Below are positions 1 to 64,000 of a stretch of 64,000 nucleotides of DNA, in pieces. Numbering within the stretch: the first letter of the stretch is position 1; the number at the start of each line of letters is the position of its first letter. A program made the translations under genes and the position numbers. This DNA comes from an uncultured Prevotellaceae bacterium. Lineage in GTDB: Bacteria; Bacteroidota; Bacteroidia; Bacteroidales; Bacteroidaceae. The DNA is taken from assembly GCA_946626595.1 (NCBI GenBank), contig CAMOUQ010000001.1, positions 65,846-129,845 of the forward strand, given 5' to 3'. The notes beneath the pieces are model-generated. The model worked only from the letters and a program-made list of their open reading frames with translations. It was not told where the DNA came from and ran no database searches.

Positions 1-410
1 GCGGAGCCTTCGAAAGTGTATTCCGTAGCAGTAGCCGATACAGCCTGTTCCTGTGTGCCAAATGCAACACCATTTACAGTTGCATACAATGAAGCTGATA
101 CGCCGCTTGCGGCAGAAGCATTAACGACAATCTTCGTTATGGTACCAGAAATGCCGTTTGTAGAAAGTTTGATGGCCTGAACTGCTGCATTCTTCGTTCC
201 ATAGTGAATGCCTCTGTCATTATCAAAGTTCGACTCAGTGCCATCGGACTCCACAGTCCATTTTACACCATCGTCGGCAGTACCCGAGCCCTCGCACTTT
301 GCTGTAAACGTAAGCGTGCTGGTCTTCGTTGTATCTGCCCACGCATTACTTGTCCCCACGAGCATGAATGCCAATAGGAGCATCAGTTTAGAAAGTAGTT
401 TTTTTCTCAT
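1..410 (-). CDS. secreted hypothetical protein, N-terminal part only (runs off left edge)
   Basis: Own minus-strand translation from the ATG at 410: MRKKLLSKLMLLLAFMLVGTSNAWADTTKTSTLTFTAKCEGSGTADDGVKW... The frame stays open to position 1. It is absent from the ORF track because no stop lies in the window. Classic signal peptide. Confidence 0.55.
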   Translation of the reverse strand, partial: MRKKLLSKLMLLLAFMLVGTSNAWADTTKTSTLTFTAKCEGSGTADDGVKWTVESDGTESNFDNDRGIHYGTKNAAVQAIKLSTNGISGTITKIVVNASAASGVSASLYATVNGVAFGTQEQAVSATATEYTFEGS

Positions 411-537
411 GTTTGTGTGTATTTGGTTAATATTAAATTGAATTATAGCAAACCATTCATTTTACGCCATTGTTTTCCGGCAGGCGTATAACTATAAATC
501 ACGAAAAGCAGACATGGAACGCCTACTAACAAGGCAA

Positions 538-678
538 CTAAATATACTCCCATAGATTATTCTTTTTATATTTATTTGTCAACAACAACCCCGCCCAAAG
601 CGTAAGAACGACAATAAAAATGCCGGCTAGGTAAATGGTCACTTTAAGAGGTTTTTGCCGGTCTTTTCTCGCATTCAT
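538..678 (-). CDS. 46-aa single-pass membrane protein (inner Met of the 117-aa track ORF)
   Basis: MNARKDRQKPLKVTIYLAGIFIVVLTLWAGLLLTNKYKKNNLWEYI has a basic N-terminus, a 21-residue hydrophobic helix and a basic C-terminus. A TACCTTTG -7 box lies 4 nt upstream of this ATG. Confidence 0.4.
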   Translation of the reverse strand: MNARKDRQKPLKVTIYLAGIFIVVLTLWAGLLLTNKYKKNNLWEYI

Positions 679-682
679 GTTG

Positions 683-690
683 CAAAGGTA
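683..690 (-). promoter_or_regulatory. Bacteroidota -7 promoter box TACCTTTG (TAnnTTTG)
   Basis: The reverse complement of caaaggta is TACCTTTG, followed by CAAC and then the ATG at 678. The expected TSS falls at or next to the A of the ATG, giving a leaderless geometry. Confidence 0.35.
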
Positions 691-787
691 CGCATTATAT
701 TTTGAATTGGCAAGAGATAGATGGGAAAATAAAAAATCCCCCGGCAGCGAAGTGCTGACAGGGGATTGATATGAATGGGAAGATTGA

Positions 788-961
788 TTATTCTTGGGGG
801 CCCTGGCCGGGGATTTCGCCACCGTAACCGGGCTCTTCCTGACTTGCTGCGATGAGAATGCTTTCCTCTTCCTCAACGTCCATGGTCTCAATCATGGGCT
901 GCTGATAAAATTTCTTTTTGGGCAAGCGATCCAGTGCATAACTCGGGAAAAATTTAGACAT
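788..961 (-). CDS. 57-aa acidic small ORF (below the ORF-track size cutoff)
   Basis: Own translation: MSKFFPSYALDRLPKKKFYQQPMIETMDVEEEESILIAASQEEPGYGGEIPGQGPQE. It shares a loose KKxYxxP...IA(A)S..EE..GY pattern with the small ORF at 32754. Confidence 0.3.
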   Translation of the reverse strand: MSKFFPSYALDRLPKKKFYQQPMIETMDVEEEESILIAASQEEPGYGGEIPGQGPQE

Positions 962-1204
962 ATTTTTAGAAATGGCAAAGAAAAAGAATGAAAATTTAAT
1001 AAAAGTATGTTAAAAAAGGGGGATGCAAGGGACGATTCGGAACAGACAATACGTCGACGGGGCTCAATCGACGCGTCGATGGAGCTCAGACAATACTAAG
1101 GTTGGAGCTCAATCGACGTATTGTCTGAGCCCCAACCTAACTACGCCTGCGCACGTACGTGCATACGCGCGAACATTCTTAATATGGGAGGTTATAAGGG
1201 GGAA

Positions 1205-3844
1205 TTATACCGGATCGACGTCGTAGACAATCTGGGCCGAGCGATAGGGCTTCTGCCGGAGGAGGAAGTCGCGCACCTGGCGCAGGCGCCGACGGGCATC
1301 TGCCATGGAGGCCTCGACCTCGACCTTGAGGATGAGCCGACGGATGTAGAGCAACTGGACGCGCGAGACGGCTGGCGTGTCGGGGCCGAGCACACGCTGT
1401 CCAAACTGCCGGCGCAGCAGGGCACCCATGTCGCGGGCCAACTGGTCGACGACGCGCACGTCGCGGTGGCGCAGGGTGACCTCCACCAGGCGCACAAAGG
1501 GCGGATAGTGGAAGGCTTCGCGCTCCTCGAGCTGGTCGCGGTAGAGCCCGGCATAGTCGTTCGTGACGACCTGACGCACGACACTGAGGTCGGGCGACTT
1601 GGTCTGCAGGATGACCAGTCCCTGCCTGTTGCGCCTACCGGCTCGGCCTGCCACCTGGGAGAGCATCTGGAAAGCGTGTTCGTAGCTGCGGAAGTCGGGC
1701 ATGTTGAGCATGGTGTCGGCATTCAGTATGCCTACGACACTGACTCGCTCGAAGTCGAGGCCCTTGGTCACCATCTGGGTGCCGACAAGGATGTCGGTGT
1801 GGCCGTGCTGGAAGTCGAAGAGCAGACGTTCGTAGGCGGTGCGGCTGCGTGTGGTGTCAAGGTCCATGCGAGCCACCCGGGCCTGGGGAAAGAGCTGGGA
1901 GAGTTCTTCCTGTATGCGCTCGGTGCCGTAGCCCACGCCAACGAGTTCGTGGCCTTCGCACTGGGGGCAGCGCTCGGGGATGGGATAGGTGGCACCGCAG
2001 TAGTGACACGTCATGCGTCCGCTTTGTCGGTGGAGGGTGAGCGTGACGTCGCACTGGGTGCAGCGGGGATTCCATCCACAGGTCTGGCACTCCATCTGCG
2101 GGGCATAGCCACGGCGGTTTTGGAAAAGGATAATCTGCTCGCGGCGCTCCAGGGCCTCGCGCATGGCCCGGATGAGGTCGGTGGAGAAGGGGCCGTGCAT
2201 TTCCTTGCGGTGACGGCGGTCGCGGAGGTCGACCACCTCGATGCGGGGCAGCTGCACCTGACCGAAACGCTCCGACAGTGTCACCAGGGCATATCGGCCC
2301 TGCTGGGCGTTGTAGAAGCTCTCGAGGGAGGGCGTAGCCGTACCCAGAAGGGCCTTGGCCCCTACCCTACGGGCCAGGACGAGGGCGACGTTGCGGGCAT
2401 GATAGCGAGGGGCAGGGTCTTGCTGCTTGAAGGAATTTTCGTGTTCCTCGTCCACAATGACCATCCCCAACCTGCGGAAGGGCAGGAAGACACTGCTGCG
2501 CACGCCGACGATGATGTCATAAGGCTCCGCGGAGAGTTGTTTCTGCCAGACCTCAACCCGCTCGGCATCGGGATACTTGGAATGGTAGACGCCGAGCCGC
2601 TCTCCGAAGACACGGCGCAGACGCTCTACCAACTGGGCCGTGAGCACAATCTCGGGCAGCAGGTAGAGCACCTGATGGCCTTGGGCTATCTGGTCCTGGA
2701 TGAGGCGGATGTATATCTCGGTCTTGCCACTGCTGGTGACTCCGTGCAGGAGGCAGATGTCCTGGGTGGCGAAGGCGGTACATATTTCGTCGTAGGCACG
2801 CTGTTGGGCAGTGGAAAAAGCGCTCCCCATCCCAATCCCTCCCCGAGGGGAGGGCGTAGACTCTTCCGTCCCCATAATACGGGACACTTCGCGTTCGTAC
2901 ACCTCCAGCACACCACGCTCGCGCAGACCTTTCAGGGCCGCCTCGCTCTGTCCCTCCATGAGGACGGACTTCTGCAGTTCGACCAGGAGTTGGCGGTTCT
3001 GCAGTGTGAGGGCCGCGGAGGCCTTGGAGAGGTCGAGATAACGCAGCAGGAGGTCGGACTGGCGGGGTGCGCGGCGCAACTCGTCGAAGAGTTGGTTGAG
3101 ACGGTCCTGTGAAAAAAAGGCCTCGGTGAGACGTACGCAGTGGACGATGCGTGGACGGTAGTTCTGCCTCAACTGTTCGTGCATCATCAGTGCCCCCTTC
3201 TCAAGCAGGCTCTTTACGACGGGCAGGACGTTGAGGGACTTCTTGGACGGGCCAAGCGCTTCGCGAATCCCTTGTACCATTTGTGAGGCATCGAGGGCCT
3301 TCTGGAGGTCCTGGACGCGCTGTTCGCGCAGGCGTTCCATGAGGTCGAGCACGTACTGCTCGTTGCGTGTGAATGTCACATCGCTGTCGTAGTCGGGATT
3401 ATATTCCACCAGACTCTCGCTCTCCAACTTCAGTCCGCTGGGCAGCGCGGCCCTGTAGACCTCGCCCAGGGTGCACAGGTAGTAGTCGGCTATCCAATGC
3501 CAGAGCCACAATTGTTCGGGCAACAGCACAGGGGCCGGGTCGAGGACGTCGAGGACAGACTTGAAGACCCCCTCCGACTCCCCCGTGAGGGGGAGAGATT
3601 TGCCACCCCATCCCTCCGACTCCCCCGTGAGGGGGAGAGATTTGACTCCAAATCCTTCCGACTCCCCGTGTACTTTTACCACTATGGCGGAGTAAATCTT
3701 CTTGGCACCAAAGGGGACAATGACTCGACAGCCCACCCGAACGCGGTCTTGCAAGGATTCGGGCAGGCTGTAGGTATAGGTTTCGGCCAGGGGGAGGGGC
3801 AGAACGACGTCTGCTAAAAGAGATAAGCGAAGCGGATGTTCCAT
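1205..3844 (-). CDS. priA: primosomal protein N' / replication restart helicase PriA
   Basis: 879 aa. Walker A GVTSSGKTEIY and DExH-type VIVDEEHE are present. Cys-rich zinc region: CQTCGWNPRCTQCDVTLTLH...CHYCG...CPQC. The C-terminal helicase lobe contains ILVGTQMVTKGLDF and QVAGRAGR. Confidence 0.95.
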   Translation of the reverse strand: MEHPLRLSLLADVVLPLPLAETYTYSLPESLQDRVRVGCRVIVPFGAKKIYSAIVVKVHGESEGFGVKSLPLTGESEGWGGKSLPLTGESEGVFKSVLDVLDPAPVLLPEQLWLWHWIADYYLCTLGEVYRAALPSGLKLESESLVEYNPDYDSDVTFTRNEQYVLDLMERLREQRVQDLQKALDASQMVQGIREALGPSKKSLNVLPVVKSLLEKGALMMHEQLRQNYRPRIVHCVRLTEAFFSQDRLNQLFDELRRAPRQSDLLLRYLDLSKASAALTLQNRQLLVELQKSVLMEGQSEAALKGLRERGVLEVYEREVSRIMGTEESTPSPRGGIGMGSAFSTAQQRAYDEICTAFATQDICLLHGVTSSGKTEIYIRLIQDQIAQGHQVLYLLPEIVLTAQLVERLRRVFGERLGVYHSKYPDAERVEVWQKQLSAEPYDIIVGVRSSVFLPFRRLGMVIVDEEHENSFKQQDPAPRYHARNVALVLARRVGAKALLGTATPSLESFYNAQQGRYALVTLSERFGQVQLPRIEVVDLRDRRHRKEMHGPFSTDLIRAMREALERREQIILFQNRRGYAPQMECQTCGWNPRCTQCDVTLTLHRQSGRMTCHYCGATYPIPERCPQCEGHELVGVGYGTERIQEELSQLFPQARVARMDLDTTRSRTAYERLLFDFQHGHTDILVGTQMVTKGLDFERVSVVGILNADTMLNMPDFRSYEHAFQMLSQVAGRAGRRNRQGLVILQTKSPDLSVVRQVVTNDYAGLYRDQLEEREAFHYPPFVRLVEVTLRHRDVRVVDQLARDMGALLRRQFGQRVLGPDTPAVSRVQLLYIRRLILKVEVEASMADARRRLRQVRDFLLRQKPYRSAQIVYDVDPV
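2837..2854. repeat. 18-bp perfect palindrome inside priA coding sequence
   Basis: ccctccccgaggggaggg, preceded by ccccatccc. It encodes part of STPSPRGGIGMGS in the linker before the helicase Walker A. Confidence 0.85.
3570..3670. repeat. 42-bp in-frame tandem repeat (2.4 copies) inside priA, each unit carrying a hairpin
   Basis: Units start at 3570 and 3612, with a partial unit at 3654. The core is ccctccgactcccccgtgagggggagagatttg. The hairpin ctccccc-gtga-gggggag lies at 3578-3595 and 3620-3637. The protein repeat is GESEG(F/W)G(V/G)KSLPLT. Confidence 0.9.
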
Positions 3845-4464
3845 GTTTGTCCCTGCAGATTGACATTGTTCACCTCGCCCATCTTGCCCAGCGGAATGTT
3901 GTAGTTGAAGGCAAACTGGACATGCTTGGCCACCTCGAAGCCCGCACCGATGTTCCAGTCGAAGAAGGAGTGCTCGAGTTTGCCTATGGAACCTATCTCC
4001 TTCTTATCGAGCAACCAGTTCCACTGCGGACCGGTGAATATCATCAGTCCGAAGGCCGGCACGATGTTCCAGGTATAGCGCAGATTGACGGGGACGACAA
4101 ACATGTGCAACTTCTTGTCCTTGAAGACGCTCTGCTCCTGATATTCCAGTTTGCTCTGGTTGTAGAGCAGGGCTCCGTCCAGACTCAGGTTGGGCATGGG
4201 AATCTTCACTTTGACCTTCGCTCCCAGGAACCATCCCGTATGGTTCTCGGACGAGAACAGTTCGCGGCTGGCAGAGAAGCGACTAAGGTCGAGACCGCCC
4301 TCTACGCCCAGACTCCAGGGTTTCACCTTTGGCGTTGGGGCCGGAACAGGCGATTGGGCATGAAGAGAGAGAATGAGAAAATGAGAGAATGAGAAAATGA
4401 GAAGGTTAAGCGGCTGCGGCAGCCACTTTCCAAAATATCGTCTATGTGCCATAATCTTTTTCAT
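3814..4464 (-). CDS. small outer-membrane beta-barrel protein (porin-family / PorT-like fold; function unknown)
   Basis: 216 aa with a signal peptide ending LHA/QSP. It shows an alternating beta-strand pattern and a C-terminal aromatic signature NIRFAYLF. It lies directly downstream of porN and overlaps the priA start by 31 nt. Confidence 0.75.
   Translation of the reverse strand: MKKIMAHRRYFGKWLPQPLNLLIFSFSHFLILSLHAQSPVPAPTPKVKPWSLGVEGGLDLSRFSASRELFSSENHTGWFLGAKVKVKIPMPNLSLDGALLYNQSKLEYQEQSVFKDKKLHMFVVPVNLRYTWNIVPAFGLMIFTGPQWNWLLDKKEIGSIGKLEHSFFDWNIGAGFEVAKHVQFAFNYNIPLGKMGEVNNVNLQGQTWNIRFAYLF
4363..4405 (+). repeat. (ATGAGARA)n 8-nt-period repeat, plus-strand orientation, inside the OMP signal-peptide coding region
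   Basis: gagaATGagaaaATGagagaATGagaaaATGagaagg, with ATGs at 4373, 4381, 4389 and 4397. Read on the minus strand it encodes LIFSFSHFLILSL. Confidence 0.9.
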
Positions 4465-4512
4465 TTTCTCATTCTCTCATTCTCTCATTTTCTCATTCTC
4501 CCTCACCTTCTC
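4461..4512 (-). repeat. (ATGAGARA)n repeat in mRNA-sense orientation bridging the porN stop to the OMP start
   Basis: Minus-strand ATGs lie at 4496, 4488, 4480, 4472 and 4464 with exact 8-nt spacing. The block is an inverted repeat of 4363-4405. Confidence 0.9.
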
Positions 4513-5576
4513 TGTCGGCGTACGCTGGCAGCAGGAGCACTGCTGCGAGAGGACTTCTCCTTCTTCGTTTTGGCCGAAGAACCGGAATTGGAGCGACGGC
4601 TGCTGGTGGAACCACGCTGCACCTGCTTCTCCTTGGAGGCAGAGTCGGCAGTGGCGCGCTGGCGCTTCACGGCTTTGCCCTTAGGTTCGGCCACGGCCAC
4701 ACTGTCCAGGGTGTCGGGTTTCTCCTGATGGTGCCAAATGTTCTTCTCGAAGTCCTCCAACTGCTGTTCGATGCGCTTCTGCTCGGCCTCCACCTTGGCG
4801 GTGTCGGTCTCGTTGACCAGGATGCGGCCCTGCATGTTGGCGGTCTTGTATATCTTACCTTCGTAACGGTTCATGGTGAAGTAGTCGTCGGCCGTCATGT
4901 TGGTGATATTGTTCAGGTTGGAGGTCATGATGGGCAGGCGGCTCAGGTAGGGAGCAACGTCGTCGTACTTCATCCAGAAGAGCGGTTTGGCGGGTTCGCC
5001 TTCCTCAATGAGTATGGGGCACAGGGCCGTGACCTTGGCCCGGTAGGTGCCGGTGCGCTGGTCGAAGTAGCTGCTCTCCTTGATGTAGTAGCGCGTGACG
5101 TTGGCCGAGGGGATGTCGTTGTCGGCAACGGTTATCTTGCCATCCTTCTCTTCGTAATAGATGTAGTTGCGCTCCAGCACCTCCTTGACATCGGTCACGA
5201 GGTTCTTCTCGGCAAACGACTCGTTACCGTCCAGGTTGTACTTGTAAGCCGGCACCCGCTTGGCCAGGAACAGGCGGAAGATGTAGGTGAAGAGGTTCAC
5301 CTGCTGGTCCGTAGGCTCTACGGGATAGTACAGCGGAGCGTTCTTGTCGGCCAGGAGGTCGAGCTGGCGATAGATGTCGCGGCGCCACACCACGTCCTCG
5401 GGCATCTCTGCACTGGTGGGGAACATGAGCGAGGCACGGTCTGCGGTCTCCTTCTGCTGTGCCGTACCGCGCTTGGCAGCGGCGGTGCTGGTCGTTGTCC
5501 TACGTTTTGTAGGCTGACTCTGTGCAGCGACGTTGAATGTCAAAAGTAAAATTAACAATAAGGCGATGCGCTTCAT
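4503..5576 (-). CDS. porN: T9SS ring protein PorN/GldN
   Basis: 357 aa with a signal peptide. GldN-type core: VVWRRDIYRQLDLLADKNAPLYYPVEP...NLFTYIF. Its position after porM matches the canonical operon. Confidence 0.88.
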   Translation of the reverse strand: MKRIALLLILLLTFNVAAQSQPTKRRTTTSTAAAKRGTAQQKETADRASLMFPTSAEMPEDVVWRRDIYRQLDLLADKNAPLYYPVEPTDQQVNLFTYIFRLFLAKRVPAYKYNLDGNESFAEKNLVTDVKEVLERNYIYYEEKDGKITVADNDIPSANVTRYYIKESSYFDQRTGTYRAKVTALCPILIEEGEPAKPLFWMKYDDVAPYLSRLPIMTSNLNNITNMTADDYFTMNRYEGKIYKTANMQGRILVNETDTAKVEAEQKRIEQQLEDFEKNIWHHQEKPDTLDSVAVAEPKGKAVKRQRATADSASKEKQVQRGSTSSRRSNSGSSAKTKKEKSSRSSAPAASVRRQRR

Positions 5577-5604
5577 ATTATTTTCTATTTACAATTTTCA
5601 ATAT

Positions 5605-7158
5605 TCAATTCACAATCACTTCCATTGCGCTGTTCAGCGTACGTTCGATTCCGTCAGGACCGACGGCGCGGACATGGGTGATGTAGAAGCGTTTGCCGCG
5701 GTTCAGCTGGCGTATCATGTTCTTCTGGCGCAGGGTGAACTCGCTGTTCTGTGAAATTTCGGGCACGGCGTTACCCATGTTGTCGTAGAAGACCATCTCG
5801 AAACCCTTCACCGAGAAGGGGATGTTCAGCAGTCCGTCGTCGATGGCAGCGCCAAGGTTGGTCATGGCCATGAGGTTCTGCTTCGATATCTTGCCGCCCA
5901 GCAAGTGGTCGGTGCCGATGGGGATGTATGCCGTCGGGTCGGGCAACTTGCGCACACGGAAGGTGAACTTGCCCATCTCCTGCACACGGCCTTCGGTCTG
6001 TGCGGCAACGGTCACCACGGCCTCGCCACCCACGTTGGTGGGTCGGGCAATGTACTTGCCGTCGCCCTTCTGCGTGAACGAACCGCCAGTCATGGACACC
6101 TGCAGTCGGTTGCTGGGGATGCCGGGGACGCTGACGCTCATGGGGTTGTCGTAACCAGCGTACAGGACATTCATGATGTCGGCACTGACAGTGGCCGAGG
6201 GCGGAATGACGGTGTACTTCTGCTGGAAGTCGCGACGCACCTTCTCACCGCTACCGTTCAGGGTTTCTATCCAACCCGTCAGGGTGAAGTCGCCCGTCGT
6301 GTTGCAAATGGTCTCATAGAGTCCGTTGCTGCCCTTGATTTCACGGCCGCCCACATAGATGGTGGGACGGTTGGTGGTGTCGACGGCAGCCATGAATATC
6401 TGAGCCGAGAAACGTCCGCCCTGGACGATGGTCTGGGCATTGGGCACCACGTAGGCATTTACCTCGTTGACGCGGATGTCCTTGACGTCGATGTTGCTCA
6501 CCAGGCCGTGCAGCACTTCGCCCTCGGCGTGGCGCACGTCGTTCTGCAACTTGGTCAGGAGGGTGACGGCAGCCGAGGTCGGCATGCTTTCAAACATATA
6601 CTCCTGCCAGTTCTTGCCTTCTATCTTTCCTTTCTGGGGCACCTCGGTGTTCAGGTTGCTCTCGATGATTCGGCGCTGCCCCTTGTCGGTGACCATCTTT
6701 GTGATGCGGTCCCGATAGTTGTTGATGGCATCGTAGAGGTCGCGGCCACGTCCCCGGTTGGGGGCCAGCATGACGCTGCTGGCAGCCTCCAGGTCCTCCT
6801 GGTTGCGGATATTATGGACGTCGCCATTCTTGCCATCGCTCTTCTTGACGATGGCCACCTTCAGTTCCTCGGCCAGGTTGTACAGCGAGTCGCTTATCTG
6901 ACGGACATACTGGGCCTTGTCGTACCACTGCTTGACCTTGGTGGGGTTGGCCTTCATCTGCTCTTCGAAGTTCTTGTAGATACCCTCGTTGGTCTGAATG
7001 GCATTCTGCGTAGCCAGCTCGATGCCGTCGGACACGATGGTGAAACCCTTCAGCACGTCGCTGCTGACATTCAGGGCCAGCATGGCCATCAGCACGACGT
7101 ACATCAGATTTATCATCTTCTGACGCGGAGAGACTTTCTTTTTCTTTATTTGAGCCAT
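5605..7158 (-). CDS. porM: T9SS motor/periplasmic shaft protein PorM/GldM
   Basis: 517 aa. The N-terminus PRQKMINLMYVVLMAMLALNVSSDVL is the conserved GldM TM segment. Confidence 0.92.
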   Translation of the reverse strand: MAQIKKKKVSPRQKMINLMYVVLMAMLALNVSSDVLKGFTIVSDGIELATQNAIQTNEGIYKNFEEQMKANPTKVKQWYDKAQYVRQISDSLYNLAEELKVAIVKKSDGKNGDVHNIRNQEDLEAASSVMLAPNRGRGRDLYDAINNYRDRITKMVTDKGQRRIIESNLNTEVPQKGKIEGKNWQEYMFESMPTSAAVTLLTKLQNDVRHAEGEVLHGLVSNIDVKDIRVNEVNAYVVPNAQTIVQGGRFSAQIFMAAVDTTNRPTIYVGGREIKGSNGLYETICNTTGDFTLTGWIETLNGSGEKVRRDFQQKYTVIPPSATVSADIMNVLYAGYDNPMSVSVPGIPSNRLQVSMTGGSFTQKGDGKYIARPTNVGGEAVVTVAAQTEGRVQEMGKFTFRVRKLPDPTAYIPIGTDHLLGGKISKQNLMAMTNLGAAIDDGLLNIPFSVKGFEMVFYDNMGNAVPEISQNSEFTLRQKNMIRQLNRGKRFYITHVRAVGPDGIERTLNSAMEVIVN

Positions 7159-7170
7159 TTGTTTCTTTTT

Positions 7171-7227
7171 TTAGGGTTGCCTAGGATTGCCTGGGATTAC
7201 CTAGGAATGCATAGGAATGCCTAGGAC
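7171..7227. repeat. 10-bp tandem repeat x ~6 in the porL-porM junction
   Basis: ttagggttgc/ctaggattgc/ctgggattac/ctaggaatgc/ataggaatgc/ctaggac. The last unit contains the porL stop codon (TAG, 7221-7223). Confidence 0.9.
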
Positions 7228-8141
7228 AAATCCCCCTGCGGGGCAATGGGACCTACGACGTTTACGGTCAGTGCCTTTATCATGCGGGCATAGACGTTGT
7301 TCAGTTCTTCTATCTGCTGGGCCATGCGACGTGTCTGTTCATCGATTTGTTCGATGGTGCTGACCTGCTTGCTGATGTTGCGCAACTGCAGTTCGTAGAC
7401 GGTGGCAATGCCGGTGAGCGTACGGTTCAGGTTCTCCATTTCCTCGCTGTCGGTGCTCATGCGGTCGGCCTGGTCCTTCACGCGGCCCAGCACCTCGGTC
7501 AGTTCGGTCAGTCGCTCGGCATAGTTCTTCTGGGCTTCTTCCACGGTGGCCGGGTCGAGTGCCTCCACCTGGGCCTCCGTCAGTGGCATGCCGCCACCTA
7601 TGACGCCGCCGCCCAAGACAATAGGCTGTCCAGCAACGGCACCGCCAACGACGGTCTGACCTGCACCGCCGACGACAACGGGCTGTCCGTTGCCTGTGGC
7701 TCCAGGAACGGCCTCAGCTCCCTCGTTCTGCGCCAAGGCTTCAGCCGAGGCCACACCTCCGCCGCCGATGACCACCGTGCCACCGCCGGCAGGTACGCCG
7801 CCGCCAATGACTACAGCGCCACCGCCCGGCACGCCGCCATTCTGTGCGGCAACCGAGGCTGCAGCGGCCAGTCCTTCAACCGCCTCGCTCGAGAGTCCGG
7901 CACCGGCCTCGGGGACACGCTCTGTCACGCGCTCGAAACCGGCAACGATGAACACGAATACCTCCGTGCCCATACCGATGAACAGCATCAGGTTGGCACC
8001 CGGCAGATGGGTCAACTTGAACAAGGTACCCAAAATAACGACGGCTGCGCCCCACGAATAGGCATAATTCATGAAGGTCTGTCCGGCCATGGTGTCCATC
8101 CATTTCTGGATGACTTCTATCAGATTCAGTTTCTTTCCCAT
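7221..8141 (-). CDS. porL: T9SS motor protein PorL/GldL
   Basis: 306 aa. The N-terminus has two TM helices (WGAAVVILGTLFKLTHLPGANLMLFIGMGTEVFVFIVAGF). A Gly/Val/Ala-rich linker is followed by a coiled C-terminal domain. Confidence 0.9.
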   Translation of the reverse strand: MGKKLNLIEVIQKWMDTMAGQTFMNYAYSWGAAVVILGTLFKLTHLPGANLMLFIGMGTEVFVFIVAGFERVTERVPEAGAGLSSEAVEGLAAAASVAAQNGGVPGGGAVVIGGGVPAGGGTVVIGGGGVASAEALAQNEGAEAVPGATGNGQPVVVGGAGQTVVGGAVAGQPIVLGGGVIGGGMPLTEAQVEALDPATVEEAQKNYAERLTELTEVLGRVKDQADRMSTDSEEMENLNRTLTGIATVYELQLRNISKQVSTIEQIDEQTRRMAQQIEELNNVYARMIKALTVNVVGPIAPQGDLS

Positions 8142-8200
8142 ATTCTTATCTATTTTCCAGGGACGGCCCGATTGGCACGGTTGCCCTTGGGTTCTATGGA

Positions 8201-9652
8201 TTATTTCTTTTTGTTAGGTTGTTTCGAGTTGTCGTTCACCATAGAGCGTACGCAGCGGAAGCCGATGTACGAGCGCGGTTGGTTTTGATATTCATAGGTA
8301 CGCCAGGCCGAGCGAATCATGCTCTCGGGGTCCTTCCACGAGCCGCCTCTGACACTTTTCTTCTTCAGGCGGTAGGGGTCTTCCTTCGCTGCGTTGTACT
8401 TCAGTTCGGGATTCATGTCGCTCATGCTCTCCACGCCGGCCTCGGTGAACACGGTGCTGGTCCATTCGGCCACGTTTCCGGCCATGTCGTAGAGTCCGTT
8501 GCTGTTGGCACTGAATCCGCCGCACTTCGAGGTTATCAGGCTGCCGTCCTCGGTATAGTTACCGCGGTCGGGCTTGAAGTTGGCATAGAAACAATTCTTG
8601 TCGCTCTTCACCTCGCCGCTCTCCCAGGGGAAGGGACTGCCCGATTTGCCACGGGCTGCATACTCCCACTCTATCTCGGTCGGCAAGCGGTAACGCTGTA
8701 TCTGCTTGGCCATGCCGCCCAGCCCCTTCAGGAGGAAGTTGGTGCGCCAGGCGCAGAAGGCATTTGCCTGTTCCCAGGTGACCCCGACCACGGGATAGTC
8801 GTCGTAGGCGGGATTATTGAAGTAGAGCTTCATGTATCGCTCATTGTCAGCATTCCGGAAGTCGTTGACCCAGCAGGTCGTGTCGGGGAAAATGTTCACG
8901 ATGTAGGTATTCAGGAAGTCCCAGGGCCCACTGAGGGGTCGGGTGATGGTCTGACGCACAATCTTGCCGTCGTCGTCAATCCATGCCGTATCCTTGCTGA
9001 TCATCACCTCGCGGTTGCGAATCTCATCGTGACTGGCATCGGTGTTCAGGTCGCGTTCCTCGGGATTCAGGCGGAAGCGGCGCTGTGCGGCTGCCACGTA
9101 GTCGTAGATTTCGTAGCGATAGTTCATCTGACTGGCATCCAGCATCTTCGTCCCGTCGATGGGATGGGTGACGTAGACACTCTCAATGGCACGTTGCTCG
9201 TCCTCGTTGGCCTTACGCCAGGGGATGGCCTTGTTCCAGTTCAGATACGGAGTGATGGGATTTCCCTCCTTGTCCTCCTCTATCTTATACGTTTCGTCGC
9301 CACCGAAGGCGGGGTCGGCCAGGCGTTCGCGGATGATGCTGTCGCGCACCCAGTTGACAAACTGACGGTACTTGGCATTCGAGACTTCCGTCTCGTCCAT
9401 CCAGAAACCGTCTACCGAAATATCACGTTTCGGGAAACCGGCGCCCCAAAGGGTGTCATCCTCCTCTATGCCGACACGCAGGGAGCCCTTCCTGACAGGC
9501 ACCATGCCAAACGGCACGGGCTCGGAGAAACTGGTGCCCTTGACACCCGTCACCTCGCCGCCGACGGCATTGGCCGACGAACTGGAACCCATGCAGGCGG
9601 TCAGCATCATCAAAAGTAAAAAGTAGAAAGTAAAGAACAATGTCCGCTTCAT
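8201..9652 (-). CDS. porK: T9SS outer-ring lipoprotein PorK/GldK (FGE-sulfatase/SUMF1 fold)
   Basis: 483 aa with lipobox LTAC. SUMF1-type motifs: GLYDMAGNVAEW, RGGSW and IGFRCV. Confidence 0.92.
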   Translation of the reverse strand: MKRTLFFTFYFLLLMMLTACMGSSSSANAVGGEVTGVKGTSFSEPVPFGMVPVRKGSLRVGIEEDDTLWGAGFPKRDISVDGFWMDETEVSNAKYRQFVNWVRDSIIRERLADPAFGGDETYKIEEDKEGNPITPYLNWNKAIPWRKANEDEQRAIESVYVTHPIDGTKMLDASQMNYRYEIYDYVAAAQRRFRLNPEERDLNTDASHDEIRNREVMISKDTAWIDDDGKIVRQTITRPLSGPWDFLNTYIVNIFPDTTCWVNDFRNADNERYMKLYFNNPAYDDYPVVGVTWEQANAFCAWRTNFLLKGLGGMAKQIQRYRLPTEIEWEYAARGKSGSPFPWESGEVKSDKNCFYANFKPDRGNYTEDGSLITSKCGGFSANSNGLYDMAGNVAEWTSTVFTEAGVESMSDMNPELKYNAAKEDPYRLKKKSVRGGSWKDPESMIRSAWRTYEYQNQPRSYIGFRCVRSMVNDNSKQPNKKK

Positions 9653-9668
9653 AACTTTTTATATCATT

Positions 9669-9710
9669 TTAATTCTTATTCCTTAATTCTTAATTCTTAT
9701 CTCTTAATTC
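9669..9710. repeat. 7-bp tandem repeat x6 (TTAATTC family) in the porP-porK junction
   Basis: ttaattc ttattcc ttaattc ttaattc ttatctc ttaattc. The last base is part of the porP stop codon. Confidence 0.9.
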
Positions 9711-10651
9711 TACAACAGTCTCACGCTCTTGTGCAGGTTCTTTCCCTTCTTGAAGAGGTTCAGGTCGGTCTGATACCCAATCACGATTTCGTGCGTGCCG
9801 TGCAGCACTCCGATGCCTCCCGTATATGCTTCGTAGGCATAACCTATCTGCACACCGTGGAAGTTGGTTCCGACCAGGACACCGGCACTCACCGTCGGAC
9901 TGTACGACAGACCTGCATAGATGCGAAACTTCTCGCCGTTGTAGGCCATGCGTGCCGTTATGTCGCCGCGCCAGGCCTGGAAGTCTGTGCGCAGGATGCC
10001 CGTGGTGTAGAGCACGAATTCGGGATTTCGGAACCGGATGTTATAGCCACCCGTCAGGTAATAGAGCCTGTTCACCTTCATCTCATTCACCTTATCGTCG
10101 CCCAACTTCACGGTCGGGGCCGTCAGGTGCATCGAACTCAGACCGGCGTACCACAGTTGTTTGTAAGTGTATCGCAGGCCGAAATCCACGTCCAGGGCCA
10201 TGCCGTCCACCTGACTTGATGCGAATGCCGGGTCGCTGGGATCCCTGACATCGAGTTTCGAACCGTCGAAGGTTGCGTTCAGGAAGCCCACGCGGGCTCC
10301 TACGCTCAGGCGACCACCCCACAGCGGCTGGTGGAAGGCATATTGGAGGTACATCTTTTTATTGGAGAAGAGACCAATCTTGTCATTCATGAATCCCACG
10401 CCAGCGCCATGTCGCGGACTCAGGAAGAAGAGTGGCAGGTCGGCAGTGGCCAACATGGTCTGTGGAGCCTGATCGAATCCCACCATCTGCATGCTGAAGG
10501 CACCCTGTACATTGAGTTGCCCATCCAGACCGCTCGAGGCGGGGTTGAAGTAGGACTGCAGCGCCCAATAGTTAGCGAACGCTGCATCATACTGTGCACA
10601 GACAGGCAACGCCGCCAGCACGCCCACGACCAACCACAATAGTCTTTTCAT
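9710..10651 (-). CDS. porP: T9SS membrane protein PorP/SprF family
   Basis: 313 aa with a signal peptide ending CAQ. It has the family-typical start QYDAAFANYWALQSYFNPASSG and a beta-barrel-like repeat pattern. It is the first gene of the porPKLMN block. Confidence 0.85.
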   Translation of the reverse strand: MKRLLWLVVGVLAALPVCAQYDAAFANYWALQSYFNPASSGLDGQLNVQGAFSMQMVGFDQAPQTMLATADLPLFFLSPRHGAGVGFMNDKIGLFSNKKMYLQYAFHQPLWGGRLSVGARVGFLNATFDGSKLDVRDPSDPAFASSQVDGMALDVDFGLRYTYKQLWYAGLSSMHLTAPTVKLGDDKVNEMKVNRLYYLTGGYNIRFRNPEFVLYTTGILRTDFQAWRGDITARMAYNGEKFRIYAGLSYSPTVSAGVLVGTNFHGVQIGYAYEAYTGGIGVLHGTHEIVIGYQTDLNLFKKGKNLHKSVRLL

Positions 10652-10857
10652 CCTTATAAAATAACGCGCAACTCAGCGTATTATTGTATTCTACCCTTAA
10701 AAATCTTTAACAACATCTCCACCGGTTATACCTTTATTTAATATATACGCGCACGTAGAGGATGCAAAATGTAGCAGAAAACGTATGTTTCTGGCATTAT
10801 GAGACAAAAAACGAAGTCTTTGGTACAAGAAAGAAAGGGATATATAACTATTTAATA

Positions 10858-10865
10858 TAACTTTG
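10858..10865 (+). promoter_or_regulatory. -7 promoter box TAACTTTG
   Basis: Matches TAnnTTTG, 28 nt upstream of the symporter ATG (10894). Confidence 0.45.
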
Positions 10866-10893
10866 CATCGTGAAAACCTAAAATCGCACAATC

Positions 10894-12369
10894 ATGACAG
10901 ACGGAAAAGTTTCATTACGAGAGAAAGTCGGATACTCGATGGGCGACGTTGCCGCCAATCTGGTGTTCCAGATGATGATGATATTCCAGCTGAAGTTCTA
11001 CACAGACATCTTCGGACTGGATGGAGCCGTAGCAGGCTCGGTGTTGCTGATAGCCCGCATCGTCGACGCATTTGTCGACCCGGCCGTAGGCATCCTGACC
11101 GACCGCACCCAGACACGCTGGGGCAAATATCGTCCCTGGGTACTGTGGACGGCCATCCCCTTCTGCGTATTCTACGTCCTGGCATTCTGGAATCCGGGCA
11201 TCGAGCAGAAGAGTCTGGTGGCCCTGTATGCCACCGTCAGCTATGTGTTGCTGATGACCATGTACTCGTTCAACAACACGCCCTACTCTGCCCTGGGTGG
11301 TGTGATGACGGGCGACATCCGCGAGCGCACCAGCATTACCAGCATTCGCTTCATCGGCAGCACCATTGCACAATTCGTCGTGCAGGGTCTGACATTGCCC
11401 TTGGTAGCCAAGTTCGGCGGAGATGACGAAGCCCACGGCTGGCTGTGCACCATCGGACTGTACGCTGCCATCTGCCTCGTCTGCTTCATCATCACCTTCG
11501 CCTCGGCCCGCGAGCGCATCGCTCCGCCGCCACAGCAGGAGATGAACATCCGCAAGGACGTGCAGGAACTGCTCTCGAATGTTCCTTGGCGCTCGATGTT
11601 CGTGCTCACGCTCTTTGTCTTCATCACACTGGCCATGTGGGGCTCTGCCATGAGTTTCTACTTCCAGAGCTACGTCGACCAGGGTGCCCTGTTTGCCTTC
11701 CTCGACAACATGGGCCTGGTGCGCCCCGAGGGCGAGGGCAACTTCCTCCTCTCCACCTTCAACCTGATTGCCCACAAGGAGTCCGACGCCTATGCCATCG
11801 GCTTCTCCCTCTTCAACATGATCGGGGCCCTGGTTCAGTTCGTCGGTGTCATTCTGCTCTCCAACTTCCTGGCCAACCGCTATGGCAAGCGCCAGACCTT
11901 CATCGTCTGCCTCAGCCTGACGGTGGTCTTCACCGCCATGTTCTGGCTGCCCGGGCCAAAGGATGTCACGTCCATGTTCGTACTCTGCATACTGAAGTCC
12001 CTGGCCTACGCCCCCACGGTGCCCCTGTTGTGGGCCATGATTGGCGACGTGGCCGACCACATCGAGTACGTCAACCATCGCCGTGCCACGGGTTTCTGCT
12101 TCTCGGGCGTCGTATTTGCCCTGAAGGCCGGTCTGGGCCTGGGTGGTGCCTTCGCAGGTCTCATCCTTTCGGGCTTCGGCTACGCTTCGGGACTCAATGT
12201 GGTGCAGAGCGAGCAGGCCATCCAGGGCATCCGCCTCGTCTCCAGCCTGGTTCCGGCCCTACTGTTTGCCGTCGGTGTGGCAGCCCTCTTCTTCTACCCC
12301 ATCAGCAAGCAGTTCAACGAACAGATGCAGGCCGAACTGGCTGAACGCAGAAAGCATGTGAATGATTAA
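10894..12369 (+). CDS. glycoside-pentoside-hexuronide (GPH):cation symporter, MelB/XylP/YicJ-like
   Basis: 491 aa with about 12 TM helices. GPH signature: IARIVDAFVDPAVGILTDRTQTRWGKYRPW. Confidence 0.9.
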   Translation: MTDGKVSLREKVGYSMGDVAANLVFQMMMIFQLKFYTDIFGLDGAVAGSVLLIARIVDAFVDPAVGILTDRTQTRWGKYRPWVLWTAIPFCVFYVLAFWNPGIEQKSLVALYATVSYVLLMTMYSFNNTPYSALGGVMTGDIRERTSITSIRFIGSTIAQFVVQGLTLPLVAKFGGDDEAHGWLCTIGLYAAICLVCFIITFASARERIAPPPQQEMNIRKDVQELLSNVPWRSMFVLTLFVFITLAMWGSAMSFYFQSYVDQGALFAFLDNMGLVRPEGEGNFLLSTFNLIAHKESDAYAIGFSLFNMIGALVQFVGVILLSNFLANRYGKRQTFIVCLSLTVVFTAMFWLPGPKDVTSMFVLCILKSLAYAPTVPLLWAMIGDVADHIEYVNHRRATGFCFSGVVFALKAGLGLGGAFAGLILSGFGYASGLNVVQSEQAIQGIRLVSSLVPALLFAVGVAALFFYPISKQFNEQMQAELAERRKHVND

Positions 12370-12385
12370 TAAGAAATGTAATAAT

Positions 12386-13339
12386 ATGAAAACACGTTAT
12401 TTGTTCCCCACCGACTATATGGCCGACCCTTCGGGTCACGTTTTTAACGATAAACTGTACATCTACCCCTCGCACGACCGCGAGAGCGGCATCCCCGAGA
12501 ACGACAATGGCGACCACTTCGACATGCGCGACTATCACGTACTCGTCCTCGACGACCCCGACCAGGGCGAAGCACGCGACCTGGGCATGATACTCAGCCT
12601 CGAAGACATCCCCTGGGCCGGCCGCCAGCTTTGGGACAACGACGTAGTGGAGCACAACGGACGCTACCACCTCATCTTCAGCATGAAGGACAAGAGCGAC
12701 GTATTCCACCTGGGTGTGGCCGTGGCCGACAAGCCCGAAGGTCCGTTCCGTGCCCTGCCCGACCCCATTCGGGGTTCGTACAGCATCGACCCCTGCGTCT
12801 TCAAGGACGACGACGGCAAGGTGTATGTCTACTTCGGCGGTCTGTGGGGCGGACAATTGCAGCGCTACCGCGACAATCGTGCCCTGGAAAGCGCTATCTT
12901 GCCCCAGGGCGGCGAACCCTCGCTGCCTGCCCGCGTGGCTTGCATGAACGACGACATCACGCAGTTTGCCGAAGAGCCCCGTCCGGTCGAAATTGTCGAT
13001 GAAACGGGCCAAATTCTGCGTGCCGACGACCCGCATCGCTTCTTCGAGGCATCGTGGCTCCACAAGCACAACGGCACCTACTACTTCAGCTACTCCACCG
13101 GCGACAGCCATCTCCTGTGCTATGCCACCAGCCAGTCGCCCTACGGTCCATTCCGCTTCCGTGGCGAATTGCTGCAGCCCGTCGTGGGCTGGACCACCCA
13201 CCACTCCATCGTGGAATGGCGCGGCCGCACGTTCCTGCTCCACCACGACAGCGTGCCCTCCGGCGGACTCACATGGCTGCGCAGTGCCAAGATTGCCGAG
13301 ATTGCCTATGGGCCGGACGGCAGCATGAGCGTAATATGA
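12386..13339 (+). CDS. GH43 beta-xylosidase/alpha-L-arabinofuranosidase (cytoplasmic)
   Basis: Conserved motifs: FPTDYMADPSGHVF (Asp base), DPCVFKDDDGKVYVYFG and EASWLHKHNGTYYFSYS (Glu acid). The start is taken at MKTRY (12386), because the track start at 12362 lies inside the symporter gene. Confidence 0.88.
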   Translation: MKTRYLFPTDYMADPSGHVFNDKLYIYPSHDRESGIPENDNGDHFDMRDYHVLVLDDPDQGEARDLGMILSLEDIPWAGRQLWDNDVVEHNGRYHLIFSMKDKSDVFHLGVAVADKPEGPFRALPDPIRGSYSIDPCVFKDDDGKVYVYFGGLWGGQLQRYRDNRALESAILPQGGEPSLPARVACMNDDITQFAEEPRPVEIVDETGQILRADDPHRFFEASWLHKHNGTYYFSYSTGDSHLLCYATSQSPYGPFRFRGELLQPVVGWTTHHSIVEWRGRTFLLHHDSVPSGGLTWLRSAKIAEIAYGPDGSMSVI

Positions 13340-13398
13340 TACATCAAAGCTTGAATACTGGTTTCATGCTAAATAAAGGTTAGTTAATTAATTTGCGG

Positions 13399-13437
13399 AA
13401 AGTCACCTGTGCGGGAGCATCGGTGACTTTTTTTTTG
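13399..13437 (+). terminator. rho-independent terminator
   Basis: Stem aaagtcacc / ggtgacttt with a 14-nt loop, followed by T7. Confidence 0.75.
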
Positions 13438-13497
13438 CATGAGACGACAGCAAAACTCTTTGTGACATATTATAACACGCCTTTGCGCGCATACGCA

Positions 13498-13505
13498 TAA
13501 CTTTG
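13498..13505 (+). promoter_or_regulatory. -7 promoter box TAACTTTG
   Basis: Matches TAnnTTTG, 39 nt upstream of the ATG at 13545. Confidence 0.45.
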
Positions 13506-13544
13506 CAGGCAGAAAACAATCAAGATATCATAAAAACGACACTT

Positions 13545-16500
13545 ATGAAAAGACATCTACTCACCTTTGCCCTGCTATGCCTCTGCTGCACGACATGGGC
13601 TCAGTTCGGGACCATCAGTCCGCTGCACGTCGAGGGCAACCAACTCAAGGACCCCCACGGCAACACCGTAGTTCTCCACGGCATCATGGACACTCCCAGT
13701 CCGTTCTTCAACAACGGACGCTGGGGCGGTGCCTGCAACGACAACACCGTGCAACCCTGCATCCAGTACTTCGACCGCATCTTCACGGCCATCACCGACA
13801 CGACGCAGGGGGCCTACTGCAACCTGTTCCGCCTCCACCTCGACTGCTGCTGGACCAACGACAACGGATACACCTATGCCGTGGCTGCCGACCAGCCTGC
13901 CGACACAGGCGGCGAGGCCAACATCAAGCACTTCAACCCGGCTCGACTGAAGAAATACCTCGCATCGCTGTATTTCCCCATCGCACAGAAGGCCATGAAG
14001 CACGGACTCTACGTCATCATGCGCCCGCCAGGCGTATGCCCCGGCGACCTGCGTGTCGGCGACTACTATCAGAAGTATCTGATTGAGGTCTGGGACATCG
14101 TGACGCAGAACATCAACGTGCGCCGCAATGCCGGCTGGCTGAGCATCGAACTGGCCAACGAGCCGGTCAGCGTCAAGGATGCCAACGGCAACAGCAGTGC
14201 CCGCGCCCTCCACGACTACTTCCAGCCCGTCGTCGACAAGATTCGCGCCAACGGTTTCACAGGTATCATCTGGGTGCCGGGAGCCGGATGGCAGTCTGGA
14301 TATGCCGACTATGCCCGCTACCCCATCACGGGCTACAACATCGGCTATGCCGTCCACGACTATACGGGCTGGTACGGTTGCAGCGACGACCACTGCGACC
14401 CCGATGCCCTCATCAAGCAGTTCCACAACCAGGTGCCCGTGGTGGACACCAACCCCATCGCCATCACCGAGATTGACTGGAGCCCCATCGACCCCAACAA
14501 ACAGGGACACTACAACGAGCACGGCGAATGGGTACAGCCCAACATGGGCACGTGGTCGACGGGCAGCACCTCCAAGTGGGGCGTGGCCTATAAGCAGTTG
14601 CACGACCACTATGGCAACATCTCCATGACCCTCTCCGGCTCGCACTGCTACTTCGACTGGGACACGTATCAGAAGTCGGGCTACAAGACGGTGGTACCGG
14701 CCTACGGCGGCGAACCCGAGGCGTGTGCCAAGGCCTGCTTCGACTGGTATGCCGAATGGGCCAAGGAGAAGCAGCCCCGACCCGAATTCACACGGCAGTG
14801 GACGGCCGACCGCAACAACGGGCAGTACGTCAACCCCATCATCAATGCCGACTTCCCCGACTGCGACGTCATCCGCGTCGACGACACCTACTACCTCCTG
14901 AGCACCACCATGTTCCACATGCCGGGCGCAACGTTGCTCAAGTCGAAGGACCTGGTCAACTGGGAGTATTGTGCCAATCCGCTGAAGCAGATTCTTGACA
15001 ACGACGACTACAACCTGCTGAATGGCAAAAACCACTACTCGCAAGGCATGTGGGCCGGCAGTCTGAACTATCACAACGGAAAGTTCTACATCTATTTCCC
15101 CTGCTCCACCTGGTCACACGACTCGCAGAGCGTCCTCCTCACGGCCACCAAGCCCGAAGGCGAATGGAAAGACACCAGGCTGAAGGGTACCTACCACGAT
15201 CCGGGATGGCTCTTCGACGACGGTCCTGACGGCGACGGCAACCTCTACGTGGCCTGCGGCATCGGCGACATCTATGTGGCCAAACTCAACCCGACGACTT
15301 TCGAGGAAATCTCCAGCACCAAGGTCATCTCCGTCGGCAACGGATGCGAGGGCAGCCACATGTACCACATCGGCGACTACTATTATATATATGCCACATA
15401 CGGCGGCACCGAGGGTTCGCAGACCATCTTCCGCTCCAAGAGTCCCATGGGACCCTACGAGGAGCATGAGGGTCGCATCTTCGAGGGACAGAAGATACAT
15501 CAGGGCGGACTCGTCGAGACGCAGACCGGCCAGTGGTGGACCATACTATTCCGCGACGCCGGAGCCATCGGACGCATCCCTTATCTGGAGCCCGTAGCCT
15601 GGAAGGACGGCTGGCCCACACTGGGCAAGAACGGCCGCGACGTCACTGAGAATGGCTCCGGATACAAGAAGCCCGACGTAGGTGGCGGCGCTCCCCTCTC
15701 CTATCTGCCCACCAACGATGCCTTTGGCGGCACGCGCCTGGGCATGCAGTGGCAGTGGAACCACAACCCCGACAACGAGGCATGGAGCCTGAGCCACGGA
15801 TGGCTGCGACTCAACACCACAGGCACCGCCACCGACCTCATGCAGGCACGCAACTCGCTCACACAACGCATCTTGGGTTACTCGCCTGCCAACACGGCTG
15901 CGAACAAGGTGACCGACAGCTACGGCACCATCAGAATGGCCATCGGCGGCATGAAGGACGGCGACATAGCCGGACTGGCCGTCTTCCAGGATTCCTATGC
16001 CATGATTGCCATCCGTCAGCAGGACGGCGTTCGACGCCTCTACAGCAAGCGAGGCGACTATGAGGACTGGGGCAAAGTCACCGAGGCTAAAGACGAGGAG
16101 GGACCAGTCATCGAGGCCGACACCATCTACCTGCGTGCCATCGTCAACTTCGGCACCAGCGTGGCCAAGTTCTACTATAGCCTCGACAACCAGAACTGGA
16201 CCAAGTTCGGCATCGACCTGAACATGCGCTACACGCTGAGGATATTCGTCGGACAGCGCTTCTACATCTTTAATTATGCCACACAGCAGAACGGTGGTTA
16301 CGTCGACATCGACTGGTTCTCCACCGAGCCCGAGTTTACCGAGGAGAAGTTCTATGCACCAGGCACGCTCGACCTGCTGGATCCCGAGGACCTGATGATG
16401 GAGAAGCTCGTCGCCGACCCGAACACCGTGGAGGTTCGACCGGGCGAAACCGTCGAGGCTCACTTCTACGCCATCGGCAAGACGGGTTACCGGCGCGATG

Positions 16501-16823
16501 TCAGCGACGTGGTGGAAGCCCGGAGCAACAAGAAGAACATCGCCGAATACGAAAGCGGAACAGTCTTCGGCAAGGCCTTAGGTACGGCACAGATTATAGG
16601 CGCCTTCACCGACGAGAGCGGCACCCGCCGCACCGCACGTCTCAACGTGGTCGTCACCAATGAGGTAGGCATACAGGGCACCCCCGGCGAAGCTCCCAGG
16701 GTCATTGCCACGCAGTACTTCACCACCGACGGACGTTCACTTTCTGCTCCCCAGCGGGGCATCACCCTCGTCCGCGAGCAGATGGACAACGGACAATGGC
16801 GGACTCGCAAGGTTTTGCGATAA
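13545..16823 (+). CDS. bifunctional GH5 - GH43 glycoside hydrolase with C-terminal beta-sandwich/Ig-like domains and a T9SS-like tail
   Basis: Signal peptide MKRHLLTFALLCLCCTTWAQ. GH5 motifs: IELANEPV (acid/base) and AITEIDW (nucleophile). GH43 motifs: DVIRVDDTYYLLSTT, DPGWLFDDGPDGDGNLYVA and CEGSHMYHIGDYYYIY. Tail: YFTTDGRSLSAPQRGITLV...RKVLR. The track start at 13503 is a TTG. Confidence 0.85.
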   Translation: MKRHLLTFALLCLCCTTWAQFGTISPLHVEGNQLKDPHGNTVVLHGIMDTPSPFFNNGRWGGACNDNTVQPCIQYFDRIFTAITDTTQGAYCNLFRLHLDCCWTNDNGYTYAVAADQPADTGGEANIKHFNPARLKKYLASLYFPIAQKAMKHGLYVIMRPPGVCPGDLRVGDYYQKYLIEVWDIVTQNINVRRNAGWLSIELANEPVSVKDANGNSSARALHDYFQPVVDKIRANGFTGIIWVPGAGWQSGYADYARYPITGYNIGYAVHDYTGWYGCSDDHCDPDALIKQFHNQVPVVDTNPIAITEIDWSPIDPNKQGHYNEHGEWVQPNMGTWSTGSTSKWGVAYKQLHDHYGNISMTLSGSHCYFDWDTYQKSGYKTVVPAYGGEPEACAKACFDWYAEWAKEKQPRPEFTRQWTADRNNGQYVNPIINADFPDCDVIRVDDTYYLLSTTMFHMPGATLLKSKDLVNWEYCANPLKQILDNDDYNLLNGKNHYSQGMWAGSLNYHNGKFYIYFPCSTWSHDSQSVLLTATKPEGEWKDTRLKGTYHDPGWLFDDGPDGDGNLYVACGIGDIYVAKLNPTTFEEISSTKVISVGNGCEGSHMYHIGDYYYIYATYGGTEGSQTIFRSKSPMGPYEEHEGRIFEGQKIHQGGLVETQTGQWWTILFRDAGAIGRIPYLEPVAWKDGWPTLGKNGRDVTENGSGYKKPDVGGGAPLSYLPTNDAFGGTRLGMQWQWNHNPDNEAWSLSHGWLRLNTTGTATDLMQARNSLTQRILGYSPANTAANKVTDSYGTIRMAIGGMKDGDIAGLAVFQDSYAMIAIRQQDGVRRLYSKRGDYEDWGKVTEAKDEEGPVIEADTIYLRAIVNFGTSVAKFYYSLDNQNWTKFGIDLNMRYTLRIFVGQRFYIFNYATQQNGGYVDIDWFSTEPEFTEEKFYAPGTLDLLDPEDLMMEKLVADPNTVEVRPGETVEAHFYAIGKTGYRRDVSDVVEARSNKKNIAEYESGTVFGKALGTAQIIGAFTDESGTRRTARLNVVVTNEVGIQGTPGEAPRVIATQYFTTDGRSLSAPQRGITLVREQMDNGQWRTRKVLR

Positions 16824-16847
16824 CCTTTGACATCTTTCCCTATGTCG

Positions 16848-16885
16848 ATTCGCTTGACGCACAATCGTGTGTCAAGCGAATTTTA
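16848..16885 (+). terminator. rho-independent terminator
   Basis: Stem attcgcttgac / gtcaagcgaat with a 12-nt loop, followed by TTTTAT. Confidence 0.65.
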
Positions 16886-16961
16886 TGGTGGATTTACCTC
16901 CGTCACAACGGCAATCGCACAAAAACGTGGTAAAAAATTTCGTAAAACGAATCTAAATTCG

Positions 16962-16969
16962 TAATTTTG
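16962..16969 (+). promoter_or_regulatory. -7 promoter box TAATTTTG
   Basis: Matches TAnnTTTG, 16 nt before the HTCS ATG. It is embedded in AATTCGTAA-type repeats (16938-16966). Confidence 0.4.
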
Positions 16970-16985
16970 TTATCGCTAACCTTAA

Positions 16986-19900
16986 ATGAAGACCATATCA
17001 ATGTATAGATTCCTCATATCATTCCTTCTGCTCATCCTGCCCTTCGCAGGGGCCCGTGCCCAGGCCTATCGGTTCTATGGTGCCGACCAGTTGTCGAGCA
17101 CCATGATTACGACACTCTGCCAGGACGCCAACGGACTTCTGTGGATAGGCACCGAACACGGACTCAACCGCTTCGACGGCTACCACTTTGTCCGCCGCAC
17201 CACACAGGCGGAGGAAGGTCAGACGTGCCCCATGGTGGTCGCCTCTTTGCTGTCCGACAGGGAGCAACGTCTCTGGGTGGGCACCACACGCAGCATGCTG
17301 CGCTACGACAAAGGCACCACGCAGTTCCGTGCCGTCGAATTCCCCAACGGATTCGAGCCCCGCGTCTCCAGCATCCTGCAACTGAAGGACGGCACCCTGC
17401 TGGCGGCCACCTCCGGCTACGGATTGTACGCGGTGGACCCCGAGACCATGCAGGCCACCCAGCTGGAAGGCTACGGAGCAAAGGATGACAACGACTACTT
17501 CGGCACGCTATACCAGGCTCGCGACGGCAGCGTCTGGCGCTTCGGGACAAAGAACCGCATCACCTGCCGCACCCCGGAGGGTAAACTGAAAATCTACACC
17601 TCACCCTGTGGTCTGGCCGTCAGCTTCTTCGAACGCGACGGTGTGCTGTATGCCCTTTGTCAACAGGGACTTCTGCGCCTAAGTCGCAACGGGGGAATGG
17701 AGAAGGTGGAGACCTCCGGCGTAGCTTCGCACTTCACCAACGCCACCACCGACCGCCAAGGCAATCTCTACATCGGCACCCGTGGCGACGGCCTCTACTG
17801 GATTCCGCGGAACGCCACGCGTCCGCAGCGTTTCCAGATTGTGGTCGGGGGTTTCGACTTGTCACGAGCACGCATCGAGGCCGTCTTTGTCGACCATCAG
17901 GAGAATCTGTGGGTGGGATGCCAACAGCGCGGCCTGCTCATGATACCCCTCCACAGGCGTTCGCTGTTCCAGACGTGGAGCTTTGCCGCACAGCGGCAGG
18001 AGACGGGCACCTGCGTCTCGGCTATCGTGCCGGGAGAGGGTGCCAACGTGTGGTGTACGGTGCAGGGCGACGGAGTCTACGGATTCGATGAAATGGGCAA
18101 AATTGTAGCCCATCCCCATGCTCCGCAAGGCGTGGAGACCATGTACCGCGACCGCGACGGCAACTACTGGCTGGGCACCACCAGCGGACTCTGGACCTAC
18201 GACCCCGTGACCGGACGCGCAACGCCCGTGCCGGACCTGGACGGACTGCAGGTGAACACCATGACCGACCTGGGCAACGGCCAACTGGCTGTGTCCGCCT
18301 ACGGCACAGGACTATATATAATAAATAAGGTATCGCGCACCTCCGTTCGCCACCTGACCATGCATGACACCGACACCGTCGGGCGCGGCCGGCTAACCAA
18401 CGACTGGATTTATGCACTGGACACCGACCCGAAGGGGCGCCTGTGGATTGGCACCACGTCGGGCATCAGTTGCTACGACCCGCAGACGGGTTCGTTCCGC
18501 ACCGAAGGATGGGACGTACTGGCCGACCGCGAAGCCTGCACCGCACTGCGCGTACTGCGCAACGGCGACGTGCTGTTGGGCATGGAAGGCGGCATGCAAC
18601 GCTGGACCAAGAAGCATCAAATGACGGCCGAACCCAATACTGAACCGCTGCGCAACATCACCGTCAGCTACATTGCCGAGGACCAGAAGGGCGACCTCTG
18701 GCTCAGCACCAACGACGGCATCTGGCACTGGAACCCCAAACAAGGGAAACTGGTGGCTTACGTCGAATCGAACGGACTGCAGACGCGTGAGTTCGTACAG
18801 GGGGCCGGTCTGCAGACAACCGACGGCCACATCCTCTTCGGCACGGCCGATGGCATTGCGTGCTTCCAGCCCGACAGTCTCCGCAGCCATCGTCCCGAGC
18901 AGTCGACAATCCACCTGACGGCACTCGTCATAGCCGGCGAACAGGCTAACATCCTGACCCGCAGCAACGGACGCAACGTCATGCAGACGGCCATCGACTC
19001 GTGCCACCACTTCCGACTGAGTTACCTCGACGCCAGTTTCCAACTCGAGTTCTCGCTCCTCGACTTTGCCGATGCTGCCGACGTGGTCTTCGAGCACCGC
19101 ATCGACGGCGAACAGCGCTGGCAGAGCACAGGACTGGGCAAGAACACCATAGCCTTCAACCACCTGGCACCGGGCACATACCGCATCCAGGTGCGTGCCC
19201 TGACGGCCGGAACATACACCGACACTGAGACATACACCATAGAGATACTGCCGCCTTGGTGGCGTTCGACAGCTGCCTACTGGATATACCTGCTGCTCCT
19301 GGTGACCATTCTGGCCTACGCGGCCTTCACCTACCGCAAGAACATACGCCGCCAGCTGGACGAGGACAAGATGCAGTTCCTCATCAATGCCACCCACGAC
19401 ATACGGTCGCCGCTGACGCTCATCCTGTCACCGCTCGAGAAACTCCGCTCGCGGTCTTCGGACAAGGACGACCAGGCCGAACTCGACATCATACACCACA
19501 ATGCGCAACGCATCCTGGCCCTGGTGAACCAGATTCTGGACCTGCGCAAAATCGACCGTCAGCAGATGCAGCTCCACCCCGTCGACATCGACCTCACGGC
19601 GCTCATCAAAGCCATCTGTCACATGCACGACTTCGCCGCACAAGAGCACGGATTCACGTTCCGATTCGTGCATCCCGACGAGCCCATACACATCCAGGCC
19701 GACCCGCAGCAACTGGAGAAAGTGGTGGCCAACCTGCTCTCCAATGCCTTCAAGTACACGCCGGACGGCGGCGACATCACGGTGGAACTGACCTCGTCGG
19801 ACGACAGCGTCCGCTTCTCCGTCACCGACACGGGGCCTGGCATTCCCCCCGCAGCCATACCGCATATCTTCGAACGCTTCTACCAGAGCCGACAGACCAA

Positions 19901-20873
19901 ACAGGTACCGGGCACCGGCATCGGCCTGCATCTGTGCCACATGATAGTGGACATGCATGGCGGAAAGATAAGCGTGCAGAACCGCACCGACGGACAGACT
20001 GGCAGCCGCTTCACCGTGGAACTGCCCAAACAATCGGCCGTGGCCAATGCCGAACAGACCGAAACTCCGGCCCCGGTGGTCAAGCCTGTCAGCAAGGGCG
20101 AAGTGGGCAACATACTGGTGGTGGACGACGACACCGACCTCTCGGCCTACGTGGCCCGCGAATTGTCGCCCCACTTCAGATGCCAGACCGCCAAGAACGG
20201 CAACGAGGCCCTGCAGACGCTGCTTACCGCTCCGGAGGGTGCCTTCGCAGCTGTCGTGTCGGACGTGATGATGCCCGAAATGGACGGGTTCACCTTGCTC
20301 CGCCTCATCCGCACCAACACACGTATCGCCCATCTGCCCGTGGTGATGCTGACCTCGAAAACCGACATTGCCAGTCGCCTGGAAGGACTGGAGCGCGGAG
20401 CCGACGCATATCTGGCCAAGCCCTTCACCACCAGCGAACTGACGGCCACGCTGCGCAACCTCCTGGCACAGCGCCAGCGACTACGCGGCAAGTACTCCGG
20501 AGCACAGCAGGCCGGCGTGGAACGTGCCGAAGTGCCGGAACAGCGCGGCAACGACGAACTGCTCATGGACCGCATCATGCAGAGCATCAACAAGCACCTG
20601 GCCGACAGCGAGTTCACCGTAGATCAACTGTGCACCGAAGTAGGCATCAGCCGCGCCCACCTGCACCGCAAGATGAAGGAGATGACGGGACTGCCCATCA
20701 CCGAGTTTATCCGCAACATACGTCTCGAACAGGCCGCCCGACTGTTGCGCGAACAGAAACTAAACATCACCCAGGTGGCCTATACGGTCGGATTCTCCAA
20801 TCTCGGCTACTTCTCCACGATGTTCCGCAAGCACTTTGGGGTAGCCCCGCGCGACTTTGTAACAAATAATTAA
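16986..20873 (+). CDS. hybrid two-component system regulator (HTCS): periplasmic beta-propeller/Y_Y_Y sensor, HisKA, HATPase, REC, AraC-type HTH
   Basis: 1295 aa. Propeller repeats include LWIGTEHGLNRFDG. TM segment: AAYWIYLLLLVTILAYAAF. H-box: FLINATHDIRSPL. ATPase: DTGPGIPP...GTGIGLHLC. REC: ILVVDDD...SDVMMPEMDGF...LTSK. HTH: GFSNLGYFSTMFRKHFGVAPRDF. Confidence 0.94.
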   Translation: MKTISMYRFLISFLLLILPFAGARAQAYRFYGADQLSSTMITTLCQDANGLLWIGTEHGLNRFDGYHFVRRTTQAEEGQTCPMVVASLLSDREQRLWVGTTRSMLRYDKGTTQFRAVEFPNGFEPRVSSILQLKDGTLLAATSGYGLYAVDPETMQATQLEGYGAKDDNDYFGTLYQARDGSVWRFGTKNRITCRTPEGKLKIYTSPCGLAVSFFERDGVLYALCQQGLLRLSRNGGMEKVETSGVASHFTNATTDRQGNLYIGTRGDGLYWIPRNATRPQRFQIVVGGFDLSRARIEAVFVDHQENLWVGCQQRGLLMIPLHRRSLFQTWSFAAQRQETGTCVSAIVPGEGANVWCTVQGDGVYGFDEMGKIVAHPHAPQGVETMYRDRDGNYWLGTTSGLWTYDPVTGRATPVPDLDGLQVNTMTDLGNGQLAVSAYGTGLYIINKVSRTSVRHLTMHDTDTVGRGRLTNDWIYALDTDPKGRLWIGTTSGISCYDPQTGSFRTEGWDVLADREACTALRVLRNGDVLLGMEGGMQRWTKKHQMTAEPNTEPLRNITVSYIAEDQKGDLWLSTNDGIWHWNPKQGKLVAYVESNGLQTREFVQGAGLQTTDGHILFGTADGIACFQPDSLRSHRPEQSTIHLTALVIAGEQANILTRSNGRNVMQTAIDSCHHFRLSYLDASFQLEFSLLDFADAADVVFEHRIDGEQRWQSTGLGKNTIAFNHLAPGTYRIQVRALTAGTYTDTETYTIEILPPWWRSTAAYWIYLLLLVTILAYAAFTYRKNIRRQLDEDKMQFLINATHDIRSPLTLILSPLEKLRSRSSDKDDQAELDIIHHNAQRILALVNQILDLRKIDRQQMQLHPVDIDLTALIKAICHMHDFAAQEHGFTFRFVHPDEPIHIQADPQQLEKVVANLLSNAFKYTPDGGDITVELTSSDDSVRFSVTDTGPGIPPAAIPHIFERFYQSRQTKQVPGTGIGLHLCHMIVDMHGGKISVQNRTDGQTGSRFTVELPKQSAVANAEQTETPAPVVKPVSKGEVGNILVVDDDTDLSAYVARELSPHFRCQTAKNGNEALQTLLTAPEGAFAAVVSDVMMPEMDGFTLLRLIRTNTRIAHLPVVMLTSKTDIASRLEGLERGADAYLAKPFTTSELTATLRNLLAQRQRLRGKYSGAQQAGVERAEVPEQRGNDELLMDRIMQSINKHLADSEFTVDQLCTEVGISRAHLHRKMKEMTGLPITEFIRNIRLEQAARLLREQKLNITQVAYTVGFSNLGYFSTMFRKHFGVAPRDFVTNN

Positions 20874-20915
20874 ATTTTTGAGACATTTCTTAATATATAT
20901 TTAAACATTTATTTA

Positions 20916-20923
20916 TAACTTTG
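20916..20923 (+). promoter_or_regulatory. -7 promoter box TAACTTTG
   Basis: Matches TAnnTTTG, 70 nt upstream of the ATG at 20994. Confidence 0.4.
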
Positions 20924-20993
20924 CCCTGATTTCATTCAAATTCGACTTAAAAAAACTAATTATTAACCTATTTATTAACTAAATCAAAAGCAC

Positions 20994-23900
20994 ATGAAAG
21001 CAAGACTACTTTCTTTGATCACCATGGTCATGATGGCCATTGGCGTGCAAGCACAGTGGACGGCTCCCGTAGCTCCTGAAAGCCCATTCAAGGCTGTGGA
21101 CTATGAGGCAGATGGTACTTCGCTTTACTACATCTACAATGTAGGTTGCGGACAGTTTATCACCGGTGCGAACTCGTGGAGTACTCAGATTTCAATGGGC
21201 ACCAACGGCGAACCTTATATGGAGGTTGTCGTTGAGCCTCTGGAAGAAGAGGAAGCAGAGTATTACCCCGAAGGGGCAGTAAAACTGAGACTGAACCCTG
21301 GCAAGTCGCAATCATTCACCGGTGCCGGTGGCGACCGCAGCTTCACGGGTACCTACCTTTTCCGCGACAGCAACGTGAGCGGTTTCATCGACCACGGCAG
21401 CCAGCCCGTATGGTACTGGATTCTGGAGAAGGCCGAGAGTGGCAACTACTATTGGCACTCAGTGGAAGGCTTGGACGGTAACTACCCCGACGCTGCTACA
21501 GAGTATGCCTCAGCTTCGGGCGAAGGTGCAGCCGTTGTGTTCAACGCGGGCGCCGATGCAGCCAACATCGAGTGGCAGTTCATCCCCGTGAATGGCATCG
21601 ACAAGGAAGCCATTGCTCCCTATGCTGAGGCCATGAAACTCTACAATGCCAAGCTCGGCCTCTACAACGCTCTGTTGGAGGCCCAGGAAGCCGGAGTCAA
21701 CACCGACGCCGCCACGGCTGTCTACAACAATGCCGAGGCCACAGTGGCTGAACTGAACACTGCCACCAGCAAACTGAAGGCTGCCATTAAGGAAGCCGAG
21801 TTCGGCGACAGATGGGAAGCAGCCTCTGAGGACGATCCTCTGGACGTTACCGACGATGTGCTGATTAACCCCAGCTTCGACTTCGACAACGGCATGGAAG
21901 GCTGGACCATCAAGGGTGCGACCCCTGCCACTCTGGCATGGAATGGCCAAGGCCCCAACAGCACGGGTGCAATGGGCGAAATCGGCGATGACTCTTGGGG
22001 TAAGAACTGCGAGGTTTTCCACGCAGCATTCGACATCAGCCAGTACATCGACTTCCTGCCCGCAGGTGTCTACAAGTTCACCTGCCAGGGATTCTATCGT
22101 CCCGATGACGAGGACGTTCCTGCTGAACTGTATGCCATCATGCCCGACGGTACGGAGCAGATTTCCTACATCTCTCACATCGACGACTATGCTACCGTTG
22201 AGAAGCTGTACGAAAACGGCGGCGAATGGTATGGCGATGCCAACCGCAACGGTAAGTGGGCACCCAACGGTATGAACGGTGCCCTGTATCACTTCCGCCA
22301 CCACACGGGTGACAACGAGGAACTGGACTACACCAGCGTACTGAACATCGTCGTTACTGAGCCAATCGCCGGCATCACCATCGGCATCCGTACCAAGAGC
22401 GCTGGCACATGGGTTATCTTCGACAACTTCACTCTGACCTACTACGGCAAGGTTGACCCCAACAAGATGGAACTGCAAGACCTTGTGAAGAAGAACGACC
22501 AGATTTATGCTGCTACGTTCGACGAGATTGCTGCCAACCAGCAGGTGAAGGACAACTACGAGAGCGCTATGGACGCCGCTCGCGACGCTGACGGCAACTA
22601 CGAAGAACTCCTCAACAACCTGAAGGCTGCCACCACAGCCCTGGCTGCTTCTATTACCGACTACAAGGAACTGATTGTCGTATCAACCACCACACGCAAC
22701 CTGGCCGACCAGCTGGAGAAGGATCACGCCGACTGGGATGTCGTGACGGAGACCGTGAGCAACCTGGCCGATGAAATCCAGCAGAAGCTGGAGGACGCCG
22801 TTGCCGACCATGCTTATCTGGAGGCAGTTCGCGACAGCGCTATCAACACCATCGTCAATGCCATCGCTACCGGTGCCATCGAGATTAAGGAAGGCGACGA
22901 CCTGACCATTCTGCTGAAGAATGCCGACTTCCAGGAGACCGTTTCCGACGTTCACACCGTTCCCGGATGGGAAGGCAAGGTGAAGGAGCTCTCCAAGCAG
23001 TGGGGTAACATCGAGAACTACGGCGACTACGGCGCAGGACACATCGAGCAGACCATCAAGAACATGCCCGTCGGCGCATACGACGTCACCGTTCAGGGCT
23101 TTGTTCGTGGTAACAGAGACAAGGTGACCCTCTTCGCAGGCGACTCTAAGACTTGCTTCAAGTACATCACCGAGGAGTATGCCACCGAGCCCAGCTTCGG
23201 CACGGTAGACGACACTGGCTATCCCTATGACAACGTAGGTGAACTGGAAGACGGTACCGTTGTTTACTATCCCAACTCAATGCAGGGTGCTTCTGCCGCA
23301 TTTGCCAAGATTAACCCCGTAACTGGCGAACCCTTCTACACCAACCACTGCCGCATCGTGCTGACCAAGCCCGGTGACCTGACCATTGGTGTTGACGTGA
23401 AGGAGGCTGTCGACGAGGAAATCTGGGCCATCTGGGACAACTTCCGCATCGAATATGCTGGTTGCTCAGTGGAACTGTTTGCTGACGAAATCCACAACCG
23501 CCAGAATGCTCTGATGGCCGTCATCGACGATCCCGAGGCATTCGTAACGCCCGTTGCCAAGGAAATAGCCAATACAGCTATCAACGCTGGTGACAAGGCT
23601 CTCGAAGGCAATGAACTGGACGACGTATTCGCTGCTATGACTCAGCTCGACGAGGCTCTGACCTACGTGAAGGAAGCTGCCGGCATCGCCAAGGAACTGA
23701 TGGATCTGGCCGAGTTCTACGAATCTATGGCTCCCAGCATCGACTCTGGCGACACCGAATATCTCGACCTCATCAGCAAGTGCGCATTCCCCACTCCCGA
23801 AGACTTCCCCAGCAACGAGGCTCTCTTGCAGGGTATCCAGGACCTGAAGGAAGGCTGGGCCGGATTTGTAATGTACGACATCATCGACCAGGCTTCTGAG

Positions 23901-24644
23901 AACAATCCTCAGGAGGTTTCCGACATCATCTATGCTTACGACTACATCGACCCGATTTCTCAGGAAATTTCCACCAAGGGTTGGGACGTTACCATCGTAG
24001 GCGGCAGCAGAGCTACCGGCAATGCCGACAACAATCTGAACGAGCTGGAATGCTACAACAACGACAGCCTGCAGGTTAGCCAGACACTGATTGGCCTGGA
24101 GCCCGGTTTCTACGAAGTGACCGTCAACGGTTTCTATCGTCCCGGCTTCCCCGGCGAAATCACCGACTCTCTGGCAAAGGTTCACAATGCCGAGATGTTT
24201 GCCACCACCGGCGTGGGCACTCGCACGGCTCCGCTCATGAACGCTATGGACGGCGCACGTGAGGAGCAGGAATATGTAGGTGCAGAAAGCGAAGTGACAC
24301 TGGGCGAGATGGTTTACTACATCCCCAACGACATGGAAGCTGCCAAGACCTACATGGACTTCGGCTACTACACGGAGAACAAGTGCCAGTTCCAGGTCAA
24401 CGAGGACGGTAAGGCCATCTTCGGTATCCGCAAGTACGCTCACATCGAAGGCGACTGGACCATCTTCACCAACTGGCAGCTCTTCTACCTCGGCAAGACC
24501 CAGCCCGACGCCATTGAGACCGTCAGCGCCGACGAAGCCGGTGCCAACCGCAAGTCTGCCATCTTCGACCTCAGCGGTCGTCGCATCAGCAAACCCGTAC
24601 GTGGCCTGTACATCTCCGGCGGACGCAAGGTGATCGTAAAGTAA
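20994..24644 (+). CDS. 1216-aa secreted protein of unknown function: N-terminal lectin-like domain, three CBM-like beta-sandwich modules separated by helical spacers, T9SS C-terminal sorting tail
   Basis: Signal peptide ends VQA/QW. The three modules end in WVIFDNFTLTYYGK, WAIWDNFRIEYAG and WTIFTNWQLFYLGK. They share (P)xG(V/A/F)Y.(F/V)T(C/V)(Q/N)GF(Y/V)R. Tail: AIFDLSGRRISKPVRGLYISGGRKVIVK. Confidence 0.8.
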   Translation: MKARLLSLITMVMMAIGVQAQWTAPVAPESPFKAVDYEADGTSLYYIYNVGCGQFITGANSWSTQISMGTNGEPYMEVVVEPLEEEEAEYYPEGAVKLRLNPGKSQSFTGAGGDRSFTGTYLFRDSNVSGFIDHGSQPVWYWILEKAESGNYYWHSVEGLDGNYPDAATEYASASGEGAAVVFNAGADAANIEWQFIPVNGIDKEAIAPYAEAMKLYNAKLGLYNALLEAQEAGVNTDAATAVYNNAEATVAELNTATSKLKAAIKEAEFGDRWEAASEDDPLDVTDDVLINPSFDFDNGMEGWTIKGATPATLAWNGQGPNSTGAMGEIGDDSWGKNCEVFHAAFDISQYIDFLPAGVYKFTCQGFYRPDDEDVPAELYAIMPDGTEQISYISHIDDYATVEKLYENGGEWYGDANRNGKWAPNGMNGALYHFRHHTGDNEELDYTSVLNIVVTEPIAGITIGIRTKSAGTWVIFDNFTLTYYGKVDPNKMELQDLVKKNDQIYAATFDEIAANQQVKDNYESAMDAARDADGNYEELLNNLKAATTALAASITDYKELIVVSTTTRNLADQLEKDHADWDVVTETVSNLADEIQQKLEDAVADHAYLEAVRDSAINTIVNAIATGAIEIKEGDDLTILLKNADFQETVSDVHTVPGWEGKVKELSKQWGNIENYGDYGAGHIEQTIKNMPVGAYDVTVQGFVRGNRDKVTLFAGDSKTCFKYITEEYATEPSFGTVDDTGYPYDNVGELEDGTVVYYPNSMQGASAAFAKINPVTGEPFYTNHCRIVLTKPGDLTIGVDVKEAVDEEIWAIWDNFRIEYAGCSVELFADEIHNRQNALMAVIDDPEAFVTPVAKEIANTAINAGDKALEGNELDDVFAAMTQLDEALTYVKEAAGIAKELMDLAEFYESMAPSIDSGDTEYLDLISKCAFPTPEDFPSNEALLQGIQDLKEGWAGFVMYDIIDQASENNPQEVSDIIYAYDYIDPISQEISTKGWDVTIVGGSRATGNADNNLNELECYNNDSLQVSQTLIGLEPGFYEVTVNGFYRPGFPGEITDSLAKVHNAEMFATTGVGTRTAPLMNAMDGAREEQEYVGAESEVTLGEMVYYIPNDMEAAKTYMDFGYYTENKCQFQVNEDGKAIFGIRKYAHIEGDWTIFTNWQLFYLGKTQPDAIETVSADEAGANRKSAIFDLSGRRISKPVRGLYISGGRKVIVK

Positions 24645-24664
24645 GGGACTAACATCATTTCAAT

Positions 24665-24695
24665 ATGCCCAGGCACCTTCCTGGTGTCTGGGCAT
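24665..24695 (+). terminator. possible terminator hairpin (weak T-tract)
   Basis: Stem atgcccaggcacc / ggtgtctgggcat (13 bp, one G:T pair) with loop ttcct. Confidence 0.4.
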
Positions 24696-24734
24696 ACTAT
24701 ATTTATACATCAATACATGAATACTATGCAGACC

Positions 24735-26723
24735 ATGAAGTATTGGATGCTTTCACTGCTCGCACTGGGCACACTGACCATCCATGCAGAGGAAAAGTTG
24801 CTCAGCAGCCCCGACCAGCAAACCACCGTAATCGTGAACGACAAGGAGGGCCGCCCGACATACTCGATTATCTACAACGGAGAGACCGTCATCGAGGCTG
24901 CCCCCCTGGGACTGGTGACCAACATGGACGACCTGACCGAAGGGCTGTCGCTGAAGTCGGTGGAGACGGACAAGACCACTAACATATATGAACTGCGCAC
25001 CATCAAGCAGAGCCAGACATTATTCATGGCCACAACGGCCGTCTGCCACTTCGAAAAGCGCGGTCACGAAGTCCTCGACATCGAATTTGCCATCACCAAC
25101 CGCGACGTGGCCTTTCGCTATCGCATCCTGCCCCGCCGAGGCACCTTATCCTGCGTCGTAAAGGGCGAGGCCAGCGGATTCCGTTTCCCGCAGAACACAC
25201 TAACATTCCTCTGTCCGCAGTCCGGCCCCATGGGTGGTTTTGCCCGCACGTCGCCCAGCTACGAGACTTCCTACAGCTACGACGAACCCGTGGGCAAGAA
25301 CGGCTGGGGCGAGGGCTACACCTTCCCCTGCCTCTTCAAGGTTCCCTCTGCCTTGCAACCCACGAAAACGGGAAAGCAGAAGGGCAACAAACAGGCTGAT
25401 CCGGCCATCTGGGTGCTCATCTCTGAGACGGGCACCGACGGCGGCTACGTCGGATGCCGACTGCTGAACGAGAGCGGCGGCAACTATCGCATCGGATTCC
25501 CCCAGGAGGGCGAGATGAATGGCTTCGGTTCCACTACGGCTTCCGTGGCTCTGCCCGCCACAACGCCCTGGCGCACCATCACCATGGGCCAGACACTGGC
25601 CCACATTGTGGAGACCACCATCGCATGGGACCTGGTGCAACCCAAGTACGAGGCCAGCCGCGAATACACCTACGGCAAGGGTACATGGTCGTGGATTATC
25701 GGCATGGACCAAAGTTGCAACTTCGACGAGCAGAAGCGCTACATCGACTTTGCTGCCGCCATGGGCTATCGCTCCGTATTGGTGGATGCCCTGTGGGACG
25801 TGCAGATTGGCTACGACCGCATGGCCGAACTGGCCAAATACGGGCGCTCAAAGGGCGTAGGCCTGTTCCTTTGGTACAACTCCAACGGCTCATGGAACGA
25901 CGCGCCCCAGTCGCCCAAGCACAAGATGGACCGCAGCGGAGCACGCCGCCGGGAAATGAAGTGGATGCACGACAACGGCATCCTGGGCATCAAGGTCGAC
26001 TTCTTCGGGGGTGACAAACAGCCCATGATGCAACTCTACGAAGACATCCTGACCGATGCCAACGACTTCGGACTGCAGGTCATCTTCCACGGTTGCACCC
26101 TGCCCCGCGGCTGGGAACGCATGTATCCCAACTACGTAGCCTCAGAGGCCGTGCTGGCCAGCGAGAACCTGCACTTCGGACAGGGAGCCTGCGACGGCGA
26201 GGCACGCGCTGCCGCCACACACACCTTCGTGCGCAACACGGTGGGTTCGATGGACTTCGGCGGTTCGGCCCTGAACAAGCGCTACAATGCCGACAACAAG
26301 TCGGGCACCACGCGCCGCACCAGCGATGTCTATGCACTGGCCACTGCCGTGCTGTTCCAGAGCAGCGTGCAGCACTTCGCCCTGGCACCCAACAACCTGA
26401 CCGACGCCCCGGCATGGGCCATCTACTTCATGAAGCAGGTGCCCACGACGTGGGACGAAGTCCGCTTCATCGACGGCTACCCCGGCCGCTACGCCATCAT
26501 GGCACGCCGCTGTGGCCAGAAGTGGTACATAGCCGGCATCAACGCCCAGGACGAGCCCGTGAAGGCCCGCCTCTGGCTGCCCATGTTCGCCCCCGGCACG
26601 CAGGTTGCAGTCTATGCCGACGATGCCCAGCTCAACGGCAGCCGTCAGGACGTGAAACTGAAGAAGGCCCAACTCGACATCACCATCCCCAAGAATGGCG
26701 GCCTCGTCATCGTCGGGGAATAA
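24735..26723 (+). CDS. GH97 glycoside hydrolase (alpha-glucosidase/alpha-galactosidase family)
   Basis: Signal peptide MKYWMLSLLALGTLTIHA. GH97 N-domain pattern and catalytic region: GIKVDFFGGDKQPMMQLYEDIL...VIFHGCTLPRGWERMYPNYVASEAVLASE. The track start at 24684 is a GTG inside the hairpin. ATGs at 24717 and 24726 are also possible starts. Confidence 0.88.
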   Translation: MKYWMLSLLALGTLTIHAEEKLLSSPDQQTTVIVNDKEGRPTYSIIYNGETVIEAAPLGLVTNMDDLTEGLSLKSVETDKTTNIYELRTIKQSQTLFMATTAVCHFEKRGHEVLDIEFAITNRDVAFRYRILPRRGTLSCVVKGEASGFRFPQNTLTFLCPQSGPMGGFARTSPSYETSYSYDEPVGKNGWGEGYTFPCLFKVPSALQPTKTGKQKGNKQADPAIWVLISETGTDGGYVGCRLLNESGGNYRIGFPQEGEMNGFGSTTASVALPATTPWRTITMGQTLAHIVETTIAWDLVQPKYEASREYTYGKGTWSWIIGMDQSCNFDEQKRYIDFAAAMGYRSVLVDALWDVQIGYDRMAELAKYGRSKGVGLFLWYNSNGSWNDAPQSPKHKMDRSGARRREMKWMHDNGILGIKVDFFGGDKQPMMQLYEDILTDANDFGLQVIFHGCTLPRGWERMYPNYVASEAVLASENLHFGQGACDGEARAAATHTFVRNTVGSMDFGGSALNKRYNADNKSGTTRRTSDVYALATAVLFQSSVQHFALAPNNLTDAPAWAIYFMKQVPTTWDEVRFIDGYPGRYAIMARRCGQKWYIAGINAQDEPVKARLWLPMFAPGTQVAVYADDAQLNGSRQDVKLKKAQLDITIPKNGGLVIVGE

Positions 26724-26772
26724 GATGAACGAACTCTCTTGTATTATCAAGAATTAGAGAATGAGAGAATTA

Positions 26773-26780
26773 TATTTTTG
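26773..26780 (+). promoter_or_regulatory. -7 promoter box TATTTTTG inside an inverted-repeat-flanked segment
   Basis: Matches TAnnTTTG and lies between the 19-bp inverted repeats at 26744-26762 and 26840-26858. Confidence 0.35.
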
Positions 26781-26912
26781 CGGAAGGTCCTGACTTTCTC
26801 ATTAATTCCTTCAATAACGCACGATACATATAATCTCTGATTCTCCAATTCTTGATAAACATAGCATCTTGCAAAACCTGAATAAGTCAAACCATCATAA
26901 GTATCTGTCGTC

Positions 26913-28427
26913 ATGAAGAAACTCTATGTCCTCAGTCTTCTCTGCGCCCTCTATGGCAGCGCTTCAGCCCAGAACCCCATCATCTGCGACCGCTATACGC
27001 CCGACCCGGCCCCTTACGTTCATGGCGACACACTATACCTCTTTGTCGACCACGACGAGGACGAGACCCAGAACGGTTACTTCACCATGAAGGACTGGCT
27101 CCTCTACAGCACCGTTGACATGGTCAACTGGACCTATCGCGGCACGCCCCTCACCTCGGCCACCTTCTCGGCATGGGCCAAGCAGGACAACGACTGCTGG
27201 GCCAGCCAGTGCATCGAGCGCAACGGCAAATGGTACTGGTACGTCACCGCCACCATCAAGGGGCAGGCCTACCCGGGCATCGGTGTGGCCGTGGCCGACA
27301 ACCCGGCCGGGCCCTACAAGGACCCCATCCGTAAGCCGCTCGTTCAGGGGTGGTTCAAGATTGACCCCACCGTGATGATCGACGACAACGGTCAGGCCTA
27401 TCTCTTTTATGGCAACAACATGCTGTGGTACACGCGCCTGTCGAAGAACATGATATCGACAGTGGGCGGCGAAATAGAGGTGCCGACGAAGGACGAAAAT
27501 GCCTTTGGCCCCTACAAAGGCTACGACGAAAATGGGAACCCGAAGACCAACTTCGAGGAGGCATCGTGGATATACAAGCGAGGCGACAAATACTATCTGG
27601 AGTACGCCGCTGGCGGTGTGCCCGAACACTGGGCCTACTCCACGGCCGACAAGATCACCGGCCCTTGGACCTACCAGGGCAAGATGATGGGTCAGGCCGA
27701 CGGCAGTTTCACCATCCACGGTGGCAGCGTGGAGTTCCGCGGCCACCACTATATGTTCTACCACAACGGCAAACTGCCTGGCGGCGGTGGTTTCAAGCGC
27801 TCCACCTGCATCGAGGAGTTCACCCCCAACGCCGACGGTTCCCTACCCTACATCCCCTTCACCTCGGAAGGTGTGGCACCACTTCAGGCCCTCAATCCCT
27901 ACGAACTGCAGGAGGCCGAGACCATCAACCAGTCGCAGGGTGTGCTCTGTGTGGGCGACCACCGGCAGTGCTACGTCTCCAACCTCAGCGCCGGCGACTA
28001 CATCAGGGTTCGCAACGTCGACTTTGGCGACACGGGTGCCCGTTCGTTCATGGCCAAGGTGCGTGCCGAGCGCAAGGCCATCCTGCAAGTGCGCATCGAC
28101 AGCAAGACGGGCAGCCCCCGAGGCCGCATCACGCTGGAACCGTCCGACGGCCAGTGGACAGAAGTCTCTTGCGACCTCTCCTCCGCCATCAAGGGCGTCC
28201 ACGACCTCTACTTCACCGTACAGGGAAGCAGCATTCCGTCCTTCGACTTCGACACCTGGCAGTTCCACGAACATCCCACCGCCGTCGCCGACATCGACAA
28301 TCGCCCCTGCACAGACGGCAAGTACTACGACCTCTCCGGCAGACCCATCAGCCGCCCACAGCACGGCATCGCCATACAGGCAGCCCGCCACGATGGGAAA
28401 AACCGCTACCGCAAGGTCGTAAAATGA
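26913..28427 (+). CDS. GH43 arabinofuranosidase/xylosidase with CBM6-like module and T9SS-like tail
   Basis: GH43 motifs: CDRYTPDPAPYVHGDTLYLF, IDPTVMIDDNGQAYLFYG and EASWIYKRGDKYYLEYA. CBM6-like region: LQEAETINQSQGV...DYIRVRNVDFG...LYFTVQG...FDTWQF. Tail: YYDLSGRPISRPQHGIAIQ...RKVVK. Confidence 0.87.
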   Translation: MKKLYVLSLLCALYGSASAQNPIICDRYTPDPAPYVHGDTLYLFVDHDEDETQNGYFTMKDWLLYSTVDMVNWTYRGTPLTSATFSAWAKQDNDCWASQCIERNGKWYWYVTATIKGQAYPGIGVAVADNPAGPYKDPIRKPLVQGWFKIDPTVMIDDNGQAYLFYGNNMLWYTRLSKNMISTVGGEIEVPTKDENAFGPYKGYDENGNPKTNFEEASWIYKRGDKYYLEYAAGGVPEHWAYSTADKITGPWTYQGKMMGQADGSFTIHGGSVEFRGHHYMFYHNGKLPGGGGFKRSTCIEEFTPNADGSLPYIPFTSEGVAPLQALNPYELQEAETINQSQGVLCVGDHRQCYVSNLSAGDYIRVRNVDFGDTGARSFMAKVRAERKAILQVRIDSKTGSPRGRITLEPSDGQWTEVSCDLSSAIKGVHDLYFTVQGSSIPSFDFDTWQFHEHPTAVADIDNRPCTDGKYYDLSGRPISRPQHGIAIQAARHDGKNRYRKVVK

Positions 28428-28486
28428 ATCCCCCGGACTCCATCCTAAAAAACGCTCCTTCACAGTTTTTCGCAAATAAGACAGGT

Positions 28487-28508
28487 CGTGTCCCATGCAT
28501 GGGACACG
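28487..28508. other. 22-bp perfect palindrome
   Basis: cgtgtcccatgcatgggacacg, with no T-tract after it. Confidence 0.8.
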
Positions 28509-28625
28509 GCGAAACAATACGTCGATTAAGGCCCATCAATACGTCGCTTCGTGCGAAACCTCACGGAGGCCGGGTATAAGGCTCATGAAGAAAAGCGCGA
28601 AGCAAAACGTACAAAGCCCCGTTTC

Positions 28626-28718
28626 ATGACGATATATCGTCACTTTTTCACCCTATCGTCACGCATATCGTCACGCCTGCAAGGCCGATGAATACTGGAT
28701 TCGTGACGATATGACGAT
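28626..28718. promoter_or_regulatory. cluster of six (T)ATCGTCA(C) motifs (three direct, three inverted) upstream of the sialidase promoter
   Basis: TATCGTCAC occurs at 28635, 28654 and 28666. The inverted form occurs at 28626, 28703 and 28712. The cluster includes the 16-bp palindrome tgacgatatatcgtca (28627-28642). Confidence 0.4.
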
Positions 28719-28736
28719 TTTTTTCATGCCCCAAAA

Positions 28737-28768
28737 TTTGCGTGTTCGCTCACTTAATCGTATCTTTG
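28737..28768 (+). promoter_or_regulatory. Bacteroidota promoter: -33 TTTG and -7 TATCTTTG
   Basis: TTTG at 28737-28740 and TATCTTTG at 28761-28768, separated by 20 nt. The promoter lies 42 nt before the ATG at 28811. Confidence 0.55.
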
Positions 28769-28810
28769 CATCCGAGATAGTGCCTTAAACTAAAGAAAAA
28801 ACCAAAGATA

Positions 28811-31800
28811 ATGAAAAACAAAACCTTATTGCTAACTTTGCTGGCCATGATTATTGGCATCGCAGCAAAGGCTGATACAGGATGGAAAGTGACTGCTGGC
28901 AGTCAAGTGACTACGGAAGCCGCACTGGTGAGCGGAAAGCCCTATCTGGTTTATTACGTGGGATCTGGCAACCCTGGCTACATGAAGGACACTGGCACCA
29001 GCTACAACGCCCAAAGCGACCCGACGCCGGACCTGACGGCCGTGTACACATTCACCGACAACGGTGACGGAACATGGAGCGTGCAGAACCACAAGACCTT
29101 CAACTACTGGGGCACACCTACGGCCAACGCCACCACCTACTTCGGTTCGACCACTGCCGGTGCATGGGCACTCAACTTCCAGGCCAACGGCAACATTGCC
29201 CCGAGTTGCAACGGGCACAGCCTGAACCGCAGCAGCGGCAAGATTCATCCCTGGAGCACAGGCACCGCCGCGAGCAACCAGTTCAAGATAGAGAACGTGA
29301 CCATAGAGGAGGTGGAAGTGGACATGAACATCGTGACCAACCGCACACCGCTCTCCGCCGCTCCCTCGGGCGACGGATGGTACGTGATATCCGTCAAGTC
29401 GGGAACCTACGCCGGCCATACCGTATATGTGCCGGAAAGCGAAATCGAGTATCAGGCCAACCGCAACTATCCACTGTCATTCAGCAAGGTGGACGGACAG
29501 CCCACCATCGACAACACCGTCTACTACACCCACATCGCCAAGACGGCCAACGGCTACGCATGGCAACTACCCAACGGGCGATACCTGAGAGCGTATAACA
29601 AATTCTTCCCTGTGAGCACAGAGGAGACCGTAGAAAACGTCTCCATCACCTACAGTGCCGGCAACGGCATGCAATTCATCCACTCTGGCTACAAGGCCAT
29701 ACCCTATTATCTGGGCAGCAAATACTTCATCGGCGAGACGAACGGTACGGGAGGCTTTTTCGATGTCTACCCCATCGACCTGGCCGAGGCCAGACTCACT
29801 GCCTGGCGCGTCATTATTCCCTCTGCCGGTGCCGACACTCGCTTAGCCTGCACCCGCGACGATGTCAAGGGACTGACATCTGTCTACAACGGCGGTTACT
29901 TCTTCCTTCCGGCCGGGGTAACACCTACGACTGCCGACTTCGCGTTAGTCGGAATGCTGAATTGCATCGTGGATGCCGAGGCACAGACAATTACCGTCGA
30001 GTACGACCCGACGCTGGCCATCCTGCCCGACGGCGTCTCCGTGGCCCAGGGCTATCAGACAGCCGGACGCGACAGCGAGGTGATGCTGCTGAGCATAGTG
30101 GCCAAGCCTTTCCGCAATGCCACGGGTGCCAGCTTTGGCATCAGCCTGAAGGACGGAGCCGAGGCGCTAATCAGTAAGCTCACACTCTATGAAGCATCGA
30201 ACGAATCTCCCGAAATCATGTCCACCGGCAGCGGTGCTCCCACCAAGACGGTCTTGGCCGAAGTAACCAATCCCCAGGCTGCGACCGACATGGCCATCGG
30301 CAACCTGACCGCTGGCAACCACTACTATTGGCTGGCTGCTACCGTGAAGGGCGACGCCCCCGTCGGCAACATTCTGGATGCCGCTGTCACCAGTCTGACC
30401 TACACCTGCTATGGTGCGCAGACCACCTTGGACCTCACCGATGCCGGCGACCCCGCCGACCGTGGTGCGATGGTCTTCGAGACGCGCAGCTATCCCTTCC
30501 TACCTCGCGACAATGGCAGTCGCGTCTATCGCATACCAGCCCTCGTCACTGCCGACGACGGTTCGCTGGTGGCGGCCGTCGACAAGCGCTATGACAGCTT
30601 CAGGGACATCGGCGGCGGACATGTCATCGACATCGTCGTGCGCCGCAGCACCGATGGCGGCAAGACCTGGGGCGACCCCGTGGTAGTGGCCAAGGGCCTG
30701 GGCACCGCGGACGATGCGAAGTGTGGTTACGGCGACCCGTCGCTCACCAAGGGCAAGGACGGGCGTCTCTATCTGCTCTTCGCAGCCGGCAACACGGGCT
30801 ACTTCTACGGTCTGAACCGCATCTGCATGTCCACCTCCGACGACAACGGTGCCACATGGACGACACCCGTCGACCTCTATGAGACCGGACGCATCACCGA
30901 CCACGCATCGTCCTTCGGCAGCACGCCCTGCTATGGACTCTACGACTACTTCGTGACCTCGGGCAAGGGACTCTACACCCACGACGGTGTACTGATGTAT
31001 CTGCTGCCCGCTCAGCCATACACCAATGCCGAAAAGACGGAGAAGACAAACAACTCGCACGACTTCGTATTCTACAGCACCGACGACGGGGACACGTGGC
31101 ACATCAGCGAGACACCGGCCTTTGTGGGCGGCGACGAGGCCAAACTGGAACAGGCCGACGACGGTTCGCTCATCGCCTCCGTGCGCCAGAGCAACCAGCG
31201 CGGCTTCAACACCGGCACTTACGTCAAGAACGACGACGGCACCGTCACCTTCACTTGGGATCAGCAGTACAACACCTCGCAACTGACCGCTGGCGGCTAT
31301 CCCAACAATCAGGACATCCTCTACTATAGCCGTGCCACCGACCTCACTGGGGCCGACACCGGCGAACCCGACATCCTGCTGCACACGATGACCACCGGGC
31401 AGCATGCCAACCTCAACCTCTTCATGAGCCTGAACGGCGGTGAGGACTGGAAGCTGGTATGCCAGATACAGCCCAAGGGTGTACGATATGTCACGCTGAC
31501 CAAGCTCCAGAACGGCAACCTGGGCATGCTCTTCGAAGACCAGGGCCTGAACGAAGCCGGCGGCTACACCGACTACAACCACTACCCCATCAACTTCCTC
31601 ACCATCACCCGCGAACAACTGCTCGCATGGTACGACGAGGCAAAGCCCTGGTTCGAGGAACAGGAGTTGGAGGGCAAATTCGTAAAGATTGTTCAAGGCT
31701 TGACTGGGCACACCACCTACGGAACGCTGTCCGGCGACACATGGACCTCCAAGAAGCATACTGGCAACAAGATAGAAGGACTCACACTCACGAAGTCGGA

Positions 31801-32692
31801 CGGCAAATTCGACCAGTTCTCCACCTGGAACGGCCACTTCAACCTGGCCTATCACCCCGCCATGGCCAACGTACCCGCCACACTGACACTGCAGGCCCCC
31901 GAGGGGTACCTGATCAAGGGCTATTCGCTGCTTGCTGCCAAGGCCTACAGCGCTGCCCACACCTACACCCTGGAGGCTGAGGACGGCACCACCATCACGC
32001 CGAAGTTTGCAAGTTCGGCTGCCGACTTCACAGAACTGAGCCAGACGGACATCTATGCCAAGACGGCCACAATCTCTGTCACGACTACAGATGTCTCCAA
32101 ATTCTTGGCCATTGCCGACTTCGTGGTAGAACTGACACAGGAGTACCCGCTGGCTCTCCATGCCATCGGTGATGCCTCCTACGGCACGCTTTATCTGCCC
32201 TTCGGCATCACACTGCCCAACAACGTTACGGCCTACAAGGTAGCCGTGAACGGCGAGTGGGTCATCCCGACATCGATGGGCCAGGAACTGCCCAAGGAGA
32301 CGCCCGCTCTGCTCTATTCGGCAGAAGGCGCGACGACGGCCCAGGCCACCATCAACGACAAGGCCACGGCCGACGCATCGGGCAACCAGCTGCAGGGCGT
32401 GCTCACGAAGCAGCACGTCGACGGCTACGTGCTGAATCAAAAGGACCAGGAGATTGGATTCTTCCGTCTGAGCAGCACCGGCGAACTGGACGCCTACCGC
32501 GCCTACCTGCCTGCCAATGTCGGAGAGGTGAAAGGCTTCATCCTGAACTGGAGCACCGATGGGATTGAGAAAATGAGAGATGGAGAAAATGAGGAAATGA
32601 GAAGTGCCATCTTCGACCTTAGCGGTCGGCGCGTGACTAAGGCACGGAAGGGCATCTACATCATGAATGGGAATAAGGTGATTGTTGAATAA
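28811..32692 (+). CDS. multidomain exo-alpha-sialidase (GH33) with N-terminal lectin-like domains, C-terminal accessory module and T9SS sorting tail
   Basis: 1293 aa. RIP motif: RVYRIPALV. Asp-boxes: STDGGKTW, SDDNGATW, STDDGDTW and SLNGGEDW. Tyr/Glu region: YVTLTKLQNGNLGMLFED. Tail: AIFDLSGRRVTKARKGIYIMNGNKVIVE. Confidence 0.88.
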   Translation: MKNKTLLLTLLAMIIGIAAKADTGWKVTAGSQVTTEAALVSGKPYLVYYVGSGNPGYMKDTGTSYNAQSDPTPDLTAVYTFTDNGDGTWSVQNHKTFNYWGTPTANATTYFGSTTAGAWALNFQANGNIAPSCNGHSLNRSSGKIHPWSTGTAASNQFKIENVTIEEVEVDMNIVTNRTPLSAAPSGDGWYVISVKSGTYAGHTVYVPESEIEYQANRNYPLSFSKVDGQPTIDNTVYYTHIAKTANGYAWQLPNGRYLRAYNKFFPVSTEETVENVSITYSAGNGMQFIHSGYKAIPYYLGSKYFIGETNGTGGFFDVYPIDLAEARLTAWRVIIPSAGADTRLACTRDDVKGLTSVYNGGYFFLPAGVTPTTADFALVGMLNCIVDAEAQTITVEYDPTLAILPDGVSVAQGYQTAGRDSEVMLLSIVAKPFRNATGASFGISLKDGAEALISKLTLYEASNESPEIMSTGSGAPTKTVLAEVTNPQAATDMAIGNLTAGNHYYWLAATVKGDAPVGNILDAAVTSLTYTCYGAQTTLDLTDAGDPADRGAMVFETRSYPFLPRDNGSRVYRIPALVTADDGSLVAAVDKRYDSFRDIGGGHVIDIVVRRSTDGGKTWGDPVVVAKGLGTADDAKCGYGDPSLTKGKDGRLYLLFAAGNTGYFYGLNRICMSTSDDNGATWTTPVDLYETGRITDHASSFGSTPCYGLYDYFVTSGKGLYTHDGVLMYLLPAQPYTNAEKTEKTNNSHDFVFYSTDDGDTWHISETPAFVGGDEAKLEQADDGSLIASVRQSNQRGFNTGTYVKNDDGTVTFTWDQQYNTSQLTAGGYPNNQDILYYSRATDLTGADTGEPDILLHTMTTGQHANLNLFMSLNGGEDWKLVCQIQPKGVRYVTLTKLQNGNLGMLFEDQGLNEAGGYTDYNHYPINFLTITREQLLAWYDEAKPWFEEQELEGKFVKIVQGLTGHTTYGTLSGDTWTSKKHTGNKIEGLTLTKSDGKFDQFSTWNGHFNLAYHPAMANVPATLTLQAPEGYLIKGYSLLAAKAYSAAHTYTLEAEDGTTITPKFASSAADFTELSQTDIYAKTATISVTTTDVSKFLAIADFVVELTQEYPLALHAIGDASYGTLYLPFGITLPNNVTAYKVAVNGEWVIPTSMGQELPKETPALLYSAEGATTAQATINDKATADASGNQLQGVLTKQHVDGYVLNQKDQEIGFFRLSSTGELDAYRAYLPANVGEVKGFILNWSTDGIEKMRDGENEEMRSAIFDLSGRRVTKARKGIYIMNGNKVIVE
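32141..32692 (+). repeat. copy 1 of a ~0.56-kb near-identical C-terminal module shared by the two sialidase genes
   Basis: By eye it aligns to 38972-39547 at roughly 85-90% nucleotide identity, far above the rest of the two genes. Confidence 0.85.
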
Positions 32693-32753
32693 AGGGACCC
32701 TAAAGGCCCTTAGAAACTCTAAGAACTCTAAGAACTCTAAAGATAATACTATC

Positions 32754-32906
32754 ATGAAAAAGAATTATGTTGCACCAGAAATGACGGACGAGCGTTTCGT
32801 TACCGACGACCAGTTCATGGACATTGCCTCGCTGCAAGTCTACGAGGAGGAAACCGACGAGGGATATGCCCCCGCGGAAGAATGGTCTTACTGGGTCGTA
32901 TTGTGA
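32754..32906 (+). CDS. 50-aa acidic small ORF between the two sialidase genes
   Basis: MKKNYVAPEMTDERFVTDDQFMDIASLQVYEEETDEGYAPAEEWSYWVVL. This is the inner ATG of track ORF 32682..32906. It lies 61 nt after the upstream stop and 53 nt before the next ATG. Confidence 0.3.
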   Translation: MKKNYVAPEMTDERFVTDDQFMDIASLQVYEEETDEGYAPAEEWSYWVVL

Positions 32907-32959
32907 CCGGGAGTGTGTGTGTTTACGAAGTTATATAAACCTATTATCCTTTTGGCCAA

Positions 32960-35900
32960 ATGAAAACCAAGAAGTTGCTAATACTGGTGGCACTGATTGC
33001 CACAACATGTTGCGCATTCGCTGACAACGCAGTCTCGATGCTCCTGCCAAAGCCTCACGAACTGTCAGAGAACGCCGCAACCTTTGACCTCACACGCAAT
33101 GTGAGCATCACGGACCCCACAAACTCTACGCTTCTGGCCTCGCTGTTCACGACTGGCGGCTCCCCGTCTGCCACGGTGACGGTAAGTCTGGTAAGCGATG
33201 CCACCCTTGGCACCTTCGACTACACACTGGCCGGCTTCCCCAACGAGGGTTACAAGCTGGAGGTCACCACCGATGCCATCACCATTCAGGCTGTGACCAA
33301 GACCGGTGTCATCCGCGCTGCACAGACGCTCATGCAACTCGCAGCAGCCAACGGCGGCACCAGCATCCCCGGTGTGAGCATCACCGACTGGGCCGCCTTC
33401 AAACTGCGCGGCTACATGCACGACGTAGGCCGTTCCTTCGTCAGTTTCGACGAACTGAAGAAGGAGGTCGACCTGCTCTCGCGCTTCAAGGTAAATGTTT
33501 TCCATTGGCACCTGACCGACAACCAGGGTTTCCGCTTCGAGTCGAAGACCTATCCGCAGCTCAATCAGGCTACCAACATGACACGCTTCGCCGGTCAGTA
33601 CTATACCCAGGCGCAATGCACCGAACTGGAAGCCTACGCTGCCGAGCGCGGCATGATTATCATACCCGAGATAGACATGCCCGGCCACAGCCAAGCCTTC
33701 CAGACCGCCATGGGATTCGCCATGAACAGCGAACAGGGCAAGCCCGTGCTGAAAGCACTGCTCGACGAACTGGCTGCCGCCTTCCCCCTGGCGCCCTACT
33801 TGCACATCGGCTGCGACGAGGCTGGCACGACGGCGGCCTTCGTCAACGAAATGTCGCAGTACGTGAAGGAGACGCTGGGACGCCGCGTGCTCGTATGGAA
33901 CCCCATCAGTGGCGTCAGCATCAGCAAGGCCAACCTCCCCTACATCGACATGACGGAAATGTGGGGCACAGCCGGAAAGAAGATTGACGGACTGCCCAAC
34001 ATCGACTGCCGCTACAACTACATCAATCACTTCGACGTCTTTGCCGACCTCGTGGGCATATACAAGAGCAACATCTACTACACCGACAAGGGCAATGCCG
34101 AGGTGGCCGGAGCCATCTCAGGTCTGTGGAACGACCGCAAGACACCCACCGAGACCGACATCATCCGCCAGAACAACCTGTGGGCCAATGCCATCGCCAC
34201 TGCCGAACGAGGATGGATGGGCGGCGGCAAGCAGTACATAGAAACGGGCGGCACCACTCTGCCCAACAGCGGCAGCGAGTTTGAGGAGTTTGCCGACTGG
34301 GAACGTCGTTTCCTATATTATAAAGGCACGTGGCTCAAGGACGAAAGCATCCCCTATGTGAAGCAGACCAACATACGCTGGCGCATCACACAGCCCTTCC
34401 CCAACGGTGGAACGGCCACTGCTGCCTTCCCACCCGAAGAGAGCACGGCCGACGTGCTGCCCGACGAATACACCTATGACGGACAGACCTACACCACCAG
34501 CATGGCCACAGGCGGAGGCATCTACCTGCGCCACGTATGGGGCACCATCGTTCCCGCCTTCTTCAGTTCGCCACAGCTCAACACCACGGCCTATGCCTGG
34601 ACCTATGTCTATTCGCCCACCGCACAGACGGCCGGAGCCCTCATCGAGTTCCAGAACTATAGTCGCTCGGAGAACGACAAAGCACCCGACAATGGCAACT
34701 GGGACCGCAAGGGTTCGCGCATCTGGGTGAACGGCAGCGAAGTGGCTCCGCCCACCTGGGGCAATGCCGGAAAGAGCATCAACAGCGAAGTGGACTTGCA
34801 GAACGAGAACTTCACGGCCCGTAAGCCTATCGCCATCAGCCTCAAGGCCGGATGGAATAAGATTTTCCTCAAACTGCCCTATGTCAGTGCCAGCAACGTG
34901 CGTCTGAACAAATGGATGTTTACCTTCGTACTTACCGATGCCGAAGGCAAGAACGCCCTCGAGGGCATCACCTATTCGCCCATACAAAGTCTGGATGCCA
35001 ACATCGACGATGTGGTTACCATCATAGGCGACATCAAGACCTATGTCCACAGCAAGTGCGGCACAGCCGTGGGCCTCTACCCCGAGAGCGCCGCCACCGA
35101 CCTTCTGGCTTCCGTGGCCACCGTGGAAGCCACCCTGCAGAGCACCCTCACCGCTGACGAGCGCGAAGCCCAGGTCGCCAACCTGCAGTCGGCCTTTGAG
35201 ACTTTCAAAAGCAATCTTGCTACCGCTGCCATCAACCAGCCCCTGGCCAGCACAGCCAGCGAGACCCACTACTACACCCTCTGCACGCCACAGCGCGGCA
35301 GTCGTTACGTGACTTCCTCCGGCGCAGGCGCTGAACTGGGCGGCACACCGACATTGGTTGCCACCTCCTACTGGAAGTTCGTGGCCCGTGCCGATGGTGC
35401 ATGGGACATCGTCAATGCCTACGACGATTCATACATTGCCCCCAACAGCACCAACAACACCGCCCTCACCGCTTCCGTCACATCGCCCTCTGCAGGCTGG
35501 AAAATCAGCAAGGCCTCAACCGACGGACAAGTCATCATCACCTCCGGCAACTGCCAATTCAACCAGACCAACACCAGCAGTTCCGTGCTTTCTGGCGGCT
35601 ACCGCCTCTTTAACTGGGGCAACGGCACCAACACTACCGACACGGGCTGCCAGTATGCCATAGAGGAGGTGGACGAGGCGGACATTCCCTATTCCTTTTC
35701 CTTCAAACCGTCGGATGCTACAGTCTACACCCTCAACAACACCTCCAGTGCCAACCGCGGTGCCCTCGTCTACGACGGTTCATCCACGAACGTCAGTCTC
35801 GTAGCCAGCGCCAACCTCGACGCCACGAACCCCAACCACCAGTGGGTGCTCTACCCCACCGGAACTGTGGGTCAGTATTATCTTTATAACGTCGGGGCCC

Positions 35901-38900
35901 GTAAGTTTGCCATACCCACCGCCATCGCTCAGAGCGACAAGAACGCATGGGTGTTCAGCGACAATGCCGTGGCCGTCAGCCTCAACAGCGAAACGGTTGG
36001 CACCTACCGCATCAAGATGGCCAAAGACCCTGTCAGCGGCACCAATGAGGCCGTCCTCGGTGTGAACCGCAACCTCAATCCTGCCGTGTTCAACTACAAC
36101 GACGCTGGCAGCGACTTCACCATTACCCTCGTCAAGGGAGCCGACCAGAGTGCAGCCGTCAAGGCCGCGGTAAGCAAACTCATCAGCAGTCAGAAGCCAC
36201 TCACCTCCTACCCTCAGAGCTCCGGCTGGTACGCCATTCAGATTAAGAGCAAGAACGGGGCTGCTGCATACGCCGGTCGTTTCATGCAGGCCGCGGCTTC
36301 GCTGTACAACGGCCTTTATCCACTCATCTTCACGGGAGCCATCGACCTGCAGCCCGCCATCTCGGAGCCCACGTTTCTCACCTACATCGATCATACCAGT
36401 TGGGACGTCAACACATGGCAACTGCCCGACGGACGCTACCTCGTAAAGAATGCCAGCAACAAATTCCCTACACTTTCGCTCACGCCGGGCAACGTGCTCT
36501 GCGGATATGACAATGGCAACTACTTCAAGACCGAAGGCGATTGGTTCGCCGACCCCTACAACAGCGGTGCCAATTACTTTTTCGGTGAGACGACATCGAT
36601 GCGCACGGCCTACACCGTCTATCCCATCGACCTCGATGCAGCCGGTCTTGCCCCATGGCAGGTAACCATCACCAACGGCTCGGCCTCAACGCTGCTCACC
36701 TGCAAGCGCTCCGACGTCAAGGGGCAGACGGCAGTGTATTCCGGAGGCTATTTCTTCCTACCCTCCGATGTGACGCCCAAGGCCACCGACTTTGCCATGG
36801 AAGGCATGATAGGCTCTCCGGTGATTGATGCCGAGAACAAGACCATCAGCGTACAGTATGACCCCAGCGTCAGCCTCCTGCCCGACGGCATCGACATCAT
36901 CCAGGGCAATGAGACCACAGGCAAGGGAAATGCCACATCGGCCCTGCTGCGCATGAAGGTGACACCCTTTGCCACCACCACGCCCACCGAGGTCAGCATC
37001 ACCCTCAGCGGATCCGACCAGATAAGCAAAGTGGCCGTCTATGCCACCGACATCGACGAACTGCATGCCAAGGCCGCCAGTCCTGTCAAGCTCGGCGAAG
37101 CCACCGTTTCTGGCCAGAGCGCCCTCTCCATCACGATGGACAACCCCACAACCATTGCCGTCGGCACATCGGCCTATCTCTGGGTAACTGCCGATGTCAA
37201 GGCCGACGCCACCGAACTGGCCACCATCGATGCAGCCATCACCTCGCTGACGTACACCAACGATTACATCAAGGCCAACGCCCTGGAAGCCAACGTACTC
37301 GACCTCACGGCCAAAGGCAACCCCGACGGACAGATGTGCATCTACAAGCAGCAGACGGCCCTTTGGACACCCGACCATGCCAACGGCATCTACTACCGCA
37401 TACCCACCATGCTCTGCACGGACGATGGCAACATCGTGGCACTGGCCGACTATCGTCACGACCACCCCTACGACCTGGGAAAGAATGCCAGCAACGGCCT
37501 GGGTGCCCACGTCATTGACGTCGTGGCACGCCGCAGCACGGATGGCGGACTCACCTGGCAGGACGAAACCGTAGTGGCAGCCGGAGACGGGAAGAATGCT
37601 AATACCTGGGGCTTCGGCGACCCGGCCATTGTAGCCGATGCCGACGGTACGCTCCACTGCCTGATGGCGGCCGGTTCCACCAGTTATGCCAGCGGCAGCG
37701 GCATGCTGGCCATGGGCTACTCCAAGAGTAGCGACGGCGGTGCCACATGGACTGCCGTCAAGGACATCTATGACGACATCGACAAAGGTGGGCTCACCAT
37801 AGCTTCAGCCTTCACTTCGGGCGGCAAGGGTGTCACCTTCGCCAATGGGCGCATGGCTTTCGCCTTCCTCGGCAAGGTTGGCGGCACCACCAACGTCTAT
37901 CCCATCTATTCCGACGACAAGGGCCAGACCTGGCACATACAGCCCACCGTGGCCTACGGCGGAGGCGACGAATCGAAGTTCGAGATTATGAACGACGGTT
38001 CCCTGCTCCTCTCCGTGCGCAAGGGCGGCTACAACGGTACTGCCCTGCGAGCCTACAACCGCACCACGGGCGACGCCAGTGGCGAAGGCATCGGTTCGTG
38101 GGGCACGGCAGCCAACTGGGGCAGCGAGATGAATGCCAACGGTTGCAACGCCGACATTCTCTACTACAACCGCTCTACCGATAACCCCAACCGCCCCGAC
38201 GTCATCCTGCACACGCTGACCAAGTCGTACAGCACCTACCGCAAAGACCTGCGCCTCTATGCCAGCTTCGACCAAGGGCAAACGTGGAAGGAGGCATTCC
38301 AACTGCAACCCGGATATGCGGCCTACAGTTCCCTGCAGAAACTGCCGAATGGCGACCTCGCCATCATCTACGAAGACGGTAGCATTGGCAACAAGGACCA
38401 GCAGGACTGCTACGCCATGAACTACATCGTGCTCAGCAGCGAGGCCCTCAATGCCCGCATCGATGAACTGTATAAGGAGTCGCTCTACACCACGGCCAGC
38501 ATCATCACCCAAGGCGAGACGAATACCAACGCACCGTTTGTGACCTGGACTCCCTCCTCGGGATGGGCTACCTCCTTCACCACCAATGCCACCTCTGGTC
38601 TGGCAGGCGTCACCGTCAGTGCCACCTCACAGGCCTTCAATCGCCAAGGCGGCTATGACCAGCGCGTATTGCTCTTCAGGCCCACCGCCGCAGGAGCCAG
38701 CGACGTTTACACCATCACAGCCCCCGACGGATACATCATCGACGGCTACACCATCGGCGGTTACTTTGGCACCAGCACGCAGACCTATACGCTGACAGCC
38801 GAGGACGGCACCTCTGTGGCCATCAACAAGAACAAGGCCCAACAGAACCCGCCAACGTACCTCACCATCAGCGGCCTGAACAAGAAGAGTACCACCATCA

Positions 38901-39547
38901 CCTTCTCCAACAGCAACACTGCAAACACCACTTATGCCTTCATCACCCACTTTGTGGTGAAACTCACGAAGCAGTACCCACTGGCCCTCCATGCAATCGG
39001 CGATGCCTCCTACGGCACGCTTTATCTGCCTTTCGGCATCACACTGCCCAACAACGTTACGGCCTACAAGGTTGCCGTGAACGGCAATTGGGCTATCCCG
39101 ACATCGATGGGACAGGAACTGCCCAAGGAGACGCCGGCCCTGCTCTATTCTGCAGAAGGCGCGACAACGGCCTTAGCCACCGTCAACGACGCAGCCACGG
39201 CCGACGCATCGGACAACCAGTTGCAGGGCGTGCTCACGAAACAGCACATTGATGGCTATGTGCTGAACCAGGACGGCAATGATGTCGGATTCTTCCGACT
39301 GAGCGGTAGCGGTGAACTGGACGCCAACCGTGCCTACCTGCCTGCCAATGCTGGAGAGGTAAAAGGCTTCATCCTGAACTGGGACACCGACGGGATTGAG
39401 AAAATGAGAAGTGGAGAAAATGAGAAAATGAGAAATGGAGAAAATGAGAGAATGAGAAATGCCATCTTCGACCTCAGCGGTCGGCGCGTGAACAAGCCTC
39501 AAAAGGGCATTTACATCATGAATGGGAATAAGGTGATTGTTGAATAA
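32960..39547 (+). CDS. 2195-aa fusion: GH20 beta-N-acetylhexosaminidase + lectin-like/beta-sandwich domains + GH33 sialidase + shared C-terminal module + T9SS tail
   Basis: GH20 motifs: HWHLTDNQGFRFESKTYPQL, IIPEIDMPGHS and LHIGCDE. GH33 motifs: IYYRIPTML. Asp-boxes: STDGGLTW, SSDGGATW, SDDKGQTW and SFDQGQTW. Also YSSLQKLPNGDLAIIYED. Tail: AIFDLSGRRVNKPQKGIYIMNGNKVIVE. Confidence 0.88.
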   Translation: MKTKKLLILVALIATTCCAFADNAVSMLLPKPHELSENAATFDLTRNVSITDPTNSTLLASLFTTGGSPSATVTVSLVSDATLGTFDYTLAGFPNEGYKLEVTTDAITIQAVTKTGVIRAAQTLMQLAAANGGTSIPGVSITDWAAFKLRGYMHDVGRSFVSFDELKKEVDLLSRFKVNVFHWHLTDNQGFRFESKTYPQLNQATNMTRFAGQYYTQAQCTELEAYAAERGMIIIPEIDMPGHSQAFQTAMGFAMNSEQGKPVLKALLDELAAAFPLAPYLHIGCDEAGTTAAFVNEMSQYVKETLGRRVLVWNPISGVSISKANLPYIDMTEMWGTAGKKIDGLPNIDCRYNYINHFDVFADLVGIYKSNIYYTDKGNAEVAGAISGLWNDRKTPTETDIIRQNNLWANAIATAERGWMGGGKQYIETGGTTLPNSGSEFEEFADWERRFLYYKGTWLKDESIPYVKQTNIRWRITQPFPNGGTATAAFPPEESTADVLPDEYTYDGQTYTTSMATGGGIYLRHVWGTIVPAFFSSPQLNTTAYAWTYVYSPTAQTAGALIEFQNYSRSENDKAPDNGNWDRKGSRIWVNGSEVAPPTWGNAGKSINSEVDLQNENFTARKPIAISLKAGWNKIFLKLPYVSASNVRLNKWMFTFVLTDAEGKNALEGITYSPIQSLDANIDDVVTIIGDIKTYVHSKCGTAVGLYPESAATDLLASVATVEATLQSTLTADEREAQVANLQSAFETFKSNLATAAINQPLASTASETHYYTLCTPQRGSRYVTSSGAGAELGGTPTLVATSYWKFVARADGAWDIVNAYDDSYIAPNSTNNTALTASVTSPSAGWKISKASTDGQVIITSGNCQFNQTNTSSSVLSGGYRLFNWGNGTNTTDTGCQYAIEEVDEADIPYSFSFKPSDATVYTLNNTSSANRGALVYDGSSTNVSLVASANLDATNPNHQWVLYPTGTVGQYYLYNVGARKFAIPTAIAQSDKNAWVFSDNAVAVSLNSETVGTYRIKMAKDPVSGTNEAVLGVNRNLNPAVFNYNDAGSDFTITLVKGADQSAAVKAAVSKLISSQKPLTSYPQSSGWYAIQIKSKNGAAAYAGRFMQAAASLYNGLYPLIFTGAIDLQPAISEPTFLTYIDHTSWDVNTWQLPDGRYLVKNASNKFPTLSLTPGNVLCGYDNGNYFKTEGDWFADPYNSGANYFFGETTSMRTAYTVYPIDLDAAGLAPWQVTITNGSASTLLTCKRSDVKGQTAVYSGGYFFLPSDVTPKATDFAMEGMIGSPVIDAENKTISVQYDPSVSLLPDGIDIIQGNETTGKGNATSALLRMKVTPFATTTPTEVSITLSGSDQISKVAVYATDIDELHAKAASPVKLGEATVSGQSALSITMDNPTTIAVGTSAYLWVTADVKADATELATIDAAITSLTYTNDYIKANALEANVLDLTAKGNPDGQMCIYKQQTALWTPDHANGIYYRIPTMLCTDDGNIVALADYRHDHPYDLGKNASNGLGAHVIDVVARRSTDGGLTWQDETVVAAGDGKNANTWGFGDPAIVADADGTLHCLMAAGSTSYASGSGMLAMGYSKSSDGGATWTAVKDIYDDIDKGGLTIASAFTSGGKGVTFANGRMAFAFLGKVGGTTNVYPIYSDDKGQTWHIQPTVAYGGGDESKFEIMNDGSLLLSVRKGGYNGTALRAYNRTTGDASGEGIGSWGTAANWGSEMNANGCNADILYYNRSTDNPNRPDVILHTLTKSYSTYRKDLRLYASFDQGQTWKEAFQLQPGYAAYSSLQKLPNGDLAIIYEDGSIGNKDQQDCYAMNYIVLSSEALNARIDELYKESLYTTASIITQGETNTNAPFVTWTPSSGWATSFTTNATSGLAGVTVSATSQAFNRQGGYDQRVLLFRPTAAGASDVYTITAPDGYIIDGYTIGGYFGTSTQTYTLTAEDGTSVAINKNKAQQNPPTYLTISGLNKKSTTITFSNSNTANTTYAFITHFVVKLTKQYPLALHAIGDASYGTLYLPFGITLPNNVTAYKVAVNGNWAIPTSMGQELPKETPALLYSAEGATTALATVNDAATADASDNQLQGVLTKQHIDGYVLNQDGNDVGFFRLSGSGELDANRAYLPANAGEVKGFILNWDTDGIEKMRSGENEKMRNGENERMRNAIFDLSGRRVNKPQKGIYIMNGNKVIVE
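38972..39547 (+). repeat. copy 2 of the shared C-terminal module
   Basis: See 32141-32692. It differs by a 24-nt (three 8-nt units) expansion of the GAGAAAAT repeat. Confidence 0.85.
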
Positions 39548-39596
39548 TGAATGGTTCTACCGAGTCATACTATATTCTTACACACTTGTATAATTA

Positions 39597-39644
39597 AACC
39601 TGAAAGGGATGTGCCGCTCGGCACATCCCTTTCAGGTTTTTTTT
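39597..39644. terminator. bidirectional rho-independent terminator
   Basis: 20-bp stem aacctgaaagggatgtgccg / cggcacatccctttcaggtt, followed by T8. It lies between convergent genes. Confidence 0.85.
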
Positions 39645-39656
39645 GTATCTTAACGT

Positions 39657-40070
39657 TCAGCGTTTCTTTTTGTTGAAGTGGTCGATACCACGACGGACAT
39701 TCTCGATGAGTGCTTCCGACGAATAGGTAGCCCCCGTCACGACGTCCACCTCCTGCTTGGCAGCCTCCTTGACGGAAAGTCCCTTCCATTTGTCGAGCAG
39801 GGCACGCTTCACATGGGCAAAATACTTAGGCGTCTCCATATTGGGAAGAGCCTCAATGCGTTCAATCTTGTTCTTCTTGATATAAATCTTCACCGGAGTG
39901 GTACCGGCATACCCTTCGACATCGGCAGCCAGAGTGGTGGTATTCACCACGGTCATACCGTTTTCCTTTGTCACGACCTGCTCAGCAGGCTTCATACTCG
40001 TCATCAGCGTTGCCAGAGCCAGGATGGCAGATACTTTGCAAATATTCTTCTTTTTCATAATTTTCTTCAT
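39657..40070 (-). CDS. FMN-binding domain protein (exported)
   Basis: 137 aa with a signal/lipoprotein-like N-terminus. FMN_bind signature: VDVVTGATYSSEAL (Thr for flavinylation). Confidence 0.8.
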   Translation of the reverse strand: MKKIMKKKNICKVSAILALATLMTSMKPAEQVVTKENGMTVVNTTTLAADVEGYAGTTPVKIYIKKNKIERIEALPNMETPKYFAHVKRALLDKWKGLSVKEAAKQEVDVVTGATYSSEALIENVRRGIDHFNKKKR

Positions 40071-40117
40071 TCTCTCATTTTCTCATTTTCTCATTCTCTC
40101 ATTTTCTCATTCTCTCA
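40071..40117 (-). repeat. (ATGAGARA)n repeat bridging the AKR stop to the FMN-binding gene start
   Basis: Minus-strand ATGs lie at 40110, 40102, 40094, 40086, 40078 and 40070 with exact 8-nt spacing. The AKR stop TGA (40117-40115) lies within the array. Confidence 0.9.
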
Positions 40118-41521
40118 CCTTCTCACCTTCCTTGTCAATTCCACCAGACGACTCATCTGGTTAGGGATACGTATCAACTGCGGGCACTTACTCAGACATT
40201 CGCCACAATCCTGACAGCGATTGGCACGCTTTTCCAGGGGGATGGCCTTCTGGTAAGCCTCAACGTAGGCCTTCTGCCGCTCGGCATAGTCGGGTGCCGT
40301 ACTTTCGGGCAGGGGCAGCACCTTGTCGGTAACGGCCTGGTTGTAGAACGCAAAGTTGCCCGGGATGTCCACCCCATAGGGGCAAGGCATGCAGTAGGCA
40401 CACGTGGTGCAACCGATGGTGGGGAATCCGGCCATCTGGTCGGCGATACGTGCCAGGAGTTCGTTTTCCTTCGCCGTACAAGGTTCCAGGGGCGAGAAGG
40501 TGGCAACGTTGTCCTCCATGTGATCCATGCGGTTCATGCCACTGAGCACCGTGAGCACATTCTCGTGCGAACCCACCCAGCGGAATCCCCATCGGGCTGG
40601 TGAATCGTCGGGACGTACGGCACGCAACTGGCTGTTGATGTCCTCGGCCACATTGGCAAGGCCACCACCGCGTATGGGCTCCATGATGACGGCCTGTATG
40701 CCCAGTTTCTCAAGTCTGTTGTAGAGGTACTCGGCATCGGCATCGCCGCCACGGCGCTTTCCGCCTCGGGCATGGCGCCAGTCGAGGTAATTCATCTGTA
40801 TCTGCACGAAGTCCCAATGGTACTTATCGTTGTGGTCGAGCAGATAGTCGAAGGCAGAAACATCGCCATGATAGGAGAATCCCAGATGGCGTATGCGCCC
40901 GGCTTCGCGCTCCTTCAGCAGGAAATCGAGCATGCCATTGTCGAAGAAACGGTTGCGCAGGTTGTCCACCCCTCCCCCGCCAATGGCGTGTAGGAGATAG
41001 TAGTCGATATAGTCGACCCGCAGTTTGCGGAACGAACTCTCGTACATTGCCTTCGATTTCTCGAAGGGCCACGTCTGCGGGTTCTGGTTCGACAACTTTG
41101 TGGCCACGTAGTATTTCTCACGCGGATAACGGCTCAGCGTCCGTCCCGTCACTTCCTCGTTGTGCCCACCGCCATACATGGGGGCCGTGTCGAAGTAGTT
41201 CACACCGTGTGCAATGGCATAGTCCACCAGCCGGTCCACTTCTTCCTGTTCGCGCGGCAGCCGCATCATGCCGAAGCCCAGCAGCGAAATCTTCTCGCCC
41301 GACCCGTTCTGGGTGCGGTATGTCATGGCTACGGATTCGGGAGCCGCCTCTTTCTTCGCCTTCTTTTCCTCAAAGGGGGAAGCCATGGCACCAAAGGGTT
41401 CTGCCAGCATCAGTGCGGCAGCCGAAAAGGAGCCTAAGCCCACCCGCTTCAGAAAGGAACGGCGATTCATGTCCTGTTGTTTGTTGTCTTGCATATTATA
41501 TTCGCAATTAAAGTTTCCCAT
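40115..41521 (-). CDS. aldo/keto reductase fused to a C-terminal 4Fe-4S domain, with Tat-type signal
   Basis: Twin-arginine signal: NRRSFLKRVGLGSFSAAALMLA. AKR core: GVNYFDTAPMYGGGHNEE...YLLH. Cys clusters: CTTCAYCMPCP and CQDCGECLSKCP. The start could instead be the ATG at 41494. Confidence 0.87.
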   Translation of the reverse strand: MGNFNCEYNMQDNKQQDMNRRSFLKRVGLGSFSAAALMLAEPFGAMASPFEEKKAKKEAAPESVAMTYRTQNGSGEKISLLGFGMMRLPREQEEVDRLVDYAIAHGVNYFDTAPMYGGGHNEEVTGRTLSRYPREKYYVATKLSNQNPQTWPFEKSKAMYESSFRKLRVDYIDYYLLHAIGGGGVDNLRNRFFDNGMLDFLLKEREAGRIRHLGFSYHGDVSAFDYLLDHNDKYHWDFVQIQMNYLDWRHARGGKRRGGDADAEYLYNRLEKLGIQAVIMEPIRGGGLANVAEDINSQLRAVRPDDSPARWGFRWVGSHENVLTVLSGMNRMDHMEDNVATFSPLEPCTAKENELLARIADQMAGFPTIGCTTCAYCMPCPYGVDIPGNFAFYNQAVTDKVLPLPESTAPDYAERQKAYVEAYQKAIPLEKRANRCQDCGECLSKCPQLIRIPNQMSRLVELTRKVRR

Positions 41522-41580
41522 TTGACACTCTTTTTTTCAAATAGTTTATCACGTGCGTGCAAATATTAGAAACATTTTTG

Positions 41581-41588
41581 TACCTTTG
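41581..41588 (+). promoter_or_regulatory. -7 promoter box TACCTTTG
   Basis: Matches TAnnTTTG, 31 nt upstream of the ATG at 41620. Confidence 0.45.
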
Positions 41589-41619
41589 TCAATGAAATAA
41601 GAAACAAATACATACGAAC

Positions 41620-42708
41620 ATGAAACTCAACATCATCCTGGCAGCCTTGGCTGCAATGGCCATGCCCGCCATGGCACAGCAAGTGAAGTACTCCGTCAGC
41701 GGCAAGTACGCCGACAATGGCAAGAAAATCTATCTGATAGACAAACTCTCGGACAAGAATGTCGACAGCTTGGTTGTCGAGAAGGGGAAGTTCGCCTTCA
41801 AGGGCAGTGCCGACAAGAATGCCTTCATGGCCGTGAAGGCTGAAAACAAGGGTTGGCAGACGACATTCTTCAACGACGGCACACCCGTCTCCGTCAATGT
41901 CAACGACAGCACCCTCAAGGGCTCTGCCCTCAACGAGCGTCTGGCCCGGTTAGACGTAGAACAGAACATCCCCAACCAGCAGTTCATGGCGAAGGTTGCC
42001 AAGATGAGCGAAGAAGAAATTCGGCAGCATCAGGAGGAACTCATGAATGAGTACAACAAGGCCACAGACTTACAGATAGCCTTTGCGAACAAGGTATTCC
42101 AGGAGGAACGCCAGTCGCTCATCCCCCTGGCCTTCGCCGAACTGTATTTCTTCGACAATGGCGTCGAGATGTACGACGAGTTGGTCAAGGAGGCCGTGCC
42201 CTTTGCCAGCCATCCCTATCTGAAGAAGGTGAAGGACGACATTGCCAAGATGATGCAGCCACAGGATCCTGCCAAGATGGCCTTCATCGGTCAGCAGTTC
42301 ACCGACCTGGAGATGGCCGACCCCGACGGCAAGATGCGCAAGATAAGCGAAAAGGTGGGTGCCGGTAAGTGGGTGCTCGTCGACTTCTGGGCATCGTGGT
42401 GCGGCCCCTGCCGGGCCGAGATGCCCAACGTCCTGGAGGCCTACAACAAGTTCCACGCCAAGGGATTCGAAGTCGTAGGCGTCTCTTTCGACCAGAAGAA
42501 AGAGGCATGGGTCAAGGCCATCGATCAGCTGAGCATGCCCTGGCTGCAAATTTCCGACCTCAAGGGTTGGAAGTGCGCCGCCGCACCGGTCTATAAGATT
42601 GATGCCATCCCCGACAACATCCTCATCGACCCCCAGGGCAAGATAGTTGCCCGCGCCCTGCGTGGCAAGGCCCTGCAGCGTCGCCTGGAGAAAATCTTCG
42701 GAGAATAA
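41620..42708 (+). CDS. TlpA-family thiol:disulfide oxidoreductase (thioredoxin fold with N-terminal DUF4369-like domain)
   Basis: Signal peptide present. Active site: VDFWASWCGPCRAEMPNV. Confidence 0.9.
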   Translation: MKLNIILAALAAMAMPAMAQQVKYSVSGKYADNGKKIYLIDKLSDKNVDSLVVEKGKFAFKGSADKNAFMAVKAENKGWQTTFFNDGTPVSVNVNDSTLKGSALNERLARLDVEQNIPNQQFMAKVAKMSEEEIRQHQEELMNEYNKATDLQIAFANKVFQEERQSLIPLAFAELYFFDNGVEMYDELVKEAVPFASHPYLKKVKDDIAKMMQPQDPAKMAFIGQQFTDLEMADPDGKMRKISEKVGAGKWVLVDFWASWCGPCRAEMPNVLEAYNKFHAKGFEVVGVSFDQKKEAWVKAIDQLSMPWLQISDLKGWKCAAAPVYKIDAIPDNILIDPQGKIVARALRGKALQRRLEKIFGE

Positions 42709-42753
42709 ACTCCCCCACCCCTTAATTCCTTAGAAAAAAATATAGACATACAC

Positions 42754-44538
42754 ATGAAAAACAGAATTCTGCTTGCGTTCATACTCCCCTGTCTGGCCCT
42801 CTCCGCAGCGGCACAGCCAGAGGGTGGATTCGGTGGCTACCAGAAGCCACAGACACGGCTGGAAACCAGCCGCCAATGGAAGAACGTCGACTACGTGGGC
42901 GATGGCCAGGTCTACCACTCCTGCGACATCTACCTGCCCAAAGAGGAACGGCCCCACTACCCCGTAGTCATCCACATCTACGGCAGTGCCTGGTTCAACA
43001 ACAACGGCAAGGGCGCAGCCGACCTGGGCACCATCGTCCAGGCCCTGCTGCGAGCAGGCTATGCCGTAGTGTGCCCCAACCATCGCTCCAGCGGCGACGC
43101 CCAATGGCCAGCCCAGATCCACGACATCCGCGCCGTGGTGCGCTTCGTCAGAGGCGAGGCTACGAAGTATCATTTCGACCCGTCGTTCATCGCCACCAGC
43201 GGATTCTCCTCGGGTGGTCACCTGGCATCCATCACAGCCACCACAAGCGGCACACGTCAGGCACAGGTGGGTTCGGTGTCCGTCGACCTCGAGGGCTCAC
43301 TGGGCAGCCACACCAACGAGAGCAGTGCCGTCGACGCCGCCTGCGACTGGTCGGGTCCCATCGACCTCACGGCGATGGATTGTGCCGAACACATGACGAT
43401 GGGGGCTGACAGTCCCGAGGACATCCTGCTCCGTTCCAAACTCACGAAGGAGCCCGATAAGTACCTCAGCCTGAGCGCCACGACCTACGTGGACAAGAAC
43501 GACCCACCCGTCATCATCTTCCACGGCGAAAAGGACAATGTGGTGCCCGTCTGCCAGGGCAAGAAGTTTTTCGAGGTGCTGCAGGCCACAGGTGTAAAGT
43601 CGGAGGCCACGTGGGTTCCCGAGGGCGGACACGGCATGAATATGTACAGCGAGGAGAATCTTCAGAAGATGATTAACTTCCTCGACGCGGCACGCGGTGC
43701 ACGCACACGCATCATCGAAGACGGCGGAACGGGAGCCTACAAGGCCATCGTCAAGGAAGACCGCACCCTGCCCGAACACACCATCGTCGTGCCGCAGGAT
43801 TTATCTCCCTTCAACCAGAAGCATCCCCTGCCCGTCCTGGTCTGGGGCAACGGTGCTTGCGCCAACTCGCCCTTCGAGCACATCAAGTTCCTCAACGAGA
43901 TTGCCTCGCACGGCTACATCGTACTGGCTACGGGCTACATCCCCATGACCGACGATTGGTACAAAGGCCCCATGTCGCGCTCGGAACAGCAGATCGAGAG
44001 CATCGACTGGATTATCGCGCAGAATGCAGACCCCAAGTCTCCTTATTATAATAAGGTAGATGTCAAGAACATCTGCGTGGCCGGCATGTCGTGCGGCGGA
44101 CTGCAGTCGCTCTACAACTGTGCCGACCCGCGCATCCGCACGCTCATGATTTGCAACAGCGGACTCTTCAAGGCCGAGAATGCGCATCAGGCCGTAGGCG
44201 GAATGCCCATGCCCAAGAAGGACAAACTCAACGACATCCACACACCCATCATCTACATCCTGGGCGGCAAGGAGGACATCGCCTACGAGAACGGTATGGA
44301 CGACTTCCACCGCATCAACCATGTTCCGGCCTGCGCCACCAACTATCCCGTAGGCCACGGCGGCACCTATCTGCAGCCTCATGGCGGCGAGTTCAGCGTC
44401 GTGGCACTGGCATGGCTCGACTGGCAACTGCGTGGCGACAAGAAGGCCGCCAAGATGTTCCGCGGCAAGAAGTGCGAACTGTCGAAACGCGACAAGTGGA
44501 CCATCGAGAAGAACGCCTTGTTTGGCAAGATGAAGTAG
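42754..44538 (+). CDS. secreted tandem alpha/beta-hydrolase (carbohydrate-esterase-like, two serine-hydrolase domains)
   Basis: Signal peptide present. Two nucleophile elbows: GFSSGGH and GMSCGG. HGxxD-type ends: FHGEKDNVV and GGKEDIAY. Confidence 0.78.
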   Translation: MKNRILLAFILPCLALSAAAQPEGGFGGYQKPQTRLETSRQWKNVDYVGDGQVYHSCDIYLPKEERPHYPVVIHIYGSAWFNNNGKGAADLGTIVQALLRAGYAVVCPNHRSSGDAQWPAQIHDIRAVVRFVRGEATKYHFDPSFIATSGFSSGGHLASITATTSGTRQAQVGSVSVDLEGSLGSHTNESSAVDAACDWSGPIDLTAMDCAEHMTMGADSPEDILLRSKLTKEPDKYLSLSATTYVDKNDPPVIIFHGEKDNVVPVCQGKKFFEVLQATGVKSEATWVPEGGHGMNMYSEENLQKMINFLDAARGARTRIIEDGGTGAYKAIVKEDRTLPEHTIVVPQDLSPFNQKHPLPVLVWGNGACANSPFEHIKFLNEIASHGYIVLATGYIPMTDDWYKGPMSRSEQQIESIDWIIAQNADPKSPYYNKVDVKNICVAGMSCGGLQSLYNCADPRIRTLMICNSGLFKAENAHQAVGGMPMPKKDKLNDIHTPIIYILGGKEDIAYENGMDDFHRINHVPACATNYPVGHGGTYLQPHGGEFSVVALAWLDWQLRGDKKAAKMFRGKKCELSKRDKWTIEKNALFGKMK

Positions 44539-44681
44539 TCTGCCTCGATTACACATTCGCGAAAACACCTCCCCACCTCCCTCTACAAGCCTTCAAGGCC
44601 GATGAATAAAGAGATGTAGGCACGGGAGGTGTGGTCAGCCCTCGTATTGGTTCAATTCAAACCCTCGTATCGTCCCGGGCG

Positions 44682-44742
44682 TTACCTAAGTGGAGTAAAG
44701 CTTTTACAATAGTGTGGTAAAAGTTTTACCCCACTTAGGTAA
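44682..44742. repeat. 26-bp imperfect inverted repeat (24/26) with 9-nt loop, between convergent genes
   Basis: Arms ttacctaagtggagtaaagcttttac / gtaaaagttttaccccacttaggtaa. It overlaps the palindromes GGTAAAAGTTTTACC (44716) and GGTAAACGTTTTACC (44738). Confidence 0.85.
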
Positions 44743-44786
44743 ACGTTTTACCAAAGCAGGTAAGGAGCTGGTAAAAATAATCCTCG

Positions 44787-47700
44787 TCAATAGGCAAGCA
44801 CGGACCAGAGGTCGCGGATGCGCGCCTCGGGGTCCCATTGGTCGTGGAAGACCCAGCGGGCCGTCATCTGGTGGGGCTGCGGTGCTCCGGCCATCTGGTC
44901 GAGATTGTTGCGCAGCCATCCGCTGTCGCCTCCCTCGCGCGTACAATTATAATAATACGCGCGCAAGCCCCAGGTGTTGGGGTCGGGCTGCCGCTTGATG
45001 TAGGCATACTCGATGTTCTTGTCCTGAATCCGGGCCGAGAGACGGCAGTTGAGCAGAACGAACTGGGCATCGCGGTGATAGCGTCCGAGGGGCGTGGGCG
45101 ACTGGGCATCGAAGTAGGAATCCTTGACGACCAGTTTCTTGTCCGGGTCGCCGCTGCCATCGTGCCAGATGATGGCGCGACTGTTGCCCAGGAAGTGGCA
45201 ACGTGTGGCGTAGCACCATCCGCGCGGACAAAGGAAGTCGATGCCCGGGCAGCGCAGGTAGAGGTCGGCATGGTACGACATGCCACCGCCGGGAGGCCAG
45301 AGCGAAAGGGCGTCGTTGCCATCGGCCCATACGTTGCAGTTGATGACGATGGTGCGTGTGCCGCGTCCGTAGATGGCCATCTGGTGGGTGGTGTTACCGG
45401 GCTCTACGGCGGTTCCGTAGTTATTGTAGACGGTCAGTCCGCTGATGATGCAGTCGTCGGCCCCCTCCTGCATGGCAATGACGCCGTTGCCTACATCGCG
45501 ACCGCGGTATCGGCTGATGGTCAGGGCTTCGCGCTTCTCGGCCAGTATCAGTATGGTGCTGTCGCGGTCCTCGCCCACGAGCACGATGTTGGGGCGGTCG
45601 ATGATGACCTTCTGCCGATATACACCCTTGCGGATGAGTATCTTGAAGGGTTGACTGGGCCGGGCGGGCGCCTGTTCGATGGCCAGCTGGATGCTGTCGC
45701 CAGGATGTACCACTGCGTCGAAATCGGCCTCCCGCTTCTCGGGCTTGCGGAACCAGACGATACGCCCCGTTTCGTTGCCGCCCTTCGTCTGCAGACTGAT
45801 GTCGGCAGGGTGGCGGATGCGGTTGCGCTCAGCCCATCGCTCATAGAGGGCATAGAGGCGTGCCGGCCGGTTGCCGTACCAGGCATAGCCGTTGCGCCGC
45901 TCGCTACCTATCTGTTCGAGATGCCGACGGGGGATGCCGTCGCGGTCGCAGACGAAGGGTTCGCCATAGACAAGGTCGTAGAAGCGTGCCCACAGGGAAC
46001 CTGCCTCTGCGTCGCGAACCAGTCGGGTGTCGCGATAAGCCCCGGTGCCCGACCGCTCCATTCGGTAGCCCGTCAATTTATGGTCGTCCAACCAGCGCAT
46101 GGCGGCGTTCACGGCCTGGCGGATGCGTGCGTTGGGCTGCGGTATCTCCATGAGCAGTTCCACGATGGCGGCACTCTCCACCGGGCAGTACGAGGGCAGT
46201 TCGTAGGCCCTGGCCCCAGTGGGGAGCAGGGTCTGGCGGTCGTGTTGCTGACACCAGATGGTGGGCACGCCATTGTGGCGGATTTGGGTATTCAGTATGC
46301 ACTCGATGCCCCGGTCGAAGGCCGCAACGATGCGCTTTCGCATGGCCTTGTCCGTCAGGTCGCCCTGATATGGCGCACGCTGAACGGCGATGTCGCGCAG
46401 GAGGCGCAGGGTGTTCACCATGGCATCGTCGTTGAAGGTGATGTGCACCTGATAGCCATGCATCTCGGGCCAGAACTGAGGCCAGCCGCCGTTGGCATAC
46501 TGTCCGCTGAGCAAGTAATCGACGGCCCTGCGGAAAGCATCGCGATAGCGCACATCGCCCGTCTGCCGATACATACCGGCCAGAAACTTCATCTGCGACG
46601 TGGTGGCACCATTGTCCGTGGTAGAGTCGTCACGCTTCTGCTTGTCGCGGACCACCTGGAGGCGTTCCTCCTCGCTGAGGGGCCGGGCCATATCGATGTT
46701 CTTGGGCCAACCGCCAGTCGAACGCTGATAGAGCAGCATCTGGTCGGCTACGCGGCAGTCTTCCATCTGTTCGCGCTCCAGCGACGCCCATACGAATGGG
46801 CCCACGGCCTTGGGGTCGTTGTCGCGAACGGGCTCGCCTAGGTAATAGGCGTACGACCCGTCGCGCCTACGGTTCTCCTTGAGTCTGGCCTGTGGATTCA
46901 GGCGCTTCAGGGCGGCCTCTACTTCGGCACTGTAGCCTGGCCCCAATCCGGCCACGGAACAGCCGTCGGTCAGGGATATGGTCTGGTCGGCATTCACGCG
47001 GATGAACCTGCGGATGATGCCTTCGTAGGCCTTCAGTCCGGCCTGGCGATACTTGTCGCCCAACCATCCTCGGTTGGCCGACTTCAGCAGCGCATAGGCA
47101 AACATCGACGAACAGGAACTCTCCAGGTAATTACCCTCGCGCTCCGGCTGGTCCATGACCTGATACCAGAGCCCGGAACGTTGGTCCTGCCAACGGAGCA
47201 CGGCATCGAGGTCCTGCCGGAGCAGGTCGATGACCTCATCGCGCCGCCGATAGTCGGCAGGCAGTGCGTCCAGCAACTCCACCAAGGCCATCGTAAACCA
47301 GCCCTGTGCCCTACCCCAGCAATGCTGCGAAAGGCCCGTCACCGGGTCGGCCCAGAACATGTTGCGATTCTCGTCGTAGGCGTGCCGGTTGAGCCCTGTC
47401 CGCGGGTCATAAGTGCGGCGATAGGTGGTGGTGATTTGACTGACAGCGTCGTCGAAGATGGAAGATTCTGACTTCTCAGATGCCACCAGCACCCGGAAGG
47501 GCAGGCCCATGAAGATGCCGTCGAGCCATACCTGATAGGCATAGATGGCCTTGTGCCAATAGACGCTGTCGGCTACGGTGCGCGGCTGGCGGTCGAGCTG
47601 CCGCATCAGGGTCTTTATGGCTGCCTGCAACTTGGGCTCGGGGCGATACTGATGCATGCGGGCCAGGAAGTGTCCCGTGCGCACATTGTCCAGATTGTAT

Positions 47701-48020
47701 TCCAACTGGTTGTAGCCGCGGATGCGTCCCTTGGCATCTATCATTGTGTCCACGTACTCGTGGCAATAGTCGAGGATATCCCTTCCGCCGTAGCGCAGAT
47801 AGGTGTCGAGCATCGATTCCAGTTCGATGCCCATCACGTAACTCCACTTGGGACGTGTAGAAAAGTCCAACAGGTAAGGCCGGGGGGTGCGCTTCATCTC
47901 CGAGCGCACCATCCATTCCGAATAGTGTCCGCCGTAGGGCCGCGGCTGCACATCAGCGGCGAAAGACCGGACATGCAGAATCAGGCTCAGGCACAGGAGG
48001 CAGAACCAACGCATAGACAT
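44787..48020 (-). CDS. trifunctional pectin-degrading fusion: GH105 unsaturated rhamnogalacturonyl hydrolase + PL10 pectate lyase + CE8 pectinesterase-like domain
   Basis: 1077 aa with a signal peptide. GH105 motifs: WSYVMGIELESM...WLDGIFMGLPF...WYQVMDQPEREGNYLESSCSSMFAYALLK. PL10 motifs: LLYQRSTGGWPKNID...DNGATTSQMKFL...GQYANGGWPQFWP...ITFNDDAM. CE8-like motifs: IRKGVYRQKVIIDRPNIVLVGEDRDSTIL...HQMAIYGRG...GNDALSLW...GIDFLCPRG. Confidence 0.83.
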   Translation of the reverse strand: MSMRWFCLLCLSLILHVRSFAADVQPRPYGGHYSEWMVRSEMKRTPRPYLLDFSTRPKWSYVMGIELESMLDTYLRYGGRDILDYCHEYVDTMIDAKGRIRGYNQLEYNLDNVRTGHFLARMHQYRPEPKLQAAIKTLMRQLDRQPRTVADSVYWHKAIYAYQVWLDGIFMGLPFRVLVASEKSESSIFDDAVSQITTTYRRTYDPRTGLNRHAYDENRNMFWADPVTGLSQHCWGRAQGWFTMALVELLDALPADYRRRDEVIDLLRQDLDAVLRWQDQRSGLWYQVMDQPEREGNYLESSCSSMFAYALLKSANRGWLGDKYRQAGLKAYEGIIRRFIRVNADQTISLTDGCSVAGLGPGYSAEVEAALKRLNPQARLKENRRRDGSYAYYLGEPVRDNDPKAVGPFVWASLEREQMEDCRVADQMLLYQRSTGGWPKNIDMARPLSEEERLQVVRDKQKRDDSTTDNGATTSQMKFLAGMYRQTGDVRYRDAFRRAVDYLLSGQYANGGWPQFWPEMHGYQVHITFNDDAMVNTLRLLRDIAVQRAPYQGDLTDKAMRKRIVAAFDRGIECILNTQIRHNGVPTIWCQQHDRQTLLPTGARAYELPSYCPVESAAIVELLMEIPQPNARIRQAVNAAMRWLDDHKLTGYRMERSGTGAYRDTRLVRDAEAGSLWARFYDLVYGEPFVCDRDGIPRRHLEQIGSERRNGYAWYGNRPARLYALYERWAERNRIRHPADISLQTKGGNETGRIVWFRKPEKREADFDAVVHPGDSIQLAIEQAPARPSQPFKILIRKGVYRQKVIIDRPNIVLVGEDRDSTILILAEKREALTISRYRGRDVGNGVIAMQEGADDCIISGLTVYNNYGTAVEPGNTTHQMAIYGRGTRTIVINCNVWADGNDALSLWPPGGGMSYHADLYLRCPGIDFLCPRGWCYATRCHFLGNSRAIIWHDGSGDPDKKLVVKDSYFDAQSPTPLGRYHRDAQFVLLNCRLSARIQDKNIEYAYIKRQPDPNTWGLRAYYYNCTREGGDSGWLRNNLDQMAGAPQPHQMTARWVFHDQWDPEARIRDLWSVLAY

Positions 48021-48032
48021 GGCGAGTGAATG

Positions 48033-48650
48033 CTAACGGATGAAGTTGGTCCTGAGGGGAGCCTCCAACTGCGGATGCCCGTCTGCAGCGATGTTCAGCT
48101 GGCGAATCATCCAGGCCATGTTGTGGCCCAGCGTGCGCATGGTCTGCATGCCCTCCTCATCGAGTGAGGCCTGTCCGGGCGTCTGTCCGTATACCATATT
48201 CCAGTATTGCGAACTCACCACGGGCATGTTGGTTATGGTGAAATACTTGTTCAGGCGGTCGAAGGCGGCCGAGGCACCACCACGGCGGCACACCACGACA
48301 CTGGCTGCCGGCAGGAACTTCAGGTGGTTGCTCAGCGAATAGAACACGCGGTCGAGCAGTGCACACAGTGAACCGTTGGGGCCGCCATAGTAGACCGGCG
48401 AGCCCACTACCAGTCCGTCAATGCCCTCCTTCACGGCCCTGAGTATACTAAAGTAAGGGGCATCGTTGAATGTGCACTTGCCCGTGCGCCCACACATGCC
48501 GCAGGCTATGCAACCGGGAACGGGCTGCTTGCCAATGCTGACGATCTCTGTTTCCACTCCTTCCTCATTCAGTGCCTTTGCCACCTCGCTGAGGGCCAGG
48601 AATGTATTTCCCTTGTCCTTAGGACTTCCGTTGATTAATAATACTTTCAT
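48033..48650 (-). CDS. flavodoxin-like NADPH-dependent FMN reductase / iron-sulfur flavoprotein
   Basis: Motifs: MKVLLINGSPKDKGNT, PGCIACGMCGRTGKC and GSPVYYGGPNG. The start is taken at the inner ATG at 48650; the N-terminal extension in the track ORF has no support. Confidence 0.85.
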   Translation of the reverse strand: MKVLLINGSPKDKGNTFLALSEVAKALNEEGVETEIVSIGKQPVPGCIACGMCGRTGKCTFNDAPYFSILRAVKEGIDGLVVGSPVYYGGPNGSLCALLDRVFYSLSNHLKFLPAASVVVCRRGGASAAFDRLNKYFTITNMPVVSSQYWNMVYGQTPGQASLDEEGMQTMRTLGHNMAWMIRQLNIAADGHPQLEAPLRTNFIR

Positions 48651-48783
48651 ACGCATAAACAATATATTCGGGACAAATATACGCATATTTTTCTCAAATA
48701 TCAAACTCAGAAGAAAACTTTGGCCACTGAGGCACACAATATCGTATATTTTAGGCCCCAACGACGAAAAATAATCAATTTTA

Positions 48784-48815
48784 TTTGGTAGTTTATCCGC
48801 TTATTCGTACCTTTG
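48784..48815 (+). promoter_or_regulatory. promoter: -33 TTTG and -7 TACCTTTG
   Basis: TTTG at 48784-48787 and TACCTTTG at 48808-48815, separated by 20 nt. This leaves a ~95-nt leader before rpmE2. Confidence 0.55.
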
Positions 48816-48912
48816 CACTCCGTATGGTGCGAATAGTGGGCTTTGTGCCGTGTTACCAACGCTATTCTACCCCAAAAACGAGATAAAAAGAAACAATAAA
48901 AACGATAAGAAA

Positions 48913-49164
48913 ATGAAAAAGGATCTTCATCCCGAAAACTATCGCCCCGTAGTGTTCAAGGACATGAGCAACGGCGATATGTTCCTGAGCCGTTCCACTT
49001 GCAAGACCAGTGAAACCATCGAGTTCGAGGGCGAAACTTATCCCCTCGTGAAGTTGGAAATCTCCAGCAGTTCGCACCCCTTCTACACGGGTAAGTCGAA
49101 GTTGGTGGACACCGCAGGTCGCGTCGACAAGTTCATGAGCCGCTATGCGCGCAGCCGCAAGTAA
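48913..49164 (+). CDS. rpmE2: 50S ribosomal protein L31 type B
   Basis: [17 protein letters not shown]...[20 protein letters not shown]. It has no CxxC zinc motif, which is the type B form. Confidence 0.93.
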
Positions 49165-50146
49165 AACGTGTCGGCGTATACCGACAATACCAAACATCAG
49201 CCTCATCCTGGGGCTGATGTTTGTTTTTTTTACGGCCTGTAACGACGAGGACAAATACATCCCGCCCATCAGCACCGCAACGAACCAGAACAGCAACGCC
49301 AAGTTTACCGGGACGACTGCCGTGACCAACAGCAACGGCCGCATCGTGAACTGTGGCTCCATACAGGCCGTGACAGAGGGCAACACCAACCTGCAGCAGG
49401 CTGCTTGCCGACTGGAGATACCCAAACTGAAGGGGGGCGAAAAGAACCTCTTTATCGTACACACAGTGCCGACCTATGGCATCAACTATTGCATGGAGTA
49501 CAACTACACGCTCCGCGCTCAATGGTGGTCGGCCTATCGCTGGGACCGCACAAATTCGGGAAAGGCCGTGAAGCGAACCGATGCCTGGGCTGCCGACCCT
49601 CTCATTCCGCAGCAATACCGGACTGACCAAAGCGACCACAGCAACAACGGATACACCCGCGGACATATCGTGGCCAGCGAGGACCGCGTGTATTCGAGAG
49701 AGGCCAACGTACAAACGTTCTACTACAGCAACATGCAGCCTCAGTTGTACTACTTCAACACGCAGGGCATCTGGTGGAACATCGAGAATCTACTGATTCG
49801 CAAAAAGTACATCACGAATGCCTTCCGCGATACGCTGTACGTAGTGAAAGGGGGCACCATACGCGAAGGCGAATACACCATGGCCAAGAACATCCCCGTA
49901 CCCAAGTATTTCTTCATGGCTCTGTTGCGCAAACGCAACGACATCCAAGCCAACGGCGGATATGCCGCCATCGGTTTCTGGATGGAGCACAAGAACAACG
50001 ACGATGCCAACTACATCAATTATGCCAAGAGCATCGACCAACTGGAACAGCTGACAGGGCTGGACTTCTTCTGCAACCTGCCTGACGACATCGAACAGAA
50101 GGTTGAACAGGAATATTCGGCCACTACCTGGGAACTTTCCGACTGA
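49145..50146 (+). CDS. secreted DNA/RNA non-specific endonuclease (Serratia NucA-like, beta-beta-alpha-Me)
   Basis: Lipoprotein-like signal [11 protein letters not shown]. Active-site motifs: TRGHIVAS and YSNMQPQ. The start is uncertain: the ATG at 49145 overlaps rpmE2 by 20 nt, and an alternative ATG lies at 49217. Confidence 0.83.
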
Positions 50147-50169
50147 GAATATACGACCGGGAAATAAAA

Positions 50170-50256
50170 AGACCATGAATTACACGAATTTTACGAATTA
50201 GCCAGCCAATTGTCGCCGGAACTTATAATTCGTAAAATTCGTGTAATTCGTGGTCT
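50170..50256. terminator. 31-bp-arm hairpin (30/31) with 25-nt loop built from AATTCGT-type repeats, between convergent genes
   Basis: Arms agaccatgaattacacgaattttacgaatta / taattcgtaaaattcgtgtaattcgtggtct. Confidence 0.6.
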
Positions 50257-50304
50257 GGTATATTCGAGTAATTCGTGGTCTGGTATATTCGAGTAATTCG
50301 TGGT
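50245..50304. repeat. 25-bp tandem repeat, 2.4 copies
   Basis: aattcgtggtctggtatattcgagt occurs twice identically (50245 and 50270), with a partial third copy. It abuts the stop codon of the esterase-dockerin gene. Confidence 0.9.
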
Positions 50305-52446
50305 TTACTTTCCTAAGATAATGTTCACGAGGGCCGTGACATCGACGATAGTCACCTCGCCATCACCATTCACGTCTGCGAGTTTTCTTCTGGTGGAATC
50401 CGTGTCCTTATTCAGGACGATGTTCACCAAGGCCGTGACATCGGCAACGGTGACGCTACCGTCCTGGTTGACATCGCCCGGTTCGTATTCAGCAAACACA
50501 TCGTCCAGAGCCTGCAGCCATTGTGTGAGGTCACTGACAATCTGTTTGTGGTAGGCAAAATCCGTTTTGAAGCCAAACCCATGATTGCCCACATTCAAGG
50601 GCAGCGTGTGCACCGGTACCCCGGCAGCCTCCAAGGCCTTCACGTAGTTCACGCTATTTGCCTGCGGCACGGTACCGTCATTCACGCCCCAGCAGAGGTA
50701 GGCACGCGGTGTCTGGGCCGTCACTTGCTTCTCGTTGCTGTACAGGTCGACCAAGGTCTGCGAGGGGGAAGTGCCCAGAAGGTTCTGGCGCGAACCGGCA
50801 TGCGTGTACGAGGCATCCATCGTGATGACCGGATAGAAGAGAATCTGGAAGGCGGGGCGTTCGTCGCCCGCGGTGTGCGTAGCCACAGTGCTGGCCAGAT
50901 GTCCACCGGCACTGAAGCCCATGACCCCAATCTGGTCGGCATGCAGCCCCATATCCTCGGCATTATCGCGCAGGTATTTCAGTGCTGCGCGGCCGTCTTT
51001 CAGGGGCACGTCGGCCTGGCCTTTCGGCAGGTTGTAGTTGAGTACGGCTACCGTATAGCCCAAGTCGTTGAGCATGGGAGCCCAATCGGCACCTTCCGTA
51101 CTACCGGCAATGTACTGGTAGCCGCCACCGGGAGTGATGACGATGGCGCGCCCCTTACTTTTCTCTGCCGGAGCCTCGAACAGGCGCATCGTAGCCCCCG
51201 TAGAGAGTTTCACGCTTTGCAACGTGCCCACTTCTTCTATGGAGAAGATGCTGTTGACGTCCGTGGCACTGTTCCAGAAGCTCAAGTGCCCATCCGAGCT
51301 CTTGTATTCATTGATGAAGCCCTTGGCGTCATTGTTGGAAAGGAGGAAGCCATTGGCATGTTCGGTCAGGTTCCAATGATACTCCTCATCCACCAGCACC
51401 ACGAGGTCGCCGCTCTTGCCCAGTGTCTTCGACAGGTCAGAACGGTTGCGCACGACGATGCCGTCGTAGGGATTGCCCTGGAAAGCCCACTGGAAGGTGT
51501 TGGAGTTCAGTTGAGTCTTTGTTGCGCCCTCCACACACTTGTAGCCCGGTTCGGCATTCACGGCATCCGAGCCCGAGCGCAGGTAGAGGTTGTACCAATG
51601 CGGATTCGTCATGTCCTCCGACGTTGTGAAGGGCATTTGGAATACGGCCTCCACATCCACCGTATTGCTGCCCTTCTTCAGGGTTACGGGCTTTGCGATG
51701 CTGTACAACGTATAGGCCTTGCGCACAAAACCCGTAGGCACAGCGCTCACCACACTACCCGACTTCCCTGAGACAGTCTGGGTCTCCAGCAGCTTGCCGT
51801 TGACATCGCGGACGTTGAACGTCACCATGGCGTCCTTGGTGAATGAGTCACTGATAATCTGCAACGCCTCCGTGGGGTCGAAGTCGGCGGCGGGTTCAAT
51901 CTTGCAGAGACTGCCCTCGTCCTCTTTCTTCCAGGTGTTCAGGCAGACGCCCTTCTGCGTGCTGCGATGCGTATTGAACCAGTAGCCGCCACTGGTCATA
52001 TAATAAGGATAGGCATTGCTGGTGGAATAGACCTCAACGGGCTCCATTTGGGTGCTGGACAGGGCCACATTGAACCATCCATTTTTATCTGCCACCGTCT
52101 CGCGATAGGTAAACATCTTGTCGGCCACGCTATAGAGGTACAGCTTGCCTCCGTACGAGACGAAGGCGAACTGACCTTTGGCTCCGGCAGCACTGGCATT
52201 GGCCGTATTGGTCAGATAGCCTCCCCTCGTGCCCATAGCACCGCGTGCGGTGGTTATGGTGTATGCCTTGTTACTTGCAGGTACATATTTTGTCTGGGCC
52301 TTCACCTGCATCAGACCACTGCTCACAATCATTCCCAATGCCAGTATCAGATACCGGCAACTGTTCATCATGTTCATCGTCTTAATTTTAAGGTTCTTTG
52401 CTGTCTTGCTATTCGTTGTTAGGTTATTTAGTTGATACCGTTTCAT
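50305..52446 (-). CDS. secreted alpha/beta-hydrolase (esterase) with N-terminal unknown domains and a C-terminal type-I dockerin-like module
   Basis: Nucleophile elbow: GVMGFSAGGHLAS. Dockerin duplicated Ca-loop/helix: DVNQDGSVTVADVTALVNIVL ... DVNGDGEVTIVDVTALVNIIL. The signal peptide starts near the inner Met (MNMMNSCRYLILALG, ATG at 52377). Confidence 0.8.
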   Translation of the reverse strand: MKRYQLNNLTTNSKTAKNLKIKTMNMMNSCRYLILALGMIVSSGLMQVKAQTKYVPASNKAYTITTARGAMGTRGGYLTNTANASAAGAKGQFAFVSYGGKLYLYSVADKMFTYRETVADKNGWFNVALSSTQMEPVEVYSTSNAYPYYMTSGGYWFNTHRSTQKGVCLNTWKKEDEGSLCKIEPAADFDPTEALQIISDSFTKDAMVTFNVRDVNGKLLETQTVSGKSGSVVSAVPTGFVRKAYTLYSIAKPVTLKKGSNTVDVEAVFQMPFTTSEDMTNPHWYNLYLRSGSDAVNAEPGYKCVEGATKTQLNSNTFQWAFQGNPYDGIVVRNRSDLSKTLGKSGDLVVLVDEEYHWNLTEHANGFLLSNNDAKGFINEYKSSDGHLSFWNSATDVNSIFSIEEVGTLQSVKLSTGATMRLFEAPAEKSKGRAIVITPGGGYQYIAGSTEGADWAPMLNDLGYTVAVLNYNLPKGQADVPLKDGRAALKYLRDNAEDMGLHADQIGVMGFSAGGHLASTVATHTAGDERPAFQILFYPVITMDASYTHAGSRQNLLGTSPSQTLVDLYSNEKQVTAQTPRAYLCWGVNDGTVPQANSVNYVKALEAAGVPVHTLPLNVGNHGFGFKTDFAYHKQIVSDLTQWLQALDDVFAEYEPGDVNQDGSVTVADVTALVNIVLNKDTDSTRRKLADVNGDGEVTIVDVTALVNIILGK

Positions 52447-52452
52447 GGCAAA

Positions 52453-54030
52453 TCATTTGGTAAGATTTCCCAGAATATCGCGCGTCAGTTCGCGGGTGAT
52501 GGTCCTTGTGGCAGCCGAGGTGGCATTCTTGGCCATACGACCGGCAGTCGAAGTCCTCGACTTTGACTTTTTTCCCGTGATGGCATCGCTCACCATGGTT
52601 CCGGCAACGGTGGCCAGTGTGCCCGTGATGGCCGTGAGGATGGCCTTCAGTATCTTTGACACGATGCCGGGCTTCGACTTGCCAGCCTTCTTTTCGGCCT
52701 TTTCAGCACTCTCGGCATTCTCCGTTGCCGCGGTCTCCTCAGCCTCCGCGATAAAGTTCTGCAGCTGCTCATAGGCACTGACATTGTCCACCGGCGTGTC
52801 GTACTTGCCGAAGATGCGGCTTTGGCGGATGATGCCGTTGCGCTGGTCCTCGGTGATGGCACCAATCTGACTGAGCGGGAAGAGCACCTTGGCACGCTCC
52901 ACCACGCTGGGCGCACCCTTCTCGTCGAGGAACGAAACCAGTGCCTCGCCCGTCTCCAGGTTCATTATGGCCTCGTCGGTCTTGAATGCCGGATTGGGGC
53001 GGAAGGTGTCGGCGGCCGTCTTTACGGCACGCTGGTCCTTCGGAGTATAGGCACGCAGGGCATGCTGCACGCGGTTGCCCAACTGGCCAAGGATGTTCTC
53101 GGGAATGTCCGTCGGGCTTTGTGTCACGAAATATATGCCCACGCCCTTCGAGCGGATGAGTCGGATGACCTGCTCTATCTTGTCAACCAAAGCCTTGGAC
53201 GTATCCTCGAAGAGCATGTGAGCCTCATCGAAGAAGAAAATGAGTTTCGGCAATGGCAGGTCGCCGACCTCGGGCAACTTGGAATAGAGGTCGGAGAGCA
53301 ACCAAAGCAGGAACGTGGAGTACAGTTTGGGCTGCATCATGAGTTTGTCGGCCGCCAGTACACTCATCACGCCCTTTCCGTTTTCGGTCTGCATCAGGTC
53401 GTAGATGTCGAACGAGGGTTCGCCGAAGAACTTGTCGGCTCCCTGATTCTCCAACTGCAGCAGCGAACGCTGTATTGCCCCCACCGAAGCCGAAGAGATG
53501 TTGCCGTACTTCGTGGCATATTCCTTGGCATGAGTAGCCACAAAGTCGAGCATAGCGCGGAGGTCCTTCAGGTCGGTCAGCAGCAGGCCCTGTTCGTCGG
53601 CAATGCGGAAAGTGATGTTCAGGACACCATCCTGCGTGTCGTTCAGGCCCAGCAGTCGCGACAGCAGTTGCGGTCCCATCTGCGATATGGTGGCGCGCAT
53701 GGGATGTCCCTGTTCGCCATAGACGTCATAAAAGCGCACGGGACAAGGCTGGAACTCAGGATTCTCTAATCCGAACTCAGGCAGACGCTTCTCGATGAAG
53801 CCGCTCATCTTTCCGGCCTGGCTGATGCCAGAGAGGTCGCCCTTCATGTCGGCCATGAAGCAGGGCACTCCGGCCTGACAGAAACTCTCGGCCAACACCT
53901 GCAGTGTCACCGTCTTACCCGTACCCGTGGCACCTGCCACCAGTCCGTGGCGGTTGGCCATCTTGCCCACGATGCTCAGTGGACCATTCTCGCAATGGGC
54001 TACGTACAGCCCGCGTTCTTTGTCAAACAT
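52453..54030 (-). CDS. HerA-like ATPase, DUF853/YjgR family
   Basis: Walker A: GATGTGKT. Walker B: LIFFFDEAH. The C-terminus is a low-complexity basic tail. Confidence 0.88.
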
Positions 54031-54069
54031 GATATTAATTCTTTAAACGAGTTACTACTATTGTGGGGG

Positions 54070-54702
54070 CTACTCCCTTATGAACTCCGTCCCTGTCCAT
54101 CGATAGCGCAGCGAACGGACATATCTATGGGCTAATTTCTTCTCCTCGGCCTCCAATTCGTCCAAGGCTATGCTCAGTGTGAACAGTGGCTCCGAAGGAC
54201 TGACTGCGACCTCTATCAATCGCATATCATCGACCGAGCGCTGGGCGAAATCCATCTCGCGTGCCACGCTGTCTGCCGGTTGTGCAAAGAAATCGTGCAC
54301 CGAAGCGGTGGGCAGTTCCAACCAATACAACTGCTGCCACTGGGTGTTGAAGAAGCGGATGCGACTGTCTTTGGCCGGAGCCGAGACGGTTTGTATGAGA
54401 GCTACGACCTGCATGCTGTCGTCGGTCTGCAGCAATTTCATTTCGGCAGTGCTGGCCTTGGAGAGAGTGAGGTGGATATAGGAGTCGGTCAGTGTGTCAA
54501 GCCGTGCATAGTCGTTCAGCTGGTTGCGCACCTTGGCCTCCATGTGATTGTTATAGAAGTCTATCATATCGTGCCGGTTCTTCTCCGTCAGCAAGGGGAA
54601 AAGGCTGTCGGGCATTGCCATGAAGACATTCGTGATGCTTTCGCAATGGACATAGATACATTGCGTGAAGGCAAAAATGAGGAAAACGACTAACTTCTTC
54701 AT
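54070..54702 (-). CDS. secreted hypothetical protein (DUF3256-like)
   Basis: Signal peptide MKKLVVFLIFAFTQCIYVHC. The family assignment is from memory of the MPDSLFPLLT...DFY pattern. The track start at 54705 is a TTG; the ATG at 54702 is used here. Confidence 0.6.
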   Translation of the reverse strand: MKKLVVFLIFAFTQCIYVHCESITNVFMAMPDSLFPLLTEKNRHDMIDFYNNHMEAKVRNQLNDYARLDTLTDSYIHLTLSKASTAEMKLLQTDDSMQVVALIQTVSAPAKDSRIRFFNTQWQQLYWLELPTASVHDFFAQPADSVAREMDFAQRSVDDMRLIEVAVSPSEPLFTLSIALDELEAEEKKLAHRYVRSLRYRWTGTEFIRE

Positions 54703-54710
54703 CAAACTCC

Positions 54711-54745
54711 TAATTCTTAATTCTTAACTCTTCATTCTTAATTTG
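54711..54745. repeat. 7-bp tandem repeat x5 (TAATTCT family) at the EamA-DUF3256 junction
   Basis: taattct taattct taactct tcattct taatttg. It contains the EamA stop codon (54738-54740). Confidence 0.85.
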
Positions 54746-55622
54746 TCCCCAGATACAAGAATATCATACCCAGAAGGACGAGTGCCAGGTCGACGGCCTT
54801 GGAACGCAGATTCTTTTCGTGGAAGACAAGAGCCCCCACCGAGAAACTGACAAGTACACTGCCCCGACGCACCATACTGACCACACTGATCATTGCCCCA
54901 GGCAAACTGAGGGAATAGAAATAGGCAAAGTCGGCCGCCGAGAGGAATACGCTGACGAGGATAATCCATCCAAAGCCCTCTTTCTGGAGGATAGGACGGT
55001 CCTTGGCATGCATCTTACACAGGATGAAGCCCATCAGAAGGCACTGGTAGAAATTATAGTAGCTCTGCACCGTCATTCGGTTGAGCCCCACGCCGCCATC
55101 GTCGACAGACGCCATCAGGTACTTGTCATAGAGACCGCTCAGGGCGCCGAACACAGAGGCCAGGACCGTGAGCAGAATCCAACGGTTGTGACGGAAGTCG
55201 ATGCCCTCCTTCTTGCCACTGCGACTGAGCATGTAGAAACTCAGGATAGCCAGCAATACACCCACCCATTGGTAGAGATTGAGCCGCTCGCCAAAGAGCA
55301 GCAGGGCTCCCAAAAGTACCATGACCGGACGCGTGGCATTGATGGGACCGACTACGGTCAGAGGCAGATACTTCATGCCATAGTAGCCACACAGCCACGA
55401 AGCCAGCACTATCAGACTCTTCAGCACGATGTATCTTTGCACTTCCCATCCGCCGAAGGGAACATCGGGGCGCAATGCCACGGGAAGGAAAATGAGGGAG
55501 CAGAACAAGGTGTTGAGGAAGAGTACGGGCAAGACGGGATTGCTACGCAACGCCTTCTTTTTGCAGACATCGTAGAAGCCAAGCAAAGTGGCACTGAGGA
55601 AAGCGAGCAAGAGCCACATCAT
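54738..55622 (-). CDS. EamA/DMT-family transporter
   Basis: 294 aa with about 10 TM helices in two EamA-like halves. The start ATG overlaps the truA stop (ATGA). Confidence 0.82.
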
Positions 55623-56404
55623 AGCACGCCCTCCTTATCATCATTAGGGGCCTTAGGGGTCCTAAGTGCTTTAAGGTCATAGCTGACATTGGTGAGGAAA
55701 AGGGCGTGGCCCGGCACACTCTCGCCGGCCGAGCAACGGTTTTTCTGCTCAATGACTTGGCAGAAGTCATCTACCGTCATACGTCCACGGCCAACCTCCA
55801 CCAGCGTACCCACGATGGCGCGCACCATATTCCGAAGGAAGCGGTTGGCCGTGATGGTGAATACCCAGGAGCCCTCCTCCACTTGCCGCCAATGAGCCTC
55901 GGTGATGTGGCAGAGGTTCGTCTTGGTGTCCGTATCTACCTTGCTGAAACTGGTGAAGTCCTCATACTGCAGCAGACGGTTGGCGGCCTCATTCATACGG
56001 TCGAAATCGAGGGGAAAGGTGACCTGCCAGCTATAGTGGCGCTGGAAGGGCGATTTCGACGTATGTATGTGGTATTGGTATGTGCGCGAGGTGGCCGAAA
56101 AGCGTGCGTGCATATCGTCCTCCACAGGCCAGATGCGCTGCACGGCGATATCGTGAGGCAGGAGTTTGTTGCTCTTATACACGAGCTGCGCACAATCCAG
56201 TTCCACGGAAGTATCCATGTGCGCCACCATCATGCGAGCATGCACTCCGGCATCCGTTCGTCCGGCTCCCACCACCTCCGTCGGTTGGCGCAGCAATGTG
56301 GAGAGGGCCTTCTGCAAGGTCTCCTGCACACTCGCACCATTGGGCTGTATCTGCCAACCATGATAGGCGGTGCCGTCGAACGATAATTGGATGAAATAGC
56401 GCAC
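55619..56404 (-). CDS. truA: tRNA pseudouridine(38-40) synthase TruA
   Basis: Motifs: [18 protein letters not shown] and [11 protein letters not shown] (catalytic Asp). GTG start. Confidence 0.93.
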
Positions 56405-56431
56405 TATGAATACCGTATTGCACTCCGTGGC

Positions 56432-58135
56432 CTATGCGGCACACAGAAGTAATATTATCAACTGTGCCGTCAGTATGCGCAGGAACATGCTCAGGGGATA
56501 AACCGTAGAATAGCCCACGGCGGGAGCATCGTTGTTGGCTGTCTGAGTGGCATAGGCCAGTGCTGGCGGATCAGTGGTACTACCGGCAATGAGGCCCATC
56601 AGTGTGAAATAGTTCAACTTAAAGCGCAGACGGGCAACGACACCGACAATCAGGATGGGCAACGTGGTGATGAGGAAGCCACACCATACGTAGGTAAGTC
56701 CGTCACCTGCCACCACTGTATCCCAGAACGAGGCTCCGGCCTTGATGCCAACGCTGGCCAGGAAGAGCACGAGACCTATCTCGCGCAACATCAGGTTGGC
56801 ACTGGTGGTGGTGTAGGTCACCAGGTGCGCACGATAGCCGAATCGGCCAACCAGGATGGCAACAATCAGTGGACCGCCAGCCAGACCGAGTTTGACGGGC
56901 GTCGGAATGCCCGGGATGACTATGGGCATCATACCGAAGATGATACCGACCAATATGCCGACAAAGATGGTAGAGAGGTTGGGATGGTCGAGGTGCTTCA
57001 CGGAGTTACCCATCATGGCTGCCACGCGGTCTACGGCGTCCTCGGGACCCACGACGACAATTTTATCGCCTACCTGCATACGGAGGTTGCGGTCGGCATA
57101 GAGATTCATGCCGTTGCGGCGGATGCGGGTAACGTTGACACCATACACACTGCTGAAGTGCAGCGAGCCAAACGTCTTACCATTCATCTTGGGCTGCGTC
57201 ACCAGGATGTGCTTCGACACCATCGGCGTGTCCTGTTCTTCCCATTCCACCTCGCAGGGTTCGCCGATGAAAGCCGTAATGGCCTCGGCAGCGTCCTCGG
57301 CACAGACCACGAACATGCGGTCGTTGTAGTGCAGTACGGTGTCGCGGTTGGGGATGCTGACATGGCCGTCGTGCAGGATGCGCGAAACCACGAAGTCGCG
57401 CCCCATGAACTGGCTCACCTGCAACAGCGTGCGGCCCTCGATGGCGTGATTTCTTATCTCGAGCGTCATCTTATGGGGCTTGGCATGGGGGTTCTCGCTA
57501 CGTTCCTCCTCTAATTGGTCCTGTTCCTTCTGCAGCTTGACTCCGCATATCAGACGGATGGCGATAGTCGCCAAGATGATGCCCACAACACCCAAGGGAT
57601 AGGCGCAGGCATAGCCGTTGGCAATCGGGGGCGCACCAGCTCCGAAGATGGTGGAGCAGGCTTCGTTGGCAGCACCCAGACCGGGCGTATTGGTGATGGC
57701 ACCACACAAGACGCCCACCATCATGGCCAAATCCCGGGCCGTATCGCCAACAATGGGACCACCCTTGTAGAAGACAAGGAAGTAAAGGCCGATGCAACAG
57801 GCCACATTCAACAAGATAATGGCCACGGCCATCAGGTTCATCTTGATGCCTGCATCGCGGAGACTCTCAAAGAAGCCCGGACCGACCTGCAGTCCGATGC
57901 AGTAGACAAACAGGATGAGTCCGAAATCCTGGATGTACGTAAGGACATTCGTCGTGCCGGTCAGTCCCAGATGCCCGGCAAGGATGCCGGCAAAAAGGAC
58001 AAACGTCACGCCTAACGAAATACCGAAAATTTTGATTCGCCCTAAGGCGATTCCCACCGAAATGACCAAGGCATAGAGCAGAACAATGTGCGCTATCGAG
58101 TCGGTCTCGGTGAAAAGATTAATTAACCAATCCAT
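56432..58135 (-). CDS. YidE/YbjL-type (AAE family) transporter with two central RCK_C/TrkA_C domains
   Basis: 567 aa. Two multi-TM halves flank soluble repeats ([16 protein letters not shown]... and [14 protein letters not shown]...GDKIVVVG). Confidence 0.86.
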
Positions 58136-58221
58136 ACTGTTCTTATTTACCTTTTATATAATTTGCGGTGCAAAGGTACGGAATAATTATGATAAATTAA
58201 GCCTAATTGCTTTTTTTTAAT

Positions 58222-58229
58222 TAACTTTG
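58222..58229 (+). promoter_or_regulatory. -7 promoter box TAACTTTG
   Basis: Matches TAnnTTTG, 22 nt before the ATG at 58252. Confidence 0.45.
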
Positions 58230-58251
58230 CCTGCAACTAACTGACAAAACG

Positions 58252-61200
58252 ATGAAAAAACTTATCTTTTTCCTTATGTTGTGCCTGGCTATGCCCGGAA
58301 TGGCCCAGCGCTTGCAGCAACGATTGGGACGCGGAGTAGTAGCCGCACAGAATGGAACAAGCGTTACCGTAACATGGCGACGGCTGGCTCAGGAGCCCGA
58401 GGATGTGCAGTACAAGGTCTACGTGAACGGAACCCTTGCCGCCACAACCAAGAACACATATTGGAAGACCACCACGGGCAAAGTGCCCAAGGGAGCCAAG
58501 GTGACAGTAACCACCATTGATGCTAAAGGAAATGAATCGGCCCAGAGTGCGCCCTATGAAATGAAGTCGTACGACATGCGCAACATGTTCATGAGCATAA
58601 ACTTCGAAGCGGGAGGCTCGCCACTGAAATCGGCCGATTTTAACACTGCATACGTTTGGCCTATCGACCTGGACGGTGACGGCGAGATGGACTATGCCGT
58701 GAACCGAAAGTCGAATGCCAATGCCTTGGATTGCTATGTCGAGGGTTATCTGCGCACGGGGCAGCACTTGTGGACCGTGAAGTTGGGGCCCAACGAACTT
58801 TCTTGCGCCGGGCAGGACGACATGATAACGGCCGTTGACATGGACTGTGACGGCCTGGGCGATGTGGTCATTCAGTCTTCGGACGGCACCCAGTTCTGGG
58901 ACCCTGACAAAAAGGCGTTCGGCCTCTATGTCAACGGAAGCACCTCGCCCGATACCGACGGCGACGGCATTGTCGACTACGAAACACAAAACCAGAGAAA
59001 CGCTCCGCGATACATCTCCGTCATCGACGGCATGACCGGACGCGAGAAGGCAAGCGTGGAACAAACCTACAACACACACTACAACCGCACCAATCGGGCC
59101 TCACTGATGGGCGACGAATACAACAAACATGTTGGGCACATGGGGGCATTCTACCCGGATGGCATTCATCCTGCCATCGTGATGGAGTGGCACATGCGCG
59201 GCAGCGGTGGCGACCACCACTACTATAATTTAGGTGTAGGCTACGACTTTTCCGACGGCAAGGCCGGACAACTGAAGGTGCTGTTCAACGAGCCTACGGG
59301 TGCACCTGCCTTCCATCAGATTCGCATCGGCGACATGGACGGCGACGGTTGCGACGAAATGATTGTGGGCGGATATACGATGGACAACACGGGTAAGGTT
59401 CTCTTCAACACGGGCATCTCACACGGCGACCGCTTCCGCACATCCGACATCGACCCCGAACGGCCAGGCCTGGAAACCTTTGCCGTACAACAATATGCAG
59501 GCGACATGCTTGGACAGGTTCTCTACGACTCGCGGACAGGTGAGTTCATCAAGAAATGGTATCTCTCAGCCGTCGGCGACATTGGCCGTGGAGAATGTAT
59601 GGACATCGACAAAAACCATCTGGGCTGGGAAATGTGGTCAACGATGGACGACAAGGTTTACGATGCACAAGGCAACCTCATCACCGAATACAAGAACCAA
59701 TACCCATGTGAGGGACTGTGGTGGGACAATGAACCGGATCGCGAAGTGGTCCAGACCAGCGACAGTCACTACAATGTCTATGTCCAGGACTTCTTCAAGG
59801 GACGCCTCGTGGAGTTTGCCAAAATCAGCAACTGGCGCTACACTACGGTCTATGCCAAACGTGCAGCGTTCTGGGGCGACATCATCGGAGACTGGCGCGA
59901 GGAGTTGGTGCTACTGCATAAGGAGAATGGTGTCATCGTAGGCATCGTAGGCGTTACCACCGATTATGTATCGGACCAGAACAACATATACTGCCTGCAA
60001 GAGGACCCGCACTATCGTGGCGACTGTTCCACAAAGGGATATTACCAAAGTCCTAATCCGGGGTTCTACCTGGGTTTTGACATGCCACGCCCCCAACTTC
60101 CGCCCACCATGGTCACCGACCTCGTGGCCACCTCCGACAGAAAGTATTCCGTTTTCGACCGCTCGGCCCAGGCCACATACGCCGACGGCAAGAGTCTCCT
60201 CTTCGACCTCACGTTCAGTGGTTCCCACTTTAGTGTAGACCGTCCCATGGCTCCCTCCGTGGTCTATGCCATGCCTGTGCGCGGCCAGTCGATAACCCTC
60301 GACGGCGAGGGCGGATTGCAGGGCGACATGCCGCTCTGGAAGGGGCAGCAGGGACGTTTCATCGTAAATACGCCATTGCGCCACACAGGCAGAACCTTCA
60401 TTTCCGAGGGTATATTGGAAATAAACGGCAGCATAGCCGGCGACATCGACCTGCGTGCCCGCGGTACGTTGGCAGGAAATGCCACCGTCGAAGGCAACCT
60501 CACTTTGGAGGGAGCACTAAACTACGAAGGCGGCCGACTGATGCCAGGAACGGGCACAAACGAACTGGGTGTCATTACGCTCAAGAACGGACTGACCATT
60601 GACAAACGTATGTTTGCCGAGATGGACATTCACACCGATTTCTCTGCCGACCTCATCCACATAGACGGAAATCTGACATTGGCAAGGGGCGGAAGTCTGG
60701 TATTTACTATCGTTCCCAATACTGAAAAACCAGCCGCAGGCCTATATAAGTTGATAGAATACACGGGCGAATTCACTGGAAACCTCGACCTCATCAGCGT
60801 TCGTGGTTTGCAGGGACTGAAATATAGTGTCAAGAACGAGGACAAAGCTTTGTGGCTCGTCATCACGGAACAGCGTGAAGCTTCCACTAACGTACGATGG
60901 ACTGGGGCCGAATCCAGCGAATGGAACTATCAGGACGAGAACTTCTTGTTGGAAGGTGCCCCCACCGAATTTGTGGCTGGCGACCAGATTATCATAGACG
61001 ACGAGGCCGTCAAGACCAGCATTCGGGTGGATGAACTGATGCCCATATCGAAGGTAAACTTCCAGAACGAAACGAAAGCCATCACCATCATTGGCGATGG
61101 TGGTTTCTCTGGTGAAGGCGATGTGGTTAAGAGCGGAGAAGGATGGTTGACACTGAACATCACGAAGAGCAACTACAAGGGGGCTACTATCATCAATAGT

Positions 61201-62625
61201 GGCACCGTAACTGTCGCTGACCTGGCCGACGGAGGACTGCCCAGCAGCATTGGTGCAGCTTCGGCAGATGCCAAGAACTGGCAGATGGGCAAGGCTACGC
61301 TCGTCGTAAACAATACAAACTCAGCTACCAACCGCGGACTGACATTAAATGATACAGCCACCATACAAATACCCAACGGCGTGACAGCGTTGAAGGGTAT
61401 CGTGAAAGGAACAGGCACCCTGAAGAAAACGGGGAACGGACAGCTGAACCTCACTTATGACGGTACAAATACGTACAAGAGCACCATTCTGCAGGCGGGT
61501 ACGCTTGCCATGGGCACATGGCGGTCCACCTTCGGTTCGGCTACATCAGACCTCACAGTCACCGGAAATAGTGCCATCACTATTTTTAATAATAATAGCA
61601 CCGGCAGTGTACCCACATTCCAGAACAAACTGACAATCGAAGAGGGCAAGACACTGACCATGAATACCGGACAGCGCTGCAAGATTCAAGGTACACTTCT
61701 GGGTCAAGGAACGATGAACATCAGTTTCCCGTATGTGCATGGTGACTTCGGCATGAAGACATCGGCCTTCGAAGGTACACTGAATGTCACCTCCGGCCAG
61801 TTCCGCATCACATCGGCCATGGACCTCGCGAAGGGTACCATGAAAGTGGGGGCAGGTGTCTACGTGGTTCACGTCCAGAGTCAAAGCAGCAACGAGACCA
61901 ACCTCACGTCGAAGATTGGTGCCCTGCAAGGCACTGCCACCGATGCGTCTTTCGGCACAGGTACATGGAACGTTGGCTACCTGGGAACGAACACAAGTTT
62001 TGCCGGCAAGTTTGGTTCATCCGCCACACTGAACAAGTACGGCGACGGCATCCTCACCCTTACCGGACAAAACGATAACCAAGCCACCGTTTATCAGGGT
62101 ACACTGAACGTGACAGGGCAGTTGGCATCCGTAGTCGTAAACTCGGGAGCTACGCTGTCGGCCTCAAAGTCTGCCAGCGCCGTAGGCACGGCCACCCTCA
62201 CGGGCACGCTGCAGGTGAAGGCTGGCGGACGACTCCTCGTCAATGCCCGCAGTACGAACAGCGTCGATCAGTTCAAGGCAGCAGGCAGAATCACCCTGAC
62301 CAGTCCTGTTTTCGTCATGCAGCGCCTCAGCGGTGATTGGAAACCAGAGGTGGACTATAAGATATTCACAGGCGCGGGCAGTATTGTCCTCTCGGGCACC
62401 CCAGCCTTTGAACCTGCCATCCCCATGCCAGGCTACAAGTGGGACTACAGTCAGCTGGTCTCCGACGGTATTCTGCGCATTGTAGAGGATCCCGACGGCA
62501 TAGGCAACATCTACCGCGAGCCGTTCATTCCCAAGGATGACATTTACGACCTGGACGGACGCCCTGCCAGCAAGAACCACAAGGGCATCCACATCACCAA
62601 CGGCAAAAAGACGCTGAAGAAATAA
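58252..62625 (+). CDS. PL11-type rhamnogalacturonan lyase fused to autotransporter-like beta-strand repeats and a T9SS tail
   Basis: PL11 start: LGRGVVAAQNGTSVTVTWRRL. Ca-binding propeller loops: DLDGDGEMDY, DMDCDGLGDV, DTDGDGIVDY and DMDGDGCDEM. Beta-helix repeats: GEGWLTLN...GATIINSGTVTV and GTGTLKKTGNGQLNLT...ILQAGTLAMG. Tail: IYDLDGRPASKNHKGIHITNGKKTLKK. Confidence 0.8.
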   Translation: MKKLIFFLMLCLAMPGMAQRLQQRLGRGVVAAQNGTSVTVTWRRLAQEPEDVQYKVYVNGTLAATTKNTYWKTTTGKVPKGAKVTVTTIDAKGNESAQSAPYEMKSYDMRNMFMSINFEAGGSPLKSADFNTAYVWPIDLDGDGEMDYAVNRKSNANALDCYVEGYLRTGQHLWTVKLGPNELSCAGQDDMITAVDMDCDGLGDVVIQSSDGTQFWDPDKKAFGLYVNGSTSPDTDGDGIVDYETQNQRNAPRYISVIDGMTGREKASVEQTYNTHYNRTNRASLMGDEYNKHVGHMGAFYPDGIHPAIVMEWHMRGSGGDHHYYNLGVGYDFSDGKAGQLKVLFNEPTGAPAFHQIRIGDMDGDGCDEMIVGGYTMDNTGKVLFNTGISHGDRFRTSDIDPERPGLETFAVQQYAGDMLGQVLYDSRTGEFIKKWYLSAVGDIGRGECMDIDKNHLGWEMWSTMDDKVYDAQGNLITEYKNQYPCEGLWWDNEPDREVVQTSDSHYNVYVQDFFKGRLVEFAKISNWRYTTVYAKRAAFWGDIIGDWREELVLLHKENGVIVGIVGVTTDYVSDQNNIYCLQEDPHYRGDCSTKGYYQSPNPGFYLGFDMPRPQLPPTMVTDLVATSDRKYSVFDRSAQATYADGKSLLFDLTFSGSHFSVDRPMAPSVVYAMPVRGQSITLDGEGGLQGDMPLWKGQQGRFIVNTPLRHTGRTFISEGILEINGSIAGDIDLRARGTLAGNATVEGNLTLEGALNYEGGRLMPGTGTNELGVITLKNGLTIDKRMFAEMDIHTDFSADLIHIDGNLTLARGGSLVFTIVPNTEKPAAGLYKLIEYTGEFTGNLDLISVRGLQGLKYSVKNEDKALWLVITEQREASTNVRWTGAESSEWNYQDENFLLEGAPTEFVAGDQIIIDDEAVKTSIRVDELMPISKVNFQNETKAITIIGDGGFSGEGDVVKSGEGWLTLNITKSNYKGATIINSGTVTVADLADGGLPSSIGAASADAKNWQMGKATLVVNNTNSATNRGLTLNDTATIQIPNGVTALKGIVKGTGTLKKTGNGQLNLTYDGTNTYKSTILQAGTLAMGTWRSTFGSATSDLTVTGNSAITIFNNNSTGSVPTFQNKLTIEEGKTLTMNTGQRCKIQGTLLGQGTMNISFPYVHGDFGMKTSAFEGTLNVTSGQFRITSAMDLAKGTMKVGAGVYVVHVQSQSSNETNLTSKIGALQGTATDASFGTGTWNVGYLGTNTSFAGKFGSSATLNKYGDGILTLTGQNDNQATVYQGTLNVTGQLASVVVNSGATLSASKSASAVGTATLTGTLQVKAGGRLLVNARSTNSVDQFKAAGRITLTSPVFVMQRLSGDWKPEVDYKIFTGAGSIVLSGTPAFEPAIPMPGYKWDYSQLVSDGILRIVEDPDGIGNIYREPFIPKDDIYDLDGRPASKNHKGIHITNGKKTLKK

Positions 62626-62631
62626 AAAAAG

Positions 62632-62668
62632 TCCCCCGACTGCACAACTGCGGTCGGGGGATTTTTTG
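62632..62668. terminator. bidirectional rho-independent terminator
   Basis: Stem tcccccgac / gtcggggga with a 12-nt loop, flanked by A7 and T6. Confidence 0.85.
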
Positions 62669-62683
62669 TTTTATCCTGTCTCC

Positions 62684-63838
62684 TTAGAGAATCTGCTTGT
62701 ACAAAGCTACAATGTCCTCACGTGTCACTTCACGCGGATTGCCTGGTGTGCAAACGTCGCGGATGGCTTGGTCGGCCAGTGCATCGATATCCTTCTCTGT
62801 GATGCCCAGCTCGGAGAGCCGTTTGTTAGTGCCGACGCGAGCGCTCAGTTCCTCGATGGCCTTGCAGGCGGCCTCAGCTGCCTGTTCGGTGGTCATGCCC
62901 AACTGGTAGACGCCGCAAGCTTTGGCTATGTCTACGTACTTATCTAAAGCCGCAGGCATATTGAAGCGCATCACCGTGGGCAGCAACATGGCGCAGGCCA
63001 CGCCATGAGGCACATCGAAGAGGGCCGAGAGGGGATGGGCCATACCATGGTCAACACCCAGGCCAACATTCGAGAAGGCCATACCGGCCACGTACTGGGC
63101 CACAGCCATGCCGTCGCGTCCCTTCGGGTTGGTGGGTTCATCAACGGCCAGGGGCAGATACTTGTATATCATCTCGATAGCCTTAATTTCGAACATATCG
63201 GAGAGTTCCCACGAAGCCTTCGTAATGAGTCCCTCGATGGCATGCGTCATGGCATCCATGCCCGTTGCTGCGGTCAAGGATTTGGGCAGCGAATACATCA
63301 GTTCGGCATCGATGATGGCCACGCAGGGGATGTCATTGGGGTCGACGCAGACCATCTTGGCCTGGCGCGTCTCGTCGATAATGACATAGTTGATGGTGGT
63401 CTCGGCAGCCGTACCGGCTGTGGTGGGTAGGGCGATGATGGGCAGCGACTTATGCTTTGTGTCGGCCACGCCCTCCAGCGAAACGATGTCGGAGAACTCG
63501 GGATTGTTGACCACGATACCAATGCCTTTGGCGGTGTCCATGCTTGAGCCGCCACCGATAGCCACGATGAAGTCAGCGCCAGCCTGTTTGCAAGCCTCGA
63601 TGCCGTTCTTCACGTTTGTCACCGTGGGGTTGGGTTTAACGTCGTCAAACACTTCGTATTGTATGCCGGCCTCGTCCATCACGTCAAGAACCATTTTGGC
63701 CACGCCGAACTTCATGAGACCTTTGTCGGTCACTACGAGTGCTTTCTTAAAGCCCAGACGGGCTACTACTCCGGGCAACTCCTTACGAGCACCCGGTCCG
63801 AAGTACGAAACTTCGTTCAAGATAAATCTATTTGCCAT
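62684..63838 (-). CDS. fucO: lactaldehyde reductase / L-1,2-propanediol oxidoreductase (Fe-dependent ADH)
   Basis: End-to-end resemblance to E. coli FucO as I recall it (MANRxILNE..., GGGSxxDTxK, PTTAGTAAExTINYVI, HGMAHPL, CTxGNPRE). Confidence 0.9.
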   Translation of the reverse strand: MANRFILNEVSYFGPGARKELPGVVARLGFKKALVVTDKGLMKFGVAKMVLDVMDEAGIQYEVFDDVKPNPTVTNVKNGIEACKQAGADFIVAIGGGSSMDTAKGIGIVVNNPEFSDIVSLEGVADTKHKSLPIIALPTTAGTAAETTINYVIIDETRQAKMVCVDPNDIPCVAIIDAELMYSLPKSLTAATGMDAMTHAIEGLITKASWELSDMFEIKAIEMIYKYLPLAVDEPTNPKGRDGMAVAQYVAGMAFSNVGLGVDHGMAHPLSALFDVPHGVACAMLLPTVMRFNMPAALDKYVDIAKACGVYQLGMTTEQAAEAACKAIEELSARVGTNKRLSELGITEKDIDALADQAIRDVCTPGNPREVTREDIVALYKQIL

Positions 63839-63866
63839 TGTATGAGATTATGAGGTTAAAAGTTTT

Positions 63867-64000
63867 TTACTTGATACGTGTGAGTTTGAACTTGGTCTTC
63901 CCGTCCATCTTGCCATAGAGATACTTGCCATCGTCGCTCAGGCGCATAGTATCGACGTCCTCGTCGTCTTTGATGTAGATATATTTGCCACTCACTGTGT
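63867..64000 (-). CDS. hypothetical protein, C-terminal part only (runs off right edge)
   Basis: Own translation of the minus strand: ...TVSGKYIYIKDDEDVDTMRLSDDGKYLYGKMDGKTKFKLTRIK, with stop TAA at 63867-63869. Confidence 0.4.
   Translation of the reverse strand, partial: TVSGKYIYIKDDEDVDTMRLSDDGKYLYGKMDGKTKFKLTRIK

Follow-up and report, generated by a model that had tools for sequence, protein, structure and literature searches.

The Correia elements of Neisseria and the palindromic elements of Rickettsia are dispersed sequences that are bounded by inverted repeats, are co-transcribed and form long RNA hairpins, and those of Rickettsia are translated within host proteins. The opa genes of Neisseria carry coding repeats of the pentamer CTCTT in the region of the leader peptide (PMC3745409). 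In the pil1 switch of Streptococcus gallolyticus, GCAGA repeats in a leader peptide are combined with a terminator that is opened by the ribosome (PMC3894217). In Beggiatoaceae, Cyanobacteria and a few Bacteroidetes, start codons can be preceded by direct repeats of the heptamer TAACTGA (MacGregor 2015, PMC4679880).

The locus described here lies at the junction of porN and an OMP gene in a 64,000-nt window, which is the whole stretch of DNA analysed, and consists of the following parts:

4503..5576, minus strand: porN/gldN, GldN family (Pfam GldN, 3.4e-52)
4461..4502, minus strand: leader arm with the purine strand of the array, (ATGAGARA)x5 (sequence reading and Tandem Repeats Finder)
4404..4464, minus strand: spacer and apical loop, with both candidate start codons, ATG 4464-4462 (in the last unit) and ATG 4452-4450
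4363..4403, minus strand: signal-peptide arm with the pyrimidine strand, an inverted array inside the OMP coding sequence (Tandem Repeats Finder and inverted repeat)
4354..4368, minus strand: c-region and predicted signal-peptidase site S-L-H-A/Q, cleavage at the slash (from the translations)
3814..4464, minus strand: OMP beta-barrel (porin-family) gene, 216 aa (Pfam OMP_b-brl, 4.7e-14)

The porN stop codon (TGA, 4505-4503) sits in the first, degenerate repeat unit (GGTGAGGG) and is followed by GGGAGA, and the leader arm occupies the entire gap between porN and OMP. Four overlapping mini-ORFs of three codons run through this arm (4496-4485, 4488-4477, 4480-4469 and 4472-4461), reading in order ATG-AGA-AAA-TGA, ATG-AGA-GAA-TGA twice, and again ATG-AGA-AAA-TGA. 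The TGA of each overlaps the next ATG, and the last one lies across ATG 4464, where the OMP ORF has its first in-frame ATG, giving four consecutive AUGA overlaps in which the stop of one ORF lies on the start of the next; a further in-frame ATG is present at 4452. The spacer (4404..4464) codes for the basic n-region MKKIMAHRRYFGKWLPQPLN, and the signal-peptide arm (4363-4405) codes for the hydrophobic core LLIFSFSHFLILSL, followed by HA/Q. Tandem Repeats Finder assigns period 8 and ~ 90% matches to both arms, with 5.0 copies at 4461-4500 and 4.6 copies at 4367-4403, and the inverted-repeat search pairs 4365-4403 with 4466-4504 (39 nt, 95% complementary, 62 nt between). The array has both marks of a simple sequence repeat, a short head-to-tail unit and whole-unit differences among close relatives. 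The anatomy given in the first-pass annotation, i.e., a stop/start chain, an inverted arm within the signal-peptide codons and a large hairpin, is thus confirmed on the minus strand. The OMP gene and priA (1205-3844) share a 31-nt overlap, which is preserved in relatives together with the porN-OMP-priA gene order, and the RRxRR-stop at the C-terminus of PorN is kept in orthologues. Neither NCBIfam nor a PDB sequence search supported an identity of the OMP as PorG.

Like the opa repeat, the present array is pyrimidine-rich, has a unit that is not a multiple of three, lies in signal-peptide codons and yields a hydrophobic core in any frame. Copy number changes by slippage in opa and probably also here, and in both a change by one unit shifts the frame, as seen here in one allele of a sister species. 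The present unit is, however, an octamer rather than a pentamer, and in-frame alleles dominate. Unlike the opa repeat, it is also present as an inverted copy in the leader, between genes and at genes for non-secreted products, and its spread is phylum-wide, mostly in non-pathogens.

The likeness to TAACTGA is one of behaviour only. Both are single short motifs repeated in tandem at many loci, mostly in forward orientation and ending at or near a start codon; both sometimes overlap the end of the upstream ORF or sit reversed within ORFs, and both contain stop codons. Whole units are gained or lost between strains in each case, and translational regulation has been proposed for TAACTGA (PMC4679880). 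The unit ATGAGARA differs in holding both ATG and TGA, and hence mini-ORFs, as well as in its strong antisense use for signal peptides, its frequent inverted pairs and its phylogenetic spread.

With pil1, the locus shares a slippage-prone repeat in a translated leader ahead of a stem-loop, which moving ribosomes are proposed to open, with control of the downstream gene as the result. The number of pil1 repeats alters the length of a single leader peptide, whereas each unit here is a self-contained ORF, so that unit number leaves the reading frame and the reach of the ribosome unchanged. The pil1 stem is a transcription terminator, whereas the present stem has no U-tract and encloses a start codon. 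The Correia and Rickettsia elements resemble the present structure in being dispersed, bounded by inverted repeats and able to form long RNA hairpins, and those of Rickettsia also in being translated. Here, the arms are tandem repeats of variable length, no link to a target-site duplication or transposase was found at the junctions read, and a functional start codon and signal peptide are supplied rather than a neutral insert.

RNA folding of 4350-4515 (minus strand) gives a dG of -80 kcal/mol, compared with -39 ± 4 for shuffled sequences (z -10.2). The predicted hairpin contains ~ 44 inter-arm pairs and an apical loop of ~ 56 nt, with ATG 4464 at the border of stem and loop and ATG 4452 within the loop. 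The first-pass annotation had the hairpin enclose the start codon and proposed that OMP translation could be strictly dependent on ribosomes arriving from porN. The loop has the size proposed, but start codons placed at its border and inside it would be displayed rather than buried, and strict dependence on ribosomes from porN is therefore not implied. A Bacteroidota-type -7 promoter motif (TAnnTTTG) is absent within ~ 500 nt upstream, which makes co-transcription with porN plausible, and no relevant minus-strand site emerged at the junction from a scan for sigma-70 promoters and terminators. An intrinsic terminator was considered and rejected, as no terminator-like site is called in 4350-4510 (minus strand), a U-tract is missing, and CUUCAUGCCC comes after the 3' arm. 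Rfam offered only sub-threshold matches to microRNA precursor models from plants and animals, of a kind that any long hairpin will give.

Both arms differ strongly in length among strains. In ten contigs with a PorN identical to that of the window, the leader arm measures 45, 53, 67, 69, 85 or 101 nt, and in the near-identical strain L001 it measures 77 nt; the changes are mostly 8-nt steps, with an irregular 67-nt allele. The signal-peptide arm measures 40, 52, 76 or 100 nt across ~ 12 contigs of the window species, all 1 mod 3 and hence in frame. No covariation of arm length was found among strains, and the two arms vary independently. It had been proposed that gain or loss of units would leave the chain unbroken, and indeed the chain ends in an ATG in frame with OMP in all ten natural alleles (leader 45-101 nt). 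The chain of AUGA overlaps is less uniform, since four of the ten alleles contain GTG or CTG units, with a 4-nt gap instead of the overlap. The distance from the porN stop to the chain ranges from 4 to 22 nt.

A sister species, with OMPs 75% identical, carries both arms and the hairpin at the equivalent junction. One of its alleles lacks one 8-nt unit and is frameshifted, and the gene caller recovers only 127 aa. No such array or hairpin is present at the orthologous porN-OMP-priA junctions with 58-71% protein identity. The device is thus not needed to express the porN-OMP pair, and, judged from the genomes compared, the cassette of array, basic spacer and inverted array is lineage-specific. 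Some orthologues have 7-nt (ATTGTCA)n arrays in the signal peptide, for which no complementary leader array was found: the leader array is similar but mismatched in L125 and missing in L127 and L130. An unrelated purine/pyrimidine hairpin occupies the porN-OMP spacer of L127, and L130 and L136 have no hairpin. A 170-aa orthologue (P0010) seemed to lack a signal peptide, but this reflects the start-codon call only, with a normal signal peptide in frame upstream; it has no arrays.

The first-pass annotation treated the structure as unique, which does not hold, since it belongs to a dispersed family. Within the window, a 16-nt double-unit pattern has 25 matches against 0.05 expected, which excludes chance, and ATGAGARA arrays occur at four to five further sites besides the porN-OMP junction, among them the following:

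40060..40130, minus strand: second intercistronic array, between an aldo/keto-reductase/Fe-S gene and an FMN_bind gene
39394..39463, plus strand: in-frame array of 8 copies in a 2195-aa GH20/BNR protein, directly before the C-terminal tail
32561..32606, plus strand: in-frame array of 5 copies in a 1293-aa BNR paralogue, at the position matching that in the 2195-aa protein
26747..26775, plus strand: short intergenic array of 2.6 units, between GH97 and GH43 genes

In the second intercistronic array, the stop of the aldo/keto-reductase/Fe-S gene (40115-41521) lies within the repeat, and the last unit provides the start ATG of the FMN_bind gene (39657-40070), in which no inverted partner is present. 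The array at 39394..39463 shows a 24-nt super-period (95% matches) in which every third unit is TGGAGAAA, and for this reason it contains no in-frame TGA. The arrays of the two BNR paralogues, both inside secreted sialidase-like genes, differ by three units (24 nt), so that the frame is preserved. The short intergenic array has a partial inverted partner ~ 25 nt downstream.

The whole cassette recurs at the start of an NlpC/P60 gene from the same sample (ERZ28612961), with a spacer near-identical to that of OMP; the encoded proteins range from 216 to 236 aa in the OMP cluster and from 200 to 231 aa in the NlpC/P60 cluster. Diverged homologous spacers are found in L030, L096, L003 and L089, and the diverged cassettes stand at the head of further genes for envelope proteins, with carriers that include a TonB-dependent receptor, SPOR-domain proteins, an FKBP lipoprotein and a 1256-aa protein, with the common spacer sequence CATA..GGGAA.AGTGGCT..TGCTGCTT. 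The inverted ends therefore enclose a shared internal sequence, in two near-identical and at least four diverged copies, as in palindromic elements. All cassette copies have an SLxAQ motif behind the array, and in most of them the array adjoins the stop of the upstream gene. A metagenome scan for the spacer returned three loci only, all in already known contexts, and the junctions read displayed neither a target-site duplication nor a transposase.

A scan of species-representative genomes detected at least 113 loci with ATGAGARA arrays, compared with ~ 0.03 expected by our own estimate. Among the matches listed, ~ 106 of 113 loci are named Bacteroidota, from many classes, and the carriers include Prevotella, Flavobacterium, Saprospiraceae, Chitinophagaceae, Lewinellaceae, Cytophagales, Prolixibacteraceae and Pedobacter. 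Single MAGs carry several copies. Arrays also occur without a downstream gene, antisense within genes, and in frame in coding sequences, and many of the carriers are surface or secreted proteins. Among the matches listed, ~ 25 clean signal peptides in unrelated proteins are encoded by antisense arrays and share the pattern MKR..LIFSFSHFLI..(S)AQ. Of the antisense arrays, 19% lie within 90 nt past an ORF's first ATG, compared with 8% of random positions, and in 18% of arrays the last unit supplies the first ATG of a gene, compared with 6.6% of random positions; these statistics, again for the matches listed, depend on a crude calling of ORFs and on loci chosen beforehand for having three perfect units. 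Leader arrays are exemplified by HisA at a hisH-hisA junction and by a PGA_cap lipoprotein. The putative signal-peptide role of antisense arrays and the leader role of sense arrays, as read from these contexts, is general. Our literature search found no paper containing the repeat or the encoded peptide, and the (ATGAGARA)n family appears to be undescribed.

We lean, with moderate confidence, toward the explanation that (ATGAGARA)n is a dispersed, slippage-prone repeat common in Bacteroidota, that one copy forms the cassette at this junction, and that the chain of mini-ORFs is a by-product of the unit. A cassette of 150-260 nt stands at the 5' end of OMP in this rumen Prevotellaceae lineage. 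The pyrimidine strand of the array offers T-rich codons, which specify F, L, I, S and H whichever of the three frames is read. Array length would change by replication slippage, and the cassette would move between genes via recombination or some other form of transfer. The chain would follow from every ATG carrying its own overlapping TGA, and the 44-80-bp hairpin would be a consequence of the inverted arms. Bacteroidota are a phylum without Shine-Dalgarno selection. In Bacteroidetes, AUG is depleted near start codons and A is favoured at -3 (PMC6847099). A ribosome that starts at a decoy AUG of the array stops three codons on, atop the next AUG, which is probably why such an ATG-rich repeat is tolerated before start codons. 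We hypothesize that the hairpin acts most likely as a variable attenuator or insulator of OMP-priA relative to porKLMN expression, with initiation at a loop AUG and no strict gate. On the other side, the phylum-wide octamer, its enrichment at start codons and the retention of both arms in two species could point to a selected function at the level of RNA or translation, and the unusual purity of the arrays suggests ongoing homogenisation or selection.

A rival explanation, developed from the first-pass annotation, is a dedicated relay with a gate, in which ribosomes terminating on porN would reinitiate along the AUGA-linked mini-ORFs and couple translation of OMP (and priA) to that of porN, every short round of translation unzipping 8 bp of the stem and delivering the ribosome to the OMP start. 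Such a device would account for a chain that is intact, or interrupted by 4-nt gaps alone, and always in the OMP frame in all ten alleles, as well as for the short distance to the porN stop and the arrays that abut upstream stops in most cassettes. A chain is, however, the automatic product of repeating ATGAGARA in tandem, anywhere, and is also present in arrays without a downstream gene. The unit profile per position is alike in leader, signal-peptide, 3'-end and other arrays, and no preferential conservation of ATG or TGA was found in leader arrays relative to other contexts; the A of ATG is in fact the least conserved fixed position in leader arrays (80% A, 18% T), compared with 85-90% A elsewhere. 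An A, which is a positive determinant in Bacteroidetes (PMC6847099), stands at -3 of every AUG in the arrays, and the missing upstream promoter motif agrees with coupling; yet the second intercistronic array in the window (40060..40130) has no hairpin partner and the orthologues work without the device. The 44-80-bp stem could presumably be melted by elongating ribosomes but not by an initiating 30S subunit, but the main ATG is predicted to lie in the 56-nt loop, reachable without melting, and the arm lengths vary independently. Nothing in these sequence-level results supports a dedicated translational relay, and we regard it as unlikely.

An equally unlikely reading is that of a phase-variation (contingency) locus of the Neisseria opa type, in which slippage in the signal-peptide arm would switch OMP and a translationally coupled priA on and off, while slippage in the leader arm would alter hairpin length and hence expression level, the outcome being heritable envelope heterogeneity. 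Its appeal lies in the 8-nt unit, which is not a multiple of three, sits in leader-peptide codons and encodes the hydrophobic core, as CTCTT does in opa (PMC3745409), in the extreme allele diversity at constant PorN sequence, and in the many surface or secreted carriers. Every resolved signal-peptide arm of the window species is nevertheless in frame (four length classes, ~ 12 contigs), and the sizes differ by 12, 24 and 36 nt, which suggests that OFF states are predominantly selected against. Given the 31-nt overlap of priA with the OMP stop, switching off might carry a cost. An apparently truncated OMP in L140 reflects a run of Ns (scaffold gap), not a frameshift, and the lone frameshifted allele, from the sister species and short of a single 8-nt unit, agrees with switching but could also be a pseudogene or minority variant.

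Somewhat less probable still is that (ATGAGARA)n is a selected, Bacteroidota-wide initiation module, a Kozak-like track of AUGs with overlapping UGAs that would load ribosomes or pass them from the preceding cistron to the true start, with the inverted copy as a ribosome-opened gate and slippage in either arm tuning or switching the expression of envelope proteins. If true, this would amount to a repeat-built, evolvable translational coupler without a described counterpart.

We give yet less weight to an RNA hairpin that is under selection between the two cistrons, comparable to REP or Correia sequences, and would serve as an RNase III or processing site or as a 3'-end stabiliser, the duplex separating an abundant porKLMN message from a low-level OMP-priA message. 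The 44-80-bp stem is predicted in every strain and the sister species retains the hairpin at the equivalent junction, but one arm lies inside a coding sequence, so that cleavage would destroy the OMP message. The unrelated hairpin in L127 and the multi-copy intergenic array/inverted-array hairpins in other MAGs (L061, L108, L046 and L059) are consistent with such a role, which is at odds with orthologues L130 and L136, where the hairpin is absent, and with the small share of arrays that have an inverted partner within 400 nt (~ 18 of 161 among the matches listed). Neither a U-tract nor a called terminator-like site assists it. Finally, recombination between the inverted arms (40-100 bp) could flip the 56-bp spacer that holds the only start codons, but such an invertible DNA switch is most improbable, as all of the ~ 15 independent OMP and NlpC/P60 cassette contigs show the ON orientation and a Pfam search revealed no adjacent recombinase gene.

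In practice, the arrays are a hazard for assembly and gene calling, as illustrated by the L140 scaffold gap, inconsistent start calls and a truncated ORF call. In biological terms, one simple repeat takes three roles at this junction, as intercistronic leader, as start codon and as core of the secretion signal, and in many genes of rumen Prevotellaceae signal peptides are built from, and resized by, microsatellite DNA. Leader arrays stack AUGs immediately before start codons in the one phylum where these are otherwise selected against (PMC6847099), which makes them a natural test of start choice by ribosomes without Shine-Dalgarno selection. Since the arrays differ between strains with an identical neighbouring protein, they may provide a rapid source of heritable variation in envelope proteins.

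A base-by-base reading of the minus strand (4200-4700) matches the anatomy that the first-pass annotation had described for the porN-OMP junction, where the two genes are positioned as follows.

4503-5576, minus strand: porN ORF (Pfam GldN, 3e-52), TGA stop at 4505-4503
3814-4464, minus strand: OMP gene, 216 aa (OMP_b-brl), first in-frame ATG at 4464, second at 4452

After the porN TGA, five ATGAGARA units create four 3-codon mini-ORFs (ATGs at 4496, 4488, 4480 and 4472), each TGA overlapping the next ATG and the last overlapping the OMP ATG at 4464. The inner arm, inverted within the OMP codons, codes for LLIFSFSHFLILSL, followed by HA/Q. Both period-8 arrays were detected by Tandem Repeats Finder, and a repeat search returned an inverted pair of 39 nt, 95% complementary and 62 nt apart; the junction RNA is predicted to fold at -80 kcal/mol (z = -10 versus shuffles). 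Upstream of OMP lie porP, porK, porL, porM and porN, and downstream lies priA, with a priA-OMP overlap of 31 nt.

Both arms vary in length between strains. In ten contigs with PorN identical to that of the window, the porN-OMP contig L133 from the spacer scan and the near-identical strain L001, leader arms measure 45, 53, 67, 69, 77, 85 or 101 nt and signal-peptide arms 40, 52, 76 or 100 nt, the latter all in frame, with no correlation between the two lengths in this set. Among the protein clusters, OMP lengths are 216, 220, 228, 232 and 236 aa, and NlpC/P60 lengths range from 200 to 231 aa. Across alleles, predicted stems span 44-80 bp (-74 to -133 kcal/mol), and every predicted fold places the main OMP ATG at the start of a ~56-nt loop. 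In a sister-species contig (L137), the coding arm lacks one 8-nt unit, resulting in a frameshift; opa-like phase variation is, in our judgement, an unlikely explanation of the arms. Octamer arrays also give rise to assembly gaps and inconsistent annotation: in L140 (~2150-2260) a run of N falls exactly at the signal-peptide arm of one scaffold, and gene callers' starts for one cassette differ (MAH.., MRKIMAH.. and MVEENEKMRKIMAH..).

The chain had been proposed to survive gain or loss of units, and this holds: in 10 of 10 alleles it ends in an ATG in frame with OMP, although the unit structure guarantees as much. In four of the ten, GTG or CTG units replace the AUGA overlap with a 4-nt gap, and the distance from the porN stop to the chain ranges from 4 to 22 nt. 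Position by position, the unit has one and the same profile whether the array is a leader, a signal-peptide, a 3'-end or another array, and no fixed position of leader arrays varies more than the A of the ATG; hence there is no sign of relay-specific selection. What keeps the relay idea alive is the favoured A at -3, present at every array AUG, together with the depletion of AUGs that is normal near starts in this phylum (PMC6847099). Single-stranded array AUGs would probably be used by ribosomes, and the overlapping stop built into the unit is probably what makes them harmless. A dedicated relay and gate, coupling OMP translation to porN, appears doubtful.

In orthologues at 58-71% identity, porN-OMP-priA is kept with no ATGAGARA array. 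A sister species (MAG RGIG3567; OMP 75% identical) has the cassette layout of the window with a different spacer, and the L136 porN-OMP-priA junction carries no repeats whatever. OMP orthologues of other rumen Prevotellaceae contain 7-nt signal-peptide arrays (L125 2540-2570, L127 1245-1285, L130 2550-2590), in L125 an (ATTGTCA)n array with a similar, mismatched leader array, in L127 and L130 without a complementary leader. Their signal-peptide cores (IVNCQLSIVN, LSIFNFQLS) are coded by (ATTGTCA)n or (TTTCAAT)n, so the building of signal peptides from microsatellites is not peculiar to the octamer. Judged by sequence comparison, the cassette at porN-OMP is a lineage-specific acquisition, and expression of the gene pair would be possible without it.

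An exact match to three consecutive units, scanned in one genome per species, returned at least 113 loci versus ~0.03 by chance (our estimate), and ~106 of the 113 listed belong to many classes of Bacteroidota. Carriers among the matches listed are rumen Prevotella and Prevotellaceae, Paludibacteraceae, Prolixibacteraceae, Flavobacterium, Capnocytophaga, Saprospiraceae, Lewinellaceae, Chitinophagaceae, Cytophagales and Pedobacter, with as many as eight listed loci in single MAGs. The repeat and its encoded peptide were not found in the literature searched. For 161 arrays in the listed loci, context was scored on crude ORF calls (≥80 codons) with random positions as control. Of all arrays, 18% contain or adjoin the first ATG of such an ORF in sense orientation (6.6% at random), 19% lie antisense ≤90 nt past it (8.2%), and in 40% an upstream same-strand ORF stops inside the array (10%). 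Part of this last enrichment is automatic, as every frame of the array carries a TGA. The recurrent contexts are well illustrated by cases such as the hisH-hisA junction, where HisA begins MRKIELIPAID at the last-unit ATG, and a PGA_cap lipoprotein. About 25 textbook signal peptides on unrelated proteins, either of the form MKR..LIFSFSHFLI..(S)AQ or carrying a lipobox, are array-encoded. The unit family can grow to dozens of copies: a Chitinophagales MAG (L060 2028-3231) carries, downstream of a gene end, a 383-nt array and several of 30-60 nt, with the related units ATGAGAGA, ATGAGTGA, ATGATAGA and ATGAATGA.

A complementary leader is absent where the n-region of a signal-peptide array is a short MKR stretch; it occurs where a basic n-region spans ~50 nt (5-9 of 38 with an upstream complement, 0 with a downstream one). 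Cassettes of this kind run from a sense array through an ATG, a ~50-nt spacer and an antisense array to SLxAQ, and they head genes for a TonB-dependent receptor (L030), SPOR-domain proteins (L056, L077), an FKBP lipoprotein (L051), a 1256-aa protein (L096) and an uncharacterised protein (L089). In an NlpC/P60 gene, which occurs in the same sample as the window OMP allele, the spacer nearly matches that of the window OMP, and the motif CATA..GGGAA.AGTGGCT..TGCTGCTT is common to the window, L030, L096, L003 and L089. This shared spacer sequence indicates that the cassette was copied between genes. A multi-copy intergenic palindromic element (L061 1350-1790, L108 2640-2840, L109 6030-6080; Prevotella sp. 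RUI080) consists of octamer array, TTCCCTGCCGGACGCGCTTTCGACAGGGAA and inverted array with conserved flanks (..CCTGCAGGAGTGTGCAA), and it resembles a REP- or MITE-like family with the octamer as its building block.

Within the window, a two-unit octamer pattern has 25 matches versus 0.05 expected. Beyond the porN-OMP arms, the octamer forms four further arrays, listed here with the other short tandem repeats.

40060-40130, minus strand: intercistronic octamer array; an aldo/keto-reductase/Fe-S gene ends inside, and an FMN_bind gene, without inverted partner, begins at the last-unit ATG
32561-32606 and 39394-39463, plus strand: octamer arrays of 5 and 8 units, in frame within two paralogous BNR/sialidase-like proteins
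26747-26775, intergenic: short octamer array
9669-9711, minus strand: (GAATTAA)n before porK
7172-7226, minus strand: (GGCAATCCTA)n before porM
5580-5616, minus strand: 7-nt repeat before porN
32715-32740: (AACTCTAAG)n, just past a gene stop
50226-50304: 25-nt repeat, 2.7 copies
54711-54743: (TAATTCT)n

In the BNR/sialidase-like proteins, every third unit is changed to TGGAGAAA, which abolishes the in-frame TGA and creates a 24-nt super-period; these arrays sit ~25 codons before the C-terminus of these two giant proteins, dividing the apparent type IX secretion C-terminal tail. The porK, porM and porN junction repeats each supply stop codons in all three frames, and such varied repeats at por-operon junctions make repeat-filled intercistronic spacers the rule in this genome. 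Among the por-operon spacer repeats, ATG occurs only in the ATGAGARA unit. The PriA coding sequence holds a 42-nt tandem repeat (3570-3667, minus strand; 2.3 copies, encoding GESEG..KSLPLT), and near-identical strains have PriA of 853, 865, 879 and 882 aa. The 14 aa between 879 and 865 equal one repeat unit, which suggests that this essential helicase carries an in-frame variable-number repeat.

The closest described systems are the opa CTCTT coding repeats (PMC3745409), the TAACTGA upstream heptamer repeats (PMC4679880) and the pil1 GCAGA leader plus terminator (PMC3894217). The cassette shares mechanisms with each, but the full set of defining features of none. A hairpin selected for RNA processing is improbable, and DNA inversion can be set aside as extremely unlikely. 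We lean toward a joint reading of repeat cassette, by-product mini-ORF chain and attenuator or insulator hairpin. Slippage would drive the cassette, which would have spread between genes, and the hairpin would act as a variable attenuator or insulator, not as a strict gate. The cassette would equip a gene with both its start codon and its signal peptide, and the mini-ORF chain, as a by-product, would render the repeat tolerable ahead of genes.

Follow-up and report, generated by a model that had tools for sequence, protein, structure and literature searches.

An uncultured Prevotellaceae bacterium, most likely of ruminal origin, carries a module of two large genes and one small gene, in which the second large gene is predicted to combine complete GH20 and canonical GH33 active sites on a single signal-peptide chain. 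Within the window (the whole 64-kb stretch of DNA that was analyzed; features are on its forward strand unless otherwise noted), ORF1 (28811..32692; 1293 aa) encodes a secreted, GH33-only protein of a His/Arg-swapped subclade, and ORF2 (32960..39547; 2195 aa) encodes a secreted GH20-GH33 fusion. Signal peptides are present on both chains (aa 1-21 in ORF1). Both reading frames are uninterrupted over their full length. An assembly artefact can be ruled out as the source of the fusion, as a 2195-aa protein of 99% identity is present in an independent assembly. Taking the module as a whole, we lean toward reading its products as giant multi-modular exo-glycosidases, exported by Sec, whose extracellular targets are glycoconjugates capped by sialic acid or a related acidic sugar.

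The fusion is a widespread family of rumen Prevotellaceae MAGs, not a rarity. Of the 120 best database clusters, about 115 have GH20 and GH33 in a single ORF, as do 21 species-level genomes, and the carriers, clusters and genomes alike, are almost all ruminant Prevotellaceae MAGs. The family is labeled at NCBI as ‘family 20 glycosylhydrolase’. The initial annotation was aware of no characterized GH20-GH33 single-chain enzyme, and our literature searches agree, having found no paper on such a fusion.

Both catalytic assignments are confirmed by HMM searches, which detect GH20b, GH20, and BNR_2 in ORF2 and BNR_2 in ORF1. The GH20 half of ORF2 (33041..34399) comprises a Glyco_hydro_20b match (aa 28-144; 65 bits) and a catalytic barrel (aa 147-480) that matches Glyco_hydro_20 at 137.5 bits (cut-off 22.3). 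Alignment to Hex1T of Paenibacillus sp. TS12 (3GH4) recovers the hallmarks R150, HWHLTD187, PEIDMPGH243, and the catalytic pair D286-E287 in HIGCDE, in line with the complete GH20 domain originally proposed. Hex1T and the Bacteroidota GH20 structures 4PYS, 6Q63, and 7CBN have the same combination of GH20b with a (beta/alpha)8 catalytic domain, and the D-E pair and the HxHxxD and PGH motifs are common to all. Unlike these enzymes, the ORF2-type GH20 is tied to an unannotated 200-aa module (m1), which accompanies it in every case across loci, and is fused to GH33 in rumen Prevotellaceae. The GH33 propeller of ORF2 (aa 1465-1820; 37352..38419) matches BNR_2 at 66.6 bits (cut-off 31.4) and aligns with R1480 (of the RIP motif), D1505, E1671, R1687, R1761, Y1789, and four canonical Asp-boxes in place. 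It is closest to the P. gingivalis sialidases (8FEB, 8GN6; E 2e-36) and to those of M. viridifaciens and T. forsythia.

The middle of ORF2 (34400..36181) can be divided, by co-occurrence in loci, into m1 (aa 481-680), m2 (aa 681-770), and m3 (aa 771-1074), whose functions are suggested by prediction: m2 would be a helical linker, and m3 appears to consist of beta-trefoil/ricin-like repeats (RicinB_lectin_2 at E 7e-4). The N-terminal domain of ORF1 (aa 22-165; 28874..29305) is weakly similar to m3 (secondary BLAST alignment, E 0.1). From the pre-sialidase domain to the tail, ORF1 shares the architecture of ORF2; the proteins align over ~1170 aa at 42% identity (BLAST), and the DNA of the ORF2 3′ part from ~38941 is 89-91% identical to the ORF1 3′ end. 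All motifs quoted earlier for the shared pre-sialidase domain, such as YFIGET, VYPIDL, and GGYFFLP in ORF1, were found (ORF1 aa 174-410, 29330..30040; ORF2 aa 1075-1310, 36182..36889). The AF2 model of the ORF2 domain is confident and beta-rich, with no specific PDB match in the fold comparison. A predicted CBM93-type, sialidase-associated binding module lies directly N-terminal of each GH33. In ORF2 (aa 1311-1445; 36890..37294), it matches BNR_assoc_N at E 2.9e-5, under the gathering score, and its model matches the N-terminal domains of 4FJ6, 6MRX, 4Q6K, 7QY9, and 4BBW at a Foldseek probability of 1.0; in ORF1 (aa 411-545; 30041..30445), it is assigned by homology to the ORF2 module. Each propeller is followed by a beta-sandwich and a C-terminal module (ORF1 aa 935-1090 and 1091-1240, 31613..32530; ORF2 aa 1830-1986 and 1987-2140, 38447..39379). 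The AF2 model of this C-terminal third is of moderate confidence only, and its fold matches are generic, of the jelly-roll type in ORF1.

The GH33 of ORF2 would be a retaining exo-alpha-sialidase and its GH20 a beta-N-acetylhexosaminidase with substrate-assisted catalysis, the two active sites being separated by several putative lectin-like beta-sandwich and beta-trefoil modules. In the most likely mode of action, the binding modules would keep the enzyme attached to a polymer with dense glycosylation, for example mucin of salivary or epithelial origin, both of which occur in the rumen (PMC8136628), or another glycoprotein. There, the GH33 site would take off the terminal acidic cap first, and the GH20 site would then release the exposed beta-GlcNAc or GalNAc. 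The suggestion of two exo-glycosidase activities on one secreted chain is upheld insofar as both active sites are complete beside a signal peptide, but the order of action, like the identity of the substrate, is something that we infer.

The claim that the pair harvests host mucin or N-glycans finds no local support. Neither sialate lyase, epimerase, and transporter genes nor a SusC/D pair occurs in the window or beside two relatives on long contigs, and the window neighbors are all plant-cell-wall enzymes (GH43, GH5, GH97, PL1/GH105, and PL11; also CE8). The host-sialoglycan reading is unproven, given the lack of genes for sialic-acid catabolism in the vicinity, but plausible, its plausibility coming from the CBM93-like module and from M60 peptidase linkage: in one relative the fusion sits beside a Peptidase_M60 (mucinase-type) gene, and in another a metalloprotease is fused into the same chain as GH20-GH33. 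Instead of host Neu5Ac or Neu5Gc, the acidic sugar could be a different 2-keto-3-deoxy acid that occurs in the rumen, namely Kdo or Dha of pectic rhamnogalacturonan II, Kdn, or a nonulosonic acid of bacteria or archaea, such as legionaminic or pseudaminic acid, with GH20 acting on HexNAc polymers of microbes or fungi, for instance chito-oligosaccharides. The module would then be part of the surrounding plant- and microbial-glycan degrading arsenal, whose members are all pectin, arabinan, or hemicellulose enzymes and include a PL11 rhamnogalacturonan lyase bearing the same tail as ORF1 and ORF2. Activities listed for GH33 do include Kdo hydrolase and KDNase (PMC9120202), linked nan genes are missing, and in ORF1 the carboxylate-binding site is rearranged, a Cys is changed to Asn, and a loop is inserted, which suggests an altered substrate pocket. 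This alternative is strongest for the ORF1-type subclade. We nevertheless consider it unlikely, given that the ORF2 GH33 is nearest to bona fide sialidases and retains every canonical residue, that each GH33 domain follows a module of a type found in Bacteroidales sialidases, and that fusion to GH20 and linkage to M60 or metalloprotease domains in relatives point to glycoproteins.

Intact GH33 cores had been claimed for both proteins, and this holds for ORF2, with its full residue set and four Asp-boxes, but not for ORF1. The ORF1 propeller (aa 560-925; 30488..31585) matches BNR_2 at 57.5 bits and has R574, D599, E776, R792, and R892-Y893, with His865 where the third Arg is expected; three Asp-boxes are canonical, and the fourth is degenerate (SLNGGEDW). 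R892 directly precedes the nucleophile Tyr893, and the His/Arg swap shows perfect covariation in alignments (19/19 sequences of the variant type against 0/120 of the canonical type), which marks out an unannotated GH33 subclade containing ORF1. In effect, the third carboxylate-binding arginine would have moved from its usual strand (His865) to the residue preceding the nucleophile (Arg892-Tyr893). Because the triad is rearranged throughout the subclade, the ORF1 substrate should not be assumed to be Neu5Ac, and because the canonical triad is absent, activity on sialosides is uncertain; ORF1 probably contributes a second, different specificity, either for linkage or for sugar. The same arrangement, with a swapped-type gene upstream of a canonical-type fusion gene, is seen again in L007 and L009 and, by alignment, in L010.

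A more radical possibility is that the ORF1 GH33 is catalytically dead or strongly impaired, and that the propeller instead binds sialoglycans as a lectin or adhesin, tethering the cell or the partner enzyme to substrate, much as in the inactive trans-sialidase family members of trypanosomes. The His865 replacement and the degenerate Asp-box are compatible with such a role, and T. forsythia NanH loses its activity when the triad arginine R212 is mutated (PMC9472817). Yet 19 representative clusters, reaching down to 42% identity, show strict conservation of Tyr893 with its partner Glu776, of the acid/base residue Asp599, and of the two remaining arginines, and loss of the Arg is always paired with gain of an Arg at Tyr-1, a pattern that signals catalysis kept under selection through compensation, not decay. 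The swapped subclade is also itself fused to GH20 in four loci (L002, L005, L017, and L020). We regard an inactive propeller as quite improbable.

Both proteins end in a tail of ~45 aa: GIE...IFDLSGRRVTKARKGIYIMNGNKVIVE in ORF1 (32552..32689), with an 8-bp-repeat-derived linker at 32563-32603, and its counterpart in ORF2 (39383..39544), with an in-frame repeat of 24-bp period (39397-39461) whose units encode GENEKMR. Together with a signal peptide, the tail occurs on 5-6 secreted CAZymes within the window, and across the window and related loci 44 distinct ORFs carry it. It is an autonomous module, since some homologues have it without the preceding module. It is strictly C-terminal, restricted to signal-peptide proteins, and joined to unrelated catalytic domains, which is the behavior of T9SS C-terminal domains. 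The identification of these tails as T9SS signals stands in part: they are conserved, and a T9SS core operon (porP/sprF, a gldK-like gene with the FGE-sulfatase fold, gldL, gldM, and gldN; 4503..10651, reverse strand) lies in the window, but PF18962 and TIGR04183 match neither tail at E<=10, and only one of 33 related tails reaches TIGR04183 (E=0.14). The tail profile weakly matches the RgpB T9SS C-terminal domain (5HFS, 7PQ4, 5AG8, and 5AG9; E 0.007-0.03); no other non-self PDB match of the profile has a known role. Like the type A domain of P. gingivalis RgpB (5HFS, 5AG8), the tail is C-terminal, has an IFDLSGRRV strand that aligns with IFDMNGRRVA, and carries a GxY motif before the last strand; RgpB ends in KVIVK and the tail in KV(I/V)VK, a stretch that did not score on its own in the profile comparison. 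Unlike the ~70-80 aa RgpB domain, the tail is without the first strands and without the hairpin that follows the GxY motif and precedes the last strand. Most likely, this short, non-canonical tail is a shortened relative of the type A domain, and it would direct export or surface attachment via the T9SS encoded 20 kb upstream.

Alternatively, the tail could be some other sorting or anchoring element, involved in outer-membrane-vesicle targeting, cell-surface glycan binding, or oligomerization, on proteins that reach the surface by another route. Escape from both profiles, a length about half that of the canonical domain with the N-terminal strands absent, and retention of the tail in the deposited sequences of the crystallized proteins 4KCA and 7JVI speak for this reading. 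The match to RgpB, its similar C-terminal end, the strict placement on signal-peptide proteins with varied catalytic partners, and the T9SS genes of this genome all argue the other way, and we assign this explanation a low probability.

Upstream of ORF1, an operator-like array (28626..28718) contains three direct copies and one inverted copy of TATCGTCAC / GTGACGATA repeats together with TGACGATA half-sites, and it may regulate the module. As originally noted, clustering is evident, with 5 of 14 window-wide matches to TATCGTCAC (<=1 mismatch) falling within 86 bp (28626-28711); the exact 9-mer of the array is found only once elsewhere in the 64 kb, and no conservation of the array DNA was seen in other species. 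The accompanying claim of a dedicated promoter (28737..28768) comes down to a TTTG (28737-28740) and a putative -7 box, TATCTTTG (28761-28768; ~43 nt upstream of the ORF1 ATG), read by eye against the Bacteroidetes consensus TAnnTTTG. This stretch of approximately 40 nt resembles sequences at other loci (blastn); a sigma-70 scan is uninformative for promoters of this phylum. The small ORF reported between the two large genes encodes 50 aa (MKKNYVAPEM...WSYWVVL; 32754..32906) and belongs to a conserved, unannotated peptide family typically positioned upstream of giant secreted genes. ORF1, ORF2, and this small ORF may form a single operon. The reported terminator follows ORF2, between convergent genes, as an intrinsic-terminator-like hairpin (39596..39647) with a 20-bp stem, a 4-nt loop, and a T-run (stem to T-run, 39596-39639).

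The closest known systems each share part of this organization. In the Bacteroidales sialidases T. forsythia NanH (7QY9), B. thetaiotaomicron BTSA (4BBW), P. distasonis 4FJ6, and P. gingivalis 8FEB/8GN6, an N-terminal beta-sandwich CBM precedes a six-bladed GH33 propeller, as here, and ORF2 matches them in its RIP Arg, acid/base Asp (+25), Glu/Arg (+16), third Arg, Tyr nucleophile (+28), and Asp-boxes. However, these CBM93-GH33 enzymes are ~510-545 aa with one catalytic domain, whereas ORF1 and ORF2 have at least five extra modules and are set apart by the C-terminal sorting tail and, in ORF2, the fused GH20; none of them shows the His865/Arg892 swap of ORF1. On sialoglycoconjugates, the same pair of activities works together in B. 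fragilis, where sialic acid co-induces separate nanH, nahA, and estS genes (PMC3969230), and in the co-regulated T. forsythia nan cluster. In these species the activities reside on separate polypeptides in a nan operon that also provides NanOU (SusC/D-type) uptake and NanL/NanE catabolism, whereas ORF2 joins them in one polypeptide and has neither uptake nor catabolic genes linked to it. Rumen Bacteroidota are also known to export multi-catalytic CAZymes via T9SS (PMC5831590). The GH5-GH5, GH8-CBM6-GH11, and GH5-GH26 enzymes of ‘Ca. Paraporphyromonas polyenzymogenes’ are, like ORF2, giant two-catalytic-domain proteins with a C-terminal sorting signal, encoded in non-PUL clusters of a rumen organism with T9SS genes (PMC5831590). 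Their C-terminal domains are found by TIGR04183, which misses the shorter tail of ORF1 and ORF2, and they target plant fiber, whereas the ORF2 pair is predicted to target a terminal acidic sugar and HexNAc.

The reading frames of ORF1 (28811..32692, plus strand, 1293 aa) and ORF2 (32960..39547, plus strand, 2195 aa) are both unbroken, and a Pfam scan assigns BNR_2 to the former and Glyco_hydro_20b, Glyco_hydro_20 and BNR_2 to the latter. From its N terminus, ORF2 comprises a signal peptide (aa 1-21), GH20b (aa 28-144, PF02838), GH20 (aa 147-480, PF00728), an unannotated module that we call m1 (aa 481-680), a linker predicted to be helical (aa 681-770), beta-trefoil-like repeats (aa 771-1074; RicinB_lectin_2, E 7e-4), the pre-sialidase domain named by the initial annotation (aa 1075-1310), a CBM93-like module recognized by fold match (aa 1311-1445), GH33 (aa 1465-1820, PF13088), a beta-sandwich (aa 1830-1986), a C-terminal module (aa 1987-2140), and a short tail (aa 2142-2195). 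Starting with the pre-sialidase domain, ORF1 has the same domain order as ORF2; paralogy extends from aa 174 of ORF1 and aa 1074 of ORF2 to the C terminus, with 42% identity overall. The 3' ends of the genes share 89-91% DNA identity in blocks of 300 and 127 nt, a sign that the C-terminal module and tail recently underwent gene conversion.

The GH20b and GH20 domains of ORF2 both score above their curated thresholds (PF02838, 65 bits vs. 26.1; PF00728, 137.5 bits vs. 22.3), and the solved structure closest to the N terminus is Paenibacillus Hex1T (3GH4; E about 1e-38 to 1e-40). The catalytic pair D286-E287 lies in HIGCDE, which aligns with HLGGDE of 3GH4 and 8BBL, and the remaining hallmarks of the family are found at R150, HWHLTD187, and PEIDMPGH243. 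This part of ORF2 is a predicted beta-N-acetylhexosaminidase of family GH20, a family that also includes lacto-N-biosidases and sulfo-GlcNAcases. Module m1 is a constant companion of this GH20, including in genomes of Muribaculaceae, Bacteroides, and Alloprevotella without the GH33 part. At related loci L035, L037, L038, L041-L045, L047-L049, and L053, whose MAGs are labelled Muribaculaceae, Bacteroides, Alloprevotella, Porphyromonadaceae and, in one case, Clostridium, GH20 and m1 form a unit that lacks GH33 and often includes the beta-trefoil-like module and this short tail. Given these GH33-less units in MAGs of other lineages, GH33 seems to have been gained by the unit within the rumen Prevotellaceae lineage.

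An assembly chimera or frameshift joining GH20 to GH33 can be ruled out. An independent ENA assembly encodes a 2195-aa protein (P0001) that is 99% identical to ORF2, on a contig that ends just upstream, at the repeated 3' module, and no stop or frameshift separates the two parts; further, GH20 and GH33 share one ORF in 21 of 54 related loci, representing 21 species-level genomes. These 54 loci, found in a species-level genome collection, come nearly all from forestomach MAGs of cattle, goat, sheep, yak, and deer labelled Prevotellaceae or Bacteroidaceae, with no cultured isolate among them. Among the 120 best database clusters, about 115 combine PF00728 with PF13088, at lengths of 1447-2661 aa, and the few with names are called ‘family 20 glycosylhydrolase [Bacteroidaceae/Bacteroidales bacterium]’. 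The GH20-GH33 architecture is a widespread family and not a singularity. Full-text literature searches found no paper on such a fusion, in agreement with the initial annotation, which knew of no characterised single-chain enzyme of this kind. As a predicted natural single-chain sialidase-hexosaminidase, ORF2 is a tool candidate for one-pot glycan trimming.

The GH33 domain of ORF2 scores 66.6 bits with PF13088 (cut-off 31.4) and is closest among solved sialidases to the P. gingivalis-type structures 8FEB and 8GN6 (phmmer E 2e-36). Residue roles were taken from NanH, whose catalytic set is R212, D237, E407, R423, R487, and Y518 (PMC9472817), and the acid/base Asp was placed by its +25 spacing from the Arg of the RIP motif. 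As in NanH, the set is complete in ORF2: an arginine triad (R1480, R1687, R1761), the nucleophile pair Y1789/E1671, and the acid/base D1505, at the spacings D1505 (+25), R1687 (+16), and Y1789 (+28), along with four SxDxGxTW Asp-boxes. ORF2 thus carries a canonical sialidase active site and is a predicted exo-alpha-sialidase. The GH33 domain of ORF1 is also recognized (aa 560-925; PF13088 57.5 bits vs. 31.4; E 1e-32 to 8GN6) and keeps Y893/E776, D599, the RIP Arg R574, and the second Arg R792 at the same spacings as the canonical set, with His865 at the position of the third Arg, a column that is Arg in 120/120 canonical sequences. Its fourth Asp-box is degenerate (SLNGGEDW).

Decay is not the explanation for the altered triad of ORF1. 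An exhaustive search of 1.84 billion representatives returned, among the best 150 matches, 19 sequences with a substitution of the third Arg (18 His, one Phe), conserved down to 42% identity to ORF1. All 19 have an Arg just before the nucleophile Tyr (‘RY(V/A)TM’; R892-Y893 in ORF1), whereas the 120 canonical sequences never have one there (residue counts A 90, C 13, G 8, S 4, V 3, D 1, Q 1), and it is this covariation, 19/19 versus 0/120, that argues against decay. Arg892 may stand in for the missing third Arg. By general propeller topology, the position before the Tyr lies in the D-A loop on the active-site face, so a relocated guanidinium there is geometrically plausible. The swapped subclade is further marked by an Asn (N832) in place of a Cys that is 94% conserved and by a conserved inserted loop (Y804, F814), and where a member is named at all, the name is ‘glycoside hydrolase [Prevotella sp.]’. 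It offers a natural experiment on the supposedly invariant arginine triad of sialidases and may hide a new specificity.

What the initial annotation had read from the sequence largely stands. Every motif it quoted is present in ORF1 or ORF2, and profile searches place PF02838, PF00728, and PF13088 above cut-off with the GH20 catalytic pair in place. Its statement that both GH33 cores are intact holds for ORF2, with the full catalytic set and four Asp-boxes, and fails for ORF1, whose triad is non-canonical and whose fourth Asp-box is degenerate; its T9SS tail, in both ORFs, goes unrecognized by PF18962 and TIGR04183.

The modules flanking GH33 were compared at the level of modelled structure. 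An AF2 model of ORF2 aa 1075-1445 is confident (pLDDT 84.7), and Foldseek matches its last ~155 residues, with probability 1.0 over about 155 aligned columns, to the carbohydrate-binding domain at the N terminus of Bacteroidales sialidases (4FJ6; 6MRX, Sialidase26; 4Q6K; NanH 7QY9; BTSA 4BBW). PF14873 matches the same module at E 2.9e-5, under its gathering score. The module directly before the propeller is, on the strength of this model, a CBM93-type sialidase-associated fold with predicted sugar binding. The pre-sialidase domain, the first ~235 residues of the model, is beta-rich with no specific Foldseek match. For aa 1829-2195 the model is weaker (pLDDT 68.9), and the post-GH33 domain and C-terminal module gave only generic jelly-roll/CBM fold matches; a database search with the C-terminal module plus tail returned only 20 weak, unnamed fragments.

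The tandem arrangement of a GH33-only gene followed by a GH20-GH33 gene recurs at related loci L005, L007, L009, L010, L019, and L050, with much module shuffling elsewhere. A swapped upstream gene precedes a canonical GH20-fused gene in the window and at L007, L009, and L010, as a second analysis confirms for L007 and L009, and the swapped type is itself fused to GH20 at L002, L005, L017, and L020. This pairing pattern argues for two complementary specificities rather than redundancy. Other arrangements were also seen: at L056 (10001-26618) the genes downstream of the fusion encode a 1638-aa BNR_2 protein, then a small ORF product and a Peptidase_M60 protein, and the related protein P0106 combines GH20, reprolysin-like metalloprotease domains, and GH33 in a single 2661-aa chain.

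Between ORF1 and ORF2 lies a small ORF (32754-32906) for an acidic peptide of 50 aa with no signal peptide. At least 11 MAGs encode peptides of 55-62 aa at the matching position, giving a family span of 50-62 aa with the window's member and the pattern MKKxYxxP ... (Q/E)(M/L)(I/L)xxS ... IGFxK ... W(D/E)xDW. In most cases a giant signal-peptide gene, for a GH20-GH33 fusion or for an M60 peptidase, begins 4-300 nt downstream; family members lie in L003 (439-624), L007 (9528-9707), L008 (9809-9994), L009 (3780-3959), L010 (9806-9994), L019 (5671-5850), L050 (14291-14470), and L056 (23420-23599). A profile search extended the family to at least 114 clusters of 42-73 aa, the named ones all ‘hypothetical’ and from MAGs of Bacteroidaceae or Prevotella; in 23 contigs one member precedes a GH20-GH33 gene by 7-13 nt, and another instead lies behind a large unknown protein. 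No curated family in Pfam or NCBIfam matches at E<=10. These peptides before giant cargo genes constitute an unannotated family.

The shared tail is an autonomous module of ~45 aa with the pattern ‘GI.. x10-20 ..(Y/F)DLSGRR(V/I) x4-8 (K/R)G(I/V)Y(I/V).G(K/R)K(V).VK-stop’. Across the window and related loci, 44 distinct long ORFs end in this module, which follows unrelated catalytic domains and always lies at the stop codon, and in some homologues it directly follows the post-GH33 domain with no C-terminal module between. In the window it is carried by ORF1, ORF2, a GH43-CBM6 protein (26913-28427), a PL11 rhamnogalacturonan lyase (58252-62625), and a 1216-aa protein, with a weaker version on a GH5-GH43 protein (13503-16823). 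From its presence on the GH43-CBM6, PL11 and, weakly, GH5-GH43 proteins, the short tail appears to be the organism's general tag for secreted CAZymes. The 1216-aa protein (20994-24644, plus strand) has a signal peptide and no Pfam match; it is flanked by a hybrid two-component regulator (16986-20873) on one side and a GH97 gene on the other.

A canonical T9SS C-terminal domain is ruled out by Pfam and NCBIfam scans: neither TIGR04183 nor PF18962 matches ORF1 or ORF2 at E<=10, and across 33 related tails scanned singly PF18962 matched none and TIGR04183 one, at E 0.14. Compared with solved structures, the tail profile matches the C terminus of the rumen-metagenome GH43 arabinanase 4KCA (E 2e-11) and the beta-helix protein 7JVI (E 9e-7), whose deposited sequences contain the tail at their C termini, and also the T9SS C-terminal domain of P. 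gingivalis RgpB (four entries, E 0.007-0.03, over 22 residues on ‘IFDMNGRRVA’). The RgpB end ‘KVIVK’ resembles that of the tail, though this stretch has no score on its own. Tail-bearing ORFs have Sec signal peptides by inspection, and the window contains a T9SS core operon (porP, gldK-like, gldL, gldM, gldN; 4503-10651). From the RgpB match and this operon, we interpret the tail as related to the type A T9SS C-terminal domain but shortened, and consider T9SS export of its carriers likely. Should the tail prove to be a T9SS signal, surveys that rely on TIGR04183 would undercount the Prevotellaceae T9SS secretome.

Upstream of ORF1, an operator-like array (28626-28718) has TATCGTCAC in three direct copies and one inverted, accompanied by TGACGATA half-sites; of 14 matches across the window (<=1 mismatch), five fall within the 86 bp at 28626-28711. 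No conservation of the array in other species was detected by blastn. On its 3' side is a putative Bacteroidetes-type -7 box, TATCTTTG (28761-28768); a sigma-70 promoter scan, with a consensus unsuited to Bacteroidota, performed at chance level. A terminator-like hairpin after ORF2 (39596-39639; 20-bp stem, then a T-run) lies between convergent genes, and across the upstream and intergenic regions no Rfam family of structured RNA or riboswitch was found, the only matches being spurious miRNA ones on this hairpin. Downstream of the GH43-CBM6 gene, a perfect 22-bp palindrome, CGTGTCCCATG/CATGGGACACG (28487-28508), may serve as a terminator stem or as a site for protein binding. At 3570-3667 and 50237-50304 there are tandem repeats with units of 42 bp (x2.3) and 25 bp (x2.7). 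A dispersed 8-bp tandem repeat, GAGAAAAT/GAGAGAAT, occupies intergenic or gene-boundary sites (4367-4403, 4461-4500, 26750-26770, 40041-40130) and recurs inside the ORF1 and ORF2 tails (32563-32603, 39397-39461), in frame with a 24-bp period; the (G)ENEKMR units encoded there separate the ‘GIE’ part from the ‘IFDLSGRRV’ part. Its copy number differs between ORF1 and ORF2 and in the 99%-identical relative; slippage by one 8-bp unit would frameshift off the putative secretion signal, a speculative idea given that the repeats are imperfect.

Several features point to host-type sialoglycoconjugates as the substrate: the canonical sialidase site of ORF2, the CBM93-type module before each GH33, GH20 as fusion partner, the M60 gene at L056, and the metalloprotease domains of P0106. 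B. fragilis co-induces a GH20-class enzyme with its sialidase (PMC3969230), and mucins of salivary and epithelial origin are present in the rumen (PMC8136628). The target may instead be a non-host ulosonic acid, especially for the ORF1 subclade, since neither the window nor two long-contig relatives encode a sialate lyase, an epimerase, a sialate transporter, or a SusC/D pair, the neighbourhood consists of pectin, arabinan, and hemicellulose enzymes under a hybrid two-component regulator, and the activities listed for GH33 also include Kdo hydrolase and KDNase (PMC9120202); against such a target weigh the ORF2 site, the CBM93-type modules, and the GH20 and M60 associations in relatives. Roughly 40 long ORFs scanned across the window gave no Pfam match to a TonB-dependent receptor or SusD, so the region lacks the adjacent SusC/SusD-like pair of a PUL. 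The window also encodes a BD-FAE/alpha-beta-hydrolase esterase (50305-52446, minus strand) that, although the genome belongs to Bacteroidota, ends in a Dockerin type I domain (PF00404, E 1e-11); PF00404 is found on one GH20-GH33 relative, P0022, as well. The T9SS-delivered host-sialoglycan module proposed by the initial annotation is thus partly supported, by the sites of ORF2, and weakened by the lack of linked nan or SusC/D genes. If the enzymes act as predicted, uncultured rumen Prevotellaceae, usually seen as plant-fibre degraders, would widely encode giant secreted enzymes for sialic acid/HexNAc-capped glycoconjugates, which points to salivary/epithelial glycoprotein or microbe-on-microbe glycan foraging as an overlooked rumen trait.

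These elements can be joined in one model, which we offer tentatively and think unlikely to hold in all its parts. ORF1-type proteins would form an unrecognised GH33 subfamily in which the third Arg has moved to the residue before the Tyr; His865 and Arg892-Tyr893 would shape a different carboxylate pocket, accepting substrates unlike those of classical sialidases, such as modified sialic acids, Kdn, or bacterial nonulosonic acids. The tandem would be a deliberate two-specificity system, in which a GH33 gene of the swapped type precedes one whose canonical GH33 is fused to GH20, with export through a minimal 45-aa T9SS signal missed by current HMMs and with the dedicated, conserved 50-62-aa acidic peptide acting as chaperone or regulator for giant T9SS cargo.

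Both catalytic families are already known, as is the export of giant multi-catalytic CAZymes, T9SS-exported enzymes of this kind having been described from non-PUL clusters of rumen Bacteroidota (PMC5831590). New here are the widespread, uncharacterised GH20-GH33 single-chain architecture, the GH33 subclade with a putatively relocated Arg, the short C-terminal-domain-like tail missed by curated models, and the associated small-peptide family.

Follow-up and report, generated by a model that had tools for sequence, protein, structure and literature searches.

The octanucleotide tandem array that joins an aldo/keto reductase (AKR) gene to the gene of a small FMN-binding (FMN_bind) protein in an uncultured Prevotellaceae bacterium is likely a slippage-driven repeat that is tolerated at a gene junction where translation initiates independently of a Shine-Dalgarno (SD) sequence. 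The array varies in copy number between strains, is missing from the same junction in relatives and belongs to a hypermutable repeat family that is common in Bacteroidota and also found in other sequence contexts. Judged from the sequences compared here, it does not appear to be a conserved coupling device. The window referred to below is the whole stretch of DNA that was analysed (64,000 nt).

The array (40063..40126, minus strand) was read out from the letters and retrieved by TRF with a period of 8 and 8.1 copies. Its eight units are, in order on the minus strand, GTGAGAAG GTGAGAGA ATGAGAAA ATGAGAGA for the first half and ATGAGAAA ATGAGAAA ATGAGAGA ATGAAGAA for the second half, i.e., GTGAGAAG, GTGAGAGA, five ATGAGARA units and then a degenerate end unit, ATGAAGAA. 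Its length is far above chance expectation; matches to three consecutive units with at most two mismatches are found 15 times in the window versus 0.00 times expected from 100 shuffles. It contributes the TGA stop of the AKR/Fe-S gene (40117-40115), six overlapping mini-ORFs and an in-frame ATG (40070) of the FMN_bind gene. The mini-ORFs form a chain of three-codon frames (VRE, MRK, MRE, MRK, MRK and MRE; 40067..40118, minus-strand reading), and at every unit boundary the stop of one and the start of the next overlap as AUGA or GUGA, which is the overlap expected for translational coupling.

Five of these mini-ORFs, at 40110, 40102, 40094, 40086 and 40078 (MRK, MRE, MRK, MRK, MRE), had been described in an earlier note made on this DNA, and every one of these coordinates is right; GTG 40118 opens an additional, sixth mini-ORF (VRE) that overlaps the AKR stop. 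The minus strand also bears out that the TGA of each mini-ORF overlaps the following ATG, the final one being ATG 40070, and that the AKR stop at 40117-40115 comes after AGA-AGG. The earlier note had further pointed out that an upstream gene ending in AGA-AGG-TGA and a downstream protein starting with MKKIM are common to this junction and to a GldN/OMP junction of the window (site 1 below), and both features are indeed present at the two sites. Its proposal that the array provides the upstream stop, the spacer and the in-frame downstream ATG also stands, with the proviso that the true start is perhaps ATG 40058 instead.

The upstream gene (40115..41521, minus strand) encodes an aldo/keto reductase with a C-terminal 4Fe-4S dicluster and a twin-arginine-like N-terminus (Pfam Aldo_ket_red and Fer4). 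Its last codons GTG AGA AGG and its stop TGA are themselves repeat units, and the C-terminus of the protein, KVRR* or KVRK*, is set by the first units of each strain (KKRN* in the sister species). The downstream gene (39657..40070, minus strand; Pfam FMN_bind) encodes a small secreted protein with a signal peptide that begins with MKKIMKKKN..., MMIIM and MRKIM being N-terminal variants found among strains. As the FMN_bind orthologues of five other species start at the equivalent of the second methionine (40058, MKKK...), ATG 40070 may be merely the in-frame last unit of the repeat. The conserved start of the gene is probably ATG 40058, and the 'MKKI' prefix may correspond to the last, degenerate repeat unit.

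The AKR and FMN_bind genes form a conserved adjacent pair across species; here, they lie on the same strand, are separated by a 44-nt gap and would be co-transcribed. The Bacteroidetes -7 promoter motif (TAnnTTTG) is absent between them and the promoter check gave one weak sigma-70-like match; an internal promoter at this junction seems unlikely. An SD-like role of the GGTGA variant units was rejected, since Bacteroidia ribosomes are SD-blind (PMC7797042). No local RNA structure was detected at the array (fold z = -0.08, no local pairing partner). A search of the whole window against Rfam 15 gave zero matches at the gathering score, the only match near the array being a chance one to a snoRNA (E = 0.38).

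The geometry of the chain can be derived from the unit itself. Because the unit begins with ATGA and is 8 nt long (= 2 mod 3), the relay is automatic: the ATG of any unit would open a frame that the TGA of the next unit, 9 nt past it, closes after three codons, each UGA would overlap the next AUG whatever the copy number, and the AUG of the last unit would remain in frame with the downstream gene at any copy number. With TGAs in all three frames, any ORF entering the array would end within three units. As the geometry is automatic, such a relay can arise and persist without selection.

The following scenario can be drawn for the formation and persistence of the array. The likely seed would have been the gene boundary itself, where only a few bases separated a TGA from a signal-peptide start of the form ATG-AAR-AAR (Met-Lys-Lys). 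The array would then gain or lose whole 8-nt units through replication slippage, and the junction would absorb unlimited copy-number change, neither gene being harmed. In Bacteroidia, initiation proceeds without SD pairing, and unstructured A-rich leaders and an A at position -3 are favoured (PMC6847099, PMC7797042). The array would be tolerated because Bacteroidia ribosomes ignore SD sequences and prefer such leaders; considered as a leader, it is purine-rich and unstructured and has an A at -3. AUG is normally depleted close to the start codons of Bacteroidetes (PMC6847099). A leader filled with AUGs is unexpected unless its built-in stops neutralise them, and this neutralisation could itself be selected.

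The copy number of the array varies among closely related strains. In a set of 19 rumen metagenome contigs whose FMN_bind proteins are 98-100% identical, the junction could be read in 18, which carry 5, 8, 9, 10, 11, 12 or 16 units in at least 10 different orders; one extra contig, retrieved by a metagenome scan with the start of the FMN gene, carries an already-seen 9-unit allele. The distances from the AKR stop to the ATG are 20, 44, 52, 60, 68, 76 or 108 nt, all of them related by 8-nt steps. Both ORFs are intact and the last unit is in frame with the FMN gene in 18/18 alleles. The mini-ORF chain is unbroken and unaltered in 15 of the 18; one mini-ORF is longer in the L118 allele (ATGGGAGA), a mini-ORF is fused to the FMN gene as an N-terminal extension in L127 (AAGAGAAA) and the chain is broken in L129 (ATAAGAAG). 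By comparison, a copy of the repeat that lies in frame within the gene of a T9SS-secreted protein (39397..39461, see below) differs across the same strains solely by 24 nt, i.e., 8 aa ('GENEKMRN'). The 8-nt steps at the junction versus the 24-nt steps in frame are the expected signature of slippage filtered by frame selection. Tandem copies, variation by whole units, absence in relatives and a triplet constraint inside an ORF are all observed, as in simple sequence repeats (SSRs) and VNTRs. The hallmarks of a phase-variable contingency locus were not found, as no frame shift occurs in the 18 alleles and a flanking promoter motif is lacking.

The closest sister species (82% FMN_bind identity) carries at the same junction a plain 26-nt spacer, AATAACGTAATCCATAAGTAATAAAT, then ATGAAGAAAAGA, without any array. 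Unrelated spacers of 70 and 148 nt are found in P0029 (78% identity over 82% of the query) and in a species with 65% FMN_bind identity, respectively, and the species with 74% identity has a 4-nt spacer, its sequence AGATGAGACTATGAAGAA resembling two proto-units. The array is thus missing in the sister species and in these three further species. A separate array is found in the species with 69% identity, where an unrelated 50-nt spacer is followed by 4-5 units (ATGGGARA/ATGAGARA) that adjoin the start only; contigs of this species differ by 8 nt at the junction (84- vs 92-nt spacer). This array appears to have originated independently at the same FMN start. The overlap geometry is not kept among the orthologous pairs, whose spacers measure 4, 26, 70, 84-92 and 148 nt in the five species.

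The (ATGAGARA)n family is present at six places within the window, according to a pattern scan and TRF. At site 1, a sense array (4461..4500, minus strand) comprises the GldN stop, the units and the start codon (ATG) of a gene for an OMP beta-barrel (3814..4464), and an antisense arm (4367..4403, minus strand), which reads (TYTCTCAT)n on the mRNA strand, encodes the core of the OMP signal peptide, LLIFSFSHFLILSL. The two arms pair in a long hairpin (-88.7 kcal/mol, z = -9.6). In strain L138, both arms are enlarged together (-134.5 kcal/mol, z = -14.8), and a rare GGTGAGAAG variant is mirrored by CTTCTCACC in the opposite arm. The array and the hairpin are kept in the sister species (rumen MAG RGIG3567; -78.1 kcal/mol, z = -7.4), where the start codon lies 21 nt past the array, in the hairpin loop. 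In a more distant species, the upstream repeat is a different one and the signal peptide contains CAATTGTCAATTG. What site 1 retains is therefore the inverted pair, not the stop-to-start chain.

Two other copies, both on the plus strand, lie in frame in genes of T9SS-secreted proteins. The first (39397..39461) encodes the linker EKMRSGENEKMRNGENERMRN that precedes the C-terminal sorting domain of a 2195-aa glycosidase/sialidase and has TGG at the positions of in-frame TGAs; its orientation is opposite to that of the junction array, which lies about 600 nt away. The second (32563..32603) encodes the linker EKMRDGENEEMRS of another T9SS protein, likewise in front of the C-terminal sorting domain, both linkers being read as EKMR(S/N/D)GENE.... 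The remaining place is a short intergenic remnant of 2-3 units (26750..26770, plus strand). A 20-bp hairpin terminator (39596..39639, no strand assigned) separates the convergent FMN_bind and T9SS genes and stands between the junction array and its inverted T9SS partner.

The family was also sought outside the window, in one genome per GTDB species, by a scan for (ATGAGARA)3 that demanded three perfect units and gave at least 113 loci. Among the matches listed, 106/113 loci have a Bacteroidota label and belong to Prevotella and other Bacteroidales, Flavobacterium, Saprospiraceae, Chitinophagales, Cytophagales, Prolixibacteraceae and Pedobacter. That one octamer recurs in different classes of the phylum is not accounted for by slippage alone. 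The 121 arrays of the listed loci were sorted by ORF context, the ORF-based gene calls being approximate. Among the matches listed, the stop-array-start arrangement in which the in-register last unit is the start accounts for 10/121 arrays (8%). A start on the last unit without an adjoining upstream gene is found in 4/121, an upstream stop at the array with a start out of register in 4/121, and only the stop of an adjoining upstream gene in 23/121. Antisense arrays encode an N-terminal hydrophobic stretch after MKR... (signal-peptide cores, FLIFSFSH) in 28/121 cases of the same list and lie at most 20 nt upstream of a start in 9/121; 43/121 are unclassified. As codon-position G/C skew and amino-acid log-odds misclassified known genes of the window, Pfam was used on samples. 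It indicates that the sampled upstream genes are real in 10/10 cases (including LpxB, NDH-2, RodA, GH9 and an ABC transporter), that the downstream genes for which the last unit provides the start are real in 9/10 (including HisA, a TonB-dependent receptor, a LolA-like protein and TauE) and that, in ambiguous cases, the antisense gene is real in 5/5 (a TonB receptor, OEP, and peptidase M28 and DUF5119 lipoproteins).

The relay geometry therefore exists and recurs, yet it is a minority outcome among the matches listed. The refuting census outcome named in the earlier note (arrays placed at random relative to start and stop codons, or mostly out of register) is partly reached, since most listed arrays do not end on a start; the stop-array-start arrangement does recur beside real genes. 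A gene that directly follows the array on the same strand has its start on the in-register last unit in 14/18 cases among the matches listed, and in 18/26 of them with looser limits. This share of in-register starts suits seeding from a start codon and also selection for overlap. The motif in which the start overlaps the TGA is intact in 0.87 of the units in junction/start arrays, compared with 0.92 and 0.93 in the antisense classes. Since a relay is impossible in antisense arrays and the motif is at least as intact there, it has no extra conservation at junctions.

Other explanations of the junction array have to be weighed against these data. Ribosomes could travel along the mini-ORFs, and translational coupling may be possible at the AKR/FMN_bind junction. 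A selected relay, maintained because ribosomes hop from one mini-ORF to the next by termination-reinitiation and so fix the ratio of AKR to FMN-binding protein, would account for the overlap of every stop with the next start, for the conserved adjacency of the two genes, for the 15/18 alleles with an intact chain and for the identical geometry beside real genes elsewhere in Bacteroidota. In bacteria and archaea, ATGA overlaps are established sites of termination-reinitiation, and the overlapping gene pairs of Bacteroidetes lack SD motifs (PMC6728339). However, the array is absent from the 82% sister species and three others and ranges from 5 to 16 units in one species. Ribosomes should drop off at every step of a serial reinitiation, and a device setting stoichiometry should therefore not tolerate such a range. 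Three alleles alter the chain (break in L129, merger in L127, longer mini-ORF in L118), and the start of site 1 in the sister species lies beyond the array. The geometry is inherent to any ATGA-initial 8-mer and is found in just 8% of the arrays among the matches listed, the ATGA motif showing no added conservation at junctions. No sign of selection for coupling was found in these comparisons. The relay is quite unlikely, and the 'selected coupling device' put forward in the earlier note is not supported, given the absence of the array in the sister species, the altered alleles, the ordinary conservation of the motif and the automatic geometry. It is also unlikely that the locus is a copy-number rheostat of the contingency type, in which the number of units would grade FMN-binding translation and provide heritable and reversible diversity in the rumen population. 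The extreme allele diversity among near-identical strains that suggests it is equally predicted by neutral slippage. Graded control by 7-nt repeats in a Haemophilus 5' UTR (PMC12721329) and the location of the repeat in the translation initiation region, beside genes encoding periplasmic redox proteins, would fit this reading; against it, length changes shift neither reading frame and therefore make no on/off switch, and arrays are also found where no gene follows (the 23 stop-only cases among the matches listed). A broader proposal, which has little probability, is that the octamer family is a Bacteroidota-specific evolvability module made usable by SD-less translation. In sense, it would be a self-correcting ribosome landing pad and coupling spacer, the copy number setting the downstream-to-upstream protein ratio in a heritable and reversible way; in antisense, it would equip secreted proteins with ready-made signal-peptide cores of variable length and with 5' hairpins.

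Two further readings start from the similarity between the copies of the window. That the array and its flanks, GAGAAGGTGAG ... ATGAARAARATTATG, were copied as a mobile cassette between gldN-OMP and AKR-FMN by transposition or ectopic recombination is very unlikely. The 'flanks' common to both sites are degenerate repeat units, and the array of site 1 in the sister species has different ones. Comparison of filled and empty junctions reveals only repeat units in place of the spacer, without the target-site duplication, terminal inverted repeats or cargo of a transposable element or MITE, and another species has an independent array at this FMN start. The link between the 3' end of gldN and the FMN gene via an array in a 1.5-kb metagenome contig (L128) could be taken for such a copying event, but its simplest explanation is a chimeric assembly across a repeat exceeding the k-mer. 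Two short contigs (L114 and L115) have only 143 nt upstream of the gene, which means that they break shortly past the array, inside the 3' end of the AKR gene. The otherwise rare unit GTGAGAAG, a species-specific variant, is present at both junction sites of the window; it marks one evolving repeat family, so that the two sites are not the independent inventions that the earlier note took them to be. Of the 'mobile or expandable module' that it also envisaged, the expandable part is borne out by the 5 to 16 units of conspecific strains, the mobile part being very doubtful. Even more improbable is that the junction and T9SS (39397..39461) arrays act as partners in a long-range RNA or DNA inverted repeat that would regulate or invert the 600-bp FMN_bind segment. 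They are inverted and about 600 nt apart, and the inverted pair of site 1 does form a hairpin of very high stability, which is preserved between strains and also in the sister species. However, a strong terminator hairpin lies in between, the inverted arrangement is seen in 0/19 strain contigs, the T9SS copy is constrained as coding sequence and the junction RNA is without a local partner.

A slippage-driven repeat, the reading favoured here, has several relatives in the literature. Long SSRs with units of 5-11 nt are known in prokaryotes (Mrazek, Guo & Shah 2007 via PMC4679880). As far as they are summarised there, these SSRs and VNTRs resemble the octamer by head-to-tail short units, a length above chance and whole-unit changes between close relatives, as well as by non-triplet units that lie outside reading frames or in triplet multiples and by a patchy distribution across taxa. 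The octamer differs from them in containing a start codon as well as a stop codon, in its concentration in one phylum and in its three coding-related uses (junction, in-frame linker and antisense signal peptide). Direct repeats of the heptamer TAACTGA are found upstream of starts in Beggiatoaceae, Cyanobacteria and a few Bacteroidetes (MacGregor 2015, PMC4679880); a role in translational regulation has been proposed for them (PMC4679880). Like the octamer, they are intergenic, contain stops, lie immediately upstream of SD-less starts, show unit-size indels between strains and are absent from the orthologous spacers of close relatives (PMC4679880). In contrast to this heptamer, the 8-nt ATGAGARA has its own ATG, which generates mini-ORFs and can supply a start, and has another taxonomic range.

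The AUGA overlap at each boundary, the commonest coupling overlap, is shared with the termination-reinitiation at ATGA/TGATG described by Huber et al. 2019 (PMC6728339), but their cases are single conserved overlaps between real genes and not a polymorphic chain of three-codon ORFs (PMC6728339). The CTCTT repeat of the Neisseria opa genes, which is pyrimidine-rich, has a non-triplet unit and codes for the hydrophobic core of the leader peptide (PMC3960869), is a parallel for the antisense (TYTCTCAT)n arrays (28 genes among the matches listed), not for the junction array. The heptamers of hmw1A/hmw2A in Haemophilus influenzae are likewise intergenic and variable in copy number, and can grade downstream expression (PMC12721329); they differ in that they act via transcription and RNase III processing of the 5' UTR, in an SD-using host and without mini-ORFs (PMC12721329). 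A literature search on the octamer, including its exact sequence and octamer repeats of Prevotella and Bacteroides, found no paper describing it.

If the ordinary reading as a slippage-driven repeat is true, it explains a striking pattern that would otherwise mislead annotation. Gene callers disagree on where the gene starts, so that its protein is annotated with 133 aa or 137 aa, and assemblers break or misjoin contigs at octamer arrays. Strains of Prevotella-like rumen bacteria could also be told apart with the array as a sensitive marker. More generally, one 8-nt repeat common across Bacteroidota has three uses, as a junction spacer, an in-frame linker and an antisense signal-peptide core. 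If its copy number tunes SD-less translation, it would be a new and simple mechanism of heritable expression variation in a major phylum of the gut and rumen.

The octamer is accompanied by many other short repeats. In the window, every junction of the gld operon holds a different small repeat: (GAATTAA)n at 9711-9669, a 10-mer repeat at 7226-7172, a TGTAAAT-like 7-mer repeat at 5616-5580 and the octamer of site 1 at 4500-4461. Over the 113 listed loci and the window (~0.97 Mb), TRF detected 126 arrays of the octamer family and ~187 other arrays with a period of 5-12 and at least 3.5 copies, among which periods 7 and 8 dominate. Genomes bearing the octamer are thus generally rich in 7- and 8-nt repeats. 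A scan of viral contigs for the array gave 3 matches, two of them in giant-virus MAGs.

The opposite strand of the octamer (ATGAGARA)n, (TYTCTCAT)n, contains no stop codon in any frame and encodes the peptide FLIFSFSH. Among the matches listed, 28 of the 121 arrays supply the hydrophobic core of a signal peptide in this way, at loci L011, L019, L021, L037, L039, L060, L065, L072, L075, L084, L091 and L107, among others, from other genomes; the window copy at 4367–4403 does likewise. Such array-encoded signal peptides are exemplified by MKRTIFLIFSFSHFLIFLTSC, which carries a lipoprotein box, and by MKRTVLLIFSFSHFLISGFA/QQ; five genes with a signal peptide of this type are confirmed by Pfam. These arrays are reminiscent of the CTCTT repeats of the Neisseria opa genes, which are likewise non-triplet repeats located within a leader peptide, and phase variation could arise from the (TYTCTCAT)n leaders.

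At the GldN-OMP junction, the sense array (4500–4461, minus strand) pairs with the signal peptide region encoded by the antisense array, leading to a very stable hairpin (−88.7 kcal/mol for window 4367–4500, −134.5 kcal/mol for positions 20–300 of L138, another strain, and −78.1 kcal/mol for positions 1415–1600 of L139, a sister species). The two arms have expanded jointly between strains, and a rare unit variant found in one arm is mirrored in the other. The start codon of the OMP gene is part of the stem in some species and of the loop in others.

The octamer is also translated in frame within two T9SS-secreted proteins (window 32563–32603 and 39397–39461), where it encodes a charged linker, (EKMRNGEN)n, located directly N-terminal to the C-terminal sorting domain. 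In these copies, the in-frame TGA is replaced by TGG, and the difference between strains is exactly 8 residues.

The signal peptide cores of OMP orthologues from other Prevotellaceae (P0124, P0128, P0131 and P0134) are also repeat-like (IVNCQLSI, FNFQLSI). As they are encoded by CAATTG-type short repeats (locus L145, 1501–1600), repeat-encoded leader peptides extend beyond the octamer.

In the window, different short tandem repeats lie in the stop-to-start gaps of other minus-strand operon junctions, including all those of the gldK-N cluster: (GAATTAA)n at 9669–9711, a CCTAGGCAAT-like 10-mer at 7172–7226, a TGTAAAT-like 7-mer at 5580–5616 and (AGAATTA)n at 54711–54743. Two tandem repeats of longer period, one of 42 nt that includes a GC-rich palindrome (2.3 copies, 3570–3667) inside or near the 5' region of priA and an intergenic repeat of 25 nt (2.7 copies, 50237–50304), are unrelated to the octamer. 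Taken together, the 113 genome loci and the window (about 0.97 Mb) contain about 187 tandem arrays outside the octamer family. Repeats of 7 and 8 nt, belonging to many sequence families, are unusually abundant in these Bacteroidota genomes, and periods of 6 and 9 nt are rare. In Prevotella sp. RUI080 (L051, L098 and L099), short arrays consist of TTTAGAAA/TTGAGAAA followed by 3–5 ATGAGAAA and repeatedly adjoin a conserved GC-rich hairpin (TTCCCTGCCGGACGCGCTTTCGACAGGGAA), with several copies per contig, which suggests that array and hairpin constitute a composite dispersed repeat.

Several contigs break or join at or near arrays. A metagenome contig of 1550 nt (L128, JGI 3300031760), in which an array links the 3' end of gldN to the FMN_bind gene, is probably an assembly chimera generated through the repeat common to both junctions. 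In two other short contigs (L114 and L115), the sequence preceding the FMN_bind gene is just 143 nt long, and these contigs therefore end inside the 3' end of the aldo/keto reductase gene, shortly past the array. In L127, the array is duplicated, with one copy on each side of an N-gap.
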